This document shows, one piece after another, positions 1 to 64,000 of a DNA stretch of 64,000 nucleotides. The notes under the pieces are model-generated. The model was not told the origin of the DNA and searched no databases. It saw nothing but the letters and a program-made list of their open reading frames with translations. Each line of letters opens with the position of its first letter. Position 1 is the first letter of the stretch. The DNA lies in the IMG/VR virus record IMGVR_UViG_3300047392_000164, positions 7,199 to 71,198 of that record, one strand, 5' to 3'. The DNA comes from a virus. The translations under genes were made by a program, and so were the position numbers.

Positions 1-1
1 A

Positions 2-385
2 ACTCGTACACTTGAATTTGTACAGAATCCTTATAGCCTATTTGAAAGATTTGAATATGATGATGCATCCTTTGATCCTGACGGTATTGATACTAGTTTT
101 GTCAGCGACAAGTACGTCAAAATTATTGTTATCAACAAGTCAGACCTCTACAAATTTGATAAGTTCATCACACGAGTATATACAAAAAATCCACTAGAGG
201 TTAAAATCGTAGAGAACTTCTCTGAATTCAGTGAGGGTCAGGTTGACGAGTCTATCAACCTTGAGGACACACTAAGTGTTCTATCGAATTACATCGACTC
301 TGTTGAAACAGAAGTTGATAAAGATAAAGTAAAGAGCTTCATGAAATTGTTGTACACTGAAGCTCTCAATAAGGAAGTTGTTTAA
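2..385 (+). CDS. 47: Recombination endonuclease subunit gp47 (Mre11/SbcD-like), 3' part
   Basis: Open frame TRTLEFVQNPY...LYTEALNKEVV*; its stop overlaps the g46 ATG, as in T4 gene order. Confidence 0.85.
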   Translation, partial: TRTLEFVQNPYSLFERFEYDDASFDPDGIDTSFVSDKYVKIIVINKSDLYKFDKFITRVYTKNPLEVKIVENFSEFSEGQVDESINLEDTLSVLSNYIDSVETEVDKDKVKSFMKLLYTEALNKEVV

Positions 386-2097
386 TGATCATCTTTAAGA
401 CGCTGGAATGGAAAAACTTTTTATCAACAGGAAACTCTGCTAATAAGATCATTCTCAATAAGTCTCAAAGCACTCTTGTTATTGGTCGCAATGGTGAAGG
501 TAAGTCTACTATGTTGGACGCCTTGACCTTTGCGCTGTTTGGTAAACCATTCCGCAATATTAATAAGCCTCAACTTATTAATTCTATCAACGGTAAGAAC
601 ACTGTTGTAGAGATTACCTTCGACATTGGTTCTAGTGAATACAAAATTGTTCGAGGCATGAAGCCTAACATCTTTGAGATATGGCTGAATGGTTCTATGA
701 TGAATCAAGACGCTGCAGCCAAGGATTATCAAAAGCTTCTTGAACAACAGATCCTACGTCTTAACTATAAGACATTCACACAGGTTGTTATTCTAGGATC
801 AGCTTCATTCGTTCCATTCATGCAACTACCAGCATGGCAACGTCGTGAAGTTATTGAAGACATTCTTGATATTGGTGTATTCTCCACCATGAATCAGATT
901 CTTAAGGAACGTATCAATGAGACAAATGATAACATCAAATCGATTGACGCTAAGATTACGATTGCGAAAAACAACGTTGAGGTACAGAAGAAACTTATTG
1001 GGACATTGGTTTCTTCTAAAAAAGAACAGGTGGACCAGATCCGTAAGCAAATTGCGGATAATGAAGCAGAGATTAAAGTCAATGATGAAAAGTGGGAAGT
1101 CCTCTCAGACAAGATGAATGAGATGATGGCTGCTAGTGATAACGCTAAAGAACTTGAAGAAGATCTTGAACGTGCCACTAAGATGAGAAACAAACTTCTC
1201 TCTAAGAAAGAACAGATTGAAGAGACTCTACAGTTCTTTGCAGACAATACTATATGTCCTTCATGTGCTCAAGACATTCCTCATGAACATAAGACAAAGA
1301 TTGGTTCTAAGTTCAATCAAGAATATAGTGACAGTGTAGACAACCTTAACGTTCTACAAGAAGCATATGATAACCTAATTGCACGTCAAAAGAAGTTAGC
1401 AGTTCTAAACAAAGAACTACTTGCTTTGAACGTTCAGTGTAATGCGATCAATAGTACTAACAGTACGTTGGCTAAGCAGAACAAGAAACTCACTGCTGAC
1501 ATGGAGTCTACTAAAGAAGACACTGTAAACATTGATGTTGAAAAAGCAAGACTTAAAGAAATCGCTGATGAAGCTCTTATCTTAATCGACAAGAAGACTG
1601 AGCTCTATAATGAAAAGCAGATTCATGAAGTGTCTGCTTTATTGCTAAAAGATACCGGCATCAAGACTGCTATCATTAAAGAGTACTTGCCTGTCATGAA
1701 TAAGTTCATCAATGGTTACTTAACTGCTATGGACTTCTACGTACACTTTGAACTAGATGAAGCTTTCAATGAAGTGATCAAGTCTCGATTCCGTGATGAG
1801 TTCACTTATGCAAGTTTCTCGGAAGGTGAGAAAATGCGTATTGACTTGGCTATCCTTTTCACATGGCGACAGATTGCTAAGATGAAGAACTCGGTGAATA
1901 CTAACCTTCTCATCCTTGATGAAATCTTTGACTCATCGCTTGATAATGCTGGCACTGATTACTTCCTATCGGTAATGAATGCTCTTGGAGACAACTCAAA
2001 CATCTTCGTCATCTCACATAAAGGTGATCAACTGTTCGACAAGTTCCACTCCACGATTAGATTTGAAAAGAAGAACGACTTCTCTACTATAGTTTAA
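385..2097 (+). CDS. 46: Recombination ATPase gp46 (Rad50/SbcC-like)
   Basis: Walker A GRNGEGKST, CPSC zinc hook, FSEGE signature, LILDE Walker B. Confidence 0.95.
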   Translation: MIIFKTLEWKNFLSTGNSANKIILNKSQSTLVIGRNGEGKSTMLDALTFALFGKPFRNINKPQLINSINGKNTVVEITFDIGSSEYKIVRGMKPNIFEIWLNGSMMNQDAAAKDYQKLLEQQILRLNYKTFTQVVILGSASFVPFMQLPAWQRREVIEDILDIGVFSTMNQILKERINETNDNIKSIDAKITIAKNNVEVQKKLIGTLVSSKKEQVDQIRKQIADNEAEIKVNDEKWEVLSDKMNEMMAASDNAKELEEDLERATKMRNKLLSKKEQIEETLQFFADNTICPSCAQDIPHEHKTKIGSKFNQEYSDSVDNLNVLQEAYDNLIARQKKLAVLNKELLALNVQCNAINSTNSTLAKQNKKLTADMESTKEDTVNIDVEKARLKEIADEALILIDKKTELYNEKQIHEVSALLLKDTGIKTAIIKEYLPVMNKFINGYLTAMDFYVHFELDEAFNEVIKSRFRDEFTYASFSEGEKMRIDLAILFTWRQIAKMKNSVNTNLLILDEIFDSSLDNAGTDYFLSVMNALGDNSNIFVISHKGDQLFDKFHSTIRFEKKNDFSTIV

Positions 2098-2112
2098 AAC
2101 AAAAGTATACAG

Positions 2113-2141
2113 TTTACTTTAATTCGTGGTTAGTGTATAAT
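2113..2141 (+). promoter_or_regulatory. Early-type sigma70 promoter (family member)
   Basis: TTTACT-17-TATAAT with AATTCGT in the spacer; ATG 7 nt downstream. Confidence 0.75.
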
Positions 2142-2148
2142 TCTAATC

Positions 2149-4146
2149 ATGAACAAATCTAAAAGCCACGACATCCTAGCCAAGCTATTGGCTACGGAAA
2201 ACATTATCGTCTCACGAGAAAATGTACAAACAGCTTCGTTTGACATTAAGAATCGCGTACTCCGACTTCCTCGATGGAAGGATCTAACTCAAGAAATTGA
2301 GGAGATGCTTCTACTCCATGAAGTCGGTCATGCGTTGTACACTACTGTAGATGGCTATGGCGTAGTGTATGATACAAAGAAACATCTCAAAGGTTACGCC
2401 AACATTATTGAAGATGTACGTATTGAAAAGAAGATGAAGGATCGTTATCCTGGCTCTCGCAAATCTTTCAACATGGGTTACACTCAGCTGAATGAACGAG
2501 ACTTCTTCAAGGTCAGAGGTAAAGACCTAAGCAAACTCCTACTAATCGATCGCATCAACATCTTCTATAAGGTAGGCTATGCTTCGGGTGTTCAGTTTAC
2601 ACCAGAAGAATATGTCTATGTGCAGCGAGCAGATCAATGTAAGACTGAAGACGATGTCATTAAGTTAGCCGAGGATATCTTCAACTTTAGTAAAGCTGAA
2701 AAAGAAGAAGAGCAGGAAGAACAAAAGGCATACAAAATTTCAGGTGGTGGAGACGAATCTGATGTTGACCCTGATGAAATCGCTGATGATGCCGAAGACT
2801 TGACACCTGAAACTATTGATGCATTCGATGAAAGTCTGTCTAACATTCAAGACCATGATTCACGTACTGTGTACTATGAACCTGATTTTGAAAGTCATGG
2901 TGAGAAAGTTCTTATTGGCTATAAGCATATTCTTGAAGAATTGTCTACGTACTATGACGATCAATCACGCGCTGCACTCAGAATTAATGCTACAGAATTT
3001 AAGACATCATCCACAAGCATTGTCAACTATCTAGTCAAAGAATTTGAAATGCGTAAGTCGGCAGATGCTTACAAGCGTATTAAGATCTCTCGTCTTGGTC
3101 AGATTGATATGCGTAAACTATATGCCTACCAATTGAAGGACGACATCTTCCGCCAGATGGCTACAGTGCAAGAAGGTAAGAAACATGGTATGATCTTCTT
3201 GCTTGATTGGTCGGGTTCTATGAACAGCTATATGCATGAAACTGTTGAGCAAGTTATCAACTTGGCTATGTTTTGTCGCAAGATTAACATTCCATTCCAA
3301 GTGCTTGGTTTCTCGGATGGTTATATGTATGATGATGACTACTATCGTCAGCCTCCTGTAACTCCAGGAAATGAAAATGGTCTTGGATCTTCTGGTGGAT
3401 TGTCATTGCTAGAATTCTTCTCGGATAAGATGAACACTCGTGATTTTAATGCTATGATTGAGTATCTTTTGAATCGTCCATGGAGACACAAAAAATACAC
3501 ATTGAATGGAACTCCATTGAACACTGCTCTTATTTACTGTGCAAAGTACATTGGTGAATTCATTCAAAAGAATAATGTTGAGAAAATGACTCTCATCACT
3601 CTAAGCGATGGTGAAAGCAATGAGCTCTATCCAACACGTTCTATCAGAAAAGGTTATGCATACATCTATGAGGATAACCAATCACGTCGTTTCAATGTGA
3701 CAAGCATTCTACGTGATCCAAAGACAAAGAAAGAATACGAACTTTCAGATAATGCTGCAGAACAAACTGCTACATTGATGAATCTTATTCGTGATCGTTA
3801 TGGAATTCACAGTGTAGGTTTCTACGTTACCAATGTGAATCAAAAATCTATTGATCGATTTGTGAAGAACAATATGAAATTTGAAGCTACAGCATCAAAG
3901 CGTTACAATGTTTCATACAAGATCTACAGTGATCTTCGTAAGAACAAGTGTGCCATCACTAAAGAAATTCCTGGACGTGATGAAATGTATGTTATTGCAA
4001 CATCTAACAAGATTCAAGATGAAGAACTTGAAGATGTAAATCAAGAAATGTCAGCTTCACAGATCGCACGCCAGCTTAGTAAGGTATTCAACTCACGTAA
4101 GACTTCTCGAGTGGTCCTGAATTCCTTTGTCGGGATGGTCGCATAA
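2149..4146 (+). CDS. CobT-like HExxH/VWA-domain protein
   Basis: HEVGH motif, VWA MIDAS DWSGSM and LSDGE; adjacent to a MoxR/CobS ATPase. Confidence 0.75.
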   Translation: MNKSKSHDILAKLLATENIIVSRENVQTASFDIKNRVLRLPRWKDLTQEIEEMLLLHEVGHALYTTVDGYGVVYDTKKHLKGYANIIEDVRIEKKMKDRYPGSRKSFNMGYTQLNERDFFKVRGKDLSKLLLIDRINIFYKVGYASGVQFTPEEYVYVQRADQCKTEDDVIKLAEDIFNFSKAEKEEEQEEQKAYKISGGGDESDVDPDEIADDAEDLTPETIDAFDESLSNIQDHDSRTVYYEPDFESHGEKVLIGYKHILEELSTYYDDQSRAALRINATEFKTSSTSIVNYLVKEFEMRKSADAYKRIKISRLGQIDMRKLYAYQLKDDIFRQMATVQEGKKHGMIFLLDWSGSMNSYMHETVEQVINLAMFCRKINIPFQVLGFSDGYMYDDDYYRQPPVTPGNENGLGSSGGLSLLEFFSDKMNTRDFNAMIEYLLNRPWRHKKYTLNGTPLNTALIYCAKYIGEFIQKNNVEKMTLITLSDGESNELYPTRSIRKGYAYIYEDNQSRRFNVTSILRDPKTKKEYELSDNAAEQTATLMNLIRDRYGIHSVGFYVTNVNQKSIDRFVKNNMKFEATASKRYNVSYKIYSDLRKNKCAITKEIPGRDEMYVIATSNKIQDEELEDVNQEMSASQIARQLSKVFNSRKTSRVVLNSFVGMVA

Positions 4147-4160
4147 AGTTGAAGAAACGG

Positions 4161-4189
4161 TGTACATTAATTCGTCTATTAGATATAAT
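4161..4189 (+). promoter_or_regulatory. Early-type promoter
   Basis: TGTACA-17-TATAAT; ATG 6 nt downstream. Confidence 0.8.
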
Positions 4190-4195
4190 ACTAAC

Positions 4196-5299
4196 ATGAA
4201 TACAGAAAAACTCTTCCTCGATACGCTGCTCCAAGAATTCCCTGACTGCAAAGCCTCTGGTCAAGTTAGCCGTGCCCAGATCGTTGCAACAATGGAAAAG
4301 CTTGGAACTACCAAGTACCCACAATGGCTCATGCAAATGAAAGCCGCACGTGGTCTATATGTCATTCCCGGTCGTGAGACTGAGGAAACAACTGAAACAA
4401 AACCCGTGAACACACCACAAGACACATCTCTCGTCCCAAAGGTAGATCCCAACTACGTCGCCTTTGGTAATCATAAAGACATTGACACTATCGTCAAGTC
4501 TAGACAATTTTATCCAGCGTACATCAGTGGCCCAACTGGTAACGGTAAGTCTACTACAGTAGAACAGGTTTGTGCCAAGAACAAGCGTCCTCTCATCCGT
4601 GTTAACTTGAACATGATGACTGACGAAGATCAACTCATCGGATCTAAAACTCTAGTCGATGGCAACGTAGCAATTGTAGAAGGTCCAGTTCTAATTGCAA
4701 TGCGTAGTGGTATTCCTCTATTGCTTGACGAAATCGACGCAGGTTCAGCAAACACTCTGCTTTGCTTGCAACCAATCCTTGAAGGTAAGCCATACTACTT
4801 CAAGTTGAAAAATGAACTCATTTATCCAGCACCAGGATTCACAGTCTTTGCTACAGCTAACACTAAAGGCAAAGGTAGTGATGATGGTCGATACATCGGT
4901 ACCAACGTTCTGAACGAAGCTTTCCTAGAACGTTTTGCAATCACCTTCAATCAGGATTATCCAACTGCTTCGATTGAACGTAAGATTGTATTGAATCTAA
5001 TGAAGTCCTTGTCTTGTGAAGACGAAGAGTTTGCTGAAACACTTGTTAAGTGGGCTGATGCAATTCGTAGGACTTTTGCAGATGGTGGGGTTGACGAAAC
5101 GATTACAACCCGCCGTTTGGTACACATTGTCAGGGCCTTCGCAATCTTCAAAGATCGTGCTAAAGCTGTGGAATTGTGTATCAACCGATTTGACGATATC
5201 ACTCGTAGTGCATTCGCAAATCTATTCGAGAAAGTGTCTACTCCTGAGCCAGCTCCTGTAGCAGCACCAACTCCCGAAGAAGTTGAAATCCCATTTTAA
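4196..5299 (+). CDS. CobS/MoxR-like AAA+ ATPase
   Basis: GPTGNGKS, LLLDEID, ATANTKG, FLERF; start placed at the ATG just after the promoter. Confidence 0.85.
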   Translation: MNTEKLFLDTLLQEFPDCKASGQVSRAQIVATMEKLGTTKYPQWLMQMKAARGLYVIPGRETEETTETKPVNTPQDTSLVPKVDPNYVAFGNHKDIDTIVKSRQFYPAYISGPTGNGKSTTVEQVCAKNKRPLIRVNLNMMTDEDQLIGSKTLVDGNVAIVEGPVLIAMRSGIPLLLDEIDAGSANTLLCLQPILEGKPYYFKLKNELIYPAPGFTVFATANTKGKGSDDGRYIGTNVLNEAFLERFAITFNQDYPTASIERKIVLNLMKSLSCEDEEFAETLVKWADAIRRTFADGGVDETITTRRLVHIVRAFAIFKDRAKAVELCINRFDDITRSAFANLFEKVSTPEPAPVAAPTPEEVEIPF

Positions 5300-5313
5300 T
5301 TAGGAACTATATT

Positions 5314-5682
5314 ATGAACTATTCTGACCTCACCAAAACTCAAAAGCGTTGTATTGATGCCTTCATCAAGCTTCGTCCAGAACTCAATTCCCAAGCAACT
5401 ATTACTCGTCCAGAAGTTGAAAGCTTGTTTCAAACTTTGTTTGAAGCTCGTGCAACTGGTGGCGAAAAGATTGGCTACCCAATGTGGTTGGTCAAAGGTG
5501 ACAAGCTCGGTCGTGGAATTTATGAATTCCCAGCACCTGAACTTGATGACACCCCTGCTATTCCAACTCTAGAAAAAACTTCTAAATCTAAGGCTAAAGC
5601 TGAAAAGCAAGTCGAAGTTGAAAAAGAAGATAAAGAATTTTTTACAGAGTTAGCAGAAAATGGTATAATGGAATCTGCTTAA
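5314..5682 (+). CDS. Hypothetical protein
   Basis: ORF with AGGA SD; resembles the N-terminal domain of the upstream ATPase (YPxWL..GxY). Confidence 0.7.
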   Translation: MNYSDLTKTQKRCIDAFIKLRPELNSQATITRPEVESLFQTLFEARATGGEKIGYPMWLVKGDKLGRGIYEFPAPELDDTPAIPTLEKTSKSKAKAEKQVEVEKEDKEFFTELAENGIMESA

Positions 5683-5703
5683 TCGCAATTCCCTTTGATG
5701 GGT

Positions 5704-5733
5704 GCCGATAAGAAATTATCGGTGCTCTTTTTT
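5704..5733 (+). terminator. Intrinsic terminator
   Basis: GCCGATAA-GAAA-TTATCGGT followed by a T run. Confidence 0.7.
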
Positions 5734-5754
5734 CGTTAACATTATGGAGTTATT

Positions 5755-6000
5755 ATGACTAAATTATCCCGCCTTGAAGCTTACTTGAAATCCGGCGCAA
5801 CTGCAACCCCACGTCAAATCACTGGCATGTTTGGTTTGCAAAATCCAACTGCAGCAGTTCATGCACTACGTAGCCAAGGCGTTTGCGTTTACGCGAATGA
5901 AGCTACACTTGCAACTGGTGAGCGTACTGTAAAGTACAAAGTTGGTAAGCCAACTAAGAACATGATTAAAGTTGCTCACGCAATGGGCATGTTCAACTAA
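5755..6000 (+). CDS. Small winged-HTH-like protein
   Basis: GGAG SD; HTH-like TPRQI...NPTAAVHALR. Confidence 0.6.
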   Translation: MTKLSRLEAYLKSGATATPRQITGMFGLQNPTAAVHALRSQGVCVYANEATLATGERTVKYKVGKPTKNMIKVAHAMGMFN

Positions 6001-6006
6001 TTGAAG

Positions 6007-6058
6007 TGTACTTAAAAGTAGGACTTGGGTATAATATACTCAGGTCCTCTTTTTATTT
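6007..6058 (+). promoter_or_regulatory. Early-type promoter overlapped by a terminator-like hairpin
   Basis: TGTACT-17-TATAAT; 13-bp stem across the -10 followed by a T-rich tail. Confidence 0.65.
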
Positions 6059-6063
6059 CTATT

Positions 6064-6447
6064 ATGACAGTACCAAATCCAGCAACAGGTAAACTTACCC
6101 CTAAACAAAAACAACAAATTGATGATGCAATCAAAGCTTCTCAGACTGCGACAACTGGCGGTCGAAAGTTTGATGGTGGCAAACTTCGATATGGATTGAT
6201 TCCTCCATTAGCACAAGCCGAAATGGTTAAGGTGCTTACATTTGGCGCAGAAAAGTATGAGCCAGACAATTGGAAGAAAGTTCCAGAATCAAAGACCCGA
6301 TACTTTGATGCTTTAGAGCGTCACATCTGGGCATGGAAAATGGGTGAGCAGATCGATCCAGAATCTGGCATTCACCACTTGGCACACGCAATGTGTTGCT
6401 TAGCTTTCCTTTATGAACACGACGTAAAATACTCTAAGGACGTATAA
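6064..6447 (+). CDS. dATP/dGTP diphosphohydrolase-like protein (DUF5664 type)
   Basis: KFDGGKLRYGLIP, GAEKY..DNW, DPESGIHHLAHA motifs. Confidence 0.85.
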   Translation: MTVPNPATGKLTPKQKQQIDDAIKASQTATTGGRKFDGGKLRYGLIPPLAQAEMVKVLTFGAEKYEPDNWKKVPESKTRYFDALERHIWAWKMGEQIDPESGIHHLAHAMCCLAFLYEHDVKYSKDV

Positions 6448-6770
6448 TGTTTTTCACAAACAAACTTGAAGTTTCAAATCTTAAAGTTAAACTTGAAGAT
6501 GCCAACGCAAATGTTGAACGTCTTAAAGCGCAATTGATTAAGTTGCAGAATGATGAAGATACTTCAAAGGCTACAGTATCGGTTGACTTTAGCAAGATCA
6601 AATGTTTTTCTATAGAACGTAATCAAAGCAACTACAGACCATGCACAATCTTAGGTTACAACTTACTCACTGATGCAGAAAATATTGGTCCACGCGAATG
6701 GACTCTATATTGCTCAGTTGAACAACATGAAAAACTTGTTGAACTCTTTAACAAGCAGAAAGGCAAATAA
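6447..6770 (+). CDS. Hypothetical protein
   Basis: Translationally coupled ORF. Confidence 0.65.
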   Translation: MFFTNKLEVSNLKVKLEDANANVERLKAQLIKLQNDEDTSKATVSVDFSKIKCFSIERNQSNYRPCTILGYNLLTDAENIGPREWTLYCSVEQHEKLVELFNKQKGK

Positions 6771-7435
6771 TGCAATTATCAAAAGAAACTCTCGCCCTGA
6801 TCAAGAACTTTGCAGGTATCAACGGAAGCCTTATGCTTAAGCAAGGCAACAAGTTGGCTACTATCTCCGAAGGCAAGAACGTCATGGCTGAGGCAACTAT
6901 CACCGAAGAATTCCCAAGTGACTTCGGCATCTATGACTTGAACGAATTCCTAAGTTCATGCTCTCTATTCGACAATGCATCTATCGAATTCAAAGAAAAG
7001 TATGCAGTGATTGCTGACTCAACTAATACGAACTCACGTATCAAGTTCTTCGCAGCAGGTGAAGGTGTTGTTAAAGCTGCACCAAGCACAATCAAGTTTC
7101 CATCAGCCGATGTAACCTTTACACTTAACGCAACTCAACTTGCAATGATTCAACGTACCGCTGGTGCATTGAAGGCAGGTGATGTTACTATCGAAGGTGA
7201 TGGTACAACGCTCAGCGTTACAGTTGCTGACAAGAAGAATGATACTTCCAACGCATACAACCATGTGCTTGGTGAAACAACTGAAACATTTAAGGCTCAC
7301 CTCAAGATTGAAAACTTGAAGATGTTGCCAAATGACTATGTTGTTGAAATCTCCAAGAAGAAGATCTCTCGTTTCAAGCATACTGCTTCTGACTTGACAT
7401 ACTACATCGCTGTTGAAGCTGACTCGGAGTTCTAA
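6770..7435 (+). CDS. 45: Sliding clamp gp45
   Basis: MQLSKETL..KNFA.IN, FGIYDLNEFL, YYIAVE. Confidence 0.95.
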   Translation: MQLSKETLALIKNFAGINGSLMLKQGNKLATISEGKNVMAEATITEEFPSDFGIYDLNEFLSSCSLFDNASIEFKEKYAVIADSTNTNSRIKFFAAGEGVVKAAPSTIKFPSADVTFTLNATQLAMIQRTAGALKAGDVTIEGDGTTLSVTVADKKNDTSNAYNHVLGETTETFKAHLKIENLKMLPNDYVVEISKKKISRFKHTASDLTYYIAVEADSEF

Positions 7436-7578
7436 TGGTTGAAGGCGCATTCAGAGGAGTTGGCGAGACAATAGCTCTCCTCTTTATCCTTTGCTGCATC
7501 TTCGTTCCACTAGGTCTTTGGAAGTTAGTGGAAATCATTATTTGGTTATATAAACACGTGAGCATTTCTATATTATGA
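7435..7578 (+). CDS. Small membrane protein (47 aa)
   Basis: Coupled ORF not in the track; hydrophobic IALLFILCCIFVPLGLWKLVEIIIWLY. Confidence 0.6.
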   Translation: MVEGAFRGVGETIALLFILCCIFVPLGLWKLVEIIIWLYKHVSISIL

Positions 7579-8513
7579 GCAATCAATATTTGTGGGTAGA
7601 AAAATATCGTCCATCAACAATCGATGAATGTATTCTACCTGAATCGATGAAGAAGACTTTCCGTGAGTTCATCAACTCCGGCGAGTTGCCAAACTTCTTA
7701 TTCTGTGGTGGAGCAGGTGTAGGTAAGACTACAGTTGCAAAAGCATTGTGCAATGAAGTAGGTGCAGAGTATCTCTTCATTAACGGTTCTGAAGAATCTG
7801 GTATCGATGTTCTTCGTACAAAGATTAAGAACTTTGCATCCTCTGTGTCACTTACAGATTCTAAGAAAGTGGTTATCCTTGATGAAGCTGATTATCTTAA
7901 CGCTAATAGCACTCAGCCTGCTCTCCGTGGCTTTATCGAAGAGTTCAGTAATAACTGTCGATTTATCTTCACATGCAACTTCAAAAACCGAATCATCGAA
8001 CCTTTGCATTCTCGATGTGCGGTGGTCGAATTCAAAATAGATAATTCTGAAAAGCCAAAGATTGCTGCAGGATTCTATCGTCGTGTTCTTGACATTCTTT
8101 CAATTGAAAAGGTTGAGGCTGATGGTAAAGTAGTTGCTGAACTAATTACTAAATACTTCCCTGACTATCGTCGTATTCTAAACGAATTGCAACGTTACTC
8201 TGTGTCAGGTAAGATTGATGCTGGTCTACTTGTCAACATTGGAGATGAATCATACGCTGAACTTGTTAAGTATGTCAAGGCAAAGAACTTTACTGAAGTA
8301 CGTAAGTGGGTTGGTAAGAACAGCGACATTGAATGTACAGAACTATTCCGCAAGTTCTATGACAAGTCTGTTGACATTCTAGAACAAGGATCTATTCCTC
8401 AATTGGTTTTGATTCTTGCAGAGTATCAATATAAAGCAGCGTTTGTTGCAGATCGTGAAATCAATACGATGGCAGCACTTACAGAAATTATGGCTCAACT
8501 GAAATTTAAATAA
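7575..8513 (+). CDS. 44: Clamp loader large subunit gp44
   Basis: LWVEKYRP, GVGKTT, ILDEAD, SRC motif. Confidence 0.95.
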   Translation: MSNQYLWVEKYRPSTIDECILPESMKKTFREFINSGELPNFLFCGGAGVGKTTVAKALCNEVGAEYLFINGSEESGIDVLRTKIKNFASSVSLTDSKKVVILDEADYLNANSTQPALRGFIEEFSNNCRFIFTCNFKNRIIEPLHSRCAVVEFKIDNSEKPKIAAGFYRRVLDILSIEKVEADGKVVAELITKYFPDYRRILNELQRYSVSGKIDAGLLVNIGDESYAELVKYVKAKNFTEVRKWVGKNSDIECTELFRKFYDKSVDILEQGSIPQLVLILAEYQYKAAFVADREINTMAALTEIMAQLKFK

Positions 8514-8514
8514 T

Positions 8515-8838
8515 ATGGAATTCCTTGTAGTACTCACCGTTATGTTTGCTCTTGGCTTCTTCGTTGGTTGGAGAGCACGTGAACAAACTGCTGTCAATCG
8601 AATCAAAGAATTTGAAGATCAACTTAATGAGACAATGATTGAAGAATTCAAGAGTAAAGTGATTGACATCAATGTTGAAGACCATGATGGTGTGTTCTAT
8701 GTCTACAAGAAAGAAGATGGTACGTACCTAGCTCATGGTCCTACTATGGAAAGTCTTGAAGATATCCTCACGGAAAAGTTTCCAGGAAAAATGTTTAACG
8801 CAACTCCAGATGATTTGGAAAGATTGAAAACCCGATGA
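8515..8838 (+). CDS. Hypothetical protein with N-terminal membrane anchor
   Basis: Hydrophobic N-terminus; coupled ORF. Confidence 0.65.
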   Translation: MEFLVVLTVMFALGFFVGWRAREQTAVNRIKEFEDQLNETMIEEFKSKVIDINVEDHDGVFYVYKKEDGTYLAHGPTMESLEDILTEKFPGKMFNATPDDLERLKTR

Positions 8839-9215
8839 GCTTTTTTGATTTTCTAAACGCAATTAATGATACAAAGAAGGACCTCATTCGTGAGGATCCT
8901 CATACAGAAAAAGATTACGTTCCATTCATGATCAATCGAGGATTGTCTTACTTTCCCGATACAGTTATGTTTGCTAACGAAATGAATACCCATGCTGACA
9001 TTCCAAAGCAATGGCAATTTGATTTTTATCGAAATGGTATTGTCAAGAAGAAGCGATTCTCAAAGTGGCACAAACGTGATCAAGATACTGACGAAGTTAA
9101 ACTCGTCATGAAGGAATACAACTATAGTTCTGAAAAAGCTATGAACGCTTTGAGTTTACTAACGGCTGAACAGATCAAACAACTCAAAGAAAAGTATCAA
9201 ACTGGAGGTCGTTAA
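8835..9215 (+). CDS. 62: Clamp loader small subunit gp62
   Basis: YVPFMINRGLS, ANEMN, KKKRFSKW; synteny. Confidence 0.9.
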   Translation: MSFFDFLNAINDTKKDLIREDPHTEKDYVPFMINRGLSYFPDTVMFANEMNTHADIPKQWQFDFYRNGIVKKKRFSKWHKRDQDTDEVKLVMKEYNYSSEKAMNALSLLTAEQIKQLKEKYQTGGR

Positions 9216-9218
9216 TCG

Positions 9219-9226
9219 TATAAATA
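9219..9226 (+). promoter_or_regulatory. T4-type late promoter
   Basis: TATAAATA upstream of regA. Confidence 0.6.
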
Positions 9227-9275
9227 ATTACAGTCTAATAGCTTTATTATGACAACTATAACTAAGGATTGTGAA

Positions 9276-9698
9276 ATGACTGTAGAATTAATTTATTACG
9301 ATTGGTCACCCGACTCAATGCTTGAAGTGACGTTACCAGAACCAGATAATTTCTTAAAGGTTCGTGAAACTCTCACTCGCATCGGAGTGGCTTCCCGTAA
9401 AGACAAAACCCTGTATCAATCTTGCCATATATTGCATAAGCAAGGTCGATACTTTATCGTCCACTTTAAAGAATTGTTTGCCCTTGATGGCAAGGAAGCA
9501 AACATCACTAGTGGAGATATTGAACGTAGAAATACTATCGCTGGTCTGTTATCAGACTGGGGATTGTTGAAGATCGTTACTCCGGCGAAAGCGGAACAAC
9601 GAGTTTCATTGTCTCAGATCAAGGTCGTATCTTTTAAAGAGAAAGCCGACTGGACTCTAACCGCCAAGTACAACATTGGCAAAAAACCAACTAAATAA
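9276..9698 (+). CDS. regA: Translational repressor RegA
   Basis: FLKVRETLTRIG, LYQSCHILHKQGRYFIVHFKEL. Confidence 0.95.
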   Translation: MTVELIYYDWSPDSMLEVTLPEPDNFLKVRETLTRIGVASRKDKTLYQSCHILHKQGRYFIVHFKELFALDGKEANITSGDIERRNTIAGLLSDWGLLKIVTPAKAEQRVSLSQIKVVSFKEKADWTLTAKYNIGKKPTK

Positions 9699-9709
9699 AT
9701 GGAGAAACC

Positions 9710-9895
9710 ATGCTAAAATTTGAATTGACTCTTGATGAAGCTAACCTAGTTCTTGCCGCTTTGGGTAAGGCACCTTTCGAACAAGTCGCAGGCTTGATTG
9801 GCAAGATGCGTGAACAAGCACAACCGCAACTACCAGCTTTGGAAGCAGCACAACGTGCAGCACAAGAAGCAGCACAAACCCCAGCTGCTGAGTAA
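9710..9895 (+). CDS. Hypothetical protein
   Basis: GGAG SD, 61 aa. Confidence 0.7.
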   Translation: MLKFELTLDEANLVLAALGKAPFEQVAGLIGKMREQAQPQLPALEAAQRAAQEAAQTPAAE

Positions 9896-9898
9896 TTA

Positions 9899-10110
9899 GT
9901 CCCACTCGGGATGGGAACGAGGTTGGAGGTAACCTCGTTAAAAACCTTCATTGAACAGAACCCACCTTAGGGCCGTTTGACGTAAACGGTTAAGATAGAT
10001 TGTCTTACTTTCTATCTGGGCGTCCGAGCAATTGAACTGCCATTCGTTAATTGGCGCTGGATAAAGTAACCAGCAGATACGCCTTCGGGGTATCACATTA
10101 CTAACTCGCT
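9899..10110 (+). ncRNA. Structured leader RNA upstream of hsp20 (manA-motif candidate)
   Basis: About 7 consecutive hairpins plus a possible pseudoknot in an intergenic gap of about 230 nt. Confidence 0.55.
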
Positions 10111-10124
10111 TAATAGGAGAAACT

Positions 10125-10637
10125 ATGAACAAGCAATTTACGCCTCAATCTTGGCAAGCTCTCGGTCAATTCAAAGATATTGAAAAATTCTTTGTTGGCA
10201 TCGACGAACAATTTATGCGTCTGCAGAAAATGCATGATGATGTAACCAAGAACATCCCCAACTATCCTCCATACAATATCCGCAAGACCGGAGATAACAC
10301 TTACACTGTCGAACTAGCAGTCGCTGGCTTTGGACAGAGTGAGATTGATATCGAAATCGACGGCGGTAAACTTATTATTCGTGGTAACGTCTCAGCTGAG
10401 AATGATGCTAACGATTATTTGTTTAAAGGTATTGCCAATCGCGCATTCACTCGTTCCTTTGCACTTGACGATCAAGTCGAAGTTAAAGACGCTGAACTTT
10501 TCAATGGTATGCTAAAGATTGCTTTAGAGCGTCTAGTACCAGAAGAAAAGAAGTCTAAGAAAGTACCTGTGAAGACTAAAGGTGAAAAGCAATTTCTAAC
10601 AGAGGAAGAAAAAGATGAAATTCGTTCAAAGTTTTAA
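10125..10637 (+). CDS. Small heat shock protein Hsp20 (IbpA-like)
   Basis: YPPYNI, ELAVAGF, GIANRAFTRSF, NGML.I.L. Confidence 0.95.
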   Translation: MNKQFTPQSWQALGQFKDIEKFFVGIDEQFMRLQKMHDDVTKNIPNYPPYNIRKTGDNTYTVELAVAGFGQSEIDIEIDGGKLIIRGNVSAENDANDYLFKGIANRAFTRSFALDDQVEVKDAELFNGMLKIALERLVPEEKKSKKVPVKTKGEKQFLTEEEKDEIRSKF

Positions 10638-10703
10638 TCGCCTATTGAGTAAGCTTTTAGCTTCCCTTGCTGAATTCAAAGAATATAAAGTGGGGAAAGT
10701 GAA

Positions 10704-10844
10704 ATGAAAGAATTTTGGGATTGGGTCTTTAAGACCTTTACGGTTGACTATCAAAAAGAAATCGAAGATTATCTTGCTGATTGCACAAACCACGCTGACC
10801 TCGAACATCGCATGAAACGTCTTATGCGCAGAGGTATGATTTAA
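10704..10844 (+). CDS. Small DUF3563-like protein (46 aa)
   Basis: EDYLADCTNHADLEHRMKRL pattern; not in the track. Confidence 0.6.
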   Translation: MKEFWDWVFKTFTVDYQKEIEDYLADCTNHADLEHRMKRLMRRGMI

Positions 10845-10858
10845 TACGGAGATTTATT

Positions 10859-11167
10859 ATGACAGTAAAAGTGTATAGACTTATCAGTGGTGAAGATATT
10901 ATTGCAAGTGTTGAGGTAACTCATCACGGCTATGAGTTCAGTAACCCTGCACAAGTAGTGATGCAACAAACACAAGATGGAAGAGTCGGTGCAGCTTTTG
11001 CTCCATTTGCTCCATACGCAAAAGATGGCAAGGTTCTAATCTACAAAGATTTTGTAGCAGGTGAAATGGAACTTGACATTAAGATGATCAACGAATATAA
11101 TCGAATCTTTGGATCTGGAATCGTAATCGCAGCAGCAGACGAGATTCCACAATCTATTATTCAATAA
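10859..11167 (+). CDS. Conserved T4-like hypothetical protein (Sm-like)
   Basis: RLISGEDIIA...YNRIFGSGIV; precedes g43. Confidence 0.7.
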   Translation: MTVKVYRLISGEDIIASVEVTHHGYEFSNPAQVVMQQTQDGRVGAAFAPFAPYAKDGKVLIYKDFVAGEMELDIKMINEYNRIFGSGIVIAAADEIPQSIIQ

Positions 11168-11170
11168 CGG

Positions 11171-11220
11171 TGTACATCTAATCATAAACAGGATATAATT
11201 ACTATATCCTGTTTTTGTTT
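11171..11220 (+). promoter_or_regulatory. Early-type promoter overlapped by a terminator hairpin
   Basis: TGTACA-17-TATAAT; AAACAGGATATA/TATATCCTGTTT followed by Ts. Confidence 0.7.
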
Positions 11221-11225
11221 GCGCT

Positions 11226-13739
11226 ATGAAATTCTATACTAACATTTCCCGTTATGGTAACAACCTCTTATACCGAGGCTACCAAGATGGACGACGAATC
11301 AAAAAGAAGGTTCCATTCAAACCTACCTTCTACGTGAAAGGCAAAGGCCAATCCAAGTTCACAGCACTTGATGGCACTAATGTCGATCCTATTAAAATGG
11401 ACTCAATGCGTGATGCAAAAGAGTTTATTGAAAAATACAAAGATGTCGAAAACTTCAACATCTATGGCAACACTAACTACATCGCACAATACATCGCCGA
11501 AGAATTTCCTGGCGAAATCAAGTTCGATCGTAACAAAATCCGCATTCACAACATCGATATTGAAGTTGCTTCGAATGAAGGATTCCCAGAACCAGACGAA
11601 GCTAAGCATCCAGTAATCTCCATTGCAATTTTGGATAGTGTGCTTGATACGTATTTCGTATGGGCACTCGGTGACTATGATGTAAGCAAATCAATCATGA
11701 AAACAAAGCAAGTTCGCTACATGAAATGTGTAGATGAAGCTGCATTGTTGCGCGAGCTTGTTAAGTTCTGGCATGAAGAACACACTTGTCCCGATGCACT
11801 CACAGGTTGGAACATTCGTACATTTGATATTCCATATCTCGTAAACCGAATTGGTCGTATCCTTGGTGAAGATGAAGTTAAGAAGCTATCTCCTTGGGGA
11901 CTCGTTGAAGAACGTATGGTCACCATGAAGAAAGGAATGGTTCAAATCTATGACCTCATCGGTATCGCTCAAGTCGATTACATGGACATCTTCCAAAAGT
12001 TTGGTTACTCCTTTGGCCCACAAGAATCGTATCGTTTGGATCACATTGCTTGGGTTGTTCTAGGTGAACGTAAGCTTGACTATGATGGTACACTCCATAC
12101 GCTTTACCAAACAGATCACCAAAAGTTTATTGATTACAACATTAAGGACGTTGACTTAGTTGATCAGATGGAAGACAAGATCGCTATGATTACGTTGACC
12201 ATGACTATGGCTTATAAAGCTGGTGTCAACTATGCTGATACGATGGGAACTGTGGGCATCTGGGATTCTCTCATCCACAAAACTCTGCTTGAACAGAACA
12301 TCATTGTACCTCCTAACAAAGATAGTTGGAAGAATGACTATGAAGGTGGCTACGTAAAAGAACCTCAGTGCGGTGTCCATGATTGGGTTGCATCCTTTGA
12401 CGTTAACTCACTCTATCCTAACATCATTGTGCAATGGAACATGAGTCCAGAAACAATTATGAAAGGCGTGGTTGAACCAGGAATTACTGTAGACAAAATG
12501 CTTGCGGGTTATAAGAACACTCGTGATATGTCTATGGCTGCAACTGGCCAATACTTCTCTAATGAAAAACAAGGCTTCATGCCAAAGATCATTGAAGAAA
12601 TGTACAACGAACGTGTTATCATTAAGAAGAAAATGCTCGATTCAAAGAAAGAACTCGAAGCATGTGATAAGAGTAACAAAGCTGAAGTGTATCGTATTGA
12701 ACGTGACATTGCTCACTTTGAAAACCAACAGACTGCGATTAAGATTCTTTTGAACTCACTTTATGGTGCTCTTGGCAATAAGTACTTCCGTTACTTCACG
12801 ATGGAAATCGCTGAAGGTATCACCATCACAGGTCAGTTCATTATTAAGTGGGCAGAAAAGCATGTGAATGGTTTCCTAAACAAAACTCTAAACACTAATA
12901 AAGACTATGTTATTGCTATTGATACTGACTCTGTGTACGCTGGCTTGGGTGATCTTGTCAACACTGTCATTCCTGATGGAACCACAGAAAAGAAAGTCGA
13001 CTTCCTCGACAAAGTTTGCGCCAAGATCGAGAAGGATGTTCTTGATGTTGCGTTCAAAGAACTAAAAGAAAGCTGTAACGCCTATAAGCAGCGTATCAGT
13101 ATGAAGCGTGAAGGTATTGCTGATCGTGGTATTTGGACTGCAAAGAAACGATATATTCTAAACGTATGGGATAATGAAGGAGTTCGCTATGCTAAACCAA
13201 AGCTCAAGATCATGGGCATTGAGGCCATCAAGTCGTCTACTCCGGCGCCGTGTAGAGAGGCTTTTGAAGAACTTTTCCAGATTCTCATCAAGGGCACAGA
13301 GGAACAAACTCAACAATACATACAAAGCTTTAGGAATACCTTTGATGCTTTACCGGTCGAAAAGAAAGCCTTTCCGCGGGGCGTAAGCAACCTAAAGAAG
13401 TACATGGACAACAAGCTGATTTACAAGAAGGGTACACCTATCAATTCTCGTGCAGCAATCTTGTTTAACCATCTTCTCAAGCAACACGGGCTAGAGAATA
13501 AATATGAAGCTATCAAGGAAGGCGAAAAGATCAAGTACATTTACCTTGATCCGAAGAATCCTTTGCGAGAAGACGTCATTGCCTTCAGCGAAATTCTTCC
13601 ACCTGAATTTGGATTGCATCGTTATATTGACAACACTACTCAGTTCGAGAAGTCATTCCTAGATCCTGCTAAAATCATCTTAAATTCTATTGGATGGAAA
13701 GCAGAAGAGGAAGCTTCATTGGAGGACTTCTTTGGATAA
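11226..13739 (+). CDS. 43: Family B DNA polymerase gp43
   Basis: DIEV exonuclease motif, DVNSLYP, KILLNSLYGALG, IDTDS. Confidence 0.97.
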   Translation: MKFYTNISRYGNNLLYRGYQDGRRIKKKVPFKPTFYVKGKGQSKFTALDGTNVDPIKMDSMRDAKEFIEKYKDVENFNIYGNTNYIAQYIAEEFPGEIKFDRNKIRIHNIDIEVASNEGFPEPDEAKHPVISIAILDSVLDTYFVWALGDYDVSKSIMKTKQVRYMKCVDEAALLRELVKFWHEEHTCPDALTGWNIRTFDIPYLVNRIGRILGEDEVKKLSPWGLVEERMVTMKKGMVQIYDLIGIAQVDYMDIFQKFGYSFGPQESYRLDHIAWVVLGERKLDYDGTLHTLYQTDHQKFIDYNIKDVDLVDQMEDKIAMITLTMTMAYKAGVNYADTMGTVGIWDSLIHKTLLEQNIIVPPNKDSWKNDYEGGYVKEPQCGVHDWVASFDVNSLYPNIIVQWNMSPETIMKGVVEPGITVDKMLAGYKNTRDMSMAATGQYFSNEKQGFMPKIIEEMYNERVIIKKKMLDSKKELEACDKSNKAEVYRIERDIAHFENQQTAIKILLNSLYGALGNKYFRYFTMEIAEGITITGQFIIKWAEKHVNGFLNKTLNTNKDYVIAIDTDSVYAGLGDLVNTVIPDGTTEKKVDFLDKVCAKIEKDVLDVAFKELKESCNAYKQRISMKREGIADRGIWTAKKRYILNVWDNEGVRYAKPKLKIMGIEAIKSSTPAPCREAFEELFQILIKGTEEQTQQYIQSFRNTFDALPVEKKAFPRGVSNLKKYMDNKLIYKKGTPINSRAAILFNHLLKQHGLENKYEAIKEGEKIKYIYLDPKNPLREDVIAFSEILPPEFGLHRYIDNTTQFEKSFLDPAKIILNSIGWKAEEEASLEDFFG

Positions 13740-14283
13740 TATTCGAATCATCAAAACCGGCATCAAAGTCGATAAGATATTGAATCAACTAAAGCAGTTC
13801 GCTGAAGACTGGGGCGCAGCTCGTAATATTGAAGGCGCTAAGAGTTGTATCGATGAACACGGATTCCCTGAGGTTGAAGCTGGTGTGCTTCAACTTATTA
13901 TGGGTGCAGTCACTAGCTTGGATCAGTATGTAGGCGACAGCGAGTTATGTAAGCCTACTCCTGCATACTATCATCACACCGAAATTATTCGATTTTTGAA
14001 AAGACATTTTCATGATCACAGCCGATGTGGATTCTTATCCCTGCCGGTTGGAGGAGTCGTTGGCAAACACATTGACGTAGGTAACTACTATCTAACACGT
14101 GATCGCTATCATCTTTCAATTCAAGGCACATATGAATACTCAGTCGGTGATGAATCTGTCATAGTTGAACCGGGCACTCTCTTGTGGTTTAATAACAAGC
14201 TTGAGCATGGTACTCGAAACATTGGAGATGACATCCGCATCACCTTTGTATTTGACGTTCCTCATGACAAGTCAAATCCTTGA
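13732..14283 (+). CDS. Asp/Asn beta-hydroxylase-like 2OG-Fe(II) oxygenase
   Basis: HID, WFNNKLEH, RITFVFD; TTG start after GGAGGA. Confidence 0.75.
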   Translation: MDNIRIIKTGIKVDKILNQLKQFAEDWGAARNIEGAKSCIDEHGFPEVEAGVLQLIMGAVTSLDQYVGDSELCKPTPAYYHHTEIIRFLKRHFHDHSRCGFLSLPVGGVVGKHIDVGNYYLTRDRYHLSIQGTYEYSVGDESVIVEPGTLLWFNNKLEHGTRNIGDDIRITFVFDVPHDKSNP

Positions 14284-14342
14284 TTGTCCTTTTATCATGC
14301 ACCGTGATATAATACTAATACTACGCATACAAGGAGCATACA

Positions 14343-15422
14343 ATGAGCTTACTAGATAAGATTAAGAAAAATACTACGATCAAAGACTCGGCAATTCTGT
14401 CCCAGTCAAAGTACTTCACCAAGAAGGACATGATTCAAACTGCAATCCCTGCCATGAACGTTGCACTAAGCGGCGAACTTGATGGTGGATTCGTCCCAGG
14501 CCTTACACTTTGGTGTGGTCCATCCAAACACTTCAAATCAATGTTTTCACTCATCATGGCAAAGTCCTACATGGACAAATATCCAGATGCAGTGATGGTA
14601 TTCTATGATTGTGAATTCGGTACTCCAACAGCGTACTTCTCATCCCTACAAATCGATACCAATCGTATTCTTCACGTTCCAGTTATGAACATGGAAGAAT
14701 TCAAGTTTGACGTAATCAAACAACTTGAAAACTTGGATCGTGGCGATCGTGTTATCTTCGTCGTAGACTCATTGGGCAACATGTCTTCTAAGAAAGAAAT
14801 GGAAGATGCTATCGAAGGTAAGTCTGTACAAGATATGTCTCGTGCAAAGCAGATGAAGTCTATCTTCCGCATGATTACTCCTTACTTAAACCGCCTTGAC
14901 ATTCCAATGGTAGCTGTTAACCACATCTACATGGAACAAGGTTTGTATCCAAAAGCAATTGTTTCCGGCGGCACTGGTGTTTACTTGTCTGCTGATAACA
15001 TTTTCATCTTGGGACGTCAACAAGAAAAAGAAGGTACTGACATCATTGGTTATAACTTCATTATCAACGTTGAAAAATCACGTTATGTTCGTGAAAAATC
15101 TAAGATTCCAGTTTGTGTTAAGTACGAAGGCGGCCTAAGCAAATGGTCTGGTCTACTTGACATGGGACTTGAATCTGGTCACATCATTAAGCCAAGCAAT
15201 GGTTGGTACTCTAAAGTCGATAAGACAACTGGCGAAGTCGATGAAAAGAAGTATCGTTTGAAAGACACAGAAACCAAAGAGTTCTGGGGTCCTATCTTGA
15301 TGGATGCTACATTCCGCGACTGGGTCAAGGAACGCTATCAAGTTGCTCATGGTGATATGATCAGTGATCATGAAATCCTTGAAGAAATGGAAGCATATGA
15401 AGACGAAGCTGCGTCCGCATAA
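14343..15422 (+). CDS. uvsX: RecA-like recombinase UvsX
   Basis: GPSKHFKS, DSLGNM, GGTG..SAD. Confidence 0.95.
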   Translation: MSLLDKIKKNTTIKDSAILSQSKYFTKKDMIQTAIPAMNVALSGELDGGFVPGLTLWCGPSKHFKSMFSLIMAKSYMDKYPDAVMVFYDCEFGTPTAYFSSLQIDTNRILHVPVMNMEEFKFDVIKQLENLDRGDRVIFVVDSLGNMSSKKEMEDAIEGKSVQDMSRAKQMKSIFRMITPYLNRLDIPMVAVNHIYMEQGLYPKAIVSGGTGVYLSADNIFILGRQQEKEGTDIIGYNFIINVEKSRYVREKSKIPVCVKYEGGLSKWSGLLDMGLESGHIIKPSNGWYSKVDKTTGEVDEKKYRLKDTETKEFWGPILMDATFRDWVKERYQVAHGDMISDHEILEEMEAYEDEAASA

Positions 15423-15756
15423 GGTACTAGGCAAAACGACTATCGAGGGTGATCTACATGCCCTCGCTTTCTCTGAAGGTCCATTTGCTGATATCGTTTT
15501 CTCTTATACTAACATCAGCTTTGATGAAGATACGGAGAATGATCAGTTGAAACTTGGTTATGAATACTACATTCATCAAACTCCACCACACAGATTGGGT
15601 TTTGATAAAGAAGCTTTTGAAAAGGAACTCGGAGATTTTGCAGTAGAGTTACTCTACTACGGATTGGAACGGGACCATCTAGGATACGTTAATGACAGCA
15701 CGACTCGAGAAGACGATACTCTCAAACTTAATTCACCAGGAGGAGTACTGCCGTAA
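15397..15756 (+). CDS. Hypothetical protein at the gp40 position
   Basis: Lies between uvsX and g41. Confidence 0.55.
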   Translation: MKTKLRPHKVLGKTTIEGDLHALAFSEGPFADIVFSYTNISFDEDTENDQLKLGYEYYIHQTPPHRLGFDKEAFEKELGDFAVELLYYGLERDHLGYVNDSTTREDDTLKLNSPGGVLP

Positions 15757-17080
15757 GGTTGTACCCTTCATCAAACCAGAATACTTCAGCGATCAGTTCG
15801 AAAGACTTGTTGCTGAAGAACTTCTGTCTTTCTTTACGCAGTATAACAAGCCTGCGTCACTAGACATCCTTGCAATTCAGATCGGTAAGCGTAAGCTTCA
15901 TCCTGATCAAATTGATGGAATCGAAAAATACATCAACACTCTTGACTTTAAGACTGAGAATGAAGACTGGTTGCTAAGTAATACTGAAAGCTTTTGTAAG
16001 AAGCAAGCAGTTTACAACGCAATCATTGATTCATTTGAAATCATTGAAGGTAAGAATGGAACACTAACAGAAGATGCTATTCCATCTCTTCTGTCGGATG
16101 CTCTTGCTGTGTCATTTGATTCTTCAATCGGTCACGATTATCTTGAACAGTTTGCAGATCGTTACGAATTCTATAATCGCAAAGAAGAAAAGCTTGAGTT
16201 TGATCTTGAGCTATTCAACAAGATTACAAAGGGTGGTCTACCACGTAAGACATTGAACATGATTCTTGCCGGCACTGGTGTTGGTAAGTCTCTATTCATG
16301 TGTCACTATGCAGCATCTATTCTTATGCAAGGTAAGAACGTGTTGTATATCACATTGGAAATGGCTGAGGAGCGTATCGCTGAACGTATCGATGCAAACC
16401 TTTTGAACATGACAATGGAAGAATTGAGTAAGGTTACTCAAGACATTTACGAAACACGAATCGGTAAGCTTATTAAGAAGACTGCCGGTAAGTTGATTGT
16501 GAAGGAATACCCAACAGCATCTGCCCATGCCGGTCACTTTAAGTCTTTGCTTGAAGAACTGAAGATGAAACGAAACTTTAAGCCAGATGCAATCGTCATT
16601 GACTATTTGAATATCTGCTCATCATCGAGAATGAAACATGGTGCTGGTGTTAACTCCTACACTTATATTAAGTCTATCGCAGAAGAACTTCGAGGTCTTG
16701 CTGTTGAGTATAACGTACCTGTTCTAAGCGCAACGCAAACAACCCGAGGTGGATATGACAACACTGACGTGGACCTTACTGATACTTCTGAGTCTTTCGG
16801 CTTACCTGCTACTGTGGACTTCATGTTCGCACTCATATCTACCGAGGAGTTGGAAAACCTCAACCAGATCATGGTCAAACAACTTAAGAATCGTTACAAC
16901 GATCCTTCTTATTATAAACGTTTTGTCATTGGCGTGGATCGTGCTAGGATGAAACTGTATGATGTTGAAGATAATGCTCAATCAAACATTGCAGATTCCG
17001 GACAAGATAGCGGACCAGTATTTGATAAAGGTGACTTCGGCAAAAGGATGAAACAGGCTGGCGATGGGTTTACATTTTAA
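15692..17080 (+). CDS. 41: Replicative helicase gp41
   Basis: AGTGVGKS, LEMAEE, DYLNI, SESFGLP. Confidence 0.95.
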   Translation: MTARLEKTILSNLIHQEEYCRKVVPFIKPEYFSDQFERLVAEELLSFFTQYNKPASLDILAIQIGKRKLHPDQIDGIEKYINTLDFKTENEDWLLSNTESFCKKQAVYNAIIDSFEIIEGKNGTLTEDAIPSLLSDALAVSFDSSIGHDYLEQFADRYEFYNRKEEKLEFDLELFNKITKGGLPRKTLNMILAGTGVGKSLFMCHYAASILMQGKNVLYITLEMAEERIAERIDANLLNMTMEELSKVTQDIYETRIGKLIKKTAGKLIVKEYPTASAHAGHFKSLLEELKMKRNFKPDAIVIDYLNICSSSRMKHGAGVNSYTYIKSIAEELRGLAVEYNVPVLSATQTTRGGYDNTDVDLTDTSESFGLPATVDFMFALISTEELENLNQIMVKQLKNRYNDPSYYKRFVIGVDRARMKLYDVEDNAQSNIADSGQDSGPVFDKGDFGKRMKQAGDGFTF

Positions 17081-17117
17081 ACGTGAATGTGTTATAATTT
17101 AATTTTGGAGAATAATA

Positions 17118-17567
17118 ATGAGTGATTTTGTAAACAGCAAATGGTGTCGCGATATCTCGGATATGCACACCAAGTTTGGCGTCAATAAAGTATTGCGTCA
17201 ATTGGATGGCGATAAACTTGAGGCATTCCTTAAGTTTCGTATTGACTTCCTGCAAGAAGAACTAGATGAAATGCGCGATGCTTTGGTTGACTATCAAGCC
17301 GGTAAAGTTGAAGGCGTGAAAGCAGCTGACGATACAGTTGATGCATTGATTGATTTGTGTGTTGTTGCTATTGGCACACTAGATGCTTTTGATGTTAATT
17401 CAGATGAAGCATGGAATCGTGTACATCGTGCAAATATGACCAAGGAAGTTGGCATTAAAGCTTCACGTCCAAATCCATTGGGTCTTCCAGATCTTATCAA
17501 GCCAGAAGGTTGGACTGCTCCAACTCATGCTGATAACATTGGCGCCTTGGCAAAGGTGTTTAAGTAA
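17118..17567 (+). CDS. MazG-like NTP pyrophosphohydrolase (possible dCTPase)
   Basis: LQEELDE, DALIDL, VHRANM.K, KPEGW. Confidence 0.75.
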   Translation: MSDFVNSKWCRDISDMHTKFGVNKVLRQLDGDKLEAFLKFRIDFLQEELDEMRDALVDYQAGKVEGVKAADDTVDALIDLCVVAIGTLDAFDVNSDEAWNRVHRANMTKEVGIKASRPNPLGLPDLIKPEGWTAPTHADNIGALAKVFK

Positions 17568-18532
17568 TGCCATCCCTCACCGTCTTTAAGTCTATCTTTG
17601 ACAATAAGACAGATACACGAGTTGACTTCGATACATTCGAACAATTTGAGAAGTCTCTCTATCATCTGTCTACGCTGAAGGGTTATAAGGCTAAGCGCGG
17701 TGAGTTTACTAATAAAGCTTCACCGCTTATTTCACCGGCAGTTTACAAGCCCGATACTACTCGGGCTAATGCCAATGTAATTGAATGGGCAGGCTGGGCC
17801 GCTCTTGATGTTGATAACGCCACCTATGATGGAGATCTTGAAAGTGAATTGGCTCGTTTATATCCTACCACTTATTTCATTTGCTATTCTACTGCTAGCA
17901 GTACAAGGGATGCGCCAAAGTTCCGTCTCGTATTTCCACTTACGCGATCTGTTGGGGAAGGGGAAATCCGACACTTTTGGTTTGCACTCAACAATGAATT
18001 TGGCATGGTGGGAGATGGACAGACTAAAGACTTATCTCGAATGTATTACGTTCCTGCGATATATCCTAATGCTCATAATTTTATCTTCACTCATCGCGGT
18101 GATTATCTCGACGTTGATGCTCTTCTAAGAAAGCACGAATTCGCAGCTCCTTCTACTTCATCAAACTTTATTGATAGACTGCCTCCTGAAATTCAGAAAG
18201 AAGTTATCAAGCATCGTCAACAGAAGTTAGAAGAAACTAAGAAGGACATTCGTTGGACATCCTATAGTGATTGTCCATTCGTCAATCGTAAGCTGATTAG
18301 TGACTATAAACAAATCTCTGGCACTGATGGTTCAGGTCGTTACTCAATGATCTATAAAATCATGACATCAATTGCATGTAATGCCGTGAAGTCTAAGTAT
18401 CCTATCACAGAATACGAGATCGTTGACATTGTTCGTAGCCTTGATCGAGAGACATCAAACCGATACGCAAAGAGGCCTCTAAACGTTGAGGCATCTCGTG
18501 CCATCGAGTTTGCTTACAAGAATGCTTTGTAA
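17567..18532 (+). CDS. Primase-polymerase (AEP)-like protein
   Basis: ALDVD, YSTAS, KFRLVFPL, D.SRMYYVP. Confidence 0.65.
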   Translation: MPSLTVFKSIFDNKTDTRVDFDTFEQFEKSLYHLSTLKGYKAKRGEFTNKASPLISPAVYKPDTTRANANVIEWAGWAALDVDNATYDGDLESELARLYPTTYFICYSTASSTRDAPKFRLVFPLTRSVGEGEIRHFWFALNNEFGMVGDGQTKDLSRMYYVPAIYPNAHNFIFTHRGDYLDVDALLRKHEFAAPSTSSNFIDRLPPEIQKEVIKHRQQKLEETKKDIRWTSYSDCPFVNRKLISDYKQISGTDGSGRYSMIYKIMTSIACNAVKSKYPITEYEIVDIVRSLDRETSNRYAKRPLNVEASRAIEFAYKNAL

Positions 18533-18547
18533 TACAAAAGTATACAG

Positions 18548-18576
18548 TTTACAATAAATCATTTTTGTGGTATAAT
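18548..18576 (+). promoter_or_regulatory. Early-type promoter
   Basis: TTTACA-17-TATAAT; shares the 18-mer CAAAAGTATACAGTTTAC with the promoter at 2100. Confidence 0.75.
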
Positions 18577-18604
18577 AGATCTATCTTCGGTACAAGGAAT
18601 AGCT

Positions 18605-18823
18605 ATGAATGACCACGATCGTAACAATTTTAAATACATCATGTCACTTGACGAAAAGCAATTCGATAAGTGGTATGCTTCTATCTCTGAAGATGATGTC
18701 GACTATGCGTTGGAACTCATGAAGCAAGCTCGTCTTGAGTTGGATGTGAAAACGCATGAAGTGTTTGACGAAGTTATGAACACTTCACTTGCTCAAAAAG
18801 CTTTGAAGAAATTCATGCTATGA
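18605..18823 (+). CDS. Hypothetical protein
   Basis: AGGA SD; resembles 52271..52486. Confidence 0.7.
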   Translation: MNDHDRNNFKYIMSLDEKQFDKWYASISEDDVDYALELMKQARLELDVKTHEVFDEVMNTSLAQKALKKFML

Positions 18824-19314
18824 AAGAAGACTACTTCAAACAAGTTCTACGTAAAGCTGAACACATTGGTGCTTTTACTTTAGATAAAGTGAATAGAAAG
18901 CTTGAATTCAAAAGCATTCATAAAACAAAAGCATTCACTGAGATTGGCGATCTAGTGTACTTTTTCATTCATAAAAAAGACATTCATAAAATTGGCGAAA
19001 CATCTTCTCAAAGTGGATTCTATTCTCGTAAAGCTGAATACACTAAAACAGCTGAGTATCAAGACAGCACCACATCTAAAATCATAAACTATATGATTAC
19101 TAATGACATTAAAGAATATGATGTCGTTGCTATTCGTATTCCACGAAAGACCGAAACTCTAGTTTCAGCTATTACCGGAAGTGTTCACACTAAAGATATA
19201 AGATTGACAAAAGACTACGAATCAATTTATATAAGTGAAGCATACATGTGTGGTTACACTTTACCTCTAAATCGAGAAGCAAATAAACATGACAAATCAA
19301 GAAATCCTCGGTGA
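18820..19314 (+). CDS. GIY-YIG nuclease, endonuclease II (DenA)-like
   Basis: LVYF..KIGET, DSTTSKII, YE..YI and LPLN parallel the T4 DenA motifs. Confidence 0.6.
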   Translation: MKEDYFKQVLRKAEHIGAFTLDKVNRKLEFKSIHKTKAFTEIGDLVYFFIHKKDIHKIGETSSQSGFYSRKAEYTKTAEYQDSTTSKIINYMITNDIKEYDVVAIRIPRKTETLVSAITGSVHTKDIRLTKDYESIYISEAYMCGYTLPLNREANKHDKSRNPR

Positions 19315-19717
19315 CATTGGCGAAATCTGGTATCACGCTCACTTTGGTGGCGTACCATCGACTGACAAGTATGATAGCGACAAAGATCACACTGATGAAG
19401 ATGGTCGTGAAGTTGAGATCAAAACTCAAAGCCGTCATCCTTATGGATGCTTCACAGTCAACACTGCGCATACAAATCAACTTAGAAAATGTCTAGAAGT
19501 AGATAGATTAATTTTTATTGAGTACAGTAAAAGTGATACAATTATAGTACATGAATGTACTGATCGTACGTACTATACAACCACTACTGCAGATGGTCGC
19601 CGCATGGCTTGCTGGCCAATTGAAGATATGACAATCATTGCTAAGTGCAAGAACAAAAAGCTAGCAAACCTAATGCGCAATTTCTCTAACTCTAAAACCC
19701 TGAAATACTATGACTAA
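19289..19717 (+). CDS. PD-(D/E)xK nuclease-like protein
   Basis: LGDIGE...D...VEIKT. Confidence 0.55.
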   Translation: MTNQEILGDIGEIWYHAHFGGVPSTDKYDSDKDHTDEDGREVEIKTQSRHPYGCFTVNTAHTNQLRKCLEVDRLIFIEYSKSDTIIVHECTDRTYYTTTTADGRRMACWPIEDMTIIAKCKNKKLANLMRNFSNSKTLKYYD

Positions 19718-20174
19718 TTACACACGCAAATCAGCAAACATCCTCCTTGAAGCAGCTGAACTTCAAGAACGCAAAGGCCGTGATTATCAGAATCCTTTGA
19801 GTCGTGTACGTCAAGCAGATCACTATCCGCGTGGTGTCTATACCATCCTTGATACAATCAATGGTAAGATGCTACGCATGTACTCCGTTCTTGAAACGAT
19901 GGAACAAGGTGGTGCTATCAACTTTGAATCAGTTGAAGATTCCGCAATTGATATGATCAACTATGCTTCATTCCTTGTTGCATATATGCGTGGCGATATC
20001 GATGGCCAAGAACCTGGCAAAGATATCTTCAATCGTCGTGGCACTATGAATGAAGCATTGATCCCTTCCAACTTCAGACTTGAAGCTCCAATTAAACCTG
20101 AAACAAATCGTGGTCCATTCCCTGATGTTGTTGCACAAGAAACGTATGTACCTAAAGGAAGATTTGAGGAATGA
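19710..20174 (+). CDS. Nucleotide-modification-associated all-alpha protein (DUF1599/Nmad1-like)
   Basis: KGRDY, K..R, ESVEDSAIDMINY. Confidence 0.65.
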   Translation: MTNYTRKSANILLEAAELQERKGRDYQNPLSRVRQADHYPRGVYTILDTINGKMLRMYSVLETMEQGGAINFESVEDSAIDMINYASFLVAYMRGDIDGQEPGKDIFNRRGTMNEALIPSNFRLEAPIKPETNRGPFPDVVAQETYVPKGRFEE

Positions 20175-20917
20175 TGACAATGTTAAATCATAGCACTATA
20201 CATGAAGTACGTCAAGAATTTGCACGTTTATACCAAGACCAAAAGTTTGTTACCGATAAGTCGGGTGTAAAGACTATTGAAATTATTGGCGCTAGCTTCT
20301 GGGCTAACTCAGCAACTATCTTTGGTGAACCCAATGCTGATTACATTCAACGTGAACTTGATTGGTATAAGTCTCAATCATTAAATGTGAATGATATTCC
20401 TGGCGGCACGCCTGCAATCTGGAAACAAGTCGCAGATTCTGAAGGCTTCATCAATTCCAATTATGGTTGGTGTGTATACTCACCTGAAAACAATGATCAG
20501 TTTGCTCATGTTGTAACTGAACTTGAAGATCGTCCTGACTCACGTCGTGCAACCATGATCTACACACGTCCTACAATGTGGGGTGATCATAATAAGAATG
20601 GTCGTTCTGACTTCATGTGTACTAACACAGTTCAGTATCTCATTCGTAATGGTCGTATCTATGCAGTAGTTAATATGCGTAGTAATGATGCATGGGCAGG
20701 TTATCGTAATGATTATGCATGGCAGCTGCATGTATTGAATCATGTTCGTGATGAGTTACAATTCCGTGGCAAATATTATGAACGTGGTGAAATCATCTGG
20801 AATGCAGGTTCATTGCACATTTATGAACGTCAATTCTACTTGGTTGATAACTACCTAAAGACACGTGAAATTTCTATCACTAAAGAAAAGTATGATGCTA
20901 AGTACGGGATTGTCTGA
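20171..20917 (+). CDS. 42: dCMP hydroxymethylase gp42
   Basis: Collinear with T4 gp42: SDFMCTNTVQY, MRSND..G.RNDYAWQ with the dCMP-specifying Asp. Confidence 0.95.
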   Translation: MMTMLNHSTIHEVRQEFARLYQDQKFVTDKSGVKTIEIIGASFWANSATIFGEPNADYIQRELDWYKSQSLNVNDIPGGTPAIWKQVADSEGFINSNYGWCVYSPENNDQFAHVVTELEDRPDSRRATMIYTRPTMWGDHNKNGRSDFMCTNTVQYLIRNGRIYAVVNMRSNDAWAGYRNDYAWQLHVLNHVRDELQFRGKYYERGEIIWNAGSLHIYERQFYLVDNYLKTREISITKEKYDAKYGIV

Positions 20918-21353
20918 GTGGGGTAACCGTTATCTTTCTCTTGCTAAAGAAGTCTCTACTTGGAGTAAAGATCCTAGCAAAAAGATTGGTGCTGTTGCGG
21001 TAGGCGAAAAAGGTCAGATCCTTGCACAGGGTTACAATGGCTTTCCTCGTGGAATCCTCGACAGCGCTGATCGTTATAATGATCGTCCTACAAAGTATAA
21101 ATACGTCGTTCACGCTGAAATGAATGTAATCTATAATGCTACATTCAATGGAGTTTCTCTCAATGGTGCACGTTTGTTTGTCTACGGATTGCCTGTTTGT
21201 TCTGAATGTGCAAAAGGAATTATCCAAGTAGGAATTCAAGCAGTGACTGTTTTCAGTGAAGACGAAGTCCCAGAAATCTGGACAGACTCTTGGGATACGA
21301 CTCAAAATATGTTTAAAGAAGCTGGTGTAAGTGCACTTTGGATTAGGAAATAA
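20892..21353 (+). CDS. cd: dCMP deaminase
   Basis: GYNG, HAEMN, CSEC. Confidence 0.9.
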   Translation: MMLSTGLSEWGNRYLSLAKEVSTWSKDPSKKIGAVAVGEKGQILAQGYNGFPRGILDSADRYNDRPTKYKYVVHAEMNVIYNATFNGVSLNGARLFVYGLPVCSECAKGIIQVGIQAVTVFSEDEVPEIWTDSWDTTQNMFKEAGVSALWIRK

Positions 21354-21354
21354 A

Positions 21355-22560
21355 ATGAAAGTAGCTATTATCATGGGACGCGGCATTGAAGGTTGCGGCG
21401 TCACAAAGTTTACAGTAGAACAAACTAAATGGTTGGCAAAGAATGGCCACGAGTTTATTGTGTTCTCCTCTAAGGATAAATCATGGACACGTAAGAATGC
21501 CCACGATGTATCAAATGTCGTTCAATTGAAATTCGCTAAGGCTGAAGAAACTAATAAGATGATTGTTGGCTGCAATGAAGCCGATGTAGTTATCATTAAT
21601 AGTCTTCCTTCGATTGGACATCCTGATGAATGTATTAACCAATTTAAGCGAGCGCTAAATGAAATCACAAAACCAGTCGTCCTCATCCAACACGATCACT
21701 CGTCCCACTCGATTCGTCGCAATGCTGCAATCGATGAGTCCATTAGAAAGGCTAGCATTCTTTTTGGCCATTCTTCTCGCAACGATTTCGCTAAGCACGT
21801 ATCTACGGTAACTGATGGTGGTGGACTTGCAGGATTCTTTGGCGAAGATAACTCAAAGACTATTCTGAATTTCCAACCAGGACTTGACTTTGATTCAGTA
21901 CGTGCTAAGTATTGGAAACCTATTGAAGAACAGAATCCTATTATGAACAAATGGATTGGCCGCACCACTTCGTGGAAAGGCTATGTTCAGATGTTCAAGT
22001 TCCATAACGAATTCCTTCGTCCTAATGACTACATCACTACTTTTGAAGGTATTGAAAAGTCACCTGCATATCTTGGCTTCCGTGAACTATCAGAGTTTAA
22101 TGGAATGATTGACCAAGACATTAATACTGTCACCCTTGAAAAGGACCAACCAGCATATGTCTTCGGACCTTTTATCAACGATCAAATGCTTGGCCGCATG
22201 GCTACTGTTGGATTTGGTTATCAACTTTCCGTTCTTGATGAGCGTTTTATTGAACGATCCATCGAGTATACTCATTGCGAAGTCGTTTGTTCCGGCGTAG
22301 TTCCAGTATTCCGCAAGTCTTATGGTGAACGTTGTACTCATCGTCACTTTGGTAAAAAGCTAATTGACTGTGAGAACACAGGTACTATTTGGCTTGATGA
22401 TAATGACATGCAGCCTGCTTTCGATCTGCTAAATAAGTTAGCCGCTGACCCAGTATTGCGCAATCAATACCGTGAACAGGCATATGAATTTTATAAACTA
22501 CACCAAGACTCTCAGTATACTTTTGCTGAGATGTTTGAACAGATTGAAAATAACTTATGA
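21355..22560 (+). CDS. agt: DNA alpha-glucosyltransferase
   Basis: Collinear with T4 AGT: GIEGCGVTKF, QHDHS, WIGRTT.WKG, RSIEYTH. Confidence 0.93.
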   Translation: MKVAIIMGRGIEGCGVTKFTVEQTKWLAKNGHEFIVFSSKDKSWTRKNAHDVSNVVQLKFAKAEETNKMIVGCNEADVVIINSLPSIGHPDECINQFKRALNEITKPVVLIQHDHSSHSIRRNAAIDESIRKASILFGHSSRNDFAKHVSTVTDGGGLAGFFGEDNSKTILNFQPGLDFDSVRAKYWKPIEEQNPIMNKWIGRTTSWKGYVQMFKFHNEFLRPNDYITTFEGIEKSPAYLGFRELSEFNGMIDQDINTVTLEKDQPAYVFGPFINDQMLGRMATVGFGYQLSVLDERFIERSIEYTHCEVVCSGVVPVFRKSYGERCTHRHFGKKLIDCENTGTIWLDDNDMQPAFDLLNKLAADPVLRNQYREQAYEFYKLHQDSQYTFAEMFEQIENNL

Positions 22561-23747
22561 GCTTAACACATGCTTTTATCGTACCTCTCATCGGTGGTCA
22601 AGTCCTGGGGCAGGAAGCTGCCTTTGGTTCAAAACCTGATTACATCTTATCATACACCCCTTTCTCAGGCAACGACGCACATATCATCAACCGCTTCCCG
22701 AATAAGCCGTACATTCTTTTGGATCAAGGCGGCGTTCATCCTCATTACGTTGACGTCGTTGGTACTACTTGTCCTTGCGCTGGGCTCAGCTCTTTATCCC
22801 CTTCTGCAAATTCCGATGCATCCGTAAATGATTGGATGTACACTACGGCAACGTATGTACTAGAGAAGATGCAACCCAAAGTCTTTTGGGGAGAGAATGC
22901 ACCACGATTTGCTGGTGAAATGGGTCGACCAATCGTAGCAAACCTAATGAAGATTGCTAAGAAGAATGGTTACACTATGTCGATCTATCGTACTAAGTCT
23001 CTCCTTCATGGATTGAGCCAAGTACGTGAGCGATCATTCTACTTCTTTTGGAAAGGCGATAAAGTTCCTGTGTTCAACTACTTTGATCGTCAATATGAAA
23101 CCATTGAAGAGTTGCTAAGGAAAGTTCCAAAGGATGCAAGTCAGAACACTGTGACTAACGAGAAAATCCCATCCAAAGATGATCCATTTTATCGTTACAT
23201 TCTAGAAGAAATGCATGGTGGAATTACTCACCAAGAGTTCTTCAGCAAGATTGAGAAGACAGTTGATACGATGTCTTACATTGAGAACAATGGTATCTCC
23301 TATAAGACTGTCAAGCTTTGGATGGAGAAGAATGGCTACGAAAAGATTGCGTCTAAACTGGATGCTATCCAAGACAAGCTAGATGCAGGTGGAAACATTA
23401 TGCGCCGTTACTCGGTAATTGGTAAGGGTTACACCGGTGCTTTTGTAGGTCATATGCCAATGATGTTGACTCATCCTGATGAAGATCGTTACATCACATA
23501 CCGTGAAGCAATGAGTATCATGAAGTTGCCATACGACTTCGAGTTATTGAGTCCTAAGAAGAACTTGAACCATGTATGTCAGAACGTTCCTGTAACCACA
23601 GCAACAGACATGGCAATGGAAATTAAGGCGACTCTTGAAGGTCGTAGAGATATGATTAGTGCACCTCGTATCTATCAATTTAATGCTTCAAAGACTCAAC
23701 GGATTGAAGATGATGAACCTGCACAAAGTTTAGAATCATTCCTGTAA
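22557..23747 (+). CDS. C5-cytosine methyltransferase-like protein with degenerate SAM-binding motif I
   Basis: PC motif IV, EN motif VI, Q.RER motif VIII, motifs IX/X present; motif I reads VPLIGG. Confidence 0.75.
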   Translation: MSLTHAFIVPLIGGQVLGQEAAFGSKPDYILSYTPFSGNDAHIINRFPNKPYILLDQGGVHPHYVDVVGTTCPCAGLSSLSPSANSDASVNDWMYTTATYVLEKMQPKVFWGENAPRFAGEMGRPIVANLMKIAKKNGYTMSIYRTKSLLHGLSQVRERSFYFFWKGDKVPVFNYFDRQYETIEELLRKVPKDASQNTVTNEKIPSKDDPFYRYILEEMHGGITHQEFFSKIEKTVDTMSYIENNGISYKTVKLWMEKNGYEKIASKLDAIQDKLDAGGNIMRRYSVIGKGYTGAFVGHMPMMLTHPDEDRYITYREAMSIMKLPYDFELLSPKKNLNHVCQNVPVTTATDMAMEIKATLEGRRDMISAPRIYQFNASKTQRIEDDEPAQSLESFL

Positions 23748-23748
23748 T

Positions 23749-23770
23749 AAATGCCCTTCGGGGCATTTTC
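23749..23770 (+). terminator. Intrinsic terminator (cUUCGg loop)
   Basis: AAATGCCC-TTCG-GGGCATTTT. Confidence 0.9.
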
Positions 23771-23775
23771 CATTT

Positions 23776-23783
23776 TATAAATA
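23776..23783 (+). promoter_or_regulatory. T4-type late promoter
   Basis: TATAAATA just after the terminator, heading the late block. Confidence 0.8.
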
Positions 23784-23811
23784 TAGTATAATCTTTGTAA
23801 ATGGAGCAGAA

Positions 23812-24534
23812 ATGAGTGCAGCATCAGATAAGTACGAAAAGGACGTAGCCGACAACGTCGACAAAATCCCAGGTGTCAAGGCCGTTAGACCGCCAGGAGA
23901 TACTGCATACGCTGACGTAAAAATTACATACAAGAATGTTACTTCTTGGATGGAAGTAAAGATGAACCACACCGACAACTTGTCGAATCCACGTGTGTTC
24001 TATAAGAATGGTAAGTGGGATACTACCTACGAAACTCCAGCTGCAAAAGCTGCGATCGACATTCTTAATAATTCTCCAATGGCAAAGAAATTTATTCAGG
24101 ATCTTGCTAAGTTTTCAGGCATTCCTGTTAAGATGATTAAGATTCCTACCACAAAAGGTGGACTTAAAGAAGAAGGTGCTGTTCCTCTTCATGTAATGAA
24201 AGCTTATTTTGATAAGCCTGGTGTAAATCGCTACATTGCAAACAGCGAAAACATGGATCTTGGTAAAGTAGTAACAGATCACTACACCAAAGGTAAAGCC
24301 GAACCAGCATACTATATGCAAGCAGGTGACGACTTCTATCGCATCTCTAATAAAGATCCATTCAAACTTGGTGCAACAATCCCATTGCTATCTGGTCGTG
24401 GTGACTTTAAAGTTCGTGTATCAACACGTTCAGAATTCTATGAAGTACAGGCCGAAGTAAAGATTGCACATATGCCAGACAGTAAATATTCTGTTAAGCC
24501 TGGCACTAAGAAACAAAATCCATTCCTAAAATAA
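23812..24534 (+). CDS. Hypothetical protein, possible PD-(D/E)xK fold
   Basis: YE...ADV...MEVK. Confidence 0.55.
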   Translation: MSAASDKYEKDVADNVDKIPGVKAVRPPGDTAYADVKITYKNVTSWMEVKMNHTDNLSNPRVFYKNGKWDTTYETPAAKAAIDILNNSPMAKKFIQDLAKFSGIPVKMIKIPTTKGGLKEEGAVPLHVMKAYFDKPGVNRYIANSENMDLGKVVTDHYTKGKAEPAYYMQAGDDFYRISNKDPFKLGATIPLLSGRGDFKVRVSTRSEFYEVQAEVKIAHMPDSKYSVKPGTKKQNPFLK

Positions 24535-24535
24535 T

Positions 24536-25765
24536 ATGCTAAAACTAAAAGACTTCTTAACCGAAGAGAAGAATACTCACATGGAGCACGTTGAGGACTT
24601 GATCTTCAACGAAGGTGTTGATGGAGCACGTAAAGCAATCAACTTCTTACGTAATCTTCGTGACATGCTTGCTGGTCATGCTAAGTCTCCTATTACTTCT
24701 ACAGTAAAGTGGGATGGAGCACCTGCTGTTTTCGCAGGTATCGATCCACGCGATGGCAAGTTCTTTGTTGCAAAGAAAGGCGTCTTTAATAAAGAGCCAA
24801 AGGTGTATAAGACTAATGCTGACATCGAAGCAGATACATCAGGTGATCTAGCAGCAAAGCTAAAGGTTGCTCTTAGAGAATTCTCTAAGCTTGGCATTAA
24901 GTCAGGTGTATATCAAGGTGACTTAATGTTCACTGATGATAAAAGAACTGAAACGATTGATGATGAGAAGTACATAACCTTTCATCCAAACACGATTGTT
25001 TATGCTGTGCCATATATGTCTGAACTTGGCAAGAAGATTCGTGCTGCTAAGATTGGTGTTGTTTGGCATACCACATATGAGGGCGATTCATTTGAAAGTA
25101 TGAGAGCATCCTTCGGTAAGTCTATCGTTGATAAGTTCAAACAAGTGCCAAGCATTTGGATGGACGATGCTAACTATAAAGATTATTCCGGGACTGCAAC
25201 CTTTACTGCTGAAGAAACTAAAAAGGTTACAGCTGTGCTATCACGTGCCGGTGCAGTATTTAATACCATCAGCGCGGAAACTCTTAATGGGATTTGCAAA
25301 GATGAAGACCTATTACTCGCAGTTAAAACTTTTAACAACTCAAAGATCCGAAAGATGGAACACATCAAGGACACTAAAGCCCATGTGCGTGAGTTGTTCC
25401 ACTACATCCACGAAAAATACGAAAAAGAAATCGAGAAGAAAAAGACTCCTGCCGGTAAGCAGAAGCAAGAAGATATGCGAAAGAAGATCCTCAGTTTCTT
25501 TGCTCATCATGATCAGAATCAAATTGTAGCAATCTTTGATCTGATGAATGTTCTAGTGGAAGCTAAGATTATGATCATCGAGAAGATGAATCAAGCTGGT
25601 CATATTAATACATTCCTTAAGACTGCAAGTGGTTTTAAGACAACAGGTGTTGAAGGCTTTGTTGCCATTGATCACCTATCAGGCGGAGCAGTTAAGATTG
25701 TAGACAGAATGGAATTCAGTCACTCTAACTTCTCAAAAGATATTTTAAAAGGATGGCAACGATGA
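24536..25765 (+). CDS. Conserved T4-like protein (KWDGAPA motif)
   Basis: HMEHVED, KWDGAPA, QGDLMF, EGFV, KIVDRMEFS. Confidence 0.7.
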   Translation: MLKLKDFLTEEKNTHMEHVEDLIFNEGVDGARKAINFLRNLRDMLAGHAKSPITSTVKWDGAPAVFAGIDPRDGKFFVAKKGVFNKEPKVYKTNADIEADTSGDLAAKLKVALREFSKLGIKSGVYQGDLMFTDDKRTETIDDEKYITFHPNTIVYAVPYMSELGKKIRAAKIGVVWHTTYEGDSFESMRASFGKSIVDKFKQVPSIWMDDANYKDYSGTATFTAEETKKVTAVLSRAGAVFNTISAETLNGICKDEDLLLAVKTFNNSKIRKMEHIKDTKAHVRELFHYIHEKYEKEIEKKKTPAGKQKQEDMRKKILSFFAHHDQNQIVAIFDLMNVLVEAKIMIIEKMNQAGHINTFLKTASGFKTTGVEGFVAIDHLSGGAVKIVDRMEFSHSNFSKDILKGWQR

Positions 25766-26499
25766 TTAATTTCAAACAATACTTAGAAGAAAAGCGTGGA
25801 TTATGGGATAACATCCATGCTAAAAGAAAACGTATTAAGAATGGTTCTGGCGAGAAGATGCGTAAGCCGGGAAGCAAAGGTGCTCCAACTGCAGCAGACT
25901 TTAAAGCAGCAAATGAAGAAGTTGAGATAGACGAGGCCGTTAAACTAGGTTCTAAAGTTAAGATTCATGCTCCAGGTAAAGACTATCACGCTCAGATTGG
26001 TCATATCGGTGAAATTCGTCATGGTGCTCATAAAGATGCACCAAAGACCTACACTGTAGATTATGGTAATAGCAAGTCAGTTCAGCTTGACAAGAAGAAT
26101 TTTAAACTTCATAATGAAGAAGTTGAATCTCAGTTTGACTTGATTGAAGAAGTCATTGAAGAACTTGCATTAGCTGAAGGTATTGATTCAGAATCTATCT
26201 GGGAAACCTTAGAGTCGGTTGACGACACTGAGTTGTTGGAATACGCTATTGATAAAAAAGGACATAAGTCTTCAACAGGTGGATTGACACAAAAAGGTGT
26301 TGATGCATACAATGCTAAGACAGGTGGACACTTGCAAACTGCAGTTACTACTAAACCTTCAAAGCTAAAACCAGGAAGCAAAGCTGCTAATCGTCGTAAG
26401 TCTTTCTGTGCTCGTATGGGTGGAGTTAAAGGACCTATGAAAGATGACAAAGGTCGTCCTACACGTAAAGCACTAGCGCTTAGAAAGTGGAACTGCTAA
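25753..26499 (+). CDS. Probable internal head protein
   Basis: MINFKQYLEE capsid-targeting-like start; RRKSFCARM domain. Confidence 0.6.
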   Translation: MATMINFKQYLEEKRGLWDNIHAKRKRIKNGSGEKMRKPGSKGAPTAADFKAANEEVEIDEAVKLGSKVKIHAPGKDYHAQIGHIGEIRHGAHKDAPKTYTVDYGNSKSVQLDKKNFKLHNEEVESQFDLIEEVIEELALAEGIDSESIWETLESVDDTELLEYAIDKKGHKSSTGGLTQKGVDAYNAKTGGHLQTAVTTKPSKLKPGSKAANRRKSFCARMGGVKGPMKDDKGRPTRKALALRKWNC

Positions 26500-26729
26500 T
26501 GTTAAAATTTCAAGATTACGTAAAAGAATCTTGTAATTGCTGGTTAGGCTACAAGCGTAAGCCTGGCACTAAGCCATGTGCAAAAGGTTCTTGTGTTAAA
26601 GAAGAAAACAACATTGGTTATGAAGGTACTGATAAGCTTACTAAGTATCGTAAGAAGATGACACCTGGAGAAAAGCCTGTAACTCCTTGTATGTTACCTG
26701 AATTCGAAGATTTAGAAAAGAATAAATAA
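26499..26729 (+). CDS. Probable internal head protein
   Basis: MLKFQDYVKE start, CW.GY motif. Confidence 0.55.
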   Translation: MLKFQDYVKESCNCWLGYKRKPGTKPCAKGSCVKEENNIGYEGTDKLTKYRKKMTPGEKPVTPCMLPEFEDLEKNK

Positions 26730-26755
26730 GTAGTATAATTAATTAATGGAAGCAT

Positions 26756-28303
26756 ATGAAACAGTATAGACAACTCATAAAAGAGTTGCCCTCTAAAAAA
26801 GTCGTTTTCGCGTTCGGTCGTTTTCAACCTCCTACAACAGGTCATGAACTGCTAGTGAACGCCGTCAAAAAGATCGCCTCTGCACAGAAGGCCGATCATA
26901 TCATCTTTGCTTCCCGCACTCACGATAAAAAATCCAATCCTCTTCCAGTAGATCGTAAGGTATATTACCTTAAGAGAATGTTTCCGAAGACTAACTTTGC
27001 TGCAGCCAGTGAAGAAGTAAGAACATTTATGGAAGCAGCAAAAATGCTTTCAAAGAAGTATAAGAACCTTGTCATGGTTGCAGGTTCTGATCGTGTTCCA
27101 GAATATAAAAAGCTCCTTGAAAAATACAACGGTGACGTATTCACCTTTGATACTATTGAAGTAGTATCTGCTGGTGAACGTGATCCAGATGCTGACACTG
27201 CATCGGGTATGTCCGGCACTAAGATGAGAGAAGCTGCTAAGAAGGGTGACTTCCCACACTTCAAAAAAGGTTTACCGCATACTCTAACTGACCTCGATGG
27301 CAAGCGTTTGATGAATGAGATTCGTCAAGGCATGGGTATGGATATTGTTAAAGAACAAGTAAAGTTCGAAACAAACGATTTACGTGAAAAGTATTTCGCT
27401 GGTGAGATCTTCCATGTTGGTGAAATTGTAGAATCACAAGGTGTTGTTTATCAGATCGTTAAACGTGGATCTAATCACTTACTCGTTCAGAATGAAGAAG
27501 GCCAAATGATTAGTAAGTTCCCACAAGATCTTGAGATGAGCGATAAAGAATTCAATCTACAGGAATTAGACGAGATGATTATTAAATCCGCAGACAAATT
27601 AAAAGTAGCACGCATCATTGCATCTTCATTAGGAATGGTTGATGTTGATGATAAGACAGGTGCTGAGAACATGGTTAACGTTTCTCTTCGCAAAATTAAG
27701 AGTAAGAACCTCACACCAGAAGCTTGGAAGATTCTAGGCAATATGCTTAAACTTGCAACTGATGCAGGTATCAACTATGATAAATCTATCATTCCCGAAA
27801 CTAAGTTTAAAGTAATGGGTATTGAAGAAGATACTGAAGGACAATTCTCTGATGAAGAGATTGATGCTATCGTTGAAGCATTAACTGAAGACGATGTTCT
27901 AGAAGCATATGATGATGAAGAACTCCACATCATTGATGAAGAAACAGGTGAAGTAATCTGTGAACTACAAGAAGACACACTGCTTGAAGTACTATCAAGA
28001 GCAGAAAGAATTCGCGCTAAAATTCGTTTCTCAAGATCAGAAGCAAAGCGTGAACGTAAGACTAAAATTGCATTGAAGACTCATTCATCATCAAGCACTT
28101 TAAATAAACGTGCTCGTCGTTTGGCTATTAATACAATGAAACTACGTCTTGCTAAGAAACCCTTAGAGAAACTATCTGTTGCAGAAAAAGAAAGAATTGA
28201 AAAGACTCTTTCACAAAGAAAAGCTGTGATTGATCGTATGGCCATGAAGATGGTGCCAAGGGTTAAGAAAATTGAGACTGACCGTCTTTCCCATAAGAAA
28301 TAA
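26756..28303 (+). CDS. Cytidylyltransferase-like (HxGH family) protein
   Basis: FGRFQPPTTGH, GSDR, MSGTKMR. Confidence 0.8.
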   Translation: MKQYRQLIKELPSKKVVFAFGRFQPPTTGHELLVNAVKKIASAQKADHIIFASRTHDKKSNPLPVDRKVYYLKRMFPKTNFAAASEEVRTFMEAAKMLSKKYKNLVMVAGSDRVPEYKKLLEKYNGDVFTFDTIEVVSAGERDPDADTASGMSGTKMREAAKKGDFPHFKKGLPHTLTDLDGKRLMNEIRQGMGMDIVKEQVKFETNDLREKYFAGEIFHVGEIVESQGVVYQIVKRGSNHLLVQNEEGQMISKFPQDLEMSDKEFNLQELDEMIIKSADKLKVARIIASSLGMVDVDDKTGAENMVNVSLRKIKSKNLTPEAWKILGNMLKLATDAGINYDKSIIPETKFKVMGIEEDTEGQFSDEEIDAIVEALTEDDVLEAYDDEELHIIDEETGEVICELQEDTLLEVLSRAERIRAKIRFSRSEAKRERKTKIALKTHSSSSTLNKRARRLAINTMKLRLAKKPLEKLSVAEKERIEKTLSQRKAVIDRMAMKMVPRVKKIETDRLSHKK

Positions 28304-28318
28304 AATAAGGAAAACATC

Positions 28319-28762
28319 ATGGATGAATTAGTACAATCAATGAAGAAGTGCCAAGCGAATACGTTTGTCATGTACTTTAAAACTCACGGCTTTCACTGGA
28401 ACGTAGAAGGAATCAACTTCCCTACATACCATGAATTCTTTGGAGATCTATACGAAGAATTGTATAGCGCAGTAGATCCTATGGCGGAAGAGATTCGTAC
28501 TCTTGGCGCTTATGCTCCAAAGAGTCTTGGAGAACTATATAATAGTTGCACTCTATCCGAGAGTGATTTAGTTGGTGACTCTGTTCGTGAAATGCTAACA
28601 TCTCTATTGATGGATAACAATCAGGTCTTAGCATGTCTTAACGAATCATTTACTCTTGCTACCACACAAGGTAATCAAGGTCTTGCAAACTTCTTAGCTG
28701 ATCGTATTGACAAGCATAAGAAACATGGATGGATGATTAGTTCATCACTTAAGGGAGCATAA
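28319..28762 (+). CDS. dps: Dps/ferritin-like protein
   Basis: HGFHWNVEG..F..YH.FF, D.MAE.IR, H.K..WM. Confidence 0.9.
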   Translation: MDELVQSMKKCQANTFVMYFKTHGFHWNVEGINFPTYHEFFGDLYEELYSAVDPMAEEIRTLGAYAPKSLGELYNSCTLSESDLVGDSVREMLTSLLMDNNQVLACLNESFTLATTQGNQGLANFLADRIDKHKKHGWMISSSLKGA

Positions 28763-28764
28763 AT

Positions 28765-29721
28765 ATGTCAGGAAAAGAAGAAGTTGTAGACACTTCTGAC
28801 TACAAGCTTGATAAAAATGGCAAAAAAATCAAAGCACATCGTATAGTCTTTAATAAAGGTGAAGACGATGGTAAAAAAGGAATATCAGAAATGAAAAAGA
28901 AATACAAAGATTTTGTTGAGCAACACTCAGTTGAAGAAGAACTGAAGGGTGGGCAGAAAAAACTTGACAAGAATAAGAACGGTAAGCTTGATTCGCATGA
29001 CTTCAAACTACTTCGTAAAGAAGAAGCTGAACTAGATGAAGCACTACATCCAGAAGCAGGTAAAGTGCTAAAGCACATTAAGCCTGAACATCATGCTAAG
29101 TACAAAGCGGACTTAGCAAAGGGTATCTATAAAGGCGACTTTGCAGATAGAACAGCGGTATTGAAAGCTGCTGAACGCGCTGGTCACTTAAAGGAAGAAT
29201 TAGAAGAAGGCTGGGATGACATGTTAGCTCATGTCAAGAAGAACGCTGAAAAATCTAAGACTGCTACTGCTACTAAGCATGACGTTAAGAAGACTTCTAC
29301 AGGTACAGTATATACTAAGCAACGTGATGCTGACGGTATGAGCAAAGAATTTAAGCGTGATAATGATCAAACTAAGCGTGGTCGTGGTCGTCCAAAGAAG
29401 AATTCGTTCAGTGAAGCAGCAGAGTTTCTAATGTCTCTTGATGAGGAAGCATTTGATTCATTGATGGAAGAAGGATTTGATGCTTTCGTAGAATACTATG
29501 CGCAACTTGACGAACTAAGTAAAACAACTCTTGGCTCATATGCTAAGAAGGCTTCAGTAGATGCTAAGTTCCATGGATTTGATGCTGGTCATGCACAAGG
29601 TCATGCACAGGCGCATGCTAAACGTCCATCAGATGGTTTAGATGCAGGATCTGCTCAAGATGATAAAGCCCATAAGAGATTAAAGGGCGTTAAAAAAGCG
29701 ATTGATCGCTTAACCAAATAA
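28765..29721 (+). CDS. Probable internal head protein
   Basis: Charged modules separated by L-x-E sites. Confidence 0.6.
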   Translation: MSGKEEVVDTSDYKLDKNGKKIKAHRIVFNKGEDDGKKGISEMKKKYKDFVEQHSVEEELKGGQKKLDKNKNGKLDSHDFKLLRKEEAELDEALHPEAGKVLKHIKPEHHAKYKADLAKGIYKGDFADRTAVLKAAERAGHLKEELEEGWDDMLAHVKKNAEKSKTATATKHDVKKTSTGTVYTKQRDADGMSKEFKRDNDQTKRGRGRPKKNSFSEAAEFLMSLDEEAFDSLMEEGFDAFVEYYAQLDELSKTTLGSYAKKASVDAKFHGFDAGHAQGHAQAHAKRPSDGLDAGSAQDDKAHKRLKGVKKAIDRLTK

Positions 29722-29746
29722 ACAAAAATTTTTAAGGAGTCCAATC

Positions 29747-30313
29747 ATGGCACTATGGGGAAAAACAGACGCAACAGGGAGCAAGCCAAAGTACTTGAAC
29801 TCTACTGATGCAGCAAATGCAGTATTCGTTTCAGCAGAAGAAGCAGTACTAAAGACAAACAAAGATAAAGGTATTCTTGGTGCAGGCTGGTGGCTTGTTA
29901 AAGAATACGCTGATGCTGATGGCAAACCACGCTATAAAACTGAATTGCTAGTGGCAATGTCAGTTGCTAACGCTGCATCTGGTGATGCAGCAGACGATGC
30001 TAAGATTGCTGACGTAGAAGTTACTCTTACTATCGGCACTCAACCTGCTAACCAAACAGCTAGTGCTGGTGGCGCAACATTCTCTGTTACAGCAACTGCA
30101 TCTTCTGGTACAGTTACTTACCAATGGCAGAAGAAAGAATCTGCAGCAGGTTCACGTTGGGCAAACGTTTCTGGAGCAACATCAGCTTCCCTTGCTCTCA
30201 CTGGTCTAACAGCTGGTGCAGATAATGGCGATCAATATCGTGTCGTACTTGGCTCTACCTCTGGCGCAGTCAAGACAACATCTAGCGCAGCAACTCTAAC
30301 AGTAGCTGCTTAA
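29747..30313 (+). CDS. Virion structural protein with Ig-like domain
   Basis: MALWGK start; TQP...YQWQ...GAT...YRVV. Confidence 0.75.
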   Translation: MALWGKTDATGSKPKYLNSTDAANAVFVSAEEAVLKTNKDKGILGAGWWLVKEYADADGKPRYKTELLVAMSVANAASGDAADDAKIADVEVTLTIGTQPANQTASAGGATFSVTATASSGTVTYQWQKKESAAGSRWANVSGATSASLALTGLTAGADNGDQYRVVLGSTSGAVKTTSSAATLTVAA

Positions 30314-30318
30314 TATAA

Positions 30319-30339
30319 GGGGCTTCGGCCCCGTTTGTT
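30319..30339 (+). terminator. Terminator-like hairpin (cUUCGg loop)
   Basis: GGGGC-TTCG-GCCCC followed by GTTTGTT. Confidence 0.7.
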
Positions 30340-30693
30340 ATGACATTGAACGAAGATAATTTTCTCCTTTATGCTATGCATCACTATGATAACACACAGT
30401 GTCATACCATTGAGGAGTTTGAGGAAGACTTAAGAAGATTCCTCTATCTCAAGAAGTTGTTTATTAGGCACCACAATAATAAGGAACTAAGAGAACGACT
30501 TATATTGAACCACATCATCGTTCTATATAACATATTTGGTGATGCCACGACTGACATGCTCTTTTTCAAAATGAATGAAGAACATAAGTCAGCCTTGGCA
30601 ACATTTTTAGTATACTTAAATAGGTTACCTGAACATCTAATGTCAGAGATTCCTATAGATATAGATGTTGCAACAGCGTTAAGGAAAATTTAA
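30340..30693 (+). CDS. Conserved T4-like hypothetical protein
   Basis: NFLLYAM.HY.N, LILNHII.LYN.FG. Confidence 0.75.
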   Translation: MTLNEDNFLLYAMHHYDNTQCHTIEEFEEDLRRFLYLKKLFIRHHNNKELRERLILNHIIVLYNIFGDATTDMLFFKMNEEHKSALATFLVYLNRLPEHLMSEIPIDIDVATALRKI

Positions 30694-31247
30694 TGTCTAC
30701 AACTATAGACAACATGCTTGCTTTTAAGATTCTCTATATGCTTGTCACTCCATTCGAGAAGACAGACGCGTATAAGTTTGGAATCATTGACAAGGATGGT
30801 ACACCACTCAAGAAATCTAAAGATCTAAAGTCAAGTGAAGAGAAAGACTCTTACACTAACCTAGATCGTTTGGTGTTTTCTCTAAAGCGCTTGTTGGGTA
30901 AAGTGCCGGGAGGCAAGAGTCAATTGGCTTCATTAGTAGCTGCATATTGGCTTATTAAAGAATCACATCAGAAGAGAACAGTAGTCAAAGAAGAAGAACT
31001 TCTTTCACTTATTGATCTCATCGAAGAAAAGAAACTTACTTTAGTCGAGGAAGAACTTGACATTGAGAAGTTTATTGCTATGATGGAAGATGGCGGAGCA
31101 GCTATCGCCAATACTGCAGGTGCTGCAACAGCAACCGATAAGCCAGTTGTGAAACTAAACAAAAAGAATAAGCCAATATCAGGTATCCTTGGTCTACCTG
31201 ATTATATTGCACGTAGAAAACAACCTGTTCAAATGGGGCAAAAATGA
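30693..31247 (+). CDS. Conserved T4-like hypothetical protein
   Basis: AYK.GIID..G, RLVF.LKRLL. Confidence 0.7.
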   Translation: MSTTIDNMLAFKILYMLVTPFEKTDAYKFGIIDKDGTPLKKSKDLKSSEEKDSYTNLDRLVFSLKRLLGKVPGGKSQLASLVAAYWLIKESHQKRTVVKEEELLSLIDLIEEKKLTLVEEELDIEKFIAMMEDGGAAIANTAGAATATDKPVVKLNKKNKPISGILGLPDYIARRKQPVQMGQK

Positions 31248-32272
31248 AATCATTTAAAGAAGTACAAGAAGCATTTGGTCGTCGTCATGACGCTTACACT
31301 CGTGACTATCATAGCTCAGTTTCTGGAATGGGTAAACATCAATCGCATGCTTATCATGCAGATGGCGGCGCTAATGATGAAGGCTGGGATCGTGAACATC
31401 ATCATAAGCCTGCAGATCATCCGCACTCTGTGCATATTAATGGTAAGAAGTGGAAGACGTTTGGTTCACACTCTCATGCTAGCAACGTAGCAAAGAAGAT
31501 TAAAGGTGCTACTGTTCATAAAGAAGAAACTGAATTGGATGAAGCTATTGATCCAAGCGAAATTGCAAGTAATCCGAAGATGTACAATTCTGATGCTGCT
31601 AAGAAAGCGTATTATCATAAGAATGCTACAGCTGAAGATAAGAAGTCTTTAGAGCGTCATCTTGATCGTCATCATGGTAATAAAGAATGGCGCAAATCTG
31701 TTAAAGAAGAAGCTACTTGTAAAGTATGCAAACAAGATCCATGTATCTGTGATGATGATTCTCATGGATTTGTAAAAGAAAGCGAAGAATCTGATAAGCA
31801 CTATAAAGAAGCAGAAGAACACTTATCTAAAGCAAATGATTCTGATGCCAAAGGAGATAAGAAATCTTTCCATGCACATATGGCAAACCATCATGATGCT
31901 ATGTCTGAGTGGCATGACTCTAAAGGTCGTTCTGCTTCAGCAGATAAGCATGCAGAAAAAGCTGATTATCACCATGAGAAATCTTTAAGTGAACAAGTTA
32001 TTGAAGCACGTATGTCAGCAGCAGTAAAACTACAACGAGCTTTCCAACGTCAACAAGAAAAGTCTGCAGCATCACGTAAGCGTGGTGAGGAACTTCTAAA
32101 TCCTAAGAAGGATGAACCAAAGAAAGTTTCTGAAGGCGTTAAGAGTCCGGGCGTAGGCTGGATGATTAGACAAGATCCAAAGCTTGCTGCTATCATTAAA
32201 GTTCGTAAAGAGAAGATGAAAACTTTTAGACAGCACGTTGGCAAGAAGATTGAAGATAAAGATAAAGACTAA
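31244..32272 (+). CDS. His-rich probable internal head protein
   Basis: MKSFKEVQE start; repeated VKEE/LDE sites. Confidence 0.6.
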   Translation: MKSFKEVQEAFGRRHDAYTRDYHSSVSGMGKHQSHAYHADGGANDEGWDREHHHKPADHPHSVHINGKKWKTFGSHSHASNVAKKIKGATVHKEETELDEAIDPSEIASNPKMYNSDAAKKAYYHKNATAEDKKSLERHLDRHHGNKEWRKSVKEEATCKVCKQDPCICDDDSHGFVKESEESDKHYKEAEEHLSKANDSDAKGDKKSFHAHMANHHDAMSEWHDSKGRSASADKHAEKADYHHEKSLSEQVIEARMSAAVKLQRAFQRQQEKSAASRKRGEELLNPKKDEPKKVSEGVKSPGVGWMIRQDPKLAAIIKVRKEKMKTFRQHVGKKIEDKDKD

Positions 32273-32685
32273 TGTGGTTATTGAAATTTCTGCCTGATTG
32301 GATATTTTATGCAATGCTGGTCGCCGGTGCGATTGGCATCGTCGCTTCTAAGTTTGCTCCAGCATATTATCGATCGGCAGTAATGGCAGCTTCAGCTGGC
32401 GTATTCCTTATTGGAGTATTCATGGCTGGTGCAATTCATGATAATGATGCATGGCTTGCAAGAATAAAAGAACTTGAACTTAAGACTGCTAAAGTAGAAG
32501 TAGAATCCACTAAGGAAACTGCTAAAGTTCAAGTTAAAGTAATAGAGAAAACACAAGTTGTTAAAGTACGTGGTGATGATATCATCAAGTATGTTGACCG
32601 TGAAATTGTCAAGTACGACGAGACATGTAAGATTCCAAAAGAATTAACTGAAGCTCTTAATAAAGCTGCGGAGCCAATTAAATGA
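32272..32685 (+). CDS. Putative i-spanin
   Basis: N-terminal TM helices plus coiled coil, upstream of a lipoprotein and the endolysin. Confidence 0.65.
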   Translation: MWLLKFLPDWIFYAMLVAGAIGIVASKFAPAYYRSAVMAASAGVFLIGVFMAGAIHDNDAWLARIKELELKTAKVEVESTKETAKVQVKVIEKTQVVKVRGDDIIKYVDREIVKYDETCKIPKELTEALNKAAEPIK

Positions 32686-32939
32686 AATATTTTCTAATTG
32701 CTCTATTACTTTCAGGTTGTTCGACTACAGTTCCAGTCGCAATGAAATTTCCTGAAGCTCCACTGAATATACAAGAAAAGTGTCATCCCTTAGAAAAACT
32801 AAAAGATGACGCAAAGCTTAGTGACTTAGCTAAAACAGTCACAGTGAATTATACAGAGTACTACGCCTGTTCCATTAAGACAGACGCTTGGATTGAATGG
32901 TATCAAACCCAAAAGAAACTATTTGAAAGCTTAAATTAA
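32682..32939 (+). CDS. Putative o-spanin lipoprotein
   Basis: Lipobox LLLSGC followed by a Pro-rich segment. Confidence 0.7.
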   Translation: MKYFLIALLLSGCSTTVPVAMKFPEAPLNIQEKCHPLEKLKDDAKLSDLAKTVTVNYTEYYACSIKTDAWIEWYQTQKKLFESLN

Positions 32940-33562
32940 TGGAACTGACTTTACAACAACTTAAACAGCTGTTGCCAAAGAATCCCTATGTGGAACATTG
33001 GCATGAAGCATTGTCTCAACTCCTACCGGATTATGAGATCAACACTCCTCAGCGTATTGCTGCCTTCATTGCGCAATGTGCTCATGAATCAGGCGGCTTT
33101 ACAGCTTTGAAGGAGAACCTTAACTATAAACCTGCAACTCTTCGCAAAATCTTCCCTAAATATTTCCCAACCGACGAACTAGCCAATGCGTACTGTTCTA
33201 TGCCAGATAAGCAAGCTGCTATTGCGAATCGTGTATATGCTAATCGTATGGGTAATGGTGATGAACATAGCGGTGACGGTTATCGCTATTGCGGCCGCGG
33301 CCTTATTCAGTTAACAGGTAAAGACAACTATACTTGGTTTGCTGCATCACTCAACATCTCTCCTGATGAAGCATCAGAGTATCTTGGAACTTTTGAAGGT
33401 GCTGCACAATCAGCATGCTGGTTCTGGGAAACAAACAACCTTAATCAGTGGGCCGACAAAGGTGACATCCTTACGCTAACAAAGCGTATTAATGGTGGTA
33501 CTATTGGTTTAGAAGATCGTATCAAGCATTATGAACATGCATTGCATGTGCTAGGAGTATAA
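32939..33562 (+). CDS. Glycoside hydrolase family 19 endolysin
   Basis: AQCAHES, ENLNY, GRGLIQLTG..NY, INGG..GL.DR. Confidence 0.9.
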   Translation: MELTLQQLKQLLPKNPYVEHWHEALSQLLPDYEINTPQRIAAFIAQCAHESGGFTALKENLNYKPATLRKIFPKYFPTDELANAYCSMPDKQAAIANRVYANRMGNGDEHSGDGYRYCGRGLIQLTGKDNYTWFAASLNISPDEASEYLGTFEGAAQSACWFWETNNLNQWADKGDILTLTKRINGGTIGLEDRIKHYEHALHVLGV

Positions 33563-33563
33563 T

Positions 33564-34037
33564 ATGGCAGAAGAAGTACAAGTAGAAAAGAAACCCGATG
33601 AAGATTGGATGACCAAGAAGTGGCGTCCAATGATGGCAATGATGTATATGATTTGTTGTCTATGTGACTTTGCATTGTTCCCGATCATGTTCACTGTTGT
33701 TCAATTCTGGGAAGTTCAAGCTGCCAACGACGCGTTCCGTCAGTGGGTTCCAATTACACTTCAAGGCGGTGGTCTATTCCACGTTGCTATGGGTGGTGTT
33801 CTTGGTGTATCAGCTTATGGTCGTACTCAGGAAAAAGTTGCAGGTGCTACAACAGTAAGTACAGGTGTTCTAACACCAACGCTCACTCCTACACCATCAC
33901 CTGCGCCTGTAGTAAATAATACACCGGCACCTGTGGTCAGTGCTCCTATTCAACGTGTTGAACAAGAAGCTGCACCAATCGTTGTAGGCTTTGGTGGAAA
34001 AGCTGCACCTCCTCCAGCACCACAACCTCTTATTTAA
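33564..34037 (+). CDS. Putative holin
   Basis: KWRPMM, TM helices, LGVSAYGRTQEK; next to the endolysin. Confidence 0.65.
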   Translation: MAEEVQVEKKPDEDWMTKKWRPMMAMMYMICCLCDFALFPIMFTVVQFWEVQAANDAFRQWVPITLQGGGLFHVAMGGVLGVSAYGRTQEKVAGATTVSTGVLTPTLTPTPSPAPVVNNTPAPVVSAPIQRVEQEAAPIVVGFGGKAAPPPAPQPLI

Positions 34038-34046
34038 GGATTGAAA

Positions 34047-34229
34047 ATGAAATCAATTATTTTAGCAACTGCTTTGATTTTCGGCATGACCGCTTCATCA
34101 TTTGCAGTAGAAACAAAGAAAGTCTGCGTTGACCAAAAGGACGCAAAGACTGGTAAGACTAAACAAGTCTGTAAAGAAGTTAAACAACATAAGAAACTAG
34201 AAGGAACTAAGGTTCCAGAGAAGAAGTAA
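34047..34229 (+). CDS. Small exported protein
   Basis: Signal peptide and two Cys. Confidence 0.6.
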   Translation: MKSIILATALIFGMTASSFAVETKKVCVDQKDAKTGKTKQVCKEVKQHKKLEGTKVPEKK

Positions 34230-34230
34230 T

Positions 34231-34587
34231 ATGGATATGCCGGAAAGAATAGCTAGAATGGAAGCACAAGTTGAAGCCATAAAGGAAGACATGACTGAAG
34301 TCAAGAATGACATCAAAGATCTGCATTCGCGTATCACAACCGGCAATCGCGAAATTGTTGATAGATTAGATTCTATGGAAATTAGAATCGAAGAGAAAAT
34401 GAATGCAAGTGCAGAAGCATCTAAGAAACAACACCTTGATATAGAATCAAATCTTAAAAAAGATATCAAAGATATCAATACAAGAGTTGATGTTCTTGAA
34501 AGATGGCGTTGGATGATTGTTGGTGGAGCTATTGCAGTAGGTTATCTAATATCTCACCTAGATCTTTTTGGAAAAATTATGAAGTAA
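34231..34587 (+). CDS. Coiled-coil protein with C-terminal TM helix
   Basis: Heptad repeats followed by WRWMIVGGAIAVG. Confidence 0.65.
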   Translation: MDMPERIARMEAQVEAIKEDMTEVKNDIKDLHSRITTGNREIVDRLDSMEIRIEEKMNASAEASKKQHLDIESNLKKDIKDINTRVDVLERWRWMIVGGAIAVGYLISHLDLFGKIMK

Positions 34588-34590
34588 GAT

Positions 34591-34619
34591 TGTACTTAAT
34601 CTCGTATGTAATATATAAT
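34591..34619 (+). promoter_or_regulatory. Early-type promoter
   Basis: TGTACT-17-TATAAT. Confidence 0.7.
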
Positions 34620-34650
34620 GGTACTAGTGAATTTGTCAATGGAGATCTAA

Positions 34651-35340
34651 GTGCAAGTAAAATTAATTTCGTATTCAAAACCATCTCGAGAGCTCGTCAG
34701 TGACGGGCTCTACGACGTTCAGGAACTCATCGCTTTTTGCGCACGAGTATCAAATCCTGCAAACCAATTCAATACTGAAACATCCGAGAAATTAATCAAA
34801 TATCTCGTGAAACATCAGCATTGGTCACCTCTTGAAATGGTGAGTGCATGTCTCGAAGTAGTTACTACTCGGGACATTGCTCGTCAGATCCTTCGTCATC
34901 GTTCTTTCTCATTCCAAGAATTCAGTCAACGCTATGCAGATCCAACTGCAGAACTCAGCGAAGCATTTGTGTTACGCGAAGCTCGCTTCCAAGACACTAA
35001 GAATCGTCAAAATTCTATTGAAGCTGATATGACGGATCAAGCACAACGCATGACTGCTATTGAATGGGAACGCGCACAAAAGCGTGTACTATACGCAGTA
35101 GAGAAAGAATATAAATGGGCTATCGCTAATGGCATCGCCAAGGAGCAAGCTCGAGCAGTTCTACCAGAAGGTTTGACTGTATCACGCATGTATATGAATG
35201 GAACCCTACGTTCTTGGATCCATTTTATTCAAGTCCGTTCTGGCAACGGAACTCAGAAAGAACATATGTTAATCGCAAGAGAAGTCGCTGCAGTAATTGC
35301 CGAGATCTTTCCACTTGCGAATGAATTCGTAACACAATAA
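34651..35340 (+). CDS. thyX: Flavin-dependent thymidylate synthase
   Basis: RHRSFSFQEFSQRY signature, HWSP.E. Confidence 0.95.
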   Translation: MQVKLISYSKPSRELVSDGLYDVQELIAFCARVSNPANQFNTETSEKLIKYLVKHQHWSPLEMVSACLEVVTTRDIARQILRHRSFSFQEFSQRYADPTAELSEAFVLREARFQDTKNRQNSIEADMTDQAQRMTAIEWERAQKRVLYAVEKEYKWAIANGIAKEQARAVLPEGLTVSRMYMNGTLRSWIHFIQVRSGNGTQKEHMLIAREVAAVIAEIFPLANEFVTQ

Positions 35341-35354
35341 ACAAGGAAGCAAAT

Positions 35355-37169
35355 ATGGATGACGTTGTCCACGGCATCAGGGTAGACTATTCTCGCGATA
35401 ATCTATTCGATGAGTTAGGCCAGATTCGCCTGAAAGAATCATATATGAAAGATGATGAGGTATCACCTCAAGAAAGATTTGCATTTGTATCGTCTAAATT
35501 TGGATCGAATCCGGAGCATGCTCAAAGGTTGTATGAATACTCTAGTCAACATTGGCTTAGCTATGCTACCCCTATATTATCTTTTGGTCGTAGTAAACGT
35601 GGTCTCCCGATATCTTGCTTCCTAAACTATATTGAAGACACCGCAGAGGGTTTAGTTGATAACTTCAGCGAAACAAGTTGGCTATCTATGATGGGCGGCG
35701 GTGTTGGTATTGGCTTTGGTATTCGTTCTGCAAGTGACAAGTCTACAGGTGTTATGCCACACTTGAAAACATATGATGCATCTTCACTTGCCTATAAACA
35801 AGGTAGCACTCGTCGTGGTTCCTATGCAGCATACCTTGATATCTCTCATCCAGATATCATTAGCTTCCTAGAATTGCGTAAGCCAACTGGCGATCAGAAC
35901 ATGCGCTGTTTGAACTTACATCATGGTATTAATATTCCTGACAAGTTCATGGATATCATTGAACGTTGTATGATTGACAATGAAGCTAATGATGATTGGG
36001 AACTAATTGATCCAGCGAGTAACGAAGTACGTGAAGTCGTATCTGCGAAGCATCTATGGCAACAAATCCTTGAATTGCGTATGCAAACAGGTGAGCCATA
36101 CATCCACTTCATTGATGAATCAAACCGTAAGCTTCCACAGTGGCTTAAGGACAAAGGTCTGAAGGTACATCAATCTAATCTATGTTCTGAAATCATTCTT
36201 CCAACAAATGAAAAGCGTACTGCAGTATGTTGCTTGTCTTCATTGAACTTAGAATATTATGATGAGTGGAAAGATCATCCTACATTCTTGCGTGATGTAG
36301 CAGAAATGCTTGATAACGTATTGGAATACTTTATTGCTAATGCATCAAAGGAAATCAAGCGTGCTAAATACTCTGCAATGCGTGAACGTTCTATCGGCAT
36401 TGGCGCACTAGGCTTCCATGCTCTTCTACAAAAGAAGAACATTGCGTGGGAATCTGCTCTTGCAAAATCATTAAATATTCGTATCTTTAAAGGTGTAAGG
36501 GAAAAGCTAGATGAAGCTAATCAAGTATTGGGATTGGAAAGAGGTGAGGCGCCTGACGCTACTGGTACTGGGAATCGCTTCAGTCATCTTATGGCTATTG
36601 CTCCCAATGCTTCTTCTTCCATTCTCATGGGCAACACTTCTCCTAGTGTTGAACCTTATCGTGCCAATGCTTATCGCCAGGACACTCTATCGGGTTCTCA
36701 CCTAAACAAGAATAAGTTCCTTGATATTGTTATTCGTAATCATCTTGGAAAAGATAAAGAATTCGGCGCTGCAAATTCTGGTGACTACGACGAAGTGTGG
36801 AGTTCCATTATGGCTAATGACGGATCAGTACAGCATCTTGCTTGGATGGATGAATACACTAAAGAAGTCTTTAAGACATCAATGGAAATTGATCAACGTT
36901 GGGTTATTGAACATGCTGCTGATCGTCAAGAGTTTATTGATCAAGCGCAATCATTGAACTTGTTCTTCCGTCCAGATTCGCATATTAAATACATCCATAG
37001 TGTTCACTTCCTTGCATGGAAGAAGAAGCTTAAGACTTTGTACTATTGCCGCTCTGAAAAGATTGGTAAGGCTGACAAAGTTCATAAAAAGATTGAACGT
37101 GAAATCATTAAGGAAATTGACTTGAGTCAAATCGCACAAGGGAATGATTGCATTGCGTGTGAAGGATAA
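35355..37169 (+). CDS. nrdA: Ribonucleotide reductase class I alpha subunit
   Basis: SNLCSE, APNASSS, TLYY, C-terminal CIACEG. Confidence 0.95.
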   Translation: MDDVVHGIRVDYSRDNLFDELGQIRLKESYMKDDEVSPQERFAFVSSKFGSNPEHAQRLYEYSSQHWLSYATPILSFGRSKRGLPISCFLNYIEDTAEGLVDNFSETSWLSMMGGGVGIGFGIRSASDKSTGVMPHLKTYDASSLAYKQGSTRRGSYAAYLDISHPDIISFLELRKPTGDQNMRCLNLHHGINIPDKFMDIIERCMIDNEANDDWELIDPASNEVREVVSAKHLWQQILELRMQTGEPYIHFIDESNRKLPQWLKDKGLKVHQSNLCSEIILPTNEKRTAVCCLSSLNLEYYDEWKDHPTFLRDVAEMLDNVLEYFIANASKEIKRAKYSAMRERSIGIGALGFHALLQKKNIAWESALAKSLNIRIFKGVREKLDEANQVLGLERGEAPDATGTGNRFSHLMAIAPNASSSILMGNTSPSVEPYRANAYRQDTLSGSHLNKNKFLDIVIRNHLGKDKEFGAANSGDYDEVWSSIMANDGSVQHLAWMDEYTKEVFKTSMEIDQRWVIEHAADRQEFIDQAQSLNLFFRPDSHIKYIHSVHFLAWKKKLKTLYYCRSEKIGKADKVHKKIEREIIKEIDLSQIAQGNDCIACEG

Positions 37170-37172
37170 TAT

Positions 37173-38342
37173 ATGACAACAGTTGCTGTTGTGGGAGCCG
37201 GCATCTCCGGCCTATCAGTTGCATATGAATGTGCAAAAGCTGGATATGAAGTAAGTGTCTTTGACGAAGAATCATATCCAGCAATGAAGACTAGCTATGC
37301 TAATGGTGGTCAAATCAGTGTTAGCAATAGCGAAGTGTGGAATTCTTGGAGCAACGTACTTAAGGGTATGAAATGGCTCACAAAGAAAGATGCTCCACTT
37401 CTTATTCGCCCATCATTAGATTGGGACAAAGCAGTTTGGATTGCTAAGTTCTTATATGCTACTGCAAATGGTGAAGCTGCACGTAATACTGCGCAAACTA
37501 TTCTACTTGGTATTGAATCTCGTAAACGATATGCTGAAATCATTCGTGATGAAAACATTGAGTTTGATAAAAGTGATTGTGGTATTCTTCACTTCTATAA
37601 AGACGAACAATACCTACAACACGCTGTAGACATGAAGAAGATCTACAATGAGAATGGATGTGAATGGGACATTCTTAATCGTGATCAAATCTTAGAGATT
37701 GAACCTACGTTAGATCGTGCAAGCGGAATCCTTGGAGGAGCTTGGACTCCTAGCGATTGGACTGGTGATATTCACAAGTATTGCTATGGAATGTATAACG
37801 TACTAAAAGACAAGTATGGCGTGAAGTTCTTCTTTAACGCCAAGATCTATAATGTACGTGAAGATCTAGGTTACTTTGATAAGATCGTTATTGCAAATGG
37901 TGTAGGTGCTACAAAACTTACAAGCAAACTAAGCGATAAACGTTTAGTCTATCCTGTAAAAGGTTATAGCATTACAGTCACGGTAGATGATATAGATAGT
38001 CTACCAACCGTAAGTTTGCTTGATGATCAAGCAAAGATTGTAACAGCAACTCTTGGTAATCGTTTCCGAGTTGCCGGCACTGCAGAACTTGCAGGCCACA
38101 ATTACGATATTCGTCGTGATCGTATTGAACCTCTTTTGAAATGGGTTCACAATAACTTCCCGATGATTGACGCTCGTAATTATAGTCAATGGGCATGTTT
38201 AAGACCGATGGCTCCAAACATGATGCCTATTGTTGAGGAATCCTATGTGAAAGATATATACTATCACTTCGGTCATGGTCACCTAGGTTGGACTTTAAGT
38301 CCAGCAACTGCTCAGCAATTAGTCAGAATAATGGAGAAGTAA
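37173..38342 (+). CDS. D-amino acid dehydrogenase (DadA-like FAD oxidoreductase)
   Basis: GAGISG, TSYANGGQ, YPVKGYS, LRPM, GHGHLGWT. Confidence 0.85.
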   Translation: MTTVAVVGAGISGLSVAYECAKAGYEVSVFDEESYPAMKTSYANGGQISVSNSEVWNSWSNVLKGMKWLTKKDAPLLIRPSLDWDKAVWIAKFLYATANGEAARNTAQTILLGIESRKRYAEIIRDENIEFDKSDCGILHFYKDEQYLQHAVDMKKIYNENGCEWDILNRDQILEIEPTLDRASGILGGAWTPSDWTGDIHKYCYGMYNVLKDKYGVKFFFNAKIYNVREDLGYFDKIVIANGVGATKLTSKLSDKRLVYPVKGYSITVTVDDIDSLPTVSLLDDQAKIVTATLGNRFRVAGTAELAGHNYDIRRDRIEPLLKWVHNNFPMIDARNYSQWACLRPMAPNMMPIVEESYVKDIYYHFGHGHLGWTLSPATAQQLVRIMEK

Positions 38343-38539
38343 TGGACGCATATCTTTTGTATCAGTCAATCAAACAGCTTTGGGCTGAACACACTAATAA
38401 GAACAGTGGAGGCATTTCAAAGAATGATTACACTTATATGAAAGCATGCATCTGGACAGATGAAGGATATAGAGAGATTGTAGGTGCATCCTACAATCCT
38501 AAGTTAAAAATGATAGAATTAGAAATGGATAAAGAATGA
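38342..38539 (+). CDS. Hypothetical protein
   Basis: Coupled ORF with GGAG SD. Confidence 0.6.
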   Translation: MDAYLLYQSIKQLWAEHTNKNSGGISKNDYTYMKACIWTDEGYREIVGASYNPKLKMIELEMDKE

Positions 38540-38784
38540 AACAAGTACTAAAATTTAGCGCAGCATGGTGCGGTCCATGTCAAGCTCTTGGTATGACTAT
38601 CAAGAGCGAAGATGACTGGGGTGTCGAAATTAAAGAAATTGACATCGATGAAGAACTTGACATGGCTTCTCAGTATGGCATTCGATCAGTGCCTACTTTA
38701 GTAATGTTAGAAAATGGTGCTGAAGTCAAGCGTAAGTCAGGTGCATTGAACAAAGTTCAATTGAAAGAATTCATCAATGGTTAA
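38536..38784 (+). CDS. Thioredoxin
   Basis: WCGPC, IRSVPT. Confidence 0.93.
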   Translation: MKQVLKFSAAWCGPCQALGMTIKSEDDWGVEIKEIDIDEELDMASQYGIRSVPTLVMLENGAEVKRKSGALNKVQLKEFING

Positions 38785-39766
38785 AGCAAAGCATAATCTG
38801 CTATCAGACCGTAGCAACTTTAAGCCCTTCAATTATCCTTGGGCGTATGATGCTTGGCTGAAACACGAACAATCACATTGGCTTCATACAGAAGTACCAA
38901 TGGCTGAAGACGTAAAAGATTGGAAGAAGAAACTTACTAAGGAAGAAAAGCAATTCCTTACGCACATCTTCCGATTCTTTACTCAAGGCGACATTGACGT
39001 TGCAGGTGGATATGTTAATAACTATCTACCTTACTTCCCTCAACCAGAAGTACGTATGATGCTATTGGGATTTGCTGCACGTGAAGCACTTCACATTGCT
39101 GCATATTCTCATTTAATTGAAACGCTAGGTTTGCCTGAAACAACTTATAGTGAATTCTTGGAATACGCTGAAATGAAAGAGAAGCACGATTATGTGTTGA
39201 ATCTATCTGCTCAGAATACTACAAAAGAAAACACTGCAAAACATATTGCTGTCTTTAGTGCTTTCACTGAAGGTATGCAATTGTTCTCGTCTTTCATTAT
39301 GTTGTTGAACTTCCCTCGTCATGGCAAAATGAAAGGTATGGGACAGATTGTTACTTGGTCTATTGTTGATGAAACACAGCATACTGAATCAATGACTAAG
39401 TTGTTTAAAGAGTACATCAAAGAAAATCCAGAGATCTGGAATGATGAACTCAAAGGTGAACTATACACCATTGCTGAAAAGATGGTTGCGCTTGAAGATA
39501 AGTTTATTGACCTAGCATTTGCTATTGGTCCTATGCTTGATCTAAGCTCAGAGGATGTTAAACAATACATTCGTTATATTACTGATCGTCGATTGATTGG
39601 CCTAGGCATGAAAGGTATCTTTAAAGTTAAGAAGAATCCTTTGCCTTGGGTTGAAGAGATGATCAATGCACCAACACATACAAACTTCTTTGAGAATCGT
39701 GCAACTGATTACGCTAAGGGCGCTCTCTCAGGCACATGGGAAGACGTTTGGGCTAAGGAGACTTAA
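38777..39766 (+). CDS. nrdB: Ribonucleotide reductase class I beta subunit
   Basis: EALH..AY, EG..LFSSF, DETQH, NFFE. Confidence 0.95.
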   Translation: MVKAKHNLLSDRSNFKPFNYPWAYDAWLKHEQSHWLHTEVPMAEDVKDWKKKLTKEEKQFLTHIFRFFTQGDIDVAGGYVNNYLPYFPQPEVRMMLLGFAAREALHIAAYSHLIETLGLPETTYSEFLEYAEMKEKHDYVLNLSAQNTTKENTAKHIAVFSAFTEGMQLFSSFIMLLNFPRHGKMKGMGQIVTWSIVDETQHTESMTKLFKEYIKENPEIWNDELKGELYTIAEKMVALEDKFIDLAFAIGPMLDLSSEDVKQYIRYITDRRLIGLGMKGIFKVKKNPLPWVEEMINAPTHTNFFENRATDYAKGALSGTWEDVWAKET

Positions 39767-39924
39767 TGGCATTAAAACATTTTGATTGCGACAGCTGTGG
39801 AGCCCACGGCAAAATCACTTTTAAAGAAGATGATCAATTTCGTAAAGCAGACGTAGCATATTGCCCGTTCTGCGGCGGTGATATCTATGAGGAAGAAGAG
39901 TATGTCGAAGAAGACGATCAGTAA
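39766..39924 (+). CDS. Small zinc-ribbon protein (52 aa)
   Basis: CDSC...CPFC and acidic tail; not in the track. Confidence 0.7.
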   Translation: MALKHFDCDSCGAHGKITFKEDDQFRKADVAYCPFCGGDIYEEEEYVEEDDQ

Positions 39925-40267
39925 GGTAATCATCTACTATGAAGATGGAACGTACGAAGAAGTTAAAGCTGGCTTTCCTCCTGTACAAGATAAACAGAAT
40001 AAAAGCCCTATTACCCCTCATCACGTAGACTTTAGACCTGACTGGCAAAAGGTAAAGGAGTGGCAAGAACCTGCTATTCCTCGTCCAACATGGGTTGCAC
40101 CAACAACTGATCCATCTCTTCCTCCATGGACAATCACGTGTGGTACGGATAATCTTCCTTTTAGTGTAGCTGCAGGTAAGTGGAGTTTTACGTCCACGGA
40201 TAACTTTGTAAATGATAAATATACCATTGCACCAACTGGTAATGGTAATGTGGATATATCAAAATAA
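39902..40267 (+). CDS. Hypothetical protein
   Basis: Overlapping ORF. Confidence 0.55.
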   Translation: MSKKTISKVIIYYEDGTYEEVKAGFPPVQDKQNKSPITPHHVDFRPDWQKVKEWQEPAIPRPTWVAPTTDPSLPPWTITCGTDNLPFSVAAGKWSFTSTDNFVNDKYTIAPTGNGNVDISK

Positions 40268-40646
40268 AGAGTTTACTGAAGATCAGATAGAGAAGTACAT
40301 TGGTTACATTTATCTGATCACAAATAAAATAACAGGACGAAAGTACATAGGAAAGAAACTTTTCTGGTTCTCTAAAACTCGTACCATAAAAGGTAAGAAG
40401 AAAAAAGAGAAAGTACTTTCGGATTGGCCTACATATTGGTCCTCCTCAGAAGAACTGAAGAAGGATGTGATGGAACTCGGTGAAGAAAACTTCACACGAG
40501 AAATTTTGTATTTGTGCTCTAACAAGGGCACGATGTCGTATCTTGAAGCACGTGAGCAATTTGCGTGTAAGGTTTTAGAAAACCCTGCTCAATGGTATAA
40601 CGGCATTATACAATGTAAAATACACAGAACACACGTTAAGCTATGA
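40248..40646 (+). CDS. GIY-YIG family protein
   Basis: GYIYLITN..TGRKYIGKK, YWSSS, F.REIL. Confidence 0.8.
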   Translation: MWIYQNKEFTEDQIEKYIGYIYLITNKITGRKYIGKKLFWFSKTRTIKGKKKKEKVLSDWPTYWSSSEELKKDVMELGEENFTREILYLCSNKGTMSYLEAREQFACKVLENPAQWYNGIIQCKIHRTHVKL

Positions 40647-41521
40647 ACTATCTACTGTTTACAACAGCACTGGCACTATCATCAGTCGCCGAATATTACT
40701 CCATCATGGGCCTCATTGCGATCTTCTCAGGCGCAGCTGTATCCATTGCTATTATGGGTGTTATACTTGGTGTCGCTAAACTGGTTCTTATCTCATGGCT
40801 CTATCGTAACTGGAAAGAAACGTCTCGATTACTAAAGATTTATTTTATCGGGGCGATCTTTATACTCATGTCACTGACAAGCATGGGTATCTTTGGCTAT
40901 TTGTCAAAAGCACATTTAGACCAAGGAATCGTGTCAGGTGATGCAGTGGCTGTTGTCGCGCTTCTTGACGAAAAAATCAATATACAAAAGGAAAATATCA
41001 ATGCAGCTCGTAAAACAATTTCTCAGTTGGATCAACAAGTTGACGCAGCCCTCAGCAGGACAACTGACGCCACCGGAGCCGACAAGTCCAGTTCTATTAG
41101 AAGAAGTCAAACCAAAGAACGTACCAAACTCATCGAAGAAATCTCCACCAGCCAAAAAGAAATCGCCCGCCTCAACGAAGAACGCGCCCCAAAAGCAGTC
41201 GAACTCCGTAAAGTCGAAGCCGAAGTCGGTCCCATCAAATACATCGCAGCGCTCATCTACGAAGACAGCGCCAACCAAGACACGCTCGAAAAAGCAGTCC
41301 GCGCAGTAATACTACTAATCGTAGTCGTATTCGACCCATTGGCTGTGCTGATGTTTGTCGCATACAACCAATCTGTATCTCAAAGTAAACAAACTGAACC
41401 ATTTGTACAACATGAGATACAGATTAAAGAGCCTCTAATTGAAGATGCTGTTCCAAACAACGACATTGAGTTAGAGGCTTTCGTCCGAGCTGACGATCAA
41501 ATCACAATTGAAAGATGGTAA
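40643..41521 (+). CDS. Membrane protein with central coiled coil
   Basis: TM helices, GIFGYLSKAH, EVGPIKY, VFDPLAV. Confidence 0.75.
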   Translation: MNYLLFTTALALSSVAEYYSIMGLIAIFSGAAVSIAIMGVILGVAKLVLISWLYRNWKETSRLLKIYFIGAIFILMSLTSMGIFGYLSKAHLDQGIVSGDAVAVVALLDEKINIQKENINAARKTISQLDQQVDAALSRTTDATGADKSSSIRRSQTKERTKLIEEISTSQKEIARLNEERAPKAVELRKVEAEVGPIKYIAALIYEDSANQDTLEKAVRAVILLIVVVFDPLAVLMFVAYNQSVSQSKQTEPFVQHEIQIKEPLIEDAVPNNDIELEAFVRADDQITIERW

Positions 41522-41522
41522 T

Positions 41523-41623
41523 TGTACAACTGCTCAGAAGTACAGTATAATGTATCTTCAGGATACAAACAATAAGTAGAACTTTAGTAAACAGTTCCCA
41601 ATAATTCATATCTGTGTTATAAT
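41523..41623 (+). promoter_or_regulatory. Two tandem early-type promoters
   Basis: TGTACA-17-TATAAT (41523-41551) and TTCCCA-17-TATAAT (41595-41623). Confidence 0.65.
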
Positions 41624-41629
41624 CTGGAT

Positions 41630-42145
41630 ATGAACTTAGTACAACACCTCAAATCTAGACATCTAGACTTAGACTTACATCGGCCAGTCGTTGACGACAC
41701 CGAAGGTGTAGCTACATTTTATCTCTACAATCTCTCCGGTCAATTGGTAGGTTACCAGCAATATCGACCGCTTGGAGAAAAGAAACCCCAAAACAATCCC
41801 AAAGAAGGTAAGTACTTTACGTATCGTAAGCAGCCAACACTTGCTGTGTGGGGTGTTGAAAGTTTAAAGTATCCCGGAAGTGTCTTCGTCTGTGAAGGCG
41901 TATTTGATGCATGTCGTCTTACAGAAAAAGGTTGTGCAGCAATAGCAGTTCTATCTAATAACACAGGATGGGACTTAAGGAACTGGCTTAGCATGTTGAA
42001 TCGTCGAGTTGTTGCAGTATGTGATAACGATGATGCAGGTCGTAAGCTAGCAAAGTTTGGACATGAAGCAGTCTTTACATACGAGAAAGACCTTGGTGAT
42101 TCAAGTGAAGATTATGTGAACTCATTGGTACTACATTATGCTTAA
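41630..42145 (+). CDS. Stand-alone Toprim (primase-like) protein
   Basis: VCEGVFD, CDNDDAG, KDLGD. Confidence 0.75.
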   Translation: MNLVQHLKSRHLDLDLHRPVVDDTEGVATFYLYNLSGQLVGYQQYRPLGEKKPQNNPKEGKYFTYRKQPTLAVWGVESLKYPGSVFVCEGVFDACRLTEKGCAAIAVLSNNTGWDLRNWLSMLNRRVVAVCDNDDAGRKLAKFGHEAVFTYEKDLGDSSEDYVNSLVLHYA

Positions 42146-42338
42146 GGTAATAGGAAAAGAAGAAACATTCAAGGTTCTTACACTTGCGGAAGCAATGAAC
42201 CTTGCAAAGAACATGAATGAATTCGTCACAATCAAAGGTGATGACTTTGAAATCGTAGGTATGTTTGGTGTAGACTCCATCAAGAATGGTGTATGTCCAG
42301 ACGGTATAGATTATGAATGGAAGAAGCGTCGACTATGA
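42138..42338 (+). CDS. Hypothetical protein
   Basis: Coupled ORF. Confidence 0.6.
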   Translation: MLKVIGKEETFKVLTLAEAMNLAKNMNEFVTIKGDDFEIVGMFGVDSIKNGVCPDGIDYEWKKRRL

Positions 42339-43009
42339 GCGAATTTACTCTTGGTGAGAAAACAAAGATTCTCAAATTAAAATCTGACATAGCGTCTTAC
42401 TATGATTTAACAATGAAGAAGCTTGGAAATCAAATGTTGACGTCCATGTTCTTTAATGATTGTATTATCACTGGTGGTTGTATTAGTGCGCTTTGGCATG
42501 GTGAGAAAGTTAATGATATTGATCTATATGCTAAAGATCTTAAAAGCATGAAGAAGATCAAAGATATGCTAACTGATCCTAGCAATAACACTATTGTTAA
42601 GAAGGGAACTGCATATGAACTTGACACAGACGATGGTCCTACTCTTGCTGGTAAAGCTTTAATCACAAACAATGCAGTTACACTTGCAAATGATGTACAG
42701 TTTGTATATCTCGGTGTTGCTGAAGAGTGTCGTAAAAAGTTTGACTTCATTCACTGTATGCCTTGGTATGATCTACGAACTCAAAAGCTGTATATCTCAC
42801 AAGCTCAAGTTGCATCTATTAGAACTAAAACTTTAATACCAAATAATACAGGCGAGAAGATTAAAGAACGCCGAATTAAAAAGTATACAGACAAAGGTTG
42901 GAATGATACCTTTACTGTGAAACCTGTAGTGTTTAGCTGGAGTGAGCAGAATGCTGTAGGAATCATTGCACAAGAGCTTGGAGAATATACTCCAGTGGTG
43001 TACAAATAA
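42335..43009 (+). CDS. Pol-beta superfamily nucleotidyltransferase-like protein
   Basis: ITGGCI...NDIDLY, FDF, R..KY..KGW. Confidence 0.65.
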   Translation: MSEFTLGEKTKILKLKSDIASYYDLTMKKLGNQMLTSMFFNDCIITGGCISALWHGEKVNDIDLYAKDLKSMKKIKDMLTDPSNNTIVKKGTAYELDTDDGPTLAGKALITNNAVTLANDVQFVYLGVAEECRKKFDFIHCMPWYDLRTQKLYISQAQVASIRTKTLIPNNTGEKIKERRIKKYTDKGWNDTFTVKPVVFSWSEQNAVGIIAQELGEYTPVVYK

Positions 43010-43027
43010 TCGTAGATAGTGTATAAT
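42999..43027 (+). promoter_or_regulatory. Early-type promoter
   Basis: TGTACA-17-TATAAT. Confidence 0.75.
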
Positions 43028-43086
43028 TGAACCATAAATAAAGAAAAGGACTGGCAGTCAGTTCTTATGATTCTAAGGAGTTTAGA

Positions 43087-44064
43087 ATGAAATCAGGTAT
43101 ATTCATCGGGCGTTTTCAACCCGCCCACCAAGGCCACATCCACGCAATTGGAATCGCAGCATCCCAAGTAGACAAGCTCTACATCATAATCGGCTCAGCA
43201 AATGCATGCCGATCAATTAAAAATCCATGGACATATCAAGAACGTGTTGATCGTCTGCGTGCTAAGTTGCATTCAGCTCGTGTCACCAATGTTGAATTCG
43301 TTCCATTGAATGATTACCCCTACAACAATACGCAATGGATTGCCGATGTTCGTGCAACGGCAGAACACCATGACATGGGTGTACCTACTCTGTTTGGACA
43401 CATGAAAGAAGGCAACGACTATCTTGGCTGGTTCCCAGATTGGAAGTTTCGCGATATCGAAGCTCAATATCAAATCCACGCAACATCAATTCGTAAACGT
43501 ATGTTTGAATTGAATGATCCCGACATGCCAAAGACTGTGCATGACGACTACAAATACTATCAAAAAGAAACGGCTACCTTTGCAAACTATCCCTTCCCAG
43601 AAACTCTCAACTTCAACTGCGCAGATGCAGTTATTGAATGCCAAGGACATGTGCTCCTCATCCGACGTAAGTATGCGCCTGGGGCAGGAGCTTGGGCACT
43701 TCCAGGTGGGTTCAAAAACAGGGACGAAACATTTCTCGATTGCGCAGTACGAGAACTGCAAGAGGAAACCAACGTGCGAGTGCCTGAAAAAGTTCTTCGT
43801 GGATCTATCGTAAAGACTCAACTTTTCGATTCTCCAAAACGTTCTTTTGGAATTCCACGTAACACTCTTGCTGTATACTTCCGCGTTAACCCTAACCCAG
43901 ATGGAAGTCTTCCACGTGCCAATGGCGCCGACGATGCAGCAGAATGCCAATGGTTTCCCTTGACAAAGGTATTGAATACTTTAGAACTATATGATGACCA
44001 CGCTGCCATCATCTCAACAGTAACAGGCGTAGTACCTATGCCAGCATTTATCGGTGTACGATAA
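43087..44064 (+). CDS. nadM: Bifunctional NMN adenylyltransferase / Nudix ADP-ribose hydrolase
   Basis: GRFQPAHQGH, ATSIR, Nudix box GG.....E......VRELQEET. Confidence 0.9.
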   Translation: MKSGIFIGRFQPAHQGHIHAIGIAASQVDKLYIIIGSANACRSIKNPWTYQERVDRLRAKLHSARVTNVEFVPLNDYPYNNTQWIADVRATAEHHDMGVPTLFGHMKEGNDYLGWFPDWKFRDIEAQYQIHATSIRKRMFELNDPDMPKTVHDDYKYYQKETATFANYPFPETLNFNCADAVIECQGHVLLIRRKYAPGAGAWALPGGFKNRDETFLDCAVRELQEETNVRVPEKVLRGSIVKTQLFDSPKRSFGIPRNTLAVYFRVNPNPDGSLPRANGADDAAECQWFPLTKVLNTLELYDDHAAIISTVTGVVPMPAFIGVR

Positions 44065-44083
44065 TTCGCAAATAAGGTATAAT
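44055..44083 (+). promoter_or_regulatory. Early-type promoter
   Basis: TGTACG-17-TATAAT with AATTCG in the spacer. Confidence 0.7.
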
Positions 44084-44112
44084 TAATCATCAACAACGAT
44101 AAGGAGCTTATC

Positions 44113-45510
44113 ATGAAACTTTCTAAAAACATCCTCTTGAACACTGATAGTTACAAAACTTCTATGTTCAAACAATATCCTGCCGGCACGACCGGTGTCT
44201 ATTCATACATCGAATCTCGTGGTGGTCGCTATGATTCCACTGTGATGTTCGGTCTTCAAGCGTTCATTAAGGAATACCTCCTTGACCCAATCACTCAAGC
44301 CGACATTGATATTGCAGATGAAATACTTACTGCTCATGGAGAGCCCTTCAACCGAGAAGGATGGGAGTACATTCTACGCGTGCACAACGGCTACCTTCCA
44401 GTCGTTATCCGCGCTGTACCTGAAGGCACTGTGGTTCCTGTCAAAAATGTACTTGCGACAATTGAAAATACGGATCCAGCATGCTTTTGGCTGACAACCT
44501 ATTTAGAAACCGCATTGCTTCGTGCAGTATGGTATCCTACAACTGTAGCAACACAATCTTACACAATCAAGAAAGTTATTCTTGACTACTTGGAGCGAAC
44601 TGGTGACCCTGCAACTATTGATTTTAAGCTTCACGACTTTGGTGCTCGCGGTGTGTCTAGCATGGAGTCTGCTGGGATTGGTGGAGCCGCTCACCTCGTC
44701 AACTTTATGGGTACAGATACTATCACGGGTGTTTTATATGCTCGTGAGTATTACAACGCTGGCATTGCTGGTTTTTCTATCCCAGCAGCCGAACACAGCA
44801 CTATCACTTCTTGGGGCCGCGATAGCGAAGTAAAAGCTTATGAAAATATGCTCACTCAGTTTGCAAAGCCTGGTGCCATTCTTGCTATTGTTTCTGATTC
44901 TTACGATATCTTTAATGCTGTCAGTAATTTGTGGGGCACCGAGCTTCGTGATCGAGTCATTGAATCTGGCGCAACTGTGGTTATTCGTCCTGATAGTGGG
45001 GATCCTGTCGAAATCAACCGTAAGCTGATTGAGATCCTTGGTCAAAAGTTTGGTTTCACTGTGAATGCTAAAGGCTTCAAGGTTCTCAACAATGTACGAC
45101 TCATCCAAGGTGATGGTGTCAACGAATTGAGTATCCGTAGCATCCTCGGTGCCTTCATGGCGATGGGTTGGTCTGCTGATAACATTGCCTTTGGCATGGG
45201 TGGTGCACTGCTCCAACAAGTTGATCGTGATACTCAGAAGTTTGCCATGAAGTGTTCTGCTGCTCAAATCAATGGTGAATGGATTGACGTACAGAAAGAT
45301 CCTGTCACTGATAGCGGTAAGAAATCTAAAGCGGGCCGTGTAACATTGTGGCAGTCAGGTGGAGAGTTTGCTTCTGGTGTAACACCACCTGCTGGTTGGA
45401 CCGATAAAGGTTTCGGCGGATGGGTTGAAGCAATGCAAACTGTCTTCCGTGATGGTCAAATCATCCGTGAATACGACTTCGCTGAAGTTCGTGCTAACGC
45501 AGCAAAGTAA
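44113..45510 (+). CDS. nadV: Nicotinamide phosphoribosyltransferase
   Basis: TDSYK, HDFGARG, AEHS, IRPDSG, IQGDG. Confidence 0.93.
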   Translation: MKLSKNILLNTDSYKTSMFKQYPAGTTGVYSYIESRGGRYDSTVMFGLQAFIKEYLLDPITQADIDIADEILTAHGEPFNREGWEYILRVHNGYLPVVIRAVPEGTVVPVKNVLATIENTDPACFWLTTYLETALLRAVWYPTTVATQSYTIKKVILDYLERTGDPATIDFKLHDFGARGVSSMESAGIGGAAHLVNFMGTDTITGVLYAREYYNAGIAGFSIPAAEHSTITSWGRDSEVKAYENMLTQFAKPGAILAIVSDSYDIFNAVSNLWGTELRDRVIESGATVVIRPDSGDPVEINRKLIEILGQKFGFTVNAKGFKVLNNVRLIQGDGVNELSIRSILGAFMAMGWSADNIAFGMGGALLQQVDRDTQKFAMKCSAAQINGEWIDVQKDPVTDSGKKSKAGRVTLWQSGGEFASGVTPPAGWTDKGFGGWVEAMQTVFRDGQIIREYDFAEVRANAAK

Positions 45511-45529
45511 TACTTCGGTATTCAAAAAG

Positions 45530-45552
45530 AAAGCGCCTTCGGGCGCTTTTTC
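45530..45552 (+). terminator. Intrinsic terminator (cUUCGg loop)
   Basis: AAAGCGCC-TTCG-GGCGCTTTTT. Confidence 0.9.
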
Positions 45553-45554
45553 TG

Positions 45555-45583
45555 TTTACAACAATTCGTACTTTTGATATAAT
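45555..45583 (+). promoter_or_regulatory. Early-type promoter
   Basis: TTTACA-17-TATAAT; ATG 6 nt downstream. Confidence 0.8.
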
Positions 45584-45589
45584 AGCTCT

Positions 45590-45856
45590 ATGGGAACACA
45601 GACAGACTACTTCAATCGCATTGGCTACAAGCATACATACGATCTTGGTGATCGTGTTGAAGGCAAGTGGAATAAGATTCCATTCGTTGGCAGTGTAGGT
45701 AACGATAGACTTGTAAATGAAGATGATGGTCCTGAAATCACAATTCATTTAGATCTACCTATCATGTATAAAGGTACGATTCACCGCATCATCATTGTAA
45801 AACACAAAGACATCAAACGCAGAAAAGAATACGTCTACCCTAAGGACAAGAAATGA
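45590..45856 (+). CDS. Hypothetical protein
   Basis: ORF directly after the promoter. Confidence 0.7.
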   Translation: MGTQTDYFNRIGYKHTYDLGDRVEGKWNKIPFVGSVGNDRLVNEDDGPEITIHLDLPIMYKGTIHRIIIVKHKDIKRRKEYVYPKDKK

Positions 45857-46746
45857 ACAAAGAAGACTTGAAACAATTCGTAACAGATAACCCTCACTTG
45901 GTTTCAATGAAGCCATGCGGTGAAGGCATGTTCGTACTTAAGTATAAGAAGCGTGTTTTCTTTGACAACCTTTGGAACGACTTCTTAGAAGAATGTCGTG
46001 GTACGATTGTTGATGCAGACTTTAACGTTGTATCTCGTCCATTCACTAAGATCTATAACTATGGTGTTGAAGAAAAAGCTCCAAAATTAGACAAGGACAC
46101 TAAGGTAACTGCTTTCCGTAAGGTTAATGGTTTCATGTGTGCTATGACTTATTGTAATGGCAAGCTATTAGTGTCAACTACAGGTAGCACTGACAGTCCA
46201 TACGTTGCTATGGCTGAAGAACTTATGGGTGAAAATCGTTATAAGTTTGAAGACCATTGTGAGTTCTATCGTGACTTTACTTGGATGTTTGAGTGCGTTC
46301 ATCGTGACGACCCTCACATCATTCCTGAAAAAGAAGGACTGTATCTATTAGGGTGGCGCAAGAAGGAATGGGGTTCCCAAGTGGAATGCGAACCATTTGC
46401 GTTGGGCACACATACACAAGTTTTGGGCACACATCATATTGAAAGCACAACTACCAGTATGACACGTTTAGAACAAATGGCAAAAGAATGTAAGCATGAA
46501 GGTTATGTATTCTACACAGATGATGGTTTGTCCGCAAAGATTAAGAGTCCATATTACCTAACAAGTAAGTGGGTTGCTCGTAATCCTCGTACTGATAAAA
46601 TCATGAATTTGCAAGCTGACATTAAACAACATATCGATGAAGAATACTATCCATTGATTGATGCTATCCGTGAAAACATTGTGGAATACACAGCGTTGGA
46701 TGAGCAAGGTCGATTGGCTTGGGTTCGTAACTTCTTGGACAAATGA
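45853..46746 (+). CDS. RNA ligase (Rnl1-like)
   Basis: ECRG, PFTK.YN, motif I KVNG, EGYV, KIKS. Confidence 0.8.
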   Translation: MNKEDLKQFVTDNPHLVSMKPCGEGMFVLKYKKRVFFDNLWNDFLEECRGTIVDADFNVVSRPFTKIYNYGVEEKAPKLDKDTKVTAFRKVNGFMCAMTYCNGKLLVSTTGSTDSPYVAMAEELMGENRYKFEDHCEFYRDFTWMFECVHRDDPHIIPEKEGLYLLGWRKKEWGSQVECEPFALGTHTQVLGTHHIESTTTSMTRLEQMAKECKHEGYVFYTDDGLSAKIKSPYYLTSKWVARNPRTDKIMNLQADIKQHIDEEYYPLIDAIRENIVEYTALDEQGRLAWVRNFLDK

Positions 46747-46970
46747 TGCACTTTAGCAATACCAATAACCCTATTGATTTTCCTAAGGATGATTTAGTGT
46801 ATCGTCTACGTAAGCGAGCAGAAATTCGTAGACAGATTCCTACTCGTAAGAGTGTCCAAGAAGGAACCCGCGATCGTATGGCAGATCTTCTTGATGAAGC
46901 TGCTGATGAAATTAACAGATTAGAACAAATGATTGCAGATTTAGTTGCTGCAAGATTGGAAAACATATGA
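46743..46970 (+). CDS. Hypothetical protein
   Basis: Coupled ORF; DLV.RLR..EAADEI.RL. Confidence 0.65.
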   Translation: MMHFSNTNNPIDFPKDDLVYRLRKRAEIRRQIPTRKSVQEGTRDRMADLLDEAADEINRLEQMIADLVAARLENI

Positions 46971-47521
46971 CAGATTTTGTAACAAGTGACATTCACTTTG
47001 GTCATGCAAACATTATGAAATTTTGCCCTGAATCACGTGCGTTTAATAACGATGTGAGTAAGATGCATGAAGCTATTATCAAAAACTGGAATGCAGTCAT
47101 TACACCTCAAGATCACACTTACATCTTAGGTGATGTAGCATTCTGTAACTGGCAAGACGCAGTTAAGTTGTTGAATCGTTTAAATGGAACTAAGACTTTA
47201 GTCATTGGTAACCATGACAAGAAGTTGATGAATTCACAAGAATTCCGTGATTGTTTTGTTAGTTGTCAAGACTATATATCTATCACTGTAGATAAAACAA
47301 AAGTTGTGATGTTCCATTATCCTATTGCTGAATGGGATCAAATGCATCGTGGTGCTGTACATTTGTACGGTCACTTGCATGGTGGCGTCAGCGGCATGGA
47401 AAAGTATCGTTGTATGGATGTAGGTATGGACACTAACTACTGCCGTCCTTACAGATTGAGCGATGCAATTGCAAAGTGTTTAAAAGGTGACATCAAAGGT
47501 CACCACCAAACTGGAGTTTAA
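46967..47521 (+). CDS. Calcineurin-like metallophosphoesterase
   Basis: SDIHFGH, LGD, GNHD, HYP, GHLH. Confidence 0.9.
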   Translation: MTDFVTSDIHFGHANIMKFCPESRAFNNDVSKMHEAIIKNWNAVITPQDHTYILGDVAFCNWQDAVKLLNRLNGTKTLVIGNHDKKLMNSQEFRDCFVSCQDYISITVDKTKVVMFHYPIAEWDQMHRGAVHLYGHLHGGVSGMEKYRCMDVGMDTNYCRPYRLSDAIAKCLKGDIKGHHQTGV

Positions 47522-47986
47522 ATGAAAACAGCATACATTTTAGTTGGAGTGCCAGGATCTGGTAAGTCTACTTGGGTCACTAATCAAAAGTGGGCTCAAG
47601 AATGTAGCTACATCTCTACCGATCAATGGGTAGACTTAGAAGCTGAACGCACTGGTAAGACATATAGTGAAGTGTTTGCTGATTATATGCCAAGAGCTAT
47701 TAACTTAATGATACGTAAATTAGATCTTGCTAAAGACGCTGATATGAATATCATCTGGGATCAAACTTCAACTACTATTGCTTCACGTAAGAAGAAGTTG
47801 AAGTTCCTACAAGGTTATCATACAGTTGTTGTAGTGTTCAAGATTCCTGAAGCTGAAGAGTTGAAGCGCCGTTTGAATTCTCGTCCAGGTAAGCACATTC
47901 CCGATGACGTTATGAAGTCAATGATTAAAGGTTTTGAAATGCCAACTGAAGAAGAAGGTTTTGATGAAATCTGGCATGCTGAATAA
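47522..47986 (+). CDS. Polynucleotide-kinase-like P-loop kinase
   Basis: GVPGSGKST, D.T.....R, R...R lid. Confidence 0.8.
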   Translation: MKTAYILVGVPGSGKSTWVTNQKWAQECSYISTDQWVDLEAERTGKTYSEVFADYMPRAINLMIRKLDLAKDADMNIIWDQTSTTIASRKKKLKFLQGYHTVVVVFKIPEAEELKRRLNSRPGKHIPDDVMKSMIKGFEMPTEEEGFDEIWHAE

Positions 47987-48028
47987 AGTTAATTCGTGTT
48001 TGTGTTATAATTTACTAAAGGATTAATT

Positions 48029-48256
48029 ATGAATGGAGGTAAACCTTTGGCCGCATTACTACGTGCAAAAGTGGACGCTGCTGACGAAATCAGCATTACT
48101 AAAGTGACCACTCTCAAGGAAGGCTTTATGACTATTACAGAATTCGAGAATTCACTCGGATATCATACAGTCAAAGTCTTTCCAACTGAATCATCTGCTA
48201 AAGCATATGCAGCAGGTGAACGAATCCTAAAAGTAAAATTGGAGCGTGAACTATGA
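48029..48256 (+). CDS. Hypothetical protein
   Basis: Follows an AATTCGT..TATAAT promoter and AGGA SD. Confidence 0.6.
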   Translation: MNGGKPLAALLRAKVDAADEISITKVTTLKEGFMTITEFENSLGYHTVKVFPTESSAKAYAAGERILKVKLEREL

Positions 48257-48459
48257 ACATAGACTTTAATGAATGTTATCAATTACAGACTGAACTTACA
48301 AAGATTGAACACCTCGATCTTTATCAGCTTACTCTTACTAAAGTTGATACTACTGATGGTGCATCTATTGTTACTAACAAAGATGAACATTACTTTACGT
48401 TTGACGAATTGAAGCAATTTGTTACTTACCTGAATAAGGCAACAAATGGCTACATCTAA
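48253..48459 (+). CDS. Hypothetical protein
   Basis: Coupled ORF. Confidence 0.6.
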   Translation: MNIDFNECYQLQTELTKIEHLDLYQLTLTKVDTTDGASIVTNKDEHYFTFDELKQFVTYLNKATNGYI

Positions 48460-48766
48460 TTCCTCTATTGATTGGACAAAACTTATGAGTCAAGAAGACC
48501 AAGCATCTGTGCTCGGCACACCTGAATTTCGTGAATGGCTGGTGTCTCTGCTGGGAACGAGCACTGTAACAGTTACCTTCACTAAAAAAGATGGCAGTGA
48601 ACGAATTATGAAATGCACGCGTAATTCTGCATTCATTCCTACCGAACAACTTCCCAAAGAAGGCAGTGAGAAATCAACTACTTCTATCCCCGTCTTTGAT
48701 CTTGAAGCACAAGGTTGGAGATCTTTTATTGCTACCAACATCACAAGGATTGAATACGATGTCTAA
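48446..48766 (+). CDS. SH3/Sm-like (WYL-like) protein
   Basis: VTFTKKDGSER.M.CT, VFDLEAQGWRSF. Confidence 0.75.
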   Translation: MATSNSSIDWTKLMSQEDQASVLGTPEFREWLVSLLGTSTVTVTFTKKDGSERIMKCTRNSAFIPTEQLPKEGSEKSTTSIPVFDLEAQGWRSFIATNITRIEYDV

Positions 48767-48941
48767 GCCTCTTTTGATAATTCTCATTGTCGCCCTTGCA
48801 ATCATTTTTGGACCATTCTGCACAATCTGGGGTATGAATACTCTCTTCCCAGTATTGAACATTCCTTATACATTTGACACATGGCTTGCAGTCATCCTCG
48901 TTCAACTCGCAATTCGTTCTAATATCTCTACATCAAAATGA
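48759..48941 (+). CDS. Small membrane protein
   Basis: Hydrophobic; IW..NTLF. Confidence 0.6.
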   Translation: MSKPLLIILIVALAIIFGPFCTIWGMNTLFPVLNIPYTFDTWLAVILVQLAIRSNISTSK

Positions 48942-49198
48942 CACAAATCTCATCCCCTGCTGATCGCGCTAAGATCAAGAAAATGCTTGAAGAAGTTTCC
49001 AACTCGATGACACGTATCGCTGCAGAACGTGATTTGATTAAGGAAACCATCACAGAAGTTTCAAAGGAGTTTGAACTTCCTAAGAAGTATCTCAACAAGA
49101 TGGCTCGTACATACTACAAGCAAAACTTTCACGTTGAACAGGCAGATCATGAGGAATTTGAAAGCCTCTACACCACGATCTTGCAAAGTAATCCTTAA
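48938..49198 (+). CDS. dsbA: T4 DsbA-like double-stranded DNA-binding protein
   Basis: IKE...E..L..K..NKMARTYYK...E..LY; near rnh. Confidence 0.7.
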   Translation: MTQISSPADRAKIKKMLEEVSNSMTRIAAERDLIKETITEVSKEFELPKKYLNKMARTYYKQNFHVEQADHEEFESLYTTILQSNP

Positions 49199-49206
49199 GT
49201 TTACAG

Positions 49207-49235
49207 TGTACAATAATTCGTGTTTGGTATATAAT
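49207..49235 (+). promoter_or_regulatory. Early-type promoter
   Basis: TGTACA-ATAATTCGT..-TATAAT. Confidence 0.8.
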
Positions 49236-49257
49236 ACAGATATGAATTGGAGAACAC

Positions 49258-50412
49258 ATGGCTACAACTAAAGAAAAAGAACCAAAACTCACGGCCTCTG
49301 AGAAACGTGCTCAGAAGCGCCGTGAAACCGCTGCACAAATGGAGCAAGTCTTCGGCACCGGTAAAGGTAGCGCTGAACCTACTATTAATCCTCTTGACTA
49401 CACCGCATCTTTGATGCGAGCATTGAACTACTACAACTCTGCCTTTGAAAACAAAGACAAACGTAAGTGGTTCATGTCGTACGTTGGCAAAAAGAATGAG
49501 GAATTTGATTCACTGTCTGACTGGGACTTCCGTTCAGTTGGCACTATCATTCGTCTCAAGCAACGTGAACAACCTCTGCAAGAACATCACCTTAAGTTCA
49601 TTGAAGATTCTATCGAAGAACTTCGTGAAAAAGCTAAAGGTGGTAAAACTTTCTCAGCCTTGAAAGGTGAACCTAAAGCTAAGGAAGAAAAACCAGTAGT
49701 CACGATTCAAGATCGTATTGCTGAAGCAGCATCTACTCACATCGGTGAAATCAATGGACTCATTGATGATTACATTATGAACGATACTGAAATCGATGTG
49801 GGTGCCTATTTGAAAGCTAACAACGTTAGTCCACAAGTTTCTAAGTTGATTCCTCAAGCTTTCACTAGAACTATTGAAGAACTCAACGAAGTCATCGAAG
49901 GAAAAGATAAACAATTGGTTGAAGGTTATTCTTTCATTAAGAAGACCAAGCTTAAAAAGCTAATCAAATCAATTGAAGCTATCCAAGATGCTTGTGCTCA
50001 ACAAGTTGTTACAGCAAAAGCTACTCGTAAACCACGAGCTCGTAAGGAAAAACCAGCATCAGTGTTGGCAGCTAAAGTTAAGTTCATGAAAGAATTTGCT
50101 GAACTTACTTTGAAGTCTGAACAACCTGTTAAAATTGTTGGTGCATCTGAATGCTGGATTTACAACACGAAGTATAAGAAACTTCAAGTGTATCGTTCAC
50201 TCGGTGCTCTATCAATCAAAGGTACAACCATTCTTAACTATGATGTAGCAACATCTGGTTCTAAGACTATGCGTAAACCTGAACTCGTCACTGGTTATGC
50301 CGGTATGACTAAACGTACTTTGGCTCAGGAGTTTAAAACTCTTAAGACTAAGGAAGCTGCAGTCAATGGTCGTATTAACGAAGACTGTATTATTTTGAAA
50401 GTGTTTTCATGA
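49258..50412 (+). CDS. Conserved T4-like hypothetical protein
   Basis: ALNYYN, YNTK.KKL, KGTT, NGRIN. Confidence 0.75.
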   Translation: MATTKEKEPKLTASEKRAQKRRETAAQMEQVFGTGKGSAEPTINPLDYTASLMRALNYYNSAFENKDKRKWFMSYVGKKNEEFDSLSDWDFRSVGTIIRLKQREQPLQEHHLKFIEDSIEELREKAKGGKTFSALKGEPKAKEEKPVVTIQDRIAEAASTHIGEINGLIDDYIMNDTEIDVGAYLKANNVSPQVSKLIPQAFTRTIEELNEVIEGKDKQLVEGYSFIKKTKLKKLIKSIEAIQDACAQQVVTAKATRKPRARKEKPASVLAAKVKFMKEFAELTLKSEQPVKIVGASECWIYNTKYKKLQVYRSLGALSIKGTTILNYDVATSGSKTMRKPELVTGYAGMTKRTLAQEFKTLKTKEAAVNGRINEDCIILKVFS

Positions 50413-50993
50413 AATTAGCTGAATACGAATTTCCTCTTCTAATTGTAGAAAATCTATTCAACGAAGAAGAACTAGTACACGTATGGAATGAGATTGATAG
50501 TGTCAATCAATTCATGATGAAGCCTGATTCTTTTTCTGCAAAACAACTTGATGGAACTTTAAAGAAGAATAATAAAGCATGTTGGATTGACATGGTCTAT
50601 GGTCCTAATAGAAATGCTTCATTCATCTTAAATTCTCACAAAAAGATCTTCAATAAAGATTTTGAAAAAGCTGCAAGTGATATGCATTGGTTTTATAGAT
50701 ACATGTCTCATCTTACTAAAGATGCTACACTATTAAACTTTTATGAAAATGATGATCACTATCATTCACACACTGATGATTCGACTATCACTACACTCAT
50801 CTGGCTTTGGAGAGAACCAAAAGCATTCACAGGTGGTGACATGATCTTTGACGACAAACATCTTTTTCCTATTCAAAATAATACAATGGTGATGTTTCCT
50901 AGTTGTATTAACCATGAAGTTACTAAAGTAAACATGGAAGATAAGCCCGGCTATGGCCGATTTGCAATTACAATTTTTTCACATATTATATGA
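50409..50993 (+). CDS. 2OG-Fe(II) oxygenase
   Basis: Y..HTD, F.GG, FPS...HEV, R. Confidence 0.85.
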   Translation: MKLAEYEFPLLIVENLFNEEELVHVWNEIDSVNQFMMKPDSFSAKQLDGTLKKNNKACWIDMVYGPNRNASFILNSHKKIFNKDFEKAASDMHWFYRYMSHLTKDATLLNFYENDDHYHSHTDDSTITTLIWLWREPKAFTGGDMIFDDKHLFPIQNNTMVMFPSCINHEVTKVNMEDKPGYGRFAITIFSHII

Positions 50994-51859
50994 TTCTCAT
51001 CGATTACTCTCAGGTTTGTGTTGCAGCAATCCTTGCATTTGCTGGCGACCTAAAGAAGGGCGATACCAATGAGAAGAAAAATCTCATTAGACACGTGGCA
51101 CTCACGTCTATCAAGGCGTACAAGAAAAAGTACGGCAAAGAATTTGGTGAAATCGTCATCTGTTGTGATGGCCGCAACTACTGGCGCAAAGACGTGTTTG
51201 CAAACTATAAAGGTCTGCGTAAGAAAGCACGTGAAGAATCTGACCTCGACTGGGGCATCATCTTTGACACACTGTCTGAAATCCGTGAAGACATTCGTAC
51301 ATACTTTCCTTACAAAGTTGTGCATGTTAATAAATGTGAAGCCGATGATGTGATTGCTGTCCTTACTGAATCTACTCAAGAGTTCGGTAAGCATGAACCA
51401 GTGATGATTGTATCTTCCGACAAAGACTTCAAACAACTCCATGCTTATGACAACGTCAAGCAATTCAGTCCTATGCTGAAGAAATTGATTACAGTAAATA
51501 AGAAGGAGCTCAAGGCATGGCTAACTGAACACATCGTTAAAGGTGATGCAGGTGACGGCATTCCAAACATCTTGTCTGACGACAATGTGTTCATGGATGG
51601 TGTACGTCAAAAGTCTATCCGAGCTGAACGTCTGCAGGAATTTATTGACAAAGGCATTGATGCTTGCCGTAATGATACAGAACGCCGTAACTGGCAACGT
51701 AACATTCAGCTAGTCGACTTTAGCTACATTCCTGAAGACATCAAGGCAACTGTTATGGAAGCATTCGAAGTAGAACCTACTGGTGATAAGAATGCTGTGA
51801 TGAACTATCTTATCAAAAACAAGTGTAGACTTCTGTTGAATGAAGTAGAGGAATTTTAA
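50990..51859 (+). CDS. rnh: T4 RNase H (5'-3' exonuclease)
   Basis: YWRK...YK..R, EADD, SSDKDF.QL, GD.GDG.PN. Confidence 0.93.
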   Translation: MILIDYSQVCVAAILAFAGDLKKGDTNEKKNLIRHVALTSIKAYKKKYGKEFGEIVICCDGRNYWRKDVFANYKGLRKKAREESDLDWGIIFDTLSEIREDIRTYFPYKVVHVNKCEADDVIAVLTESTQEFGKHEPVMIVSSDKDFKQLHAYDNVKQFSPMLKKLITVNKKELKAWLTEHIVKGDAGDGIPNILSDDNVFMDGVRQKSIRAERLQEFIDKGIDACRNDTERRNWQRNIQLVDFSYIPEDIKATVMEAFEVEPTGDKNAVMNYLIKNKCRLLLNEVEEF

Positions 51860-52299
51860 TGGCTACGAAATATATTACTGAAATGCTTGAGGAGATCAAT
51901 AGTGATCCCAAGCAGATTGAAAAATATAAGACGAATGCAGCGCTGAAGTTTATCTTTCAGCATGCATTCATTCCTGAAAAGAAATTTGAATTGCCGGAAG
52001 GTGACCCACCTTTCAATCCAGACCCAGCGCCGTTGGGAATGTCACGCGCAAATTTCGTTATGGAAACAAAGAAGCTGTACATCTTCACTAAAGAACGTCC
52101 ATTGAACAAAGTTCGCAAAGAACAACTGTTCATCCAACTTCTTGAAAACATTCACCCATCCGAGGCTAAGGTTCTCCTTGCGGTTAAGGATCAGAAGCTA
52201 AATAAACTATATAAGAAGATTACTGCAAAGCTTGCAGCAGATCATGGCTTCATTCCAGAACAGGCAAAAGATGAGGAAAAAGCACCAAAAAAATCTTAA
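51859..52299 (+). CDS. Conserved T4-like hypothetical protein
   Basis: LPEG.PPF, E.LFIQLLE..HP.EA. Confidence 0.75.
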   Translation: MATKYITEMLEEINSDPKQIEKYKTNAALKFIFQHAFIPEKKFELPEGDPPFNPDPAPLGMSRANFVMETKKLYIFTKERPLNKVRKEQLFIQLLENIHPSEAKVLLAVKDQKLNKLYKKITAKLAADHGFIPEQAKDEEKAPKKS

Positions 52300-52486
52300 G
52301 GTTATTCTCTCGATGGAGCAGGAAGAGCTCGCTCACTGGTTGGCAAACTTGCCGGACGACGAAATCGAATACGTTGAGTGGCTGGTTGAAGAAGTTGAGT
52401 CTTCGTTGGACAACATGATCCTTGAACAGGTCGGTCTAGATGAAGCACGAGAAGTAATCAAAAAGTATACACTTCCAAAAGGTTGA
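52271..52486 (+). CDS. Hypothetical protein
   Basis: Similar to 18605..18823. Confidence 0.6.
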   Translation: MRKKHQKNLKVILSMEQEELAHWLANLPDDEIEYVEWLVEEVESSLDNMILEQVGLDEAREVIKKYTLPKG

Positions 52487-52502
52487 CTGCTTTAGTCAAC
52501 TA

Positions 52503-52531
52503 TGTACAATAATTCGTTTCTGTGGTATAAT
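52503..52531 (+). promoter_or_regulatory. Early-type promoter
   Basis: TGTACA-ATAATTCGT..-TATAAT. Confidence 0.8.
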
Positions 52532-52554
52532 TACTCTAACAACTGGAGAAAAAC

Positions 52555-52695
52555 ATGGGAATGATGAAGAACATTTATGCGCAAGTGGAAGATCTTTACT
52601 ATGATGGATACGCTCCAATCGAGATCGCCGAAATGACAGGTCTCCACTTTACTGAAGTGGTTTCCATTCTTGAAGAACTTGGAGAATTCGCTTGA
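52555..52695 (+). CDS. Small HTH-like protein (46 aa)
   Basis: GGAG SD; GY.PIEIAEMTGL; not in the track. Confidence 0.6.
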   Translation: MGMMKNIYAQVEDLYYDGYAPIEIAEMTGLHFTEVVSILEELGEFA

Positions 52696-53981
52696 TTATT
52701 GACATCCTAAACGAAATCGCTGCAACGTCTTCTCGCAATGAGAAGGAAGCAATCATTCGTCGTGAAATCAACAATGAAGATCTGAAGCAAGTTTACTTCT
52801 TGGCTTACGATCCTTTCACTCAGTTTTACATTCGTAAGATTCCTGCTTATACGACTTCGCCTGGTCGAATGGATGGACAAAAGTCTCTTCAATCTGCTAT
52901 GCGAGATCTGAAGGAATTGAGTACTCGTCAAGTCACTGGTAACGCTGCAATTGCATTCCTTGCAAATGTACTATCACTAGTGAAAGCTGAAGATGCTCAA
53001 GTGATTGAACGTATCATCGGCAAAGATTTGAAGTGTGGTGCTTCTGATTCAACTGCTAATAAAGTGTGGCCAGGTCTTGTGCATGATTATCCTTGTATGT
53101 TGGCTTCAGCATACGATGAAAAGCTTGTTGCAAAGATGAAGTGGCCAGCTATGGCACAATTGAAGATGGACGGTATGCGTTTTAATGCCATTGTTAAAAA
53201 TGGCAAGTGCGAATTTCGTTCACGCAATGGTAAGGAAATCGATCTTAAGGGTAACCTTGAAGAAGAGTTTATCAAACTTGCAAACAAACAAGACTTTGTC
53301 TTTGATGGCGAGCTAGTTGTGTTTGAAGATGGTAAGATTCTTGATCGTCAAACTGGTAATGGCATCCTCAACAAAGCTGTTAAGGGTACTATCACCGAAG
53401 AAGACGCCAAGAAAGTTCATGCTACGTTGTGGGATTGTATTCCTTACAATGTGTTTAGCGGTGAGAAGTCTTGCAACATTCCTTATTCGATACGCTTTAG
53501 CATATTGCAAACTGCTGTATCTTTTGATAAGATTCACGTTGTTGAAAGCAAACAAGTTGCTAACATTGATGAAGCGCAAGAAATCTTTAAAGGTTACTTG
53601 GCTGATGGACAAGAAGGCATCATTCTAAAAGATATGAATGCGATGTGGGAGAACAAACGAGCACGTCATTTGATTAAGTTCAAAGGTGAGTTGGAATGCG
53701 ATCTAAAGATCGTAGGTATTCAAGAAGGCACTGGCAAATACGTTGGTAAAGTTGGTGCTTACATTTGTGAGTCTGAAGATGGCATCGTTAAATGCGATGT
53801 AGGTTCGGGCTTCAAAGACAATCAACGTGAAATCGACAACAGTGTTATTGGTAAGATTGTTGCAGTGAAATATAACGCACGGATTAAGAATAAGCAAGGT
53901 GAAGAGTCTCTCTTCCTTCCTATCTTTTTGGAAATGCGTGAAGATAAAATAATTGCAGATTTTAGCAAAAATATTGCGTGA
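52692..53981 (+). CDS. 30: ATP-dependent DNA ligase gp30
   Basis: KMDGMR, DGEL, EGIILK, SLFLP. Confidence 0.95.
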   Translation: MIIDILNEIAATSSRNEKEAIIRREINNEDLKQVYFLAYDPFTQFYIRKIPAYTTSPGRMDGQKSLQSAMRDLKELSTRQVTGNAAIAFLANVLSLVKAEDAQVIERIIGKDLKCGASDSTANKVWPGLVHDYPCMLASAYDEKLVAKMKWPAMAQLKMDGMRFNAIVKNGKCEFRSRNGKEIDLKGNLEEEFIKLANKQDFVFDGELVVFEDGKILDRQTGNGILNKAVKGTITEEDAKKVHATLWDCIPYNVFSGEKSCNIPYSIRFSILQTAVSFDKIHVVESKQVANIDEAQEIFKGYLADGQEGIILKDMNAMWENKRARHLIKFKGELECDLKIVGIQEGTGKYVGKVGAYICESEDGIVKCDVGSGFKDNQREIDNSVIGKIVAVKYNARIKNKQGEESLFLPIFLEMREDKIIADFSKNIA

Positions 53982-54027
53982 GAGCGTAAGAAACGTATAT
54001 ATAATATATCAACACAAAGAGGCAGCA

Positions 54028-54135
54028 ATGCATTTAACTTCTATACTCTCCGCGAAACTAGGTTATGGCTTTAATAGCCAGGCTGACGTACGCCCTACAT
54101 CAATTGAAGGATGGGGTCTAGGGTCTAAGAAGTAA
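54028..54135 (+). CDS. Putative attenuator leader peptide (35 aa)
   Basis: GAGG SD; 31 distinct codons among 35; its 3' end forms the antiterminator strand. Confidence 0.7.
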   Translation: MHLTSILSAKLGYGFNSQADVRPTSIEGWGLGSKK

Positions 54136-54193
54136 GAAGCGCATACGCTCACTCCTCTTAGGCCCTACTGAAAAGTTAGGGCCTTTGTAGTTT
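54119..54193 (+). terminator. Alternative antiterminator/terminator
   Basis: 54119-54130 pairs with 54156-54167 (12 bp), or 54160-54167 pairs with 54177-54184 followed by TTGTAGTTT. Confidence 0.7.
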
Positions 54194-54197
54194 CTAG

Positions 54198-54313
54198 TGT
54201 ACAATAATTCGTAGGTGTGTTACAATACATCTACTGTCTGGTAAAACAGACAAACATCGGTAAGAAAAATATTTTTCCAAACGGTGTACAAATAATCGTA
54301 GTTGATGTATAAT
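54198..54313 (+). promoter_or_regulatory. Tandem promoters of the tRNA array
   Basis: TGTACA-17-TACAAT and TGTACA-17-TATAAT. Confidence 0.8.
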
Positions 54314-54323
54314 ACATCTCTAC

Positions 54324-54351
54324 TGCTGATAAAGCAAATGTTCTTTTAAAA
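54324..54351 (+). promoter_or_regulatory. Small hairpin plus boxA-like antitermination site
   Basis: TGCTGATAAAGCA followed by TGTTCTTTTAAAA. Confidence 0.55.
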
Positions 54352-54367
54352 TTCAACGGTATTTTGT

Positions 54368-54441
54368 TCCCTGATGGTGTAGCGGTAACACAACTGACTT
54401 TGACTCAGTCGTCCCAAGTTCGAACCTTGGTCGGGGTGCCA
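54368..54441 (+). tRNA. tRNA-Gln(UUG)
   Basis: Cloverleaf, loop CTTTGAC, CCA. Confidence 0.9.
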
Positions 54442-54531
54442 TATTGAAATACATTCAAGCAATGACATGGCTGGTAGGCATGTATCTTGCTGGACTAAAG
54501 ACCTACTACGTCTGAGTGTGTTTCAATATGG
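54439..54531 (+). repeat. CCA-pairing long hairpin, copy 1
   Basis: CCATATTGAAATACATTCA / TGAGTGTGTTTCAATATGG. Confidence 0.8.
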
Positions 54532-54537
54532 TTTAAT

Positions 54538-54611
54538 CTGGGTGTAGGATAGTGGTAGTCGACGAGTCTTGGATACTCGAGGTGCAAGTTCGATTCTTGC
54601 CTCCCAGACCA
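54538..54611 (+). tRNA. tRNA-Pro(UGG)
   Basis: Cloverleaf, loop CTTGGAT, CCA. Confidence 0.85.
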
Positions 54612-54622
54612 CAAGTTTTTTT

Positions 54623-54711
54623 GGTGTGTGTTCCCTTCAGCGGTCTGTAAAATCGTTGTCTTAAATTTGAAGGGTGGCAGACAGATGGTTCGATTCCTTC
54701 ACACACCACCA
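54623..54711 (+). ncRNA. D-armless tRNA-Tyr(GUA)-like RNA with pseudoknot
   Basis: Acceptor stem, GTA loop, T arm, ACCA; CCCTTCA pairs with TGAAGGG. Confidence 0.7.
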
Positions 54712-54716
54712 GTTTT

Positions 54717-54791
54717 GGGGACAGCTCAGGGGAGCGGCGGTGCCTTGCAAGTTCCGTGACTAGAAGGGTTCGATACCCTCGGTCTCCACCA
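54717..54791 (+). tRNA. tRNA-Ala(UGC), atypical
   Basis: G3:U70, loop CTTGCAA, short D arm, extended anticodon stem. Confidence 0.7.
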
Positions 54792-54797
54792 AGTTTT

Positions 54798-54896
54798 AGG
54801 ATGGTTGCAGCAAACAATACTTAAGGTTCGATTCCTTATTTTGCCACCAATACTCGGCAGAGTCGCTCAATGGAGAGCATCAACCCATCCTGTTGT
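54798..54896 (+). ncRNA. CAGCA-module RNA enclosing a circularly permuted tRNA
   Basis: T arm and ACCA precede the 5' acceptor strand and D arm, inside an AGGATGG/CCATCCT stem. Confidence 0.75.
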
Positions 54897-54903
54897 ATTT
54901 TAT

Positions 54904-54993
54904 GGTGTGGTCCTATAATGGTATTAGAGCGGATTGCTAATCCGTCGGCTCACGAAAGTGGGCTTCTGAGTTCGAGTCTCAGTCACACCGCCA
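54904..54993 (+). tRNA. tRNA-Ser(GCU)
   Basis: Long variable arm, loop TTGCTAA, G73. Confidence 0.9.
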
Positions 54994-54998
54994 ATTTT

Positions 54999-55098
54999 GG
55001 GAAATGTGCGTAAGGTACGCAAAACAAAAGTATTCTGTAAAGAATATTTGCAGCATCAAATAAAACACTAGTTGGTTCGATTCCAGCATTTCCCGCCA
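54999..55098 (+). ncRNA. tRNA-like RNA with the CAGCA module in place of the anticodon arm
   Basis: Acceptor, D and T arms, GCCA; GTATTCT-GTAA-AGAATAT-TTGCAGCA. Confidence 0.7.
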
Positions 55099-55104
55099 AA
55101 CAAT

Positions 55105-55180
55105 GCGTGCTTAGCTCAGTTGGTAGAGCAGAACGTTGCCAACGTTCAGGTCGCAGGTTCGAACCCTGTAGCCCGCACCA
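55105..55180 (+). tRNA. tRNA-Gly(GCC)
   Basis: Loop TTGCCAA; unusual A73. Confidence 0.85.
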
Positions 55181-55190
55181 CTTTCGGTTC

Positions 55191-55265
55191 GCGCTTATAG
55201 CTTAATGGTAAAGCAGCGAACTCATAATTCGTTGAGTCTAGGTTCAATTCCTAGTGAGCGCACCA
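55191..55265 (+). tRNA. tRNA-Ile2/Met(CAU)
   Basis: Loop CTCATAA. Confidence 0.85.
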
Positions 55266-55299
55266 ATTTATTTTTGAGGTAGAAAATGTAGGAGAAATC

Positions 55300-55860
55300 A
55301 TGTCACACGTCTTAGCTTTAGATGCATCAGGTTTGCCACGGAAGTGGATCAACTATGAAGATGCTATTACATACTTTGCAAAGGGAATGGTCGTCTGGTC
55401 ACTAGGTGAAACAGTCGCAACTTTCCATGGTGGAGTACAAAAGGACGGTGTGATGTCGATACTCGAAACACCTTCTATCATTGCTGTAAAAGGCAAAGGA
55501 TTCAATCTTGAACGCGCTGGTAAGGTTATCTTGACAAACAAGACTTTGTTTGCTCGTGACCGACATGTATGTGCTTATTGCGGTGACAAATTTGCTAACT
55601 CTCATTTGTCTCGTGACCACGTACATCCAGTATCTCGTGGTGGTGAAAACACTTGGATGAACTGTGTAACAGCATGTATCAAGTGCAACACTCAAAAAGG
55701 TGCACGCACTCCAAAGGAATTTGGACATGACCTTTTGTATGTGCCATACGAACCTAACCATTTTGAAAACATGATTCTCCAGAATAGAAACATTCTGACA
55801 GATCAAATGGAGTACTTGATGGGTGGAGTTCCAAAGCACTCACGTATTTTGATGAATTAG
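55300..55860 (+). CDS. HNH endonuclease
   Basis: RD..CAYC, DHVHP.SRGG..W.N...C..CN..K. Confidence 0.9.
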   Translation: MSHVLALDASGLPRKWINYEDAITYFAKGMVVWSLGETVATFHGGVQKDGVMSILETPSIIAVKGKGFNLERAGKVILTNKTLFARDRHVCAYCGDKFANSHLSRDHVHPVSRGGENTWMNCVTACIKCNTQKGARTPKEFGHDLLYVPYEPNHFENMILQNRNILTDQMEYLMGGVPKHSRILMN

Positions 55861-55866
55861 TAACAT

Positions 55867-55943
55867 GTACGGGTGCCCGAGCGGCCTAAGGGGACTGATT
55901 GCAAACCAGTTATTCGTGGGTTCAAATCCCACCCCGTACTCCA
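55867..55943 (+). tRNA. tRNA-Cys(GCA)
   Basis: Loop TTGCAAA, U73. Confidence 0.9.
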
Positions 55944-56130
55944 GATCATAAAATGGCTCAAAAAGCCCTATATGAATCAACAACTTATGTGACTGAAATG
56001 CACCAGAATGCATTCTAGATCACATAATGTATATCCTACCGCTTGAGTGACATACGTTCATTCTGGCAGCTGTAGTACTTTGGTACTACTTCTTAATAGT
56101 TGACAAGAACAGTAAACTATTAAGAAGTGG

Positions 56131-56159
56131 TGTACAATAAATCGAGATCGTGATATAAT
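56131..56159 (+). promoter_or_regulatory. Early-type promoter
   Basis: TGTACA-17-TATAAT. Confidence 0.75.
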
Positions 56160-56190
56160 TACTCTATCAAATCAAGAAGGAGTAGTTCAA

Positions 56191-56382
56191 ATGGCTCGTA
56201 AATCAAAAGACATCGTCACTATCGTAGACGGCGTGAAAGTTACTCAATGTGCTTATCGCGGTCCACGTCGAGGTGAAGGTACTTATGACATCAACAAGTC
56301 GAAGTATACCGTTTGGGCACAGACTGTGTCTAAGTACACACGTGGTACAAATGGTGTTCTTGGAACTGTCGAAAGAATTTAA
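56191..56382 (+). CDS. Small basic hypothetical protein
   Basis: AGGAG SD and its own promoter. Confidence 0.7.
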   Translation: MARKSKDIVTIVDGVKVTQCAYRGPRRGEGTYDINKSKYTVWAQTVSKYTRGTNGVLGTVERI

Positions 56383-56400
56383 AAATAGTTCACTTAATTG

Positions 56401-56471
56401 TGTACAACAAATCGTAGATAGTGTATAATCTCTATCTACTTGCTTATAAAGCAAATACCGTTCTTTAAAAA
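56401..56471 (+). promoter_or_regulatory. Promoter, hairpin and boxA-like site of the second tRNA operon
   Basis: TGTACA-17-TATAAT; TGCTTATAAAGCA; GTTCTTTAAAAA. Confidence 0.7.
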
Positions 56472-56573
56472 TTTATAGGTGAACTTTCTAAGTCTTCGGT
56501 CGAATACGAAGCTTAAGTTCACCGTTTTTAAACTTGTTAGAAGCATGACATGTCGTGAGACATCGCTTCTTAT

Positions 56574-56648
56574 GCTGGGTTCGTCTATCGGTTAGGACAC
56601 ATGCCTTTCACGTATGTAAGACGGGTTCGATTCCCGTACCCAGTACCA
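56574..56648 (+). tRNA. tRNA-Glu(UUC)
   Basis: Loop CTTTCAC. Confidence 0.9.
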
Positions 56649-56710
56649 TTTTTAAACACACTGCCGAACAATCAAATTGCTTAGCAGATGAGTAGTGTGT
56701 TTAAAAATGG
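56646..56710 (+). repeat. CCA-pairing long hairpin, copy 2
   Basis: CCATTTTTAAACACACT / AGTGTGTTTAAAAATGG. Confidence 0.8.
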
Positions 56711-56714
56711 TAAT

Positions 56715-56790
56715 GCTCTGTTAGCTCAATTGGGAGAGCGCGACACTGTCACTGTCGAGGTAAGGGGATCGAAACCCCTACGGGGCGCCA
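56715..56790 (+). tRNA. tRNA-Asp(GUC)
   Basis: Loop CTGTCAC, G73. Confidence 0.9.
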
Positions 56791-56799
56791 AGTTTTTAT

Positions 56800-56875
56800 G
56801 CAGATATAGCTCAGACGGTAGAGCAGTAGCCTGAAAAGTTATGTGTCGCTGGTTCGATTCCAGCTATCTGCACCA
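56800..56875 (+). tRNA. tRNA-Phe(GAA)
   Basis: Loop CTGAAAA. Confidence 0.9.
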
Positions 56876-56882
56876 AGTTTAT

Positions 56883-56957
56883 GCCCTTGTAGCTCAGAGG
56901 AAGAGCAAACGCTTGATAAGCGTTAGGTCGACATTTCGAAATTGTCCAAGGGTACCA
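56883..56957 (+). tRNA. tRNA-Ile(GAU)
   Basis: Loop TTGATAA. Confidence 0.9.
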
Positions 56958-56962
56958 GTTTT

Positions 56963-57020
56963 AGGATTCATTCAGCAAATAAAAATCTTTTTGGAATAAA
57001 GAAAAAGCGAATCCTGTTGT
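56963..57020 (+). ncRNA. CAGCA-module RNA enclosing a lone anticodon stem-loop (GGA)
   Basis: AGGATTC/GAATCCT; TCTTT-TTGGAAT-AAAGA. Confidence 0.7.
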
Positions 57021-57024
57021 TTTT

Positions 57025-57109
57025 GGAGGTGCCGCCGTAATGGTATGGCAGGAGACTGTAAATCTTCCGACTTATGTCACAATTGGTTCGATCCCAATCA
57101 CCTCCACCA
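57025..57109 (+). tRNA. tRNA-Tyr(GUA)
   Basis: Loop CTGTAAA, variable arm. Confidence 0.9.
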
Positions 57110-57117
57110 AGTTTTAT

Positions 57118-57192
57118 GGCCTAATCATATAGTGGTTATTATACCTGCCTGTCTAGTAGGATATCGGGGTTCGATTCCCCGTTAGGTCGCCA
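57118..57192 (+). tRNA. tRNA-Asp(GUC), second copy with U37
   Basis: Loop CTGTCTA, G73. Confidence 0.8.
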
Positions 57193-57198
57193 GTTTAT

Positions 57199-57274
57199 TC
57201 CCTAGTAGCACAGCGGTAGTTGCACTTGACTGTTAATCAAGGTGTCCGTGGTTCGATCCCACGCTGGGGAGCCA
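57199..57274 (+). tRNA. tRNA-Asn(GUU)
   Basis: Loop CTGTTAA. Confidence 0.9.
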
Positions 57275-57360
57275 GAGCAAATAGAGATCTTGTTTTGATG
57301 CATGGTCTCTCAACGGTTGTCAATGACGATGGGTGATAGTTAGGAATTGACAAGAATTAT

Positions 57361-57438
57361 TGTGGTAGAGCAAGCATGGTGTAGGCGCTTCGCTGTTAAC
57401 GAAGAATGAGCTAGGTTCGATCCCTAGTACCACAGCCA
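57361..57438 (+). tRNA. tRNA-Asn(GUU), second copy with atypical D arm
   Basis: Loop CTGTTAA, G73. Confidence 0.8.
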
Positions 57439-57444
57439 AGTTTT

Positions 57445-57510
57445 AGGATAGGTTCAGCAAATAAAAGCATTCAACTTGTAATTGAAAAAAGCTAAAAACT
57501 ATCCTGTTGT
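57445..57510 (+). ncRNA. CAGCA-module RNA enclosing a lone anticodon stem-loop (UGU)
   Basis: AGGATAG/CTATCCT; TTCAA-CTTGTAA-TTGAA. Confidence 0.7.
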
Positions 57511-57514
57511 TTAT

Positions 57515-57591
57515 GGGGATGTGACGCAATTGGTAGACGTACTGGTCTTAGAAACCAGGTCCTGTGGGTTCGAGTCCCACCATCCCCACCA
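57515..57591 (+). tRNA. tRNA-Leu(UAG), short variable arm
   Basis: Loop CTTAGAA. Confidence 0.85.
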
Positions 57592-57594
57592 AGT

Positions 57595-57745
57595 TTTGTA
57601 AGTGTAGATGTTGTGAAAGTAGGAACTCGAAATCCCTGTGAGTTGTCCGTACGACAACCTTGTAGCAACTAATACTACGTACCTCTAACCCTAACGTATA
57701 CTGGGCGAAATGGTTCCGAATGAGAGAGGCGGAACTACTTACAAA
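57595..57745 (+). ncRNA. Unclassified structured RNA
   Basis: Closing stem TTTGTAAGT/ACTTACAAA and internal hairpins. Confidence 0.55.
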
Positions 57746-57798
57746 TTCAATCTCGCCTTGACTTATGGCGTACAATGTGATAAGTAGTAAGTCATTTT

Positions 57799-57873
57799 AG
57801 ATTGTAAACTTTGATGGTGAAGTCCGGCCTCTTAAGCCGAGAGAACCCAGTTCGAGTCTGGGACGATCTACCA
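57799..57873 (+). tRNA. tRNA-Lys(CUU)
   Basis: Loop CTCTTAA. Confidence 0.85.
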
Positions 57874-57978
57874 TATTGAAATACATTTGAATGCTTAGGC
57901 CAAGCAGATGTAGCGGATTACAGCCCGATAGCTTTCGGGTAGGCAGGTTCAATTCCTGCGAAGTGTATTTCAATATGG
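57871..57978 (+). repeat. CCA-pairing long hairpin, copy 3, enclosing tRNA-like arms
   Basis: CCATATTGAAATACATTT / AAGTGTATTTCAATATGG; internal GCAGG-TTCAATT-CCTGC. Confidence 0.8.
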
Positions 57979-58051
57979 GCTGTTAGTGATAATGGGAGCA
58001 CGAGGCCTTTGCACGGCTTAGGTGGGAGTTCGATCCTCCCACGGTCCACCA
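57977..58051 (+). tRNA. tRNA-Ala(UGC)
   Basis: G3:U70, loop TTTGCAC. Confidence 0.85.
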
Positions 58052-58057
58052 AAATTT

Positions 58058-58184
58058 GGAGATGTGATGTAATGGTAGCATAGCATAGCAAAAAGTCAAT
58101 TCTGTAAAGAATTGTTTCCGCATACCTATAGCTCTAACTCTGTAAAAGTTCTTGTCCGCGGTTCGAATCCCGGCATCTCCACCA
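58058..58184 (+). ncRNA. tRNA-Tyr(GUA)-like RNA with an inserted CAGCA-type module
   Basis: Cloverleaf with an insert of about 50 nt containing CAATTCT-GTAA-AGAATTG-TTTCCGCA. Confidence 0.7.
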
Positions 58185-58362
58185 AGTATACTAAGACAAT
58201 GTTTAGTAGTATGAGTAGACGGAAACCGACCCTTGCGAGACTGCGGGGGCTTCACGAAAGTGACGATGCGAAAGTAAGTCGGTCCAGTAGGGGTATGAAA
58301 AACATTGTTAGCGGTCCAGTTGCCAAAGGACAAAAGTTATAATTGACATAACGCCGTGTATT
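58185..58362 (+). ncRNA. Unclassified structured RNA
   Basis: Nested stems ACAATGTTT/AAACATTGT and ACCGAC/GTCGGT, GAAA tetraloops. Confidence 0.6.
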
Positions 58363-58376
58363 CCTTTAAGAATTTT

Positions 58377-58451
58377 GCGCTCGTAGTATAATGGAGAATA
58401 CTCTAGGCTACGAACTTAGTAATGGTGGTTCGATTCCATCCGGGCGCACCA
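58377..58451 (+). tRNA. tRNA-Arg(ACG)
   Basis: Loop CTACGAA. Confidence 0.9.
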
Positions 58452-58456
58452 ATCAT

Positions 58457-58531
58457 GCCGAATTAGCACAGCGGTAGTGCAATCGCCTTGTAAGCGATAG
58501 GTCGTCTGTTCGAACCAGACATTCGGCACCA
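58457..58531 (+). tRNA. tRNA-Thr(UGU)
   Basis: Loop CTTGTAA. Confidence 0.9.
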
Positions 58532-58534
58532 GAA

Positions 58535-58676
58535 TTAGTCGGAGTAATTAACCGAAAAGTAAGTAGTAGACCTCCATGGCACCGCGGATGGTCTTTGCAG
58601 ATAAGTCCTGCGTCAGGTGTCCGAAAGGGTAGCACTTGAGAAACACTGGGGTAAGAGTCCCAAGTTTGTGCCAGCA
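58535..58676 (+). ncRNA. Unclassified pseudoknotted RNA
   Basis: Loop TGGCAC is complementary to distal GTGCCA; four hairpins. Confidence 0.55.
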
Positions 58677-58682
58677 ATTTAC

Positions 58683-58757
58683 ATCGCATTCGACTTCAGG
58701 TGAGGTCATCACCCTTTCAAGGTGACTAGACGGGATCGTTACCCGTATGCGATACCA
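58683..58757 (+). tRNA. tRNA-Glu(UUC), second copy
   Basis: Loop CTTTCAA, T loop ATCGTTA. Confidence 0.85.
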
Positions 58758-58762
58758 TATAA

Positions 58763-58849
58763 GCCTAGGTGCAGGGAATTGGTAGACCGGCAACGTTGAG
58801 AACGTTGTGACTGAAATATGTGGGAGTTCGAATCTCCCTCTAGGCACCA
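58763..58849 (+). tRNA. tRNA-Leu(GAG)
   Basis: Loop TTGAGAA. Confidence 0.8.
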
Positions 58850-58855
58850 AAATTA

Positions 58856-58928
58856 CGCGGGTAGTGCGGAAACACTCCAGTCTCATAAGCTCGGAGCATC
58901 GGCAGTTCGAATCTGTCACCCGCATCCA
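58856..58928 (+). tRNA. Initiator-like tRNA-Met(CAU), atypical
   Basis: C1:A72 mismatch, loop CTCATAA, reduced D arm, bulged anticodon stem. Confidence 0.65.
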
Positions 58929-58932
58929 ATAT

Positions 58933-59007
58933 GCGTTAGTAGCTAAATGGCATAGCAGGAGCCTCTAAAACTCTGAGCAGTGGGTTCGATTCCCATCTAA
59001 CGCACCA
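58933..59007 (+). tRNA. Amber suppressor tRNA (CUA)
   Basis: Cloverleaf, loop CTCTAAA, ACCA. Confidence 0.85.
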
Positions 59008-59008
59008 T

Positions 59009-59083
59009 GGATGTATAGCACAGCGGTAGTGCATCTCCTTCATACGGAGCAGGTCAGTAGTTCGAATCTACTTACATCCACCA
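59009..59083 (+). tRNA. tRNA-Met(CAU), elongator
   Basis: Loop TTCATAC. Confidence 0.88.
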
Positions 59084-59095
59084 TATATAATTCAT

Positions 59096-59172
59096 CGGAG
59101 TATAGCACAGCCTGGTAGTGCGCTTGCTTTGGGAGCAAGAGGTCGCAGGTTCGATCCCTGCTACTCCGACCA
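59096..59172 (+). tRNA. tRNA-Pro(UGG), second copy
   Basis: Loop TTTGGGA. Confidence 0.9.
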
Positions 59173-59190
59173 TTTTTAACTAAGGACATT

Positions 59191-59457
59191 ATGATTGTTA
59201 CACCATTGAAAAAGAACGTGCTTGTTGCAGAAAACAAGCGTGAAAACACAACTGAAAGCGGTATCGTTATTCAAGGTGCAGAAGGTTTAGGCGAATCAAA
59301 GTCTGGAAAAGTCCTTGCAATTGGATCTGAAGTTACCGATGTTAAAGTTGGTGATACGATCTATTTGATGTGGAACAAAGCAAAGCTTGTTAAGATTGAT
59401 GGCGCACAGCGTGTGATCATTTCTCAAGACGACATCGTAGCAGTCTTAGAAGATTAA
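59191..59457 (+). CDS. GroES-like co-chaperonin
   Basis: PL...VLV, TESGIV, G.VLAIG, VKVGD. Confidence 0.88.
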   Translation: MIVTPLKKNVLVAENKRENTTESGIVIQGAEGLGESKSGKVLAIGSEVTDVKVGDTIYLMWNKAKLVKIDGAQRVIISQDDIVAVLED

Positions 59458-59463
59458 TTGTTT

Positions 59464-59537
59464 GCTCTTTTAGTATAATGGCATTACACTACATTGGTAA
59501 TGTAGAAACACTGGATCGTAACCAGTAAGGAGCACCA
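59464..59537 (+). tRNA. tRNA-Thr(GGU)
   Basis: Loop TTGGTAA. Confidence 0.85.
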
Positions 59538-59546
59538 GGAGTTCAT

Positions 59547-59726
59547 ATGAGTAAAATGAGTGATGGCGGCAAAGGTAGTGGTCGTAGACCCAACGATGTC
59601 GATGATAAAAAGATAGAAGACAATTGGAATAACATCTTTGGTATGTCTCCACTTGAACGTAAGAAACGTGAAGAAGCACTGCAAAAGCTTGCAGAAGCTA
59701 ATAAAGAATTAGGTTTAGAATACTAA
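59547..59726 (+). CDS. Small hypothetical protein (59 aa)
   Basis: GGAG SD; GGKGS.RRP...NW..IF; not in the track. Confidence 0.65.
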   Translation: MSKMSDGGKGSGRRPNDVDDKKIEDNWNNIFGMSPLERKKREEALQKLAEANKELGLEY

Positions 59727-59730
59727 TAAT

Positions 59731-59808
59731 GCGGACATAGCGCAATAGGTAGGAGGCAACAGACTTAAAATCTGTACAGTGCGGGTTCGAATCCCGCTGT
59801 CCGTACCA
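59731..59808 (+). tRNA. tRNA-Leu(UAA), short variable arm
   Basis: Loop CTTAAAA. Confidence 0.85.
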
Positions 59809-59813
59809 AATAT

Positions 59814-59887
59814 ATCTCGGTAGTGTAATGGCAGCATACCAGTCTCCAAAACTGTTGGTCGGGGTTCGAGTCCCTGCCGGGATGCCA
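59814..59887 (+). tRNA. tRNA-Trp(CCA)
   Basis: Loop CTCCAAA, G73. Confidence 0.9.
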
Positions 59888-59964
59888 AGTTGTGTTGCAA
59901 CTAATCAGGGGTGCTTGCGTTCTCGCCCTGTTAAAAACAAAAATATGACGCAGCCAAGTTTAAT

Positions 59965-60056
59965 GGAAAGTAATGCAGCGGGGTTGGTCCTGCGACCAGC
60001 CTTGAAAACTGGGTTCTCCTAACGGGGATGGGGTTCGACTCCTCTGCTTTCCGCCA
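59965..60056 (+). tRNA. tRNA-Ser(UGA), 8/4 fold
   Basis: 8-bp acceptor GGAAAGTA/TGCTTTCC, 4-bp T stem, loop CTTGAAA. Confidence 0.8.
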
Positions 60057-60059
60057 GAT

Positions 60060-60207
60060 TTTGAGATAGACGTAGAGATTGAGTCCCTTGTATTCTAGTG
60101 CCCTATTCTTGAGCATGACACACCAGTAGAATTGTACAAGGTTAGCATAAACTCTCTCATACGAGACAACCCAGCGAGTCCTTAAGAAAGATAGTTGGTC
60201 TCTCAAA
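60060..60207 (+). ncRNA. Unclassified structured RNA
   Basis: TTTGAGA/TCTCAAA closure, CCTTGTA/TACAAGG arm, TTCTTGAG complementary to CTTAAGAA. Confidence 0.55.
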
Positions 60208-60215
60208 CCCTATAT

Positions 60216-60303
60216 AGTGAGTTGGCAGAGTGGCTTAATGCACCACCTTGGAAAGGTGACGATCCGAAAGGGTCCGAGAGTTCGAATCTCTCACTCACTG
60301 CCA
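60216..60303 (+). tRNA. tRNA-Ser(GGA)
   Basis: Loop TTGGAAA, long variable arm. Confidence 0.9.
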
Positions 60304-60307
60304 TTAT

Positions 60308-60383
60308 GCGGGTATAGCTCAGTTGGTAGAGCACTTCCTTGCCAAGGAAGATGTCGAGAGTTCGAGTCTCTTTGCCCGCTCCA
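60308..60383 (+). tRNA. tRNA-Gly(GCC), second copy
   Basis: Loop TTGCCAA, U73. Confidence 0.9.
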
Positions 60384-60397
60384 TTTTAGGATACATT

Positions 60398-60544
60398 ATG
60401 AATGAATATGGAGTACCTTTACATGCATGCAACGGTCATCGTCATGATGAACATTATTGGGCGTGGATGAAGTGGGTTATAGAAAATTGTATATGTTTAG
60501 GCTCAGATGGCGAAAAAGTATTTTACAAAAAGCCTATACATTAA
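60398..60544 (+). CDS. Small hypothetical protein (48 aa)
   Basis: AGGA SD after the tRNA. Confidence 0.45.
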   Translation: MNEYGVPLHACNGHRHDEHYWAWMKWVIENCICLGSDGEKVFYKKPIH

Positions 60545-60569
60545 TTCGTCAATGTGGTATAATTAGTCT

Positions 60570-60845
60570 ATGATAAACGAAAAAGAACATGAAATCATGT
60601 CGATCACTCAAGAAGAGTGTGCAGAGGTCATTCAAGCTATAAGCAAGATTAACCGATTTGGTTTTGATGGTAGACATCCTGAAAAAACATACAACAATCG
60701 TGAACACCTTGAAGAGGAAGTTGGCGATGTATTAGCAATGATTGATTTGTTGCTAGAAAACGACATTGTGTCTTGGGCTAATGTGAACAAGGCACGTAGA
60801 AAGAAATTTGAGAAGCTCCAGCAATGGAGCACTGTAATGAATTAA
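60570..60845 (+). CDS. MazG-like pyrophosphatase
   Basis: EECAEVIQA.SK..RFG, LEEEVGDV; ATG 6 nt after TATAAT. Confidence 0.8.
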   Translation: MINEKEHEIMSITQEECAEVIQAISKINRFGFDGRHPEKTYNNREHLEEEVGDVLAMIDLLLENDIVSWANVNKARRKKFEKLQQWSTVMN

Positions 60846-60846
60846 T

Positions 60847-60920
60847 GCGGGATTGGTATAGGGGTTGTGCCCTAGTCTTCCAAACTAGAGAGACCAGTTC
60901 GAGCCTGGTATCCCGCTCCA
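60847..60920 (+). tRNA. tRNA-Gly(UCC)
   Basis: Loop CTTCCAA, U73. Confidence 0.9.
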
Positions 60921-60946
60921 TTTAACTTTAACTAGGAGAACGAAGT

Positions 60947-61078
60947 ATGAAATCGAAACCGATCGCTAAAGAACGTAACTGCTTCGTTCGTTTAGCGTTA
61001 TTCCGAAAAGCAGGGTCGCACCGTAAAAGCAATAAGGCTTTACGTAAAGCGGCAAACCAATCTAATCATTGGGCCTGA
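60947..61078 (+). CDS. Small basic protein (43 aa) whose stop codon lies inside tRNA-Lys
   Basis: AGGAG SD; MKSKPIAKERNCFVRLALFRKAGSHRKSNKALRKAANQSNHWA*; not in the track. Confidence 0.7.
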   Translation: MKSKPIAKERNCFVRLALFRKAGSHRKSNKALRKAANQSNHWA

Positions 61079-61144
61079 AACTTTAAGGTGAAGTAACTGG
61101 CTTTTAACCAGTAAAATTCGGATCGTTACCGAACGGGCCTACCA
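61071..61144 (+). tRNA. tRNA-Lys(UUU)
   Basis: Loop CTTTTAA, T loop ATCGTTA. Confidence 0.88.
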
Positions 61145-61254
61145 TATAAAAACATACTCCAGGTTGGGTTGAATTCGCGGTTCAACTATTTGGGTATCAT
61201 GGACTAGATAATTACTAGCACCGATACTAAGATACGTAGTGTGTTTCTATATGG
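61142..61254 (+). repeat. CCA-pairing long hairpin, copy 4
   Basis: CCATATAAAAACATACT / AGTGTGTTTCTATATGG. Confidence 0.75.
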
Positions 61255-61258
61255 TTAT

Positions 61259-61333
61259 GGTGGCTATGGTGTAATGGAAGCACCCAACTCTGTGAAAGTT
61301 GTAGCACGGGATCGTTACCCGTTAGTCACCCCA
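61259..61333 (+). tRNA. tRNA-His(GUG)
   Basis: G-1:C73, loop CTGTGAA. Confidence 0.9.
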
Positions 61334-61340
61334 ATATTAT

Positions 61341-61415
61341 GCCTCGTTAACTCAGTGGTAGAGTGCTTCCTTTACACGGAAGAGGTCGGCAGTTCGAAAC
61401 TGTCACGAGGTACCA
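61341..61415 (+). tRNA. tRNA-Val(UAC)
   Basis: Loop TTTACAC. Confidence 0.9.
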
Positions 61416-61519
61416 ACTTTAAAAGGAACTTCTATGAAAGCGCTTGCCTAGATTTTACACCCTCCGTAATTTCTTTATTGTCTTTATCATGCAATCAATT
61501 AATCAATAAGGAAATCTAT

Positions 61520-61888
61520 ATGTGTATCGAATTAAAAATCAAATCTAAACATCTCGCCCTTGAGCCTTCTATCATTCGTTCAGAAGAAGAAAAGCTTAAG
61601 AAACAAATGAAGTATCATCGTAGTGATGATAAAGAAAGTTCCTTTACATTGGAACGTAAGTTAAACAACTTAGTCAATCATCGTAAGTGGAATGTTCGTA
61701 ACGAAGCACGAGCAACACACCTTGCACGAGCATATATTGCTGGTAAAGCATATGCTTCTGTTGAGAAATCACGTAACGATGAAGGCTTATTTAGAAATTA
61801 CATTGTTATACGTATTGTAGCAATGGTACAACGATATGGAGATCGTAAGGTCACTAGCGATATGATTCGCGAGTGGGCTAAGGTCTAA
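61520..61888 (+). CDS. Conserved phage hypothetical protein
   Basis: AAGGA SD; HR...VR.EARATHLA.AY..GK.Y..VE. Confidence 0.75.
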   Translation: MCIELKIKSKHLALEPSIIRSEEEKLKKQMKYHRSDDKESSFTLERKLNNLVNHRKWNVRNEARATHLARAYIAGKAYASVEKSRNDEGLFRNYIVIRIVAMVQRYGDRKVTSDMIREWAKV

Positions 61889-61895
61889 GAAATAT

Positions 61896-61999
61896 AGGAT
61901 AGTTTCAGCAAACCCAACGCAACGCCAATGGATGGCAATTTGACTTCTAATCAAACCTTGTGGGTTCAATTCCCACTGCAAAACAACTATCCTGATGAA
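61896..61999 (+). ncRNA. CAGCA-module RNA enclosing an acceptor-less tRNA-Arg(UCU) body
   Basis: AGGATAGTT/AACTATCCT; D arm, TTTGA-CTTCTAA-TCAAA, T arm. Confidence 0.75.
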
Positions 62000-62002
62000 T
62001 AT

Positions 62003-62076
62003 GTCTCATTAGCTCAAAGGTAGAGCACTGCTTTGACATAGCAGATACGGCGGATCGTTACCGTCATGAGATACCA
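62003..62076 (+). tRNA. tRNA-Val(GAC)
   Basis: Loop TTGACAT. Confidence 0.88.
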
Positions 62077-62090
62077 ACTGAAAGCTTATT

Positions 62091-62726
62091 ATGTTAACAT
62101 GTATTCAAGTGCCGCAGTTCATGCATCCACCACAAAAGTTCATTGATAAAGCTCGACAGCTTACTAAAGAACTTGCTGATGGAACATGTGAACAAGAACC
62201 AATCAATTCTGGTCTCTTCAATAAAGGTTATACAGAACGTACTTACATTCGACATGGTGTAGAAACACCAACTCGTGTAGGTAGAATGTATTCTCTTGGA
62301 GATGACTTCATTCAATGGGTGAAGGATTACCTACATCCACATCCAGATGAAACTGGATTGAATGTTCTCAAGCCATTTGACTGTCCTATCATGGGGCCAC
62401 ATATTGACACAAAGCGTAAGTACGTACTGTTCTACCCAATTGCATTAGGTGGCGACAATGTACAAACAGTCTTCTATAAAGAACCCGGTCATACGATTGA
62501 TCGTTCACATTCACTTGGACCAAGTGGTGTAGGTTATTATGTAAGAGACTATAAAGATTTAGAAGCTATTGATCAGATCAACATGCAAATTGGCGTGTGG
62601 TATTTGATGAATCCTAAGGTTATCCATAGCGTAGAGAACGTACATGGTCCGCGATCCATGATTACTGTAAGCTTACCCGACATGGATCAATTTCCTTGGA
62701 AGAATAGGATTCCAGCTCAAGAATAA
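62091..62726 (+). CDS. Putative 2OG-Fe(II) oxygenase-fold protein
   Basis: PHID...IHSV...R. Confidence 0.6.
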   Translation: MLTCIQVPQFMHPPQKFIDKARQLTKELADGTCEQEPINSGLFNKGYTERTYIRHGVETPTRVGRMYSLGDDFIQWVKDYLHPHPDETGLNVLKPFDCPIMGPHIDTKRKYVLFYPIALGGDNVQTVFYKEPGHTIDRSHSLGPSGVGYYVRDYKDLEAIDQINMQIGVWYLMNPKVIHSVENVHGPRSMITVSLPDMDQFPWKNRIPAQE

Positions 62727-62727
62727 T

Positions 62728-62804
62728 GGGGATGTGACGCAATTGGTAGACGTGCTTGATTCAAAATCAAGATTCTGTGGGTTCGAGTCCCACCTTCCCC
62801 ACCA
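62728..62804 (+). tRNA. tRNA-Leu(CAA), short variable arm
   Basis: Loop TTCAAAA; body nearly identical to Leu(UAG) at 57515. Confidence 0.88.
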
Positions 62805-62809
62805 AAAAT

Positions 62810-62832
62810 AAAAGCACCTTCGGGTGCTTTTG
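62810..62832 (+). terminator. Intrinsic terminator ending the tRNA array
   Basis: AAAAGCACC-TTCG-GGTGCTTTT. Confidence 0.9.
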
Positions 62833-62845
62833 TCCGTTCTAGGTG

Positions 62846-62853
62846 TATAAATA
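62846..62853 (+). promoter_or_regulatory. T4-type late promoter
   Basis: TATAAATA after the terminator. Confidence 0.75.
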
Positions 62854-62913
62854 AAATTAGGTAATGCAACGTTACCTAATAAGATCAAATAATAAAAATA
62901 ACAAAGGAATCTT

Positions 62914-63162
62914 ATGAGAAAAACTACTAAGACGATTACGGAAATTACCCATGAACATGGCGTCATTTCCTTCGAACTTCCCGCGTACGAAGCTCTTCTA
63001 GACCTAGCGTCTACAGATGGGTGCCGTGACGAGCACAGAGACATCATTGTTGAAAGAACAAAGACTATCTCTGAGGAAATCGAAGGAGAGCCATTGAAAG
63101 AGGATCACTTACCGGCAATCGTAGCAGGCACTCCTGCAGCTACAGCTCTCGCTGCAGCTTAA
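62914..63162 (+). CDS. Hypothetical protein
   Basis: AGGA SD. Confidence 0.65.
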   Translation: MRKTTKTITEITHEHGVISFELPAYEALLDLASTDGCRDEHRDIIVERTKTISEEIEGEPLKEDHLPAIVAGTPAATALAAA

Positions 63163-63257
63163 GTTATAAATCCATAACAAAGAATTAGGGTAATCCCTAC
63201 GTTTGCTGTGACGCGCACAGTATTTCCATAAAACTATAAAAACAAAAGGAAAATAAA

Positions 63258-64000
63258 ATGGCAGAAATTCTACAACCTAGCGGTATGATGATGAGTGGTG
63301 GTGACGGTGGTCTTGGCTTTGGCTCGGGCGGTGGTTTAATTGGTGGTCTAATTCTTGGTACGCTCTTGCGTCAAAACGGTGGTGGTCTATTCGGTGGTGG
63401 TAACGGCGATGGTTCAGCAGTTACAGCTCAAGGTACAGCTAACATGTCTTTGATGCAAGCAATTGGTCAAGTTGATAAAGCAGTTGCCGTTGGTACTGCA
63501 GCAATGGAAGCTTCACAAGCTACACAAACAATTGGTATCACTGGTCAATTGAACAGCGTAACATCTTCACTTGCAAGTCGTGTTGATGGTGTTAAAGACG
63601 TTATGAATACAAATAACGTTGCTAACATGCAATCTCAAGCTATGCTTCTACAAAATGCAATGGCTAACACTGCAACGATTAACCAAAACATCATGGAAAA
63701 TCGTTATGAGTTATCTAAAGATATTGCAGCTGATGGTGAGAAGACTCGTGCTTTGATTACATCACAATATGAAATCAACCTACAACGTCAGTTGGCAGAT
63801 GCTAATGCAGCTATCATCGAACTACGTAGCCGTGAGTTCTCTGGTTCTGCAGCACGTGGTGTTGAAGTTACTACAACTAACAACATCAATCAAATGCAAC
63901 AGCAGCAACAGCAGCAACAGCAGTTTGGTCAATTGTCCAATTTGATTTGGTCTTTAGGTCAAAGCATTCGTTCTAACAACGAAGCAATCAACGTTGGTTC
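63258..64000 (+). CDS. Gly/Gln-rich hypothetical protein, runs off the window
   Basis: AGGA SD; open frame MAEILQPSG...GGLILGTLL...DGEKTRALI... Confidence 0.7.
   Translation, partial: MAEILQPSGMMMSGGDGGLGFGSGGGLIGGLILGTLLRQNGGGLFGGGNGDGSAVTAQGTANMSLMQAIGQVDKAVAVGTAAMEASQATQTIGITGQLNSVTSSLASRVDGVKDVMNTNNVANMQSQAMLLQNAMANTATINQNIMENRYELSKDIAADGEKTRALITSQYEINLQRQLADANAAIIELRSREFSGSAARGVEVTTTNNINQMQQQQQQQQQFGQLSNLIWSLGQSIRSNNEAINVG

What the first reader, a model, noticed from the sequence alone, without database searches (positions are those of the whole stretch)
54015..54193. Codon-sampler leader peptide and attenuator heading the tRNA array: candidate sensor of tRNA loss
Seen: a GAGG SD and a 35-codon ORF (MHLTSILSAKLGYGFNSQADVRPTSIEGWGLGSKK). 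Its first 29 codons are all different; it has 31 distinct codons in all, 19 of 20 amino acids, all four Gly codons and four Ser codons. Under uniform use of 61 codons, 29 draws with no repeat has probability of about 3e-4 (birthday calculation), and biased usage makes it lower. The last codons (TAGGGTCTAAGA, 54119-30) can pair over 12 bp with 54156-67. That excludes the hairpin AGGCCCTA/TAGGGCCT (54160-84), which has a T-rich tail. Known: this is the geometry of trp/his ribosome-coupled attenuators, but those repeat a single amino acid. Inference: a ribosome that reaches the stop masks the antiterminator and transcription terminates. A stall at any sampled codon, for example after a host anticodon nuclease acts, allows read-through into the 38-tRNA array. 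Caveats: the U tract is imperfect and two early promoters lie downstream, so this could only gate read-through or late input (CGTATATATA at 53994 is one mismatch from the late consensus).
Basis: partly seen in the sequence, partly recalled or inferred. Interest (0 to 1): 0.95.

Follow-up and report, generated by a model that had tools for sequence, protein, structure and literature searches.

The report
All-amino-acid leader attenuator before tRNA array
A tiny gene that uses nearly every amino acid once sits in front of this phage's block of tRNA genes and is wired to a switchable transcription stop, so the phage probably makes extra tRNAs only when its ribosomes are running slowly.

Summary
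The window comes from an uncultured, distantly T4-like freshwater phage.

- **Conservation.** I found the same element in 26 nucleotide-distinct copies. The ORF frame is open in 26 of 26, and the other two frames in 0 of 26.
- **Amino-acid content.** 20 of the 26 leaders hold all 20 amino acids in 31-43 codons (the window holds 19). Among 3,513 control short ORFs, only 2 non-leaders do, and both are 43-44 codons long.
- **Codon choice.** Synonymous codons are more varied than expected.
- **RNA switch.** The stop codon always lies in or just after a strand that pairs with the 5' arm of a strong intrinsic terminator. That strand co-varies with the arm (0 of 20,000 permutations). It can also pair with the start of the ORF.
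- **Context.** There is one copy per genome, always just upstream of the promoters and the tRNA-Gln that head an array covering 19-20 isotypes.
- **Distant relatives.** Two relatives have the same design in unrelated sequence: a full array with a 20-kind leader, and an 11-isotype array with a 15-kind leader.

Best reading: a trp-style ribosome-mediated attenuator that samples all aminoacyl-tRNAs and gates read-through into the tRNA genes. No expression or functional data exist.

Four literature searches found no published case. The closest in print is the mycobacterial whiB7 uORF. This scan has noted the same class before in other phages.

The parts
53994..54003 (+). Promoter-like motif CGTATATATA. 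Most homologs have CGTATAAATA, the T4-type late promoter form.
   Evidence: This is the best-conserved block upstream of the ORF in 21 aligned copies (T9 A10 T11 A12 A14 T15 A16 invariant or nearly so). Its identity as a late promoter rests on recalled T4 knowledge and on the gp43-type polymerase of this phage. It was not tested.
54019..54022 (+). Shine-Dalgarno GAGG, 5 nt before the start codon.
   Evidence: By my reading of those sequences, most homologs have a purine-rich stretch 5-10 nt before the ATG; it is weak in some (L005, L006) and absent in L039 and L065.
54028..54135 (+). Leader ORF: 35 codons, 31 distinct codons, 19 amino-acid kinds, 27 of 32 decoding classes.
   Evidence: The frame is open in 26 of 26 homologs, and the other frames in 0 of 26.
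54036..54054 (+). Segment 0: the 5' strand of helix P1, which pairs with segment 1 (anti-antiterminator).
   Evidence: self -12.6 against cross -10.8 kcal/mol, permutation P 0.004. P1 is present in the terminator state of 24 of 26 copies.
54066..54080 (+). Hairpin hp1 (TGGCT / AGCCA, 5-nt loop), the tip of a longer helix P2.
   Evidence: 95% of cells paired, with compensatory changes at 2 pairs. The flanks pair too (self -6.7 against cross -5.7, P 0.013).
54094..54116 (+). Hairpin P3 (CCT.CATC / GATGGGG), which includes the invariant TGG.
   Evidence: Seen in the single-sequence fold. Comparable hairpins appear in most homologs by eye. No covariation was counted.
54118..54131 (+). Segment 1: the antiterminator 5' strand, covering the last codons of the ORF. 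The stop codon follows at 54133-54135.
   Evidence: In all 26 copies the best partner of the terminator's 5' arm lies at the end of the ORF; in 25 it overlaps or abuts the stop codon.
54156..54167 (+). Segment 2: the antiterminator 3' strand, which is the 5' arm of the terminator plus 4 nt upstream.
54160..54195 (+). Intrinsic terminator: 8-bp stem, 9-nt loop, -14.7 kcal/mol, followed by a T-rich tail.
   Evidence: A terminator is found in 26 of 26 copies. 95% of cells are paired, and 5 of 8 pairs show changes on both sides.
54197..54313 (+). Two phage promoters (GTGTACAA-N16-TAYAAT) between the switch and the tRNA genes.
   Evidence: 16 matches in the window against 1.4 expected.
54368..62804 (+). 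tRNA array: 36 genes by ARAGORN, all 20 isotypes, tRNA-Gln first. This is the regulated target.

Best explanation
This is a ribosome-mediated (leader-peptide) transcription attenuator placed in front of the phage's tRNA operon.

**Proposed steps**
1. Transcription comes from upstream: from the conserved TATA(A/T)ATA motif, and probably also from the ligase operon. It passes a 31-43-codon ORF that contains, in most members, every amino acid, many of them only once.
2. The RNA can take two forms.
   - OFF: the start of the ORF (segment 0) pairs with its end (segment 1), and the terminator (segments 2 and 3) forms.
   - ON: segment 1 pairs with segment 2, and the terminator cannot form.
3. With no ribosome, the OFF form wins.
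4. A ribosome that reads the whole ORF quickly sits on segment 1 and the stop codon while the polymerase makes the terminator. The result is again termination.
5. A ribosome held up earlier in the ORF for want of any aminoacyl-tRNA keeps segment 0 away and leaves segment 1 free. The antiterminator then forms and the polymerase runs on into the tRNA genes.
6. More tRNA then restores decoding, which closes a negative feedback loop.

**Shown here:** the ORF, its composition, the three pairings and their co-variation, and the fixed position before the array.

**Inferred:** translation, the promoter, the outcome of each state, and the signal.
For: **Conservation**
- Ligase relatives gave 80 loci. 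nhmmer found 24 full-length copies of the element, counting the window's own, and more came from two pattern scans. That makes 26 nucleotide-distinct copies.
- The ATG is invariant or nearly so. The ORF frame is open in 26 of 26; frames +1 and +2 are open in 0 of 26.
- In 44 close pairs, substitutions fall 264 / 187 / 117 at codon positions 3 / 1 / 2.

**Composition**
- 20 of 26 leaders hold all 20 amino acids; the rest hold 17-19.
- Among 3,513 distinct ATG-ORFs of 28-45 codons in 1.68 Mb of fetched loci, 18 hold all 20. Sixteen of these are leaders; the other 2 are 43-44 codons long.
- Cys and His sit at different positions in different lineages.
- Given the peptides, 15 representatives use 449 distinct codons against 409 +/- 6 expected (427 +/- 6 if synonymous codons were used uniformly). 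They cover 390 decoding classes against 355 +/- 5 (366 +/- 5 under the uniform null).

**Switch**
- A terminator is present in 26 of 26 copies, with 95% of cells paired and compensatory changes.
- The best upstream partner of the 5' arm always lies at the end of the ORF, at -13 to -20 kcal/mol. This beats 95% of shuffles in 22 of 26 copies.
- Own-partner pairing averages -16.5 against -12.8 kcal/mol for partners swapped between lineages, with 0 of 20,000 permutations as good.
- P1 gives -12.6 against -10.8, P 0.004.
- Forced terminator states are 2-18 kcal/mol more stable than states with the 3' arm blocked. P1 is present in 24 of 26 OFF states and the antiterminator in 24 of 26 ON states.

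**Context**
- The element occurs once in each of the 4 genomes where it was found.
- In every copy with enough downstream sequence a tRNA gene follows within about 160-290 nt of the stop. It is tRNA-Gln except in L015, where tRNA-Lys comes first.
- The arrays hold 20 (window), 20 (G006) and 19 (G007) isotypes.

**Extension**
- G002 gives no match to the RNA model, yet has a 37-codon, 20-kind leader with its stop next to a -20.5 kcal/mol antiterminator, before a 31-tRNA, 20-isotype array.
- G003 has the same design with 15 kinds, before an 11-isotype array.

**Precedent**
- In the whiB7 uORF, efficient translation gives termination. A single Trp codon is needed to sense Trp lack, and the M. smegmatis uORF has every amino acid but Cys (PMC10274678, passages read).
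Against: - **No functional data.** There is no evidence of translation, of 3' ends or of regulation. Metatranscriptome contigs only show that relatives' sequence is present in RNA libraries, and one contig runs across the terminator. DNA carry-over cannot be excluded.
- **Own promoters.** The array has one or two promoters of its own downstream of the switch. The switch therefore cannot be its main control.
- **Completeness is not absolute.** Leaders of the window (no Cys), L005 (no His, Val), L006/L008 (no His, Lys, Val) and L011 (no Phe, Pro) lack residues, although the window and G006 arrays carry those tRNAs.
- **Glu and Trp.** The nearly invariant Glu and the invariant Trp lie only about 6-12 nt before segment 1. 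A ribosome stalled there would probably cover segment 1 and give termination, so they may be conserved for RNA structure (P3) rather than for sensing.
- **Stalls in the middle.** A ribosome stalled in the middle of the ORF leaves both segment 0 and segment 1 free. That P1 then fails to form is assumed, not shown.
- **Alignment-based tests are weak.** On alignment columns the antiterminator is paired in only 60% of cells, and RNAalifold recovers only hp1 and the terminator. Support for the antiterminator and P1 comes from per-sequence duplexes.
- **Not independent.** The copies are related, so the P values overstate independence.
- **Weak or missing SD.** It is weak or absent in some copies.
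- **Not universal.** Two of four distant relatives with arrays (G001, G005) showed no leader where I looked, and some close relatives (L010, L024) lack it.
Confidence: 0.62

Rival explanations
1. It is an ordinary small (late) gene with its own terminator, which also ends the ligase operon. The peptide has a function of its own, and read-through is not regulated.
For: - A promoter-like motif, an SD, an ORF and a strong terminator form a complete unit.
- Third-position bias in substitutions shows some constraint on the peptide.
- Part of the peptide is conserved (N.Q, R, E.W).
- The array has its own promoters.
Against: - It does not explain why the stop codon lies in or next to a strand that co-varies with the terminator's 5' arm.
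- It does not explain why that strand also pairs with the start of the ORF.
- It does not explain why 20 of 26 peptides of 31-43 residues hold all 20 amino acids when control ORFs do not.
- The conserved nucleotides of hp1 and the following CAG are read in another frame in L039. That conservation is therefore at the RNA level.
- There is no Pfam match.
Confidence: 0.12
2. It is an RNA-only switch: a riboswitch, or a site that binds a protein or a tRNA. A ligand would stabilise the three-way junction (P1, P2, P3), and the ORF would be incidental or secondary.
For: - The architecture is that of an OFF riboswitch. The 3' strand of P1 is the switching sequence shared with the antiterminator.
- hp1/P2 covaries.
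- Some conservation is at the nucleotide level rather than the peptide level (L039).
Against: - It does not explain the invariant ATG, the frame open in 26 of 26 against 0 of 26, the all-20 composition or the over-dispersed synonymous codons.
- The interior helices are not kept in G002 and G003, while the ORF, the stop-in-antiterminator design and the terminator are.
- No Rfam family matches 54008-54195 at E up to 1.
Confidence: 0.12
3. It is a chance ORF in an intergenic spacer next to an unregulated terminator. This is the null the first reader had to consider.
For: - Post hoc, one such ORF in 64 kb is only moderately unlikely: 0.18% of stop-free 35-codon windows have at least 31 distinct codons.
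Against: - The ORF, its ends and its composition are conserved across lineages whose ligases are only 57-73% identical.
- The design recurs in unrelated sequence.
Confidence: 0.02

Closest known systems
Leader-peptide attenuators of enterobacterial amino-acid operons (trp, his, leu, phe; multivalent thr and ilvGMEDA). Recalled textbook knowledge, also summarised in PMC10274678 (passages).
   Same: - A short translated ORF sits before an intrinsic terminator.
- Four RNA segments pair as 1:2 + 3:4 (stop) or 2:3 (go).
- The stop codon is placed so that a ribosome that finishes covers segment 2.
- Untranslated RNA terminates.
   Different: - There are no runs of one amino acid. Instead there is roughly one of each of the 20.
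- Segments 1 and 2 are about 65 nt apart and close a three-way junction.
- The controlled genes are tRNAs, not biosynthetic enzymes.
- It is phage-borne, and no Rfam leader family matches.
whiB7 uORF attenuator of mycobacteria (PMC10274678, passages read).
   Same: - It is a general sensor of translation stress.
- Efficient uORF translation gives a rho-independent terminator; poor translation gives an antiterminator.
- Which amino acids are sensed depends on which are in the uORF, and single codons suffice.
- The M. smegmatis uORF has every amino acid but Cys.
   Different: - The whiB7 uORF is Ala-rich (25-40%) and variable in length, and it controls a transcription factor.
- Here the ORF is close to the minimal length for 20 amino acids, synonymous codons are spread over decoding classes, and the target is the tRNA supply itself.
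Antibiotic-responsive leader-peptide attenuators, for example mef/mel and yxjB (PMC4335068 and PMC6851288: only the search listing and the start of the abstract were seen).
   Same: A ribosome stalled in a leader ORF switches a terminator off.
   Different: The stall there is drug- and peptide-specific, and the targets are resistance genes. No such motif was tested here.
Anabaena trn tRNA array, induced by translational stress (PMC8421152: listing and a term search. PMC10272220: abstract).
   Same: A long accessory tRNA array is switched on when translation is impaired.
   Different: Control there is by the protein repressor TrcR (abstract). The words 'attenuat', 'leader' and 'terminator' do not occur in PMC8421152. 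It is a bacterial plasmid, not a phage.
T-box riboswitches (recalled).
   Same: A terminator/antiterminator choice is coupled to the state of the tRNA pool.
   Different: A T-box binds one uncharged tRNA directly and has no ORF. Here there is no Rfam T-box match, and there is a conserved ORF.

Membership tests
Ribosome-mediated (leader-peptide) transcription attenuator | A short ORF with start codon and ribosome-binding site just upstream of an intrinsic terminator. | tested here: met
   The ORF is open in 26 of 26 copies against 0 of 26 for the other frames. The ATG is invariant or nearly so. The SD is clear in most copies and weak or absent in a few. A terminator is present in 26 of 26.
Ribosome-mediated (leader-peptide) transcription attenuator | Mutually exclusive antiterminator and terminator helices that share one strand. 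| tested here: met
   Per-sequence duplexes lie at a conserved place. Own against swapped partners gives -16.5 against -12.8 kcal/mol, with 0 of 20,000 permutations as good. The count on alignment columns is weak, at 60% paired.
Ribosome-mediated (leader-peptide) transcription attenuator | The stop codon is placed so that a terminating ribosome blocks the antiterminator. | tested here: met
   The stop lies inside or within a few nt of segment 1 in 25 of 26 copies. In L065 it lies 15 nt past segment 1.
Ribosome-mediated (leader-peptide) transcription attenuator | An upstream pairing that gives termination when the leader is not translated (1:2 of trp). | tested here: met
   P1 gives self -12.6 against cross -10.8, P 0.004. 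It is present in 24 of 26 terminator-state folds. This support is weaker than for the antiterminator.
Ribosome-mediated (leader-peptide) transcription attenuator | The ORF is translated, and read-through responds to ribosome stalling. | not testable with these tools
   Only contigs from RNA libraries were available. They show no ends or levels.
Classical amino-acid operon leaders (trpL, hisL, leuL, pheL, thrL, ilvL) | Tandem or clustered codons for the regulating amino acid or acids. | tested here: not met
   8-12 amino acids occur once only per leader, and no kind is clustered.
Classical amino-acid operon leaders (trpL, hisL, leuL, pheL, thrL, ilvL) | Match to a curated leader RNA family. | tested here: not met
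   cmscan of 52000-64000 at E up to 1 finds only tRNA-type and chance matches, and nothing at 54008-54195.
whiB7-type general translation-stress uORF | A uORF of broad amino-acid content whose efficient translation gives termination. | tested here: inconclusive
   The composition and the geometry fit. The behaviour is untested. The Ala enrichment typical of whiB7 uORFs is absent (peptides).
Known riboswitch or T-box | Match to an Rfam aptamer or T-box model. | tested here: not met

The most novel reading that the evidence does not exclude
Phages with large tRNA arrays run a homeostat on the translation apparatus. A near-minimal 'pangram' ORF, with one codon for each amino acid spread over tRNA decoding classes, reads out the whole aminoacyl-tRNA pool. 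It opens transcription into the tRNA genes whenever any one species runs short, for instance after host tRNA decay or cleavage by anticodon nucleases.

Other notes of this scan report block-specific leaders before tRNA arrays in unrelated phages. Taken together, this would be a general and undescribed rule for how viral tRNA genes are controlled. The leader's composition would then predict which tRNAs a phage depends on.
Probability: 0.45. Interest if true: 0.9.

Novelty: new variant of a known kind. Interest (0 to 1): 0.85.

Why it matters
Phage tRNA genes are usually discussed as codon-usage helpers or as replacements for tRNAs lost to host defence. How their expression is controlled is largely unknown.

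A leader peptide that contains every amino acid and gates a full-set tRNA operon would have three consequences:
- It would show that attenuation, a mechanism known from amino-acid operons, can sense the whole decoding capacity of the cell and feed back on tRNA supply.
- It would give a compact natural sensor of translation speed, about 190 nt, that could be used as a reporter.
- It would make a clear and cheap prediction. In a reconstituted transcription-translation system, withholding any amino acid present in the leader should raise read-through. Withholding Cys should not, for the window's Cys-less leader.

Tried and rejected
**Searches and tests that gave little or nothing**
- **DNA search of the phage collection** with 53600-54700 found nothing. 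Ligase and polymerase searches gave only relatives under 60% identity, so no cultured relative is at hand.
- **Alignment-based tests.** The column-based count of the antiterminator gave only 60% paired cells. RNAalifold on MAFFT alignments recovered only hp1 and the terminator. I therefore used per-sequence duplexes with swapped-partner controls.
- **Model R1** found nothing in 5 more distant genomes and nothing in G010, a 29% complete record.
- **The loose terminator-plus-promoter pattern** returned 120 stretches, most of them unrelated. Only a few held the element.
- **The metagenome scan** gave 9 stretches: 8 from known lineages and 1 with no such ORF.
- **The profile search of 1.84 billion protein representatives** gave 6 small clusters and one spurious 1,164-aa hit. 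One of the new peptides has 20 kinds, one 19 and one 16, by my count.
- **RNA libraries.** 16 metatranscriptome runs from 14 studies, labelled freshwater, hold parts of the stretch. Laid contigs of 4 runs cover the leader in two (X1, X3). One contig (X3, 53895-54436, 25 other letters) bridges the terminator. Contigs show no ends, strand or level, and DNA may be present, so this is no evidence for or against.
- **Mirror test of leader against array.** It holds for the full-set arrays. It is only suggestive in G003, where 10 of 11 array isotypes are in a 15-kind leader; my own hypergeometric calculation gives P about 0.10. It fails in detail for the window (Cys) and for G006 (His, Val).
- **G001 and G005** showed no leader just upstream of the array start that I inspected.
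- **A link between leaders that end in TAG and an amber-suppressor tRNA** was considered and dropped. The window (TAA stop) has the suppressor, and G006 (TAG stop) shows none among its 23 tRNAs.
- **Pfam** gave no match for 4 leader peptides.
- **Literature.** Four searches found no leader-peptide control of phage tRNA genes. The library lacks most subscription journals, and supplements were not opened.
Full report
**What is in the window**

The window is 64 kb of a 71-kb IMG/VR virus record. It carries a gp43-type DNA polymerase that is 47-52% identical to those of T4-like cyanophages and one unclassified phage. It also carries a helicase, ribonucleotide reductase and a DNA ligase. I therefore read it as an uncultured, distant T4-like phage.

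The order of features after the ligase gene (52692-53981) is:
- the motif CGTATATATA (53994-54003);
- GAGG (54019-54022);
- a 35-codon ORF (54028-54135);
- a hairpin with a T-rich tail (54160-54195);
- two copies of the phage's own promoter, GTGTACAA-N16-TAYAAT (16 matches in the window against 1.4 expected);
- tRNA-Gln at 54368, which heads 36 tRNA genes covering all 20 isotypes.

**The observation**

- The run of 29 different codons is unique among the 412 ATG-ORFs of at least 29 codons in the window; the next best run is 19.
- It was never reached in 200,000 draws from the phage's codon usage.
- The 12-bp pairing of 54119-54130 with 54156-54167 is real. It is the preferred fold of the naked RNA and was matched by 1% of shuffles.

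One odd ORF in one window is still weak evidence, so I turned to relatives.

**Relatives**

The ligase brought in 80 viral loci of 56-73% protein identity.
- In about twenty of them the ligase, sometimes followed by one extra small gene, is followed by a recognisably homologous element and then by tRNA-Gln.
- Two pattern scans of viral contigs added six copies. A metagenome scan added a few near-identical ones and one new peptide.
- In all I hold 26 nucleotide-distinct copies.
- A covariance model finds exactly one copy in each of the four larger records where it finds any.
- A profile search of 1.84 billion protein representatives finds only six small clusters.

The family is therefore narrow.

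**The ORF is real, and its composition is selected**

- The ATG is invariant or nearly so. The frame is open from that ATG in 26 of 26 copies, while the other two frames are closed in all 26. This holds even though lengths vary from 31 to 43 codons, and even though L039 reads the conserved central nucleotides in a different frame.
- Close pairs differ most at third positions (264 / 187 / 117 at positions 3 / 1 / 2).
- 20 of the 26 leaders contain all 20 amino acids. The others have 17-19, and the window's lacks only Cys.
- In 1.68 Mb of fetched phage DNA there are 3,513 distinct ATG-ORFs of 28-45 codons. Eighteen contain all 20 amino acids. Sixteen of these are leaders; the two others are 43-44 codons long.
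- Among 303,517 stop-free 33-residue windows, 150 have all 20. By my rough reading of the printed positions, about half lie in the leaders.
- Rare residues sit at different places in different lineages: Cys at alignment position 5, 10 or 21-23, and His at 3, 4, 7 or 16. Completeness is therefore kept by turnover, not only by descent.
- Synonymous codons are also spread out. Given the peptides, 15 representative leaders use 449 distinct codons where the phage's usage predicts 409 +/- 6 and uniform usage predicts 427 +/- 6. They cover 390 of my 32-per-leader decoding classes against 355 +/- 5 or 366 +/- 5.

The copies are related, so these P values are too small. The direction is nonetheless consistent: 14 of the 15 representatives lie above expectation for distinct codons, and all 15 for decoding classes.

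**The RNA switch**

- All 26 copies have a strong terminator (-13 to -24 kcal/mol, with an A-tract before and a T-tract after).
- On the alignment, the terminator and a small hairpin inside the ORF (hp1) are 95% paired. Seven pairs are changed on both sides, and no shuffle reached the covariation score.
- For the antiterminator the MAFFT columns are out of register: only 60% of cells are paired, and RNAalifold does not predict it. I therefore tested it sequence by sequence.
  - The best partner of the terminator's 5' arm anywhere upstream is always the last 15-20 nt of the ORF. It overlaps or abuts the stop codon in 25 of 26 copies, at -13 to -20 kcal/mol.
  - It is better than 95% of dinucleotide shuffles in 22 of 26 copies.
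  - Pairing each lineage's strand with its own arm gives -16.5 kcal/mol on average. Pairing it with the arms of other lineages gives -12.8. None of 20,000 permutations did as well.
  - L005 is the clearest case, where AGAGC faces GCTCT in place of the usual GGG(T/C)C facing G(G/A)CCC.
- The same strand also pairs with nt 5-30 of the ORF. This closes a three-way junction whose arms are a long helix capped by hp1 and a second hairpin that includes the invariant TGG.
  - This pairing also prefers its own partner (-12.6 against -10.8, P 0.004). So do the flanks of hp1 (P 0.013).
- With the terminator forced, the full RNA is 2-18 kcal/mol more stable than with the 3' arm blocked. The long-range pairing is present in 24 of 26 such folds. 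With the 3' arm blocked, the antiterminator forms in 24 of 26.

These are the four-segment logic of the trp attenuator. Untranslated RNA terminates, and a ribosome on the last codons terminates. Only a ribosome held earlier, which keeps the first segment away while leaving the second free, gives read-through.

**Context and extension**

- The upstream neighbour varies. It can be the ligase directly, or the ligase plus one of several small genes. In the copies found by pattern search the upstream genes were not examined.
- The downstream neighbour does not vary: one or two promoters, a conserved GTTCTTT(A/T)AA stretch, then tRNA-Gln (tRNA-Lys first in L015).
- The arrays behind the element hold 20 (window), 20 (G006) and 19 (G007) isotypes.
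- More distant relatives with arrays give no model match. I inspected the DNA just before four such arrays.
  - G002 has a 37-codon ORF with all 20 amino acids and 32 distinct codons. Its stop abuts a -20.5 kcal/mol antiterminator strand, ahead of a -18 kcal/mol terminator and a 31-tRNA, 20-isotype array.
  - G003 has the same design with a 30-codon ORF of only 15 kinds, ahead of a 13-tRNA array of 11 isotypes. Ten of these 11 are in the leader, and four of the five amino acids absent from the leader are also absent from the array. By my own hypergeometric calculation this overlap alone has P about 0.10.
  - G001 and G005 showed no leader at the place I looked.

Full-set arrays therefore go with pangram leaders, and the one reduced array goes with an ordinary leader. 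That is a single contrast. The match is not exact elsewhere either: the window's leader lacks Cys, and G006's lacks His and Val, although the arrays have those tRNAs.

**Mechanism, and what is not shown**

I conclude that this is a leader-peptide attenuator that reports whether a ribosome can read one codon of (nearly) every kind at full speed. When it cannot, upstream transcription is let into the tRNA operon.

- The upstream motif is the most conserved block before the ORF. It has the form of T4 late promoters (recalled), so the input is probably late transcription, plus whatever reads through from the ligase operon.
- The array's own promoters lie after the switch. The switch therefore adds to constitutive early expression and does not replace it.
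- Not shown: that the ORF is translated, that transcripts end at 54185-54195, that stalling matters, and which codons count.
- The Glu and Trp codons lie so close to the antiterminator strand that a ribosome stalled on them should mask it. They may be kept for the P3 hairpin rather than for sensing.
- Whether a ribosome stalled in the middle of the ORF prevents the long-range pairing is assumed.
- RNA-library contigs only show presence.

**Comparison with what is known**

- No Rfam family matches, and Pfam has nothing for the peptides.
- The logic is that of the classical amino-acid operon leaders, but without runs of a regulating amino acid and with tRNA genes as the target.
- The closest published system I found is the whiB7 uORF. 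There, efficient translation gives termination, translation stress gives read-through, the amino acids sensed are those present in the uORF, a single Trp codon suffices, and the M. smegmatis uORF has all amino acids but Cys (PMC10274678, passages).
- The Anabaena trn array is induced by translational stress, but through the repressor TrcR (PMC10272220, abstract). PMC8421152 does not contain the words attenuat-, leader or terminator.
- Four full-text searches found no leader-peptide control of phage tRNA genes. Subscription journals and supplements were not covered.

**Earlier notes of this scan**

A word search of the scan's own notes shows that follow-up agents have reported 'leader-peptide attenuators gating phage tRNA arrays' in several other, unrelated phage genomes, with leaders spelled in the amino acids of the block behind them. 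I treated these notes as leads.
- The mirror idea was tested here. It holds at the level of full against reduced sets and fails in some details.
- Other notes on this window describe the boxA-like stretch and the amber suppressor.

**Verdict**

- It is a new variant of a known kind of control. Function remains to be shown.

Noticed in passing
window 58933-59007; L230 (G002 array): An amber-suppressor tRNA (anticodon CTA, which ARAGORN calls 'Pyl') sits inside the array. A second one sits in the array of the distant relative G002. Six of the 26 leader copies end in TAG, but I found no consistent link to the suppressor.
   Followed up: partly
window 54340-54351; same place in the homologs: After the promoter or promoters and a small hairpin, every homolog has a conserved GTTCTTT(A/T)AA(A/C)A stretch just before tRNA-Gln. 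It resembles the boxA of rRNA operons (recalled) and suggests Nus-type antitermination of the tRNA operon.
   Followed up: no
window, 16 sites, e.g. 42998, 49206, 54197, 54284, 56130, 56400: Phage promoter consensus GTGTACAA-N16-TAYAAT: 16 matches with up to 2 mismatches against 1.4 expected, and 15 of them on the + strand.
   Followed up: partly
window 54236-54251; homologs: A hairpin lies right after the first promoter (GTCTG-GTAAAA-CAGAC). Other lineages have a different hairpin at the same place (GTCAATC...GATTGAC). The structure is kept while the sequence is not.
   Followed up: no
window 54622-54708 and 59965-60052: Rfam gives weak tRNA-Sec-like matches (27.9 and 36 bits, below the cut-off) where ARAGORN calls no gene. 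These are probably unusual long-arm tRNAs or tRNA-like RNAs in the array.
   Followed up: no
L039 5443-5485; L225 (G002) 1360-1397: In two lineages the leader's ATG lies within about 10 nt of the promoter-like -10 element and has no SD. The leader may be translated there from a leaderless or nearly leaderless mRNA.
   Followed up: no
L010, L024-L026, L032: Some relatives lack the element. In L010 the ligase, a small gene and then tRNA-Ser follow directly, with tRNA-Gln missing too. In L024-L026 and L032 a roughly 200-aa ORF lies between the ligase and tRNA-Met.
   Followed up: no
window 52600-55400: Contigs from four metatranscriptome runs labelled freshwater hold 90-99% identical relatives of this stretch. 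The clade is therefore probably common in lakes. Contigs alone do not show expression.
   Followed up: partly

Follow-up and report, generated by a model that had tools for sequence, protein, structure and literature searches.

A putative RNA module conserved in phage tRNA arrays: a covarying helix in two topologies

We report that a 64,000-nt stretch of viral DNA (IMG/VR record IMGVR_UViG_3300047392_000164, positions 7,199 to 71,198; referred to as the window) carries several copies of an unnamed, conserved RNA module, here called the handle, with a covarying helix and two topologies, as supported by comparison of its copies within and beyond the window. In the open topology the handle encloses interchangeable cargo, i.e. 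lone anticodon stem-loops, acceptor-less tRNA bodies, permuted tRNA tops or 200-260-nt RNAs, and in the closed topology it is capped by a short loop and built into tRNA-like bodies. The module is found among the genes of tRNA arrays, where it keeps exactly to the tRNA register and takes the position of an acceptor stem but has no CCA. Tentatively, and at somewhat less than even chance, we suggest that the handle is a phage-specific modular small-RNA scaffold that presents tRNA parts, most likely as nuclease bait.

Architecture of the handle and its copies in the window

The handle consensus is UUUU-AGGAUNN-NUW-CAGCAA...A-rich...NNAUCCU-G-UU. The 5' strand of a covarying 7-bp helix (H1) is followed by a 3-nt spacer (N-U-W) and an invariant, unpaired CAGCAA; an A-rich strand lies on the 3' side, and the G directly 3' of the second H1 strand is invariant. 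The outer five pairs of H1 are conserved in sequence (A-U, G-C, G/A-C/U, A/U-U/A and U-A). Using a pattern in which the 3' strand was left unconstrained, we obtained 126 unique matches, 80 of which have an exact 7-nt complement within 330 nt; all 80 carry G after the helix, with 11 dinucleotide types at positions 6-7. Other helix types are AGGUU/AACCU, AGAAU/AUUCU, AGAGU/ACUCU, GGGAU/AUCCC and UGGAU/AUCCA, and the phages KVP40, nt-1 and Aeh1 contributed the variants AGCAAUC, AGUAAUC and GGAAUGA. Among 99 short copies double-sided changes were found in five of the seven H1 pairs. The short copies are A/U-rich and thermodynamically ordinary (z -0.36 and -1.38), and open copies end in a 4-nt tail, G-U-U-(A/G/U).

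In the window, AGGATNNNTNCAGCAAA has four exact matches, all on the plus strand and each marking the start of an open copy (Table 1), where 0.10 matches are expected by chance and none of 100 shuffles gave four or more. In every open copy the exact complement NNATCCT closes the helix and is followed by G, and H1 is present in the MFE fold of all four (ViennaRNA). The preliminary description had claimed one module in two topologies, and this was borne out, since all four open and both closed copies were found as described; the compensatory stem changes that it listed for the open copies (GG/CC, TC/GA, AG/CT and AG/CT) were likewise confirmed. Its readings of the cargoes also match ours, the weakest of the four being that of the hairpin in copy 2 as a "GGA anticodon loop"; this copy belongs to a subfamily in which UGGAA shifts position within the loop. 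The acceptor stem in copy 1 is closed over ACCA and a 6-nt spacer. The body in copy 4 scores 31.6 bits with the Rfam tRNA model (61919-61980), and ARAGORN calls no tRNA for it; the upstream neighbour of this copy is a protein-coding ORF, not a tRNA. In RNA-library contigs the region is colinear with the DNA only, and these contigs may be DNA carry-over.

Table 1. Open copies of the handle and tRNA-like RNAs with closed copies in the window (R1, covariance model of the module)
Feature	Position	Strand	Handle parts	Cargo or body	Scores
Open copy 1	54798..54895	+	H1 5' strand AGGAUGG 54798-54804; spacer UUG; CAGCAA 54808-54813; H1 3' strand 54885-54891; G 54892; tail UUG	Permuted tRNA top: T arm, closed acceptor stem, then D arm	R1 43.5 bits
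Open copy 2	56963..57019	+	H1 AGGAUUC/GAAUCCU; spacer AUU; CAGCAA; G 57016; tail UUG	Hairpin UCUUU-UUGGAAU-AAAGA	R1 66.8 bits; RF01414 33.2 bits
Open copy 3	57445..57509	+	H1 AGGAUAG/CUAUCCU; spacer GUU; CAGCAA; G 57506	Lone anticodon stem-loop UUCAA-CUUGUAA-UUGAA (UGU, Thr-like)	R1 74.2 bits
Open copy 4	61896..61997	+	H1 AGGAUAG/CUAUCCU; spacer UUU; CAGCAA; G 61994; tail AUG	Acceptor-less tRNA body: D, UCU anticodon and T arms; 3-bp GCA/UGC stub	R1 31.6 bits
tRNA-like RNA	54999..55098	+	Closed module replacing anticodon arm: GUAUUCU-GUAA-AGAAUAU 55030-55047; UUG; CAGCA 55051-55055	7-bp acceptor stem, G73-CCA, D arm, T arm	Fold z -3.65; tRNA-Sec 20.1 bits (weak)
tRNA-like RNA	58058..58184	+	Closed module: CAAUUCU-GUAA-AGAAUUG 58097-58114; UUU; CCGCA 58118-58122	Ends in CCA	

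The two closed copies, expected at about 55030 and 58097, do lie inside tRNA-like bodies that end in CCA. In the first RNA an A-rich strand precedes the closed hairpin, and in the second the D arm is separated from a GUA (Tyr-like) anticodon arm by the module, a near-identical arrangement being present in locus L088. Because a loose search for the hairpin plus C(A/C)GCA gave 21 matches against 4-13 in 20 shuffles, which alone is not significant, the closed form rests on six sequence-specific relatives elsewhere (L097, L112, L006, L018, L042 and L088) that carry a true AUCCU-GNNA-AGGAU helix or close variants. The loop is GNNA in eight closed copies, and in L097 a 5-bp stem with G-CCA holds the closed module and nothing else. 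Since the closed unit is built into CCA-ended bodies and would work with or without free ends, the handle is most likely a recognition platform rather than a mere end-processing signal.

Placement in tRNA arrays, spread and co-occurring genes

The register was surveyed in 72 sources (71 loci and the window) with 1107 tRNAs, 1039 of which end in CCA. The gap between a tRNA and a following H1 is 5-6 nt in 69 of 84 cases, comparable to that between tRNAs (mode 5-8), while the gap from H1 to the next tRNA is 9-10 nt in 50 of 79 cases (that is, 4 plus 5-6) and the H1-to-H1 gap has a mode of 9. This register suggests that H1 stands for the acceptor stem and G-U-U-N for N73-CCA. Neither the placement nor a likeness to Dictyostelium Class I RNA (see below) figured in the preliminary description.

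Conservation beyond this genome is far wider than was seen at first: no fewer than 71 other viral contigs carry the module, as do six complete T4-like genomes (168-425 kb) and, in unannotated form, the cultured phages KVP40, nt-1, Aeh1 and DLP_6. The R1 model gave 193 matches in 930 kb and 55 in 279 kb of loci, with 3-8 clustered, same-strand matches in each of the six complete genomes, and matched four of 11 cultured T4-like or tRNA-rich phages. All six complete carriers, like the record that contains the window, have the T4-type capsid Gp23. The module is all but absent from cellular genomes; 185,579 species genomes yielded 80 pattern matches, 28 with the helix and about eight family-like, the latter confined to short MAG contigs and one 186-kb MAG contig whose ends match. 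The proposal that the module belongs to no existing Rfam family was upheld, as none of 4227 families reached its gathering score and the sole near match was Dictyostelium Class I RNA.

No gene common to all carriers was found, and profiling the genes of KVP40 gave no ORF present in 5/5 positives and absent from 4/4 negatives. A gene for PF04308 (DUF458/YkuK, RNase H-like), with invariant D-E-D-D residues, is located within or next to some of the arrays: it is present in six of ten complete or cultured carriers versus none of seven cultured non-carriers, is missing from the carriers G006, G015, G017 and Aeh1, and occurs in 17 of the 71 module loci, where it invariably shares the strand of the module and in six cases is no more than 120 nt from a module. 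Genes for CCA-adding enzymes showed no co-occurrence with the module.

Cargo, anticodon bias and possible functions

The cargo ranges from 50 to about 300 nt, and the earlier view that the tRNA parts carried by the module are non-chargeable is supported. Lone loops are enriched 6-15-fold for Lys-UUU and Thr-UGU; UUU is present in 17 of 55 lone loops versus 32 of 1107 full tRNAs (Fisher 5e-12) and UGU in 11 of 55 versus 39 of 1107 (Fisher 9e-6), p-values that overstate independence because the copies are related by descent. A full tRNA with the same anticodon occurs in the same locus for 12 of the 17 UUU loops and eight of the 11 UGU loops. All 17 UUU loops keep UAAU at positions 36-39, an element lost from many full-length phage tRNA-Lys (kept in 13 of 32; p 3e-5). 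According to the parts of the Belukhina 2025 preprint cited here, Lys-UUU and Thr-UGU are the prime targets of AriB, the PARIS nuclease, with the cut context U36AAUC/A41. The UUU/UGU bias and the retention of UAAU lend circumstantial support to the idea of a decoy. In such a mechanism tRNA-processing enzymes would release the handle RNA, RNase P cutting before A1 and trimming taking place after the G, giving stable RNAs not open to aminoacylation. The scaffold would stabilise the tRNA parts and display them to lure host enzymes that recognise anticodon loops, chiefly anticodon nucleases of the PARIS-AriB or PrrC type, and the handle itself may be read by a factor of the host or, in some of the phages, by the array-encoded DUF458/YkuK protein. 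Against a decoy, a bare loop is without the D-loop contacts that AriB also requires (same parts of the preprint), A/U-rich bait stems would favour U39 regardless of what the RNA does, many cargoes are something other than anticodon loops (no 7-nt-loop hairpin is present in 30 of 119 short copies), and the 200-260-nt RNAs need another account.

A chassis for expression and stability, in which H1 and its flanks allow excision and exonuclease resistance of unrelated cargoes with no specific reader, would fit the tRNA register, the very wide range of cargo and the lack of a universally co-occurring phage gene. We nevertheless consider it unlikely, since an end-clamp needs no invariant CAGCAA, no invariant G and no set of five outer pairs that stays fixed in phages ranging over 168-425 kb, and closed copies keep the sequence though they have no ends to protect. 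There is a slim chance that the loops act as a sponge or regulator by titrating A37 or U34 modifiers of ANN-/UNN-reading tRNAs or by binding ribosomal codons: 36 of 55 canonical loops end in U36-A37 and 13 of 55 in A36-A37, which we take to be the t6A and i6A classes, respectively, but no modification gene is linked and the enrichment concerns two anticodons, not a whole modification class. That the copies are decayed tRNA remnants without function seems scarcely credible; the cargoes are indeed fragments of tRNA and further unusual tRNA-like elements occur in the arrays, but the handle itself is not a tRNA part, the choice of cargo is strongly non-random, and its conservation with compensatory changes in over 70 contigs and in four cultured phages contradicts decay.

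Comparison with known RNAs

Class I RNA (RF01414) is the only non-tRNA family that matches short copies, repeatedly and end to end, with 33.2 bits in the window, 39.6 in L116, 33.1 in L039 and 28.8 in L047 (E 0.0029 in 9 kb and 0.00046 in 58 kb; 4227 families); every phage-copy match is below the gathering score of 41.5, and similarity in the variable part is inflated because both sets are A/U-rich. In the cited parts of Kjellin 2021 (PMC7919456), Class I RNAs resemble the handle in a length near 60 nt, a 6-7-bp terminal stem in which structure is kept over inner sequence, an outer A-G...C-U-G-U, an unpaired U..CAGCAA after the 5' strand, a variable interior and an A-rich 3' strand. Membership of one class, whether by common ancestry, by horizontal transfer or by way of a conserved partner used by both, has, in our view, a small probability, as the handle spacer is 1 nt shorter, 90-300-nt cargoes and a capped topology also occur, and the handle is phage-encoded within tRNA arrays, whereas Class I RNAs derive from nuclear genes with a DUSE promoter and, in the same parts of that paper, are reported only in Dictyostelia. 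Moreover, the Class I binder Rnp1A has an RRM_1 fold and RRM_1 was found in none of 37 records.

The suggested link to Y RNAs, in which H1 would bind Ro60 (Rsr) and hold tRNA-like modules as the stem of YrlA does, did not hold up and is very unlikely. The layout is shared, in that both kinds of RNA join a terminal stem to a tRNA-like module (T arm, D arm and closed acceptor), and YrlA RNAs have been reported from phages as well (Chen 2014, PMC4201824, in the parts cited). YrlA (RF02553) matches permuted-tRNA cargoes weakly (L044 38.9, L013 33.0 and L074 25.9 bits), never approaching its gathering score of 69, the GNCGAA Ro60 motif is absent from all six window copies, TROVE is absent from 13 of 13 module-bearing records (six at least 91% complete) and from the window's own record, and most handle cargoes are not tRNA-like domains.

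A ligation signal, also raised earlier, found no genomic support, RtcB and Rnl1 each being present in one of 13 module-bearing records. Here an RNA ligase of host or phage would join open copies at the H1 end into circles or the closed form, and permuted cargoes would mature like the permuted tRNAs of Cyanidioschyzon or two-piece tmRNA. In permuted tRNA genes N73-CCA and a spacer lie within the closed acceptor loop. Copy 1 and its relatives likewise hold N73-CCA and a tRNA-like spacer there, the 3' half (T arm, acceptor 3' strand, N73-CCA) preceding the 5' half; the open tail G-U-U-(A/G/U) mirrors the closed G-N-N-A loop, and the capped and open forms are related to each other by circular permutation of a single architecture. 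In M. smegmatis RNase P cleaves YrlA at a site of the kind found in the acceptor loop of copy 1, and the RNA gains CCA (Chen 2014, PMC4201824, in part). We still judge ligation improbable: copy 1 is without an anticodon arm, a tag reading frame is lacking, a conserved and sequence-specific helix forms the joint, no bulge-helix-bulge is present at H1 (sequence judged by eye), and RNA-library contigs, which show such joints poorly, have no back-spliced joint at a module.

T4 rnaC and rnaD (species 1 and 2) are stable non-tRNA RNAs at the end of a T4-type tRNA cluster; the handle is absent from both sequences, and R1 finds none in the whole T4 genome. With respect to nuclease bait, tRNA-Lys, -Thr and -Asn of phage T5 defeat PARIS AriB, these full, chargeable tRNAs evading cleavage through changes at positions 39, 41 and 16 (Belukhina 2025 preprint, in part). 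The setting, tRNA arrays of large lytic phages, is shared, and so are the anticodons, UUU and UGU dominating the lone-loop cargo of the handle. In contrast to the T5 tRNAs, handle RNAs present non-chargeable loops that keep U39, which suggests that they would serve as bait and not as replacement.

The handle module and its two topologies

We report that the handle, here a 7-bp helix (H1, AGGAUNN/NNAUCCU) joined through a 3-nt spacer to CAGCAA, with an A-rich 3' strand and a G after H1, is almost certainly a real, widespread and previously unnamed phage RNA module. The pattern for its open copies in the preliminary description has exactly four matches in the window, compared to 0.1 expected; each is closed by an exact complement followed by G, and the helix is present in the predicted fold of all four. 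Folding also recovered the cargoes, i.e. the RNA enclosed by the handle, as described (the top of a permuted tRNA in copy 1, small hairpins in copies 2 and 3, and in copy 4 an Arg(UCU)-like body that lacks an acceptor), and the two capped copies were located inside CCA-ended tRNA-like RNAs. The suggested search with a covariance model (R1) gave matches far beyond the window, including complete genomes and cultured phages: 193 in 930 kb and 55 in 279 kb of collected loci, the four window copies scoring 74.2, 66.8, 43.5 and 31.6 bits. A full-text search within one library of papers found no paper describing the module.

The IMG/VR database was scanned with TAGGATNNNTNCAGCAAA, leaving the 3' strand unconstrained, which gave at least 120 loci. 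Among the matches listed, 80 of 126 unique hits have an exact 7-nt complement at most 330 nt away, and these 80 carry 11 different dinucleotides at H1 positions 6-7; the next base is G in 80/80, which supports the invariance of the terminal G independently, the 3' strand being unfiltered. When the first five bases were relaxed, covarying helices were found (AGGUU/AACCU 35, AGAAU/AUUCU 22, AGAGU/ACUCU 9, GGGAU/AUCCC 7, and others). Both-sided changes occur in five of the seven H1 pairs among 99 short copies, rows that were selected for pairing such that their 100% paired figure is given by construction. The consensus of 225 copies is, on the 5' side, UUUU, A (90%), G, G/A, A/U, U, N, N, then N, U (88%), W, CAGCAA and a G-poor A/U stretch, and on the 3' side an A-rich stretch, NNAUCCU, G, U (83%) and U (85%); G2, U5, CAGCAA and the terminal G were fixed by filters and this table is uninformative for them. 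The variants CAGCCA and CCGCA of CAGCAA occur, the former in two copies of Stenotrophomonas phage DLP_6. H1 is not extended, as pairs 8/-8 to 10/-10 pair as often as composition predicts, and its conserved part is the outer end plus the G, with the inner two pairs free.

In the open copies the conserved G begins a 4-nt tail, G-U-U-(A/G/U), and in the capped copies it opens a GNNA loop, which reads GUAA in three copies, GUCA in two, and GGCA, GCCA or GACA in one each. A search with a loosely defined capped form gave no excess over shuffled sequence (21 hits vs 4-13); the form is backed by six sequence-specific relatives, NNAUCCU-GNNA-AGGAUNN-NNN-C(A/C)GCA, at the module-bearing loci L097, L112, L006, L018, L042 and L088. 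At L097 a 5-bp stem with G-CCA encloses the capped module alone. In the window, copy 1 is open and its acceptor is closed over ACCA and a spacer, and the capped RNA at 54999-55098 has its CCA end free; one is a circular permutation of the other, both combining acceptor/T and D arms with a module that replaces the anticodon arm. Since capped copies exist without free ends, the module needs none, which favours recognition or tertiary structure over end processing alone.

Carriers, placement in tRNA arrays and partner genes

The window covers 64 kb of an IMG/VR virus record that is 71 kb long and ~44% complete. It has a T4-like gene set (family B DNA polymerase, T4 RNase H, gp46-like SMC protein, DNA ligase, ribonucleotide reductase and NAMPT), and a T4-type Gp23 capsid gene lies directly upstream in the same record. 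Its + strand tRNA array at 54.3-62.8 kb (36 ARAGORN calls, 33 Rfam tRNA hits) is interspersed with genes for an HNH endonuclease, a Cpn10 homologue and a MazG homologue. A promoter-like block, GTGTACAA(T/C)AAATCGTAG...GTGTATAAT, is repeated at ~54190-54330, 56120-56160 and 56395-56440, upstream of parts of the array. The tRNA at 58933-59007 has a CUA anticodon, is labelled tRNA-Pyl by ARAGORN and is a candidate amber suppressor in a phage array; one of three odd tRNA-like elements (54622-54708) has a GUA loop within a long extra helix. A second module type has long terminal stems that begin in the CCA of the preceding tRNA and enclose 30-110 nt, with a T-arm-like hairpin in one; these may be units for RNase III-type processing or belong to a different RNA family.

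Each of six complete or near-complete carrier genomes (168-425 kb) has 3-8 copies, clustered on one strand, and all six have a T4-type capsid gene. Four of 11 cultured phages searched whole with R1 carry the handle (KVP40 and nt-1, one copy each; Aeh1, two; DLP_6, five); the genomes without it are those of T4, S-CRM01, P-SSM2, HTVC008M, phiM12, Slicko01 and V45v66. These copies were seen only with the covariance model, since BLAST against named phages gave tRNA-sized matches alone and no module. According to the two feature tables, the KVP40 and DLP_6 copies (for DLP_6, those within the stretch examined) lie in unannotated gaps between tRNA genes. A stricter pattern, applied to one genome per species for 185,579 prokaryote species, gave 80 hits, 28 with the helix and about eight family-like. 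The latter are on MAG contigs that are short or, in one case, 186 kb long; this long contig has matching ends, is phage-genome-like and carries the same modules at both ends. The bacterial MAGs concerned belong to several phyla and their handle contigs are probably mis-binned phage DNA. With T4-like carriers and near-empty cellular genomes, the module is thus a phage feature.

The register of the handle was analysed in 71 module-bearing loci and the window (1107 same-strand tRNAs, 1039 with an encoded CCA end). The gap from a tRNA end to the next tRNA has a mode of 5-8 nt, that from a tRNA end to the first base of the handle (A1) is 5-6 nt in 69/84, that from the H1 end to the next tRNA is 9-10 nt (four more) in 50/79, and the handle-to-handle mode is 9 nt. 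H1 hence stands where a 7-bp acceptor stem would be, with G-U-U-N in place of N73-CCA, and there is good support for H1 being placed as a surrogate acceptor stem. From this register we infer that the handle would be released by the tRNA-processing machinery and would not be aminoacylated. Contigs from three metatranscriptome runs and one DNA run (contigs only) were aligned to window 54300-62900; RNA-library contigs are colinear over copies 1 and 3; such contigs carry no information on end, strand or level, and the libraries may contain DNA.

Co-occurrence with TROVE, RtcB and Rnl1 had been proposed as a check, and these genes were found in 0/13, 1/13 and 1/13 module-bearing records, respectively. 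Neither RtcB (1/18 of the records searched), Rnl1 nor the CCA-adding enzyme (1/13 carriers) tracks the module, and RRM_1 (0/37) does not co-occur with it. GOLLD RNA does not track it either (3/25 carriers, 0/11 controls); the 5' part of the GOLLD RNA at locus L123 contains UUCAGCAAC at 3575-3583. A crude profile, in which 1090 KVP40 frames were compared with the genomes of five carriers and of four non-carriers, gave no frame present in all five and absent from all four. The best candidate (4/5 carriers, 0/4 non-carriers) is a 160-180-aa RNase H-like protein, PF04308 (DUF458/YkuK; PHROG 11311), of a family that Majorek et al. place in the RNase H1 clade as uncharacterised. Its gene is present in 6/10 complete or cultured carriers vs 0/7 cultured non-carriers, is missing from module-free T4-like phages, and occurs in 1/11 control records (a 37% fragment without R1 hit). 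Among 71 module loci it is found in 17, always on the module strand, at most 120 nt from a module in six and at most 2 kb in 15. Nine homologues all have D27, E77, D102 and D144, and a PDB sequence search with a homologue gave nothing useful. As a lead, the PF04308 protein would be an accessory nuclease and not a universal partner; this uncharacterised gene embedded in the arrays is a by-product of the analysis.

Coordinates of handle copies and associated elements (strand in brackets where assigned)
Feature	Record	Position	Remark
Open copies 1-4	window	54798, 56963, 57445, 61896 (+)	
Capped copies	window	55030-55055, 58097-58122	
Handle copy	KVP40	176659-176728 (-)	
Handle copy	nt-1	96059-96129 (-)	
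Handle copies	Aeh1	111332-111405 (-), 111456-111521 (-)	
Handle copies	DLP_6	103866, 104580, 104921, 109023, 111655	
MAG-binned handle contigs	L138, L140, L182, L184, L185, L193		short
MAG-binned handle contig	L171/L190		186 kb, binned Hyphomicrobiales
MAG-binned handle contig	L145		
Conserved 200-260-nt handle-flanked RNA	L108	6304-6543	
Same	L111	11685-11925	
Same	L116	4579-4786	
Same	L123	5764-5995	
Same	L011	2534-2788 (-)	
Same	L018	3493-3696 (-)	
Same	L086	3323-3580	
GOLLD RNA	L123	3542-4006	within/near module cluster
GOLLD RNA	G017	227205-227668 (-)	within/near module cluster
GOLLD RNA	G006	215867-216331	within/near module cluster
DUF458/YkuK gene	KVP40 (NC_005083)	167708-168238 (-)	inside/beside handle/tRNA array, same strand
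DUF458/YkuK gene	G002	86469-86948	as KVP40
DUF458/YkuK gene	G003	45352-45801 (-)	as KVP40
DUF458/YkuK gene	G005	39496-39945	as KVP40
DUF458/YkuK gene	DLP_6	108098-108535	as KVP40
RNA-library contigs over copy 1	window	X12 54520-54927; X13 54757-54994; X16 54737-54887	
RNA-library contig over copy 3	window	X13 57245-57540	
Odd tRNA-like elements	window	54622-54708, 54717-54791, 59965-60052	no ARAGORN call; weak tRNA-Sec/tmRNA-type hits (27.9, 11.9, 36 bits)
Second module type	window	54439-54531, 56641-56715, 57871-57978, ~61144-61259	16-22-bp terminal stems CCAUAUUGAAAUACA.../...UGUAUUUCAAUAUGG

Cargoes and the display of tRNA parts

The module is 50-65 nt long in 112/225 copies, 90-130 nt in 67/225 and 130-330 nt in 32. 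Among the short copies 89/119 have a hairpin with a 7-nt loop, of which 73 have U33 and 69 have A37. The 55 canonical loops include 17 UUU and 11 UGU, compared to 32 and 39 among 1107 full tRNAs at the same loci. For 12/17 UUU and 8/11 UGU loops the locus also holds a full tRNA with that anticodon, and the loops are therefore additions, not replacements. Other cargoes are bodies of the Arg(UCU) type, permuted tops of which some contain CCA internally, a sliding-UGGAA hairpin subfamily (window copy 2, KVP40, nt-1), a DLP_6 hairpin, GCUAA...GUCUAGCGAC, that shows covariation, and a conserved 200-260-nt RNA sharing the blocks GUAGUAGA..GGCCCGCAAGGC, UGGAAAGACA, CAGACACAA and AGCAGAAAAUAAA, which has no Rfam match (including a scan of L123 5560-6100).

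The best reading of the handle's role is a display scaffold for non-chargeable tRNA parts. That these parts act as baits for anticodon nucleases, e.g. AriB of PARIS, is a plausible but tentative proposal that we consider less probable than its negation. U36-A-A-U39 is present in 17/17 UUU loops vs 13/32 full-length tRNA-Lys, and AriB cleavage is abolished by changing U39 to A, with D-loop contacts also required, as stated in the cited part of Belukhina et al. The match of the UUU and UGU loops to nuclease targets is suggestive only, given shared descent, A/U-rich stems that favour U39 and a bare loop without D loop.

If the display reading is true, large lytic phages would hold a reusable RNA chassis to carry anticodon loops on their own, tRNAs that are headless or permuted, and larger RNAs. 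The tRNA arms race has so far comprised nuclease-resistant phage tRNAs and tRNA repair, and RNA baits would add a new layer to it. Some of the "junk" that lies among the tRNA genes of phages, skipped or called pseudo-tRNA by annotation pipelines, would also be explained. The handle is directly testable in culturable systems, i.e. nt-1 on Vibrio natriegens, KVP40, Aeh1 and DLP_6.

Comparison with known RNA families

In line with the novelty that was suggested for it, no Rfam family reached its gathering score on the modules. The proposed link to Ro60 and Y RNAs did not hold, since motif, score and TROVE linkage all fail: the YrlA (RF02553) motif is GNCGAA(N)G and GNCGAA is absent from all six window copies; YrlA scores are 25.9-38.9 bits vs 69, even though T arm, D arm and closed acceptor domain are present in permuted-cargo copies; and TROVE is absent from the window's own record (0/1) as well as from the module-bearing records, six of which are at least 91% complete (phage records only). 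A 22.8-bit YrlA hit in the window falls on ordinary tRNAs. In topology YrlA hence resembles the permuted-cargo copies alone. The handle RNAs are not tRNAs (RF00005) either: the interior of copy 4 alone passes (31.6 vs 29 bits) and has a 3-bp stub, H1 is without CCA, and ARAGORN calls none of the four open copies. Permuted tRNA genes of the Cyanidioschyzon type have a bulge-helix-bulge, processed by splicing endonuclease, where the pre-tRNA ends join; the handle does not show one, as folding gives H1 as a helix of 7 bp without interruption. No family of self-cleaving ribozymes (hammerhead, twister, pistol, hatchet and others in Rfam) gave a hit at E≤5 over 54000-63000; CUGAUGA is present in copy 4 only. 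T4 rnaC and rnaD lack the handle.

The sole recurrent near hit among Rfam families on the modules is Dicty_Class_I_RNA (RF01414). Its best hits, in whole-model alignments, stay below the gathering score of 41.5 (L116 39.6, copy 2 33.2, L039 33.1 and L047 28.8 bits), and window copies 1, 3 and 4 give none. In the cited part of Kjellin et al. (PMC7919456), Class I RNAs are ~60 nt, start with AAG, end with CUGU, keep a 6-bp terminal stem in structure, have the 11-nt motif CCUUACAGCAA beside the 5' stem (T3, C6, C9, A10 and A11 near-invariant) and are reported in Dictyostelia only. H1, with 7 bp and compensatory changes in 5/7 pairs, corresponds to this terminal stem. Both RNAs share A-G, stem, U..CAGCAA, A-rich 3' strand and C-U-G-U; CAGCAA is identical, the U two nt upstream is present in 88% of the 225 copies, and the handle spacer is 1 nt shorter. 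They differ in that the handle DNA reads (U)AG...CUGU(U) and lies in phage tRNA arrays without DUSE context and outside dictyostelids. A chance origin of the likeness is unlikely because of the E-values, and descent seems less likely than convergence on a similar way of binding or folding. It is quite improbable that handle RNAs and dictyostelid Class I RNAs form one ancient class, with a conserved partner or passed between phage, bacterium and bacterivorous amoeba. The likeness is itself a by-product, statistically non-trivial, and concerns an abundant class of eukaryotic RNAs with a mechanism that has been an open question since 2004. If the two were one class, Class I RNAs would not be confined to Dictyostelia, phage-bacterium systems would be open to work on their biochemical role, and the version in phages would represent a programmable display platform for tRNA-loop baits.

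What the first reader, a model, noticed from the sequence alone, without database searches (positions are those of the whole stretch)
60932..61144. Small basic ORF whose stop codon is inside tRNA-Lys: non-stop mRNA made by RNase P, ArfA-like logic
Seen: a strong AGGAG SD and a 43-aa Lys/Arg-rich ORF (RNCFVRLALFRKAGSHRKSNKALRK). Its TGA (61076-78) lies within tRNA-Lys(UUU), which begins at 61071. Known: the ribosome-rescue factors ArfA and BrfA are small basic proteins made from non-stop mRNAs, so tmRNA destroys them unless trans-translation fails. Inference: 5' maturation of the tRNA removes the stop codon, giving a phage rescue factor that accumulates only when tmRNA is overloaded or cleaved. 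The resemblance to ArfA is in size, charge and gene logic only; I cannot see homology.
Basis: partly seen in the sequence, partly recalled or inferred. Interest (0 to 1): 0.78.

Follow-up and report, generated by a model that had tools for sequence, protein, structure and literature searches.

The report
Stop-less basic peptide gene at tRNA-Lys
A freshwater T4-like phage carries a real, conserved gene for a tiny basic peptide that runs without a stop codon into a lysine tRNA, and its relatives lose their stop through hairpins or terminators instead, the way bacteria build back-up factors that free stuck ribosomes; the function itself is untested.

Summary
Observation confirmed. A 43-codon ORF (60947-61078, AGGAG 8 nt upstream) has its TGA inside tRNA-Lys(UUU), which starts at 61071.

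It is a real gene. pN/pS is 0.19, and 686 protein clusters match it.

Of 81 loci (window plus 80 viral relatives), 73 have no stop before tRNA-Lys(UUU). The stop falls at nine different places in the tRNA. The tRNA upstream of the ORF is of 13 kinds. Other ORFs abutting tRNAs in the same loci end before the tRNA in 71 of 91 junctions.

Relatives use two other devices at the same point:
- 30 of 40 viral loci with a stop of their own carry a 16-27-bp hairpin whose 5' arm lies in the ORF, as in E. coli arfA.
- About 12 of 40 chromosomal Burkholderiales homologs carry an intrinsic terminator before the stop, as in brfA.

No homology to ArfA was detected, and nothing in the PDB matched. Twenty-six of the 40 chromosomal homologs and two phage isolates keep ordinary stops.

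The rescue function is inferred, not shown. I found no paper describing this. The scan noted the same thing earlier on another genome (e1-5676178).

The parts
60847..60920 (+). tRNA-Gly(UCC) just upstream. Its 3' processing would set the 5' end of the small message, leaving a 26-nt leader before the ATG.
   Evidence: ARAGORN; Rfam tRNA 49.2 bits. In 49 of 77 related loci with an upstream tRNA, that tRNA ends 73-89 nt before the RKAG codons. The upstream tRNA is of 13 different kinds.
60934..60938 (+). Shine-Dalgarno AGGAG, 8 nt before the ATG
   Evidence: Read directly. An SD-like motif lies within 20 nt upstream of the ATG in 125 of 132 family loci.
60947..61078 (+). ORF of 43 codons on the unprocessed transcript (MKSKPIAKERNCFVRLALFRKAGSHRKSNKALRKAANQSNHWA)
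   Evidence: the ORF listing. 122 metagenome homologs. 686 representative clusters at E<=0.001. pN/pS 0.19 with third positions most variable.
60974..61045 (+). Conserved core, residues R10-R33 (RNxFVxLALFRKAGSHRKSNKALR). Invariant residues: R10 N11 A17 R20 G23 H25 K27 K30 R33.
   Evidence: Alignments A1 and A6. AlphaFold2 predicts helices 12-24 and 27-42, mean pLDDT 75.5.
60947..61070 (+). Coding part left after a cut at the tRNA 5' end: 40 codons plus 1 base, no stop (predicted non-stop message)
   Evidence: Inference from the coordinates and the established role of RNase P in tRNA 5' maturation. In 87 tRNA-Lys-class loci the number of complete codons before the tRNA is 32-46, most often 40 (30 loci) or 41 (20 loci).
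61071..61144 (+). tRNA-Lys(UUU), proposed to act as the stop-removing device
   Evidence: ARAGORN; Rfam 44.8 bits; cloverleaf in the minimum-energy fold of 60921-61150.
61076..61078 (+). TGA stop of the ORF, at tRNA positions 6-8
   Evidence: In relatives the last base of the stop lies 8, 10, 13, 16, 21, 23, 26, 30 or 80 nt into the tRNA, in all three frames.

Best explanation
The ORF is a real gene for a peptide of about 40 aa that is very basic. It belongs to a large unnamed family found in phage tRNA arrays and on Burkholderiales chromosomes. The gene is built so that its message loses the stop codon. Here the stop lies inside tRNA-Lys(UUU), so RNase P cutting at the tRNA 5' end leaves a message that ends one base after codon 40. 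In relatives the same point is occupied by a long RNase III-type hairpin or by an intrinsic terminator that precedes the stop. As with ArfA and BrfA, ribosomes would stall at the 3' end of this message. tmRNA-SmpB would tag the peptide for degradation, and untagged peptide would accumulate only when trans-translation is saturated or disabled, for instance during phage takeover or a host attack on mRNA or tRNA. The free peptide most likely binds ribosomes with an empty mRNA channel through its basic RKAGSHRKSNK segment and promotes release, as a back-up rescue factor. Shown by comparison: the gene is real, it is linked to tRNA-Lys, no stop precedes an RNA-processing structure, and three different devices occur. 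Inferred: cleavage in vivo, tagging, ribosome binding and release-factor recruitment. My confidence in the stop-less gene logic alone is about 0.75. My confidence in the logic plus a rescue function is 0.5.
For: Real gene:
- Across 61 unique cores, third-position entropy is 27.3 against 11.6 and 7.2, and pN/pS is 0.19.
- GC-rich homologs keep the peptide with other codons.

Stop-less junction:
- 73 of 81 loci have no stop before tRNA-Lys(UUU), and the stop lies at nine different offsets.
- In the wider set of 138 non-identical viral loci, 89 run into tRNA-Lys(UUU) and 5 into another tRNA.
- Control: other ORFs of at least 60 aa abutting tRNAs end before the tRNA in 71 of 91 junctions. The MazG/tRNA-Gly(UCC) junction flips, 3 before and 3 inside.
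- The upstream neighbour varies over 13 tRNA kinds. The downstream one does not.

Second device:
- Of 40 viral loci with a stop of their own or no called tRNA, 30 have a 16-27-bp stem starting 14-21 nt after the core with its 5' arm in the ORF. The stop is in the 3' arm in 18, in the loop or insert in 6, and after the hairpin in 6. Shuffles give at most 15 bp.
- At least six unrelated stem sequences occur.
- Fold z-scores are -6.9 to -8.4, against -4.2 for the E. coli arfA hairpin.

Third device:
- 14 of 40 distinct chromosomal Burkholderiales homologs were flagged with a hairpin plus U-run before the stop, and about 12 are clear.
- One was read and folded directly: L319, -23.3 kcal/mol, z -4.5.

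Build:
- A hydrophobic stretch is followed by a basic Gly/His segment. ArfA and BrfA are made from stop-less messages and bind the empty mRNA channel with a basic tail (review PMC8012679, passages read).
Against: - No homology to ArfA was detected. Pfam PF03889 gave no match, and hhalign gave probability 0.1%. A profile search of the PDB gave 0 matches at E<=10.
- The stop-less build is not universal. ACP17 and V45v66 have no tRNA or terminator at the ORF end and an ordinary stop. So do 26 of 40 chromosomal homologs and about 10 of 134 assessable viral loci. One of these (L179) has its own TAA abutting a tRNA-Lys-like sequence.
- Overlap of a stop with a tRNA is not unique to this gene: 20 of 91 control junctions show it.
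- On unprocessed transcripts the ORF does have a stop. Contigs from two RNA libraries bridge the ORF/tRNA junction: X7 at 60869-61144 and X15 at 60971-61105. They may be precursor RNA or carried-over DNA.
- Presence of the family in Burkholiales genomes is not significantly complementary to ArfB: 19 of 41 carriers against 127 of 210 non-carriers have it, Fisher p=0.12.
- The loci are related by descent, so the counts are not independent events.
Confidence: 0.5

Rival explanations
1. It is an ordinary small basic phage protein, for example an RNA- or tRNA-binding or anti-defence peptide. Its overlap with the tRNA is a by-product of tight packing. It is translated to the in-tRNA stop on unprocessed transcripts, and the hairpins and terminators of relatives are ordinary processing or termination signals that happen to overlap a dispensable tail.
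For: Genes in this array end 1-7 nt from tRNAs: GroES-like 59191-59457, MazG-like 60570-60845 and 62091-62726. 20 of 91 control junctions also have the stop inside the tRNA. tRNAs carry ready-made stops, and offset +10 is used by 37 of 72 loci. Many homologs keep an ordinary stop. RNA-library contigs bridge the junction.
Against: None of the 73 tRNA-Lys-adjacent loci has its own stop before the tRNA, despite nine different offsets and varied tails. In contrast, 71 of 91 control junctions do. Packing does not explain why the ORF tail is laid into the 5' arm of 16-27-bp hairpins of at least six unrelated sequences. Nor does it explain why chromosomal copies in roomy genomes place a terminator before the stop. 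Spacers of more than 100 nt exist in the same array, for example 61145-61259.
Confidence: 0.2
2. The gene has the same stop-less logic but another activity. The peptide occupies the empty mRNA channel and blocks tmRNA-SmpB, or otherwise tunes trans-translation or ribosome hibernation, instead of recruiting a release factor. It would be a switch that turns on once some peptide escapes tagging.
For: It is predicted to be two basic helices. Basic helical tails of SmpB and ArfB bind the same channel, and an SmpB-tail peptide inhibits tmRNA binding (review PMC8012679, passages). Nothing in my data distinguishes release from blockage.
Against: No sequence likeness to SmpB or any PDB chain. All three known factors made from or resembling such small basic peptides (ArfA, BrfA, ArfT) promote release. 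Chromosomal copies in bacteria would be odd for an inhibitor of an essential pathway.
Confidence: 0.15
3. It is a cis-acting leader or arrest peptide. Translation of the Lys-rich ORF up to the tRNA senses Lys-tRNA supply, or holds a ribosome at the junction, and so controls maturation or stability of tRNA-Lys.
For: The ORF is constantly linked to a lysine tRNA: 89 of 94 tRNA-class loci. It has 7-9 Lys codons, with AAA 530 and AAG 332 over 132 loci. The conserved core would sit in the exit tunnel when the ribosome reaches the junction (inference).
Against: Homologs with the same invariant residues stand alone without any tRNA, in ACP17, V45v66 and 41 of 251 Burkholderiales genomes. Residues other than Lys are the invariant ones. 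Hairpin- and terminator-class members are followed by other tRNAs or none.
Confidence: 0.08
4. It is not a gene: a conserved RNA leader of tRNA-Lys that happens to be open.
For: It always lies directly 5' of the tRNA. There is no Pfam, NCBIfam or PHROG match.
Against: The codon-position pattern and pN/pS of 0.19 indicate coding. The peptide is conserved across different GC content. An SD motif is present in 125 of 132 loci. No Rfam family covers the ORF. The fold z-score of the whole region is only -2.0, and its paired part there is mainly the tRNA cloverleaf.
Confidence: 0.01

Closest known systems
ArfA (YhdL, Pfam PF03889), RF2-dependent alternative ribosome-rescue factor of E. coli
   Same: It is a small basic protein. 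The ORF's 3' part holds an RNA structure that removes the stop: a hairpin cut by RNase III or acting as a terminator (PMC8012679, passage; arfA hairpin folded here). The tail beyond the cut is poorly conserved. A hydrophobic stretch is followed by a basic Gly-containing segment. The only stretch hhalign aligned is ALFRK with PLFRQ, which is not significant.
   Different: No homology was detected. The window's device is a tRNA, which implies RNase P and is not described for any Arf in the papers I read. The peptide is shorter, about 40 aa against 52-55. It is phage-borne and tied to tRNA-Lys. It has RKAGSH with invariant G and H in place of KGKGS...KH.
BrfA (YqkK) of Bacillus subtilis
   Same: An intrinsic terminator lies before the stop codon, so the active protein comes from a non-stop message regulated by trans-translation (PMC8012679, passage). 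About 12 of 40 chromosomal Burkholderiales homologs of this family have that arrangement.
   Different: No match of the family profile to any PDB chain at E<=10. The review cites a BrfA structure, 6SZS, and I did not check separately that this chain is in the tool's copy. The taxa differ. The window itself uses a tRNA, not a terminator.
ArfT of Francisella tularensis
   Same: It is about 40 aa and has a basic C-terminal motif, given in the paper as KKGGSTNKK, which is loosely like RKAGSHRKSNK (PMC6299226, passages).
   Different: The paper reports that arfT is not regulated by truncation. I held no ArfT sequence to align. The wider ArfT family is described as a repeated charged helix of stress proteins (PMC6514570, passage). 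No such Pfam family matched here.
tRNA punctuation of animal mitochondrial transcripts (recalled, from no call)
   Same: Excision of a tRNA defines the 3' end of the upstream message, which may then lack a complete stop.
   Different: There the stop is completed by polyadenylation. Here the loss of the stop would be the point.

Membership tests
ArfA (PF03889) | Sequence match to the ArfA profile | tested here: not met
   hmmscan of the ORF against Pfam at E<=10 gave no ArfA match. PF03889 against the whole 71-kb record gave 0 candidates. hhalign of A1 against E. coli ArfA and against a 14-sequence, enterobacterial-only ArfA alignment gave probability 0.1%.
ArfA (PF03889) | Message loses its stop through an RNA structure inside the ORF | tested here: met
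   This holds at the level of gene architecture only. The stop lies inside tRNA-Lys here and in 73 of 81 loci. Relatives use hairpins or terminators before the stop. Cleavage itself was not tested.
ArfA (PF03889) | KGKGS and KH motifs in a basic tail that fills the empty mRNA channel | tested here: inconclusive
   The family has RKAGSHRKSNK with invariant G23, H25, K27 and K30. The make-up is similar but the order differs. Binding cannot be tested here.
ArfA (PF03889) | Recruits RF2 to non-stop ribosomes; synthetic lethality with ssrA | not testable with these tools
   Needs biochemistry or genetics.
BrfA | Sequence relationship | tested here: not met
   The profile of A1 against all PDB chains gave 0 matches at E<=10. 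I did not hold a BrfA sequence for a direct comparison.
BrfA | Intrinsic terminator before the stop codon | tested here: not met
   Not present in the window, where a tRNA takes that place. It is met in about 12 of 40 chromosomal homologs. The consensus scan tool did not list the L319 site.
ArfT | Sequence relationship to Francisella ArfT | not tested
   No ArfT sequence was held. The comparison rests only on the motif quoted in PMC6299226.
tRNA (RF00005) | Cloverleaf match for the downstream element | tested here: met
   ARAGORN calls tRNA-Lys(UUU) at 61071-61144. Rfam gives 44.8 bits against a gathering score of 29.

The most novel reading that the evidence does not exclude
This is a further, unrelated class of alternative ribosome-rescue factor, carried by phage tRNA arrays and by Burkholderiales chromosomes, where ArfA is rare. 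Its synthesis is gated by trans-translation through three interchangeable stop-removing devices. One of them, excision of a tRNA by RNase P, has not been described for such factors. In phages it travels with tRNA-Lys as a two-part cassette, a replacement tRNA plus a ribosome releaser, against host attacks that stall ribosomes at lysine codons.
Probability: 0.35. Interest if true: 0.92.

Novelty: new variant of a known kind. Interest (0 to 1): 0.82.

Why it matters
The review of rescue pathways states that further small RF-recruiting factors probably exist but cannot be found by sequence similarity (PMC8012679, passage). Here the gene logic itself, a conserved small basic ORF with no stop before an RNA-processing structure, picks out a candidate family of at least 686 clusters.

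If the reading is right, several things follow:
- Phages would be shown to carry their own tmRNA-gated rescue or tmRNA-sensing factor.
- RNase P processing of a tRNA would be added to the known ways of making a programmed non-stop message.
- There would be a candidate for the alternative factor in Burkholderiales. ArfA was found in 3 of 251 genomes sampled, and a published survey found it in 37 of 1,000 Betaproteobacteria (PMC11633108, table passage).
- The 20 of 91 other gene-tRNA overlaps in these phages would be worth a look as sources of non-stop messages.

The idea is directly testable with a 230-nt cassette in E. coli K-12, or with the isolate Synechococcus phage BUCT-ZZ01, which has the same arrangement.

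Tried and rejected
- **Homology to known factors.** Pfam, NCBIfam and PHROGs scans of the ORF and two isolate homologs gave nothing relevant. Pfam scans of 25 and 27 distant members gave only stray hits. The PDB profile search gave 0 matches. hhalign against ArfA gave nothing. My ArfA alignment was shallow, because the 120 proteins listed are all at least 80% identical to E. coli ArfA.
- **ESM Atlas.** It returned only unnamed viral clusters. A DUF7230 lead at score 0.89 (26% of one cluster) was not confirmed by Pfam.
- **Complex prediction.** The peptide (A1, residues 1-40) with RF2_ECOLI gave no verdict, score 0.00. I draw nothing from it.
- **Structure.** The AlphaFold2 model is two helices. 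I did not search folds with it, since a 43-aa helical hairpin would match anything.
- **Phyletic complementarity.** ArfA is too rare to test: 3 of 251 genomes, 0 of 5 carriers. The ArfB comparison is not significant, p=0.12. That NF006718 is the ArfB model is recalled. The tool showed only PRK09256, 140 positions, over its cut-off in E. coli and Caulobacter among the controls. The tallies of 251 genomes include G028, flagged unpublished, as one non-carrier. No other claim rests on it.
- **RNA evidence.** All runs were available only as contigs. The parts of 59000-63000 without cover mean nothing. No molecule ends could be read. Runs X1 and X2 may be the source sample and were left out.
- **Terminator scan tool.** It listed nothing at the L319 and L338 sites. 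I rely on my own script, which uses the same stated criteria, and on a direct read and fold. The scan probably extends the stem into the A and T tracts and so uses up the T run.
- **Leader-peptide and non-coding readings.** Considered and ranked low, see the rivals.
- **Not done.** I built no tree to count independent origins of the devices, because a 40-aa core would resolve poorly. I did not check at the DNA level that GC-rich members run into tRNA-Lys(CUU); that is read only from the peptide tails. Supplementary files of papers were closed. The ArfT homolog tables of PMC6514570 and PMC6299226 could bear on whether this family was listed there.
- **Searches behind 'not in print'.**, plus passages of PMC7824862.

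Full report
**The observation.** The window comes from a 71-kb IMG/VR virus record. The phage is T4-like: its family-B DNA polymerase is 46-52% identical to those of cyanomyoviruses and of 'Phage C48C1'. Positions 54368-62804 hold 36 tRNA genes. Between tRNA-Gly(UCC) at 60847-60920 and tRNA-Lys(UUU) at 61071-61144 lie AGGAG (60934-60938), an ATG at 60947, and a 43-codon ORF whose TGA is at 61076-61078. Rfam confirms the tRNA start at 61071 with 44.8 bits, and finds no other RNA family over the ORF. A cut at the tRNA 5' end leaves 40 codons plus one base and no stop.

**It is a real gene of a large unnamed family.** No Pfam, NCBIfam or PHROG family matches. The word-indexed search found 122 homologs of 41-75 aa. 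A profile search of 1.84 billion representatives found 686 clusters at E<=0.001, of which 108 reach 1e-10. The core RNxFVxLALFRKAGSHRKSNKALR has nine invariant residues. Over 61 unique DNA cores all 24 third positions vary. Summed entropy by codon position is 11.6, 7.2 and 27.3, and pN/pS is 0.19. GC-rich relatives keep the peptide with different codons. An SD-like motif precedes the ATG in 125 of 132 loci. AlphaFold2 predicts two helices at 12-24 and 27-42, mean pLDDT 75.5.

**The stop-less junction is conserved.** The C-terminal tails of the homologs are variable and read like translated tRNA. In 80 viral-contig loci plus the window:
- 72 have the stop inside tRNA-Lys(UUU).
- One (L081) reads through the whole tRNA.
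- Two loci end before the stop.
- Six have a stop of their own.

The last base of the stop lies 8, 10, 13, 16, 21, 23, 26, 30 or 80 nt into the tRNA, in all three frames. So what is kept is the absence of an earlier stop, not a particular stop. The tRNA upstream of the ORF is of 13 kinds, while the one downstream is constant. The ORF and tRNA-Lys therefore travel as a unit. The cultured Synechococcus phage BUCT-ZZ01 has the same arrangement, with an annotated 48-aa CDS running 21 nt into tRNA-Lys(UUU).

**Controls.** In the same loci, 91 other junctions of an ORF of at least 60 aa with a tRNA were found. The stop lies before the tRNA in 71, mostly 0-7 nt before it, and inside the tRNA in 20. 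Overlap as such is therefore not rare in these phages, which tempers the finding. The MazG-like gene next to tRNA-Gly(UCC) flips between the two states, 3 and 3. The family gene never has its own stop next to tRNA-Lys in that set (0 of 73). Fisher's test gives p=2e-28, but the loci share ancestry and are not independent.

**Two further devices at the same place.**
- *Scope.* Scans with three subfamily alignments raised the set to 138 non-identical viral loci. Of these, 89 run into tRNA-Lys(UUU) and 5 into another tRNA. Another 40 have their own stop or no called tRNA downstream. Two are cut off and 2 were not located.
- *Hairpins.* Of the 40, 30 carry a stem of 16-27 bp with at most one mismatch. 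The maximum in 60 shuffles is 15, with mean 11.4. The stem starts 14-21 nt after the core, the same place where the tRNA starts in the main subfamily. The 5' arm lies in the ORF, and the stop is in the 3' arm (18), in the loop or insert (6), or after the hairpin (6). At least six unrelated stem sequences occur. Folds give z -6.9 to -8.4. The E. coli arfA hairpin, fetched by its annotation, gives z -4.2. The stems are long and AU-rich, and the examples read (L093, L074) have no U-run after them. That is the form expected of RNase III substrates. This is inference.
- *Overall tally.* 124 of 134 assessable viral loci have no stop before a tRNA or the 5' arm of such a hairpin.
- *Exceptions.* L179 has its own TAA abutting a tRNA-Lys-like sequence. 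L070, L183, L286 and L205 end ordinarily. L210 has a 19-bp stem with the stop in its 5' arm or loop, so I count it as ambiguous.

**Chromosomal homologs with terminators inside the ORF.** A scan of one genome per species found 13 loci, all Burkholderiales. Two sit in tRNA arrays and read through tRNA-Lys(UUU); the others are single genes. In Thiomonas the gene lies upstream of LemA. A core-only profile (A6) hit 41 of 251 sampled Burkholderiales genomes. Among 40 distinct chromosomal loci my script flagged 14 with a GC-rich hairpin plus U-run before the stop. About 12 are clear, L334 is weak and L304 is spurious. The other 26 have their own stop first. In the 13 loci kept after dropping L304, the other two frames hold a stop in 6 and 7 respectively over the same interval. 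L319 was read and folded directly. The consensus scan tool did not list it. This is the BrfA arrangement (PMC8012679, passage).

**Comparison with known factors.** ArfA's ORF holds a stem-loop that ends transcription or is cut by RNase III. Most ArfA is therefore made from a non-stop message and destroyed by trans-translation unless that pathway fails, and the lost tail is poorly conserved (PMC8012679). BrfA uses a terminator before the stop. ArfA and BrfA share only a KH motif in a basic tail that fills the mRNA channel. ArfT is about 40 aa with a KKGGSTNKK motif and is not regulated by truncation (PMC6299226). The present family shares the logic and the general build but not the sequence. 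It is not a member of ArfA. It may work like it.

**What speaks against the reading or is missing.**
- No direct evidence exists for cleavage, tagging or ribosome binding.
- Ordinary stops are kept in ACP17 and V45v66 and in 26 of 40 chromosomal copies.
- RNA-library contigs bridge the junction, so unprocessed precursor, or DNA, exists.
- Complementarity with ArfB is not significant.
- Why the tRNA is always a lysine tRNA is unexplained (note 4).

**Proposed mechanism.**
1. The array is transcribed as a precursor. This is inferred; the bridging contigs are compatible with it.
2. 3' processing of tRNA-Gly and RNase P cleavage at 61070/61071 release a message of about 150 nt with an SD and 40 codons. 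The architecture is shown; the cleavage is inferred from the established role of RNase P.
3. Ribosomes stall at its end with one base in the A site, which is a substrate for tmRNA and for Arf-type factors (review).
4. The peptide is tagged and degraded, unless trans-translation is saturated (inferred).
5. Free peptide acts on non-stop ribosomes (inferred).

**Novelty.** Six full-text searches and passages of three reviews and surveys gave no description of a phage-borne Arf-like factor or of a tRNA used to remove a stop codon. The scan itself noted the same thing on another genome (e1-5676178). I reached the hairpin and terminator result independently and tested it here.

Noticed in passing
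window 61919-61980 (+): Rfam tRNA match of 31.6 bits that ARAGORN does not call, just upstream of tRNA-Val(GAC) at 62003. It may be a degenerate or unusual tRNA.
   Followed up: no
window 58933-59007 (+): ARAGORN calls a tRNA with anticodon CTA ('tRNA-Pyl'), that is, an amber-reading tRNA within the array.
   Followed up: no
L004-L083, e.g. L016 2622-2909, L015 1046-1588, L038 861-1529: 20 of 91 other ORF-tRNA junctions in related phages also have the stop codon inside the tRNA. The MazG-like gene flips between a stop 1-2 nt before tRNA-Gly(UCC) and a stop 8 nt inside it. Non-stop messages may be common in these arrays.
   Followed up: partly
L101, L103-L105, L108, L112, L113, L118, L122, L123, L125 (about 1560-1700): Stems of 19-27 bp in the ORF tail close inserts of 44-92 nt, some with a T-arm-like GGTTCGAAAC (L103, L113). 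These may relate to the tRNA-part modules another first-stage note describes for this window.
   Followed up: no
L001 1429-1632 (Acidovorax phage ACP17): The homolog is unannotated and has no ATG, GTG or TTG before the conserved core. It overlaps the start of the next gene by 25 nt, so its start is unclear.
   Followed up: partly
L082/L083, L268, L282: The ORF runs into 5' halves of tRNA-Lys-like sequence that ARAGORN does not call. These may be decayed, split or intron-bearing tRNAs.
   Followed up: no
L303 and L297 (Thiomonas chromosomes): The chromosomal copy lies between membrane-protein genes and a LemA gene, with GIDE next in one and a Uma2 nuclease gene inserted in the other.
   Followed up: partly
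window 55300-55860 (+): An HNH endonuclease gene sits inside the tRNA array. GroES-like (59191-59457) and MazG-like (60570-60845) genes end 1-7 nt from tRNAs.
   Followed up: no
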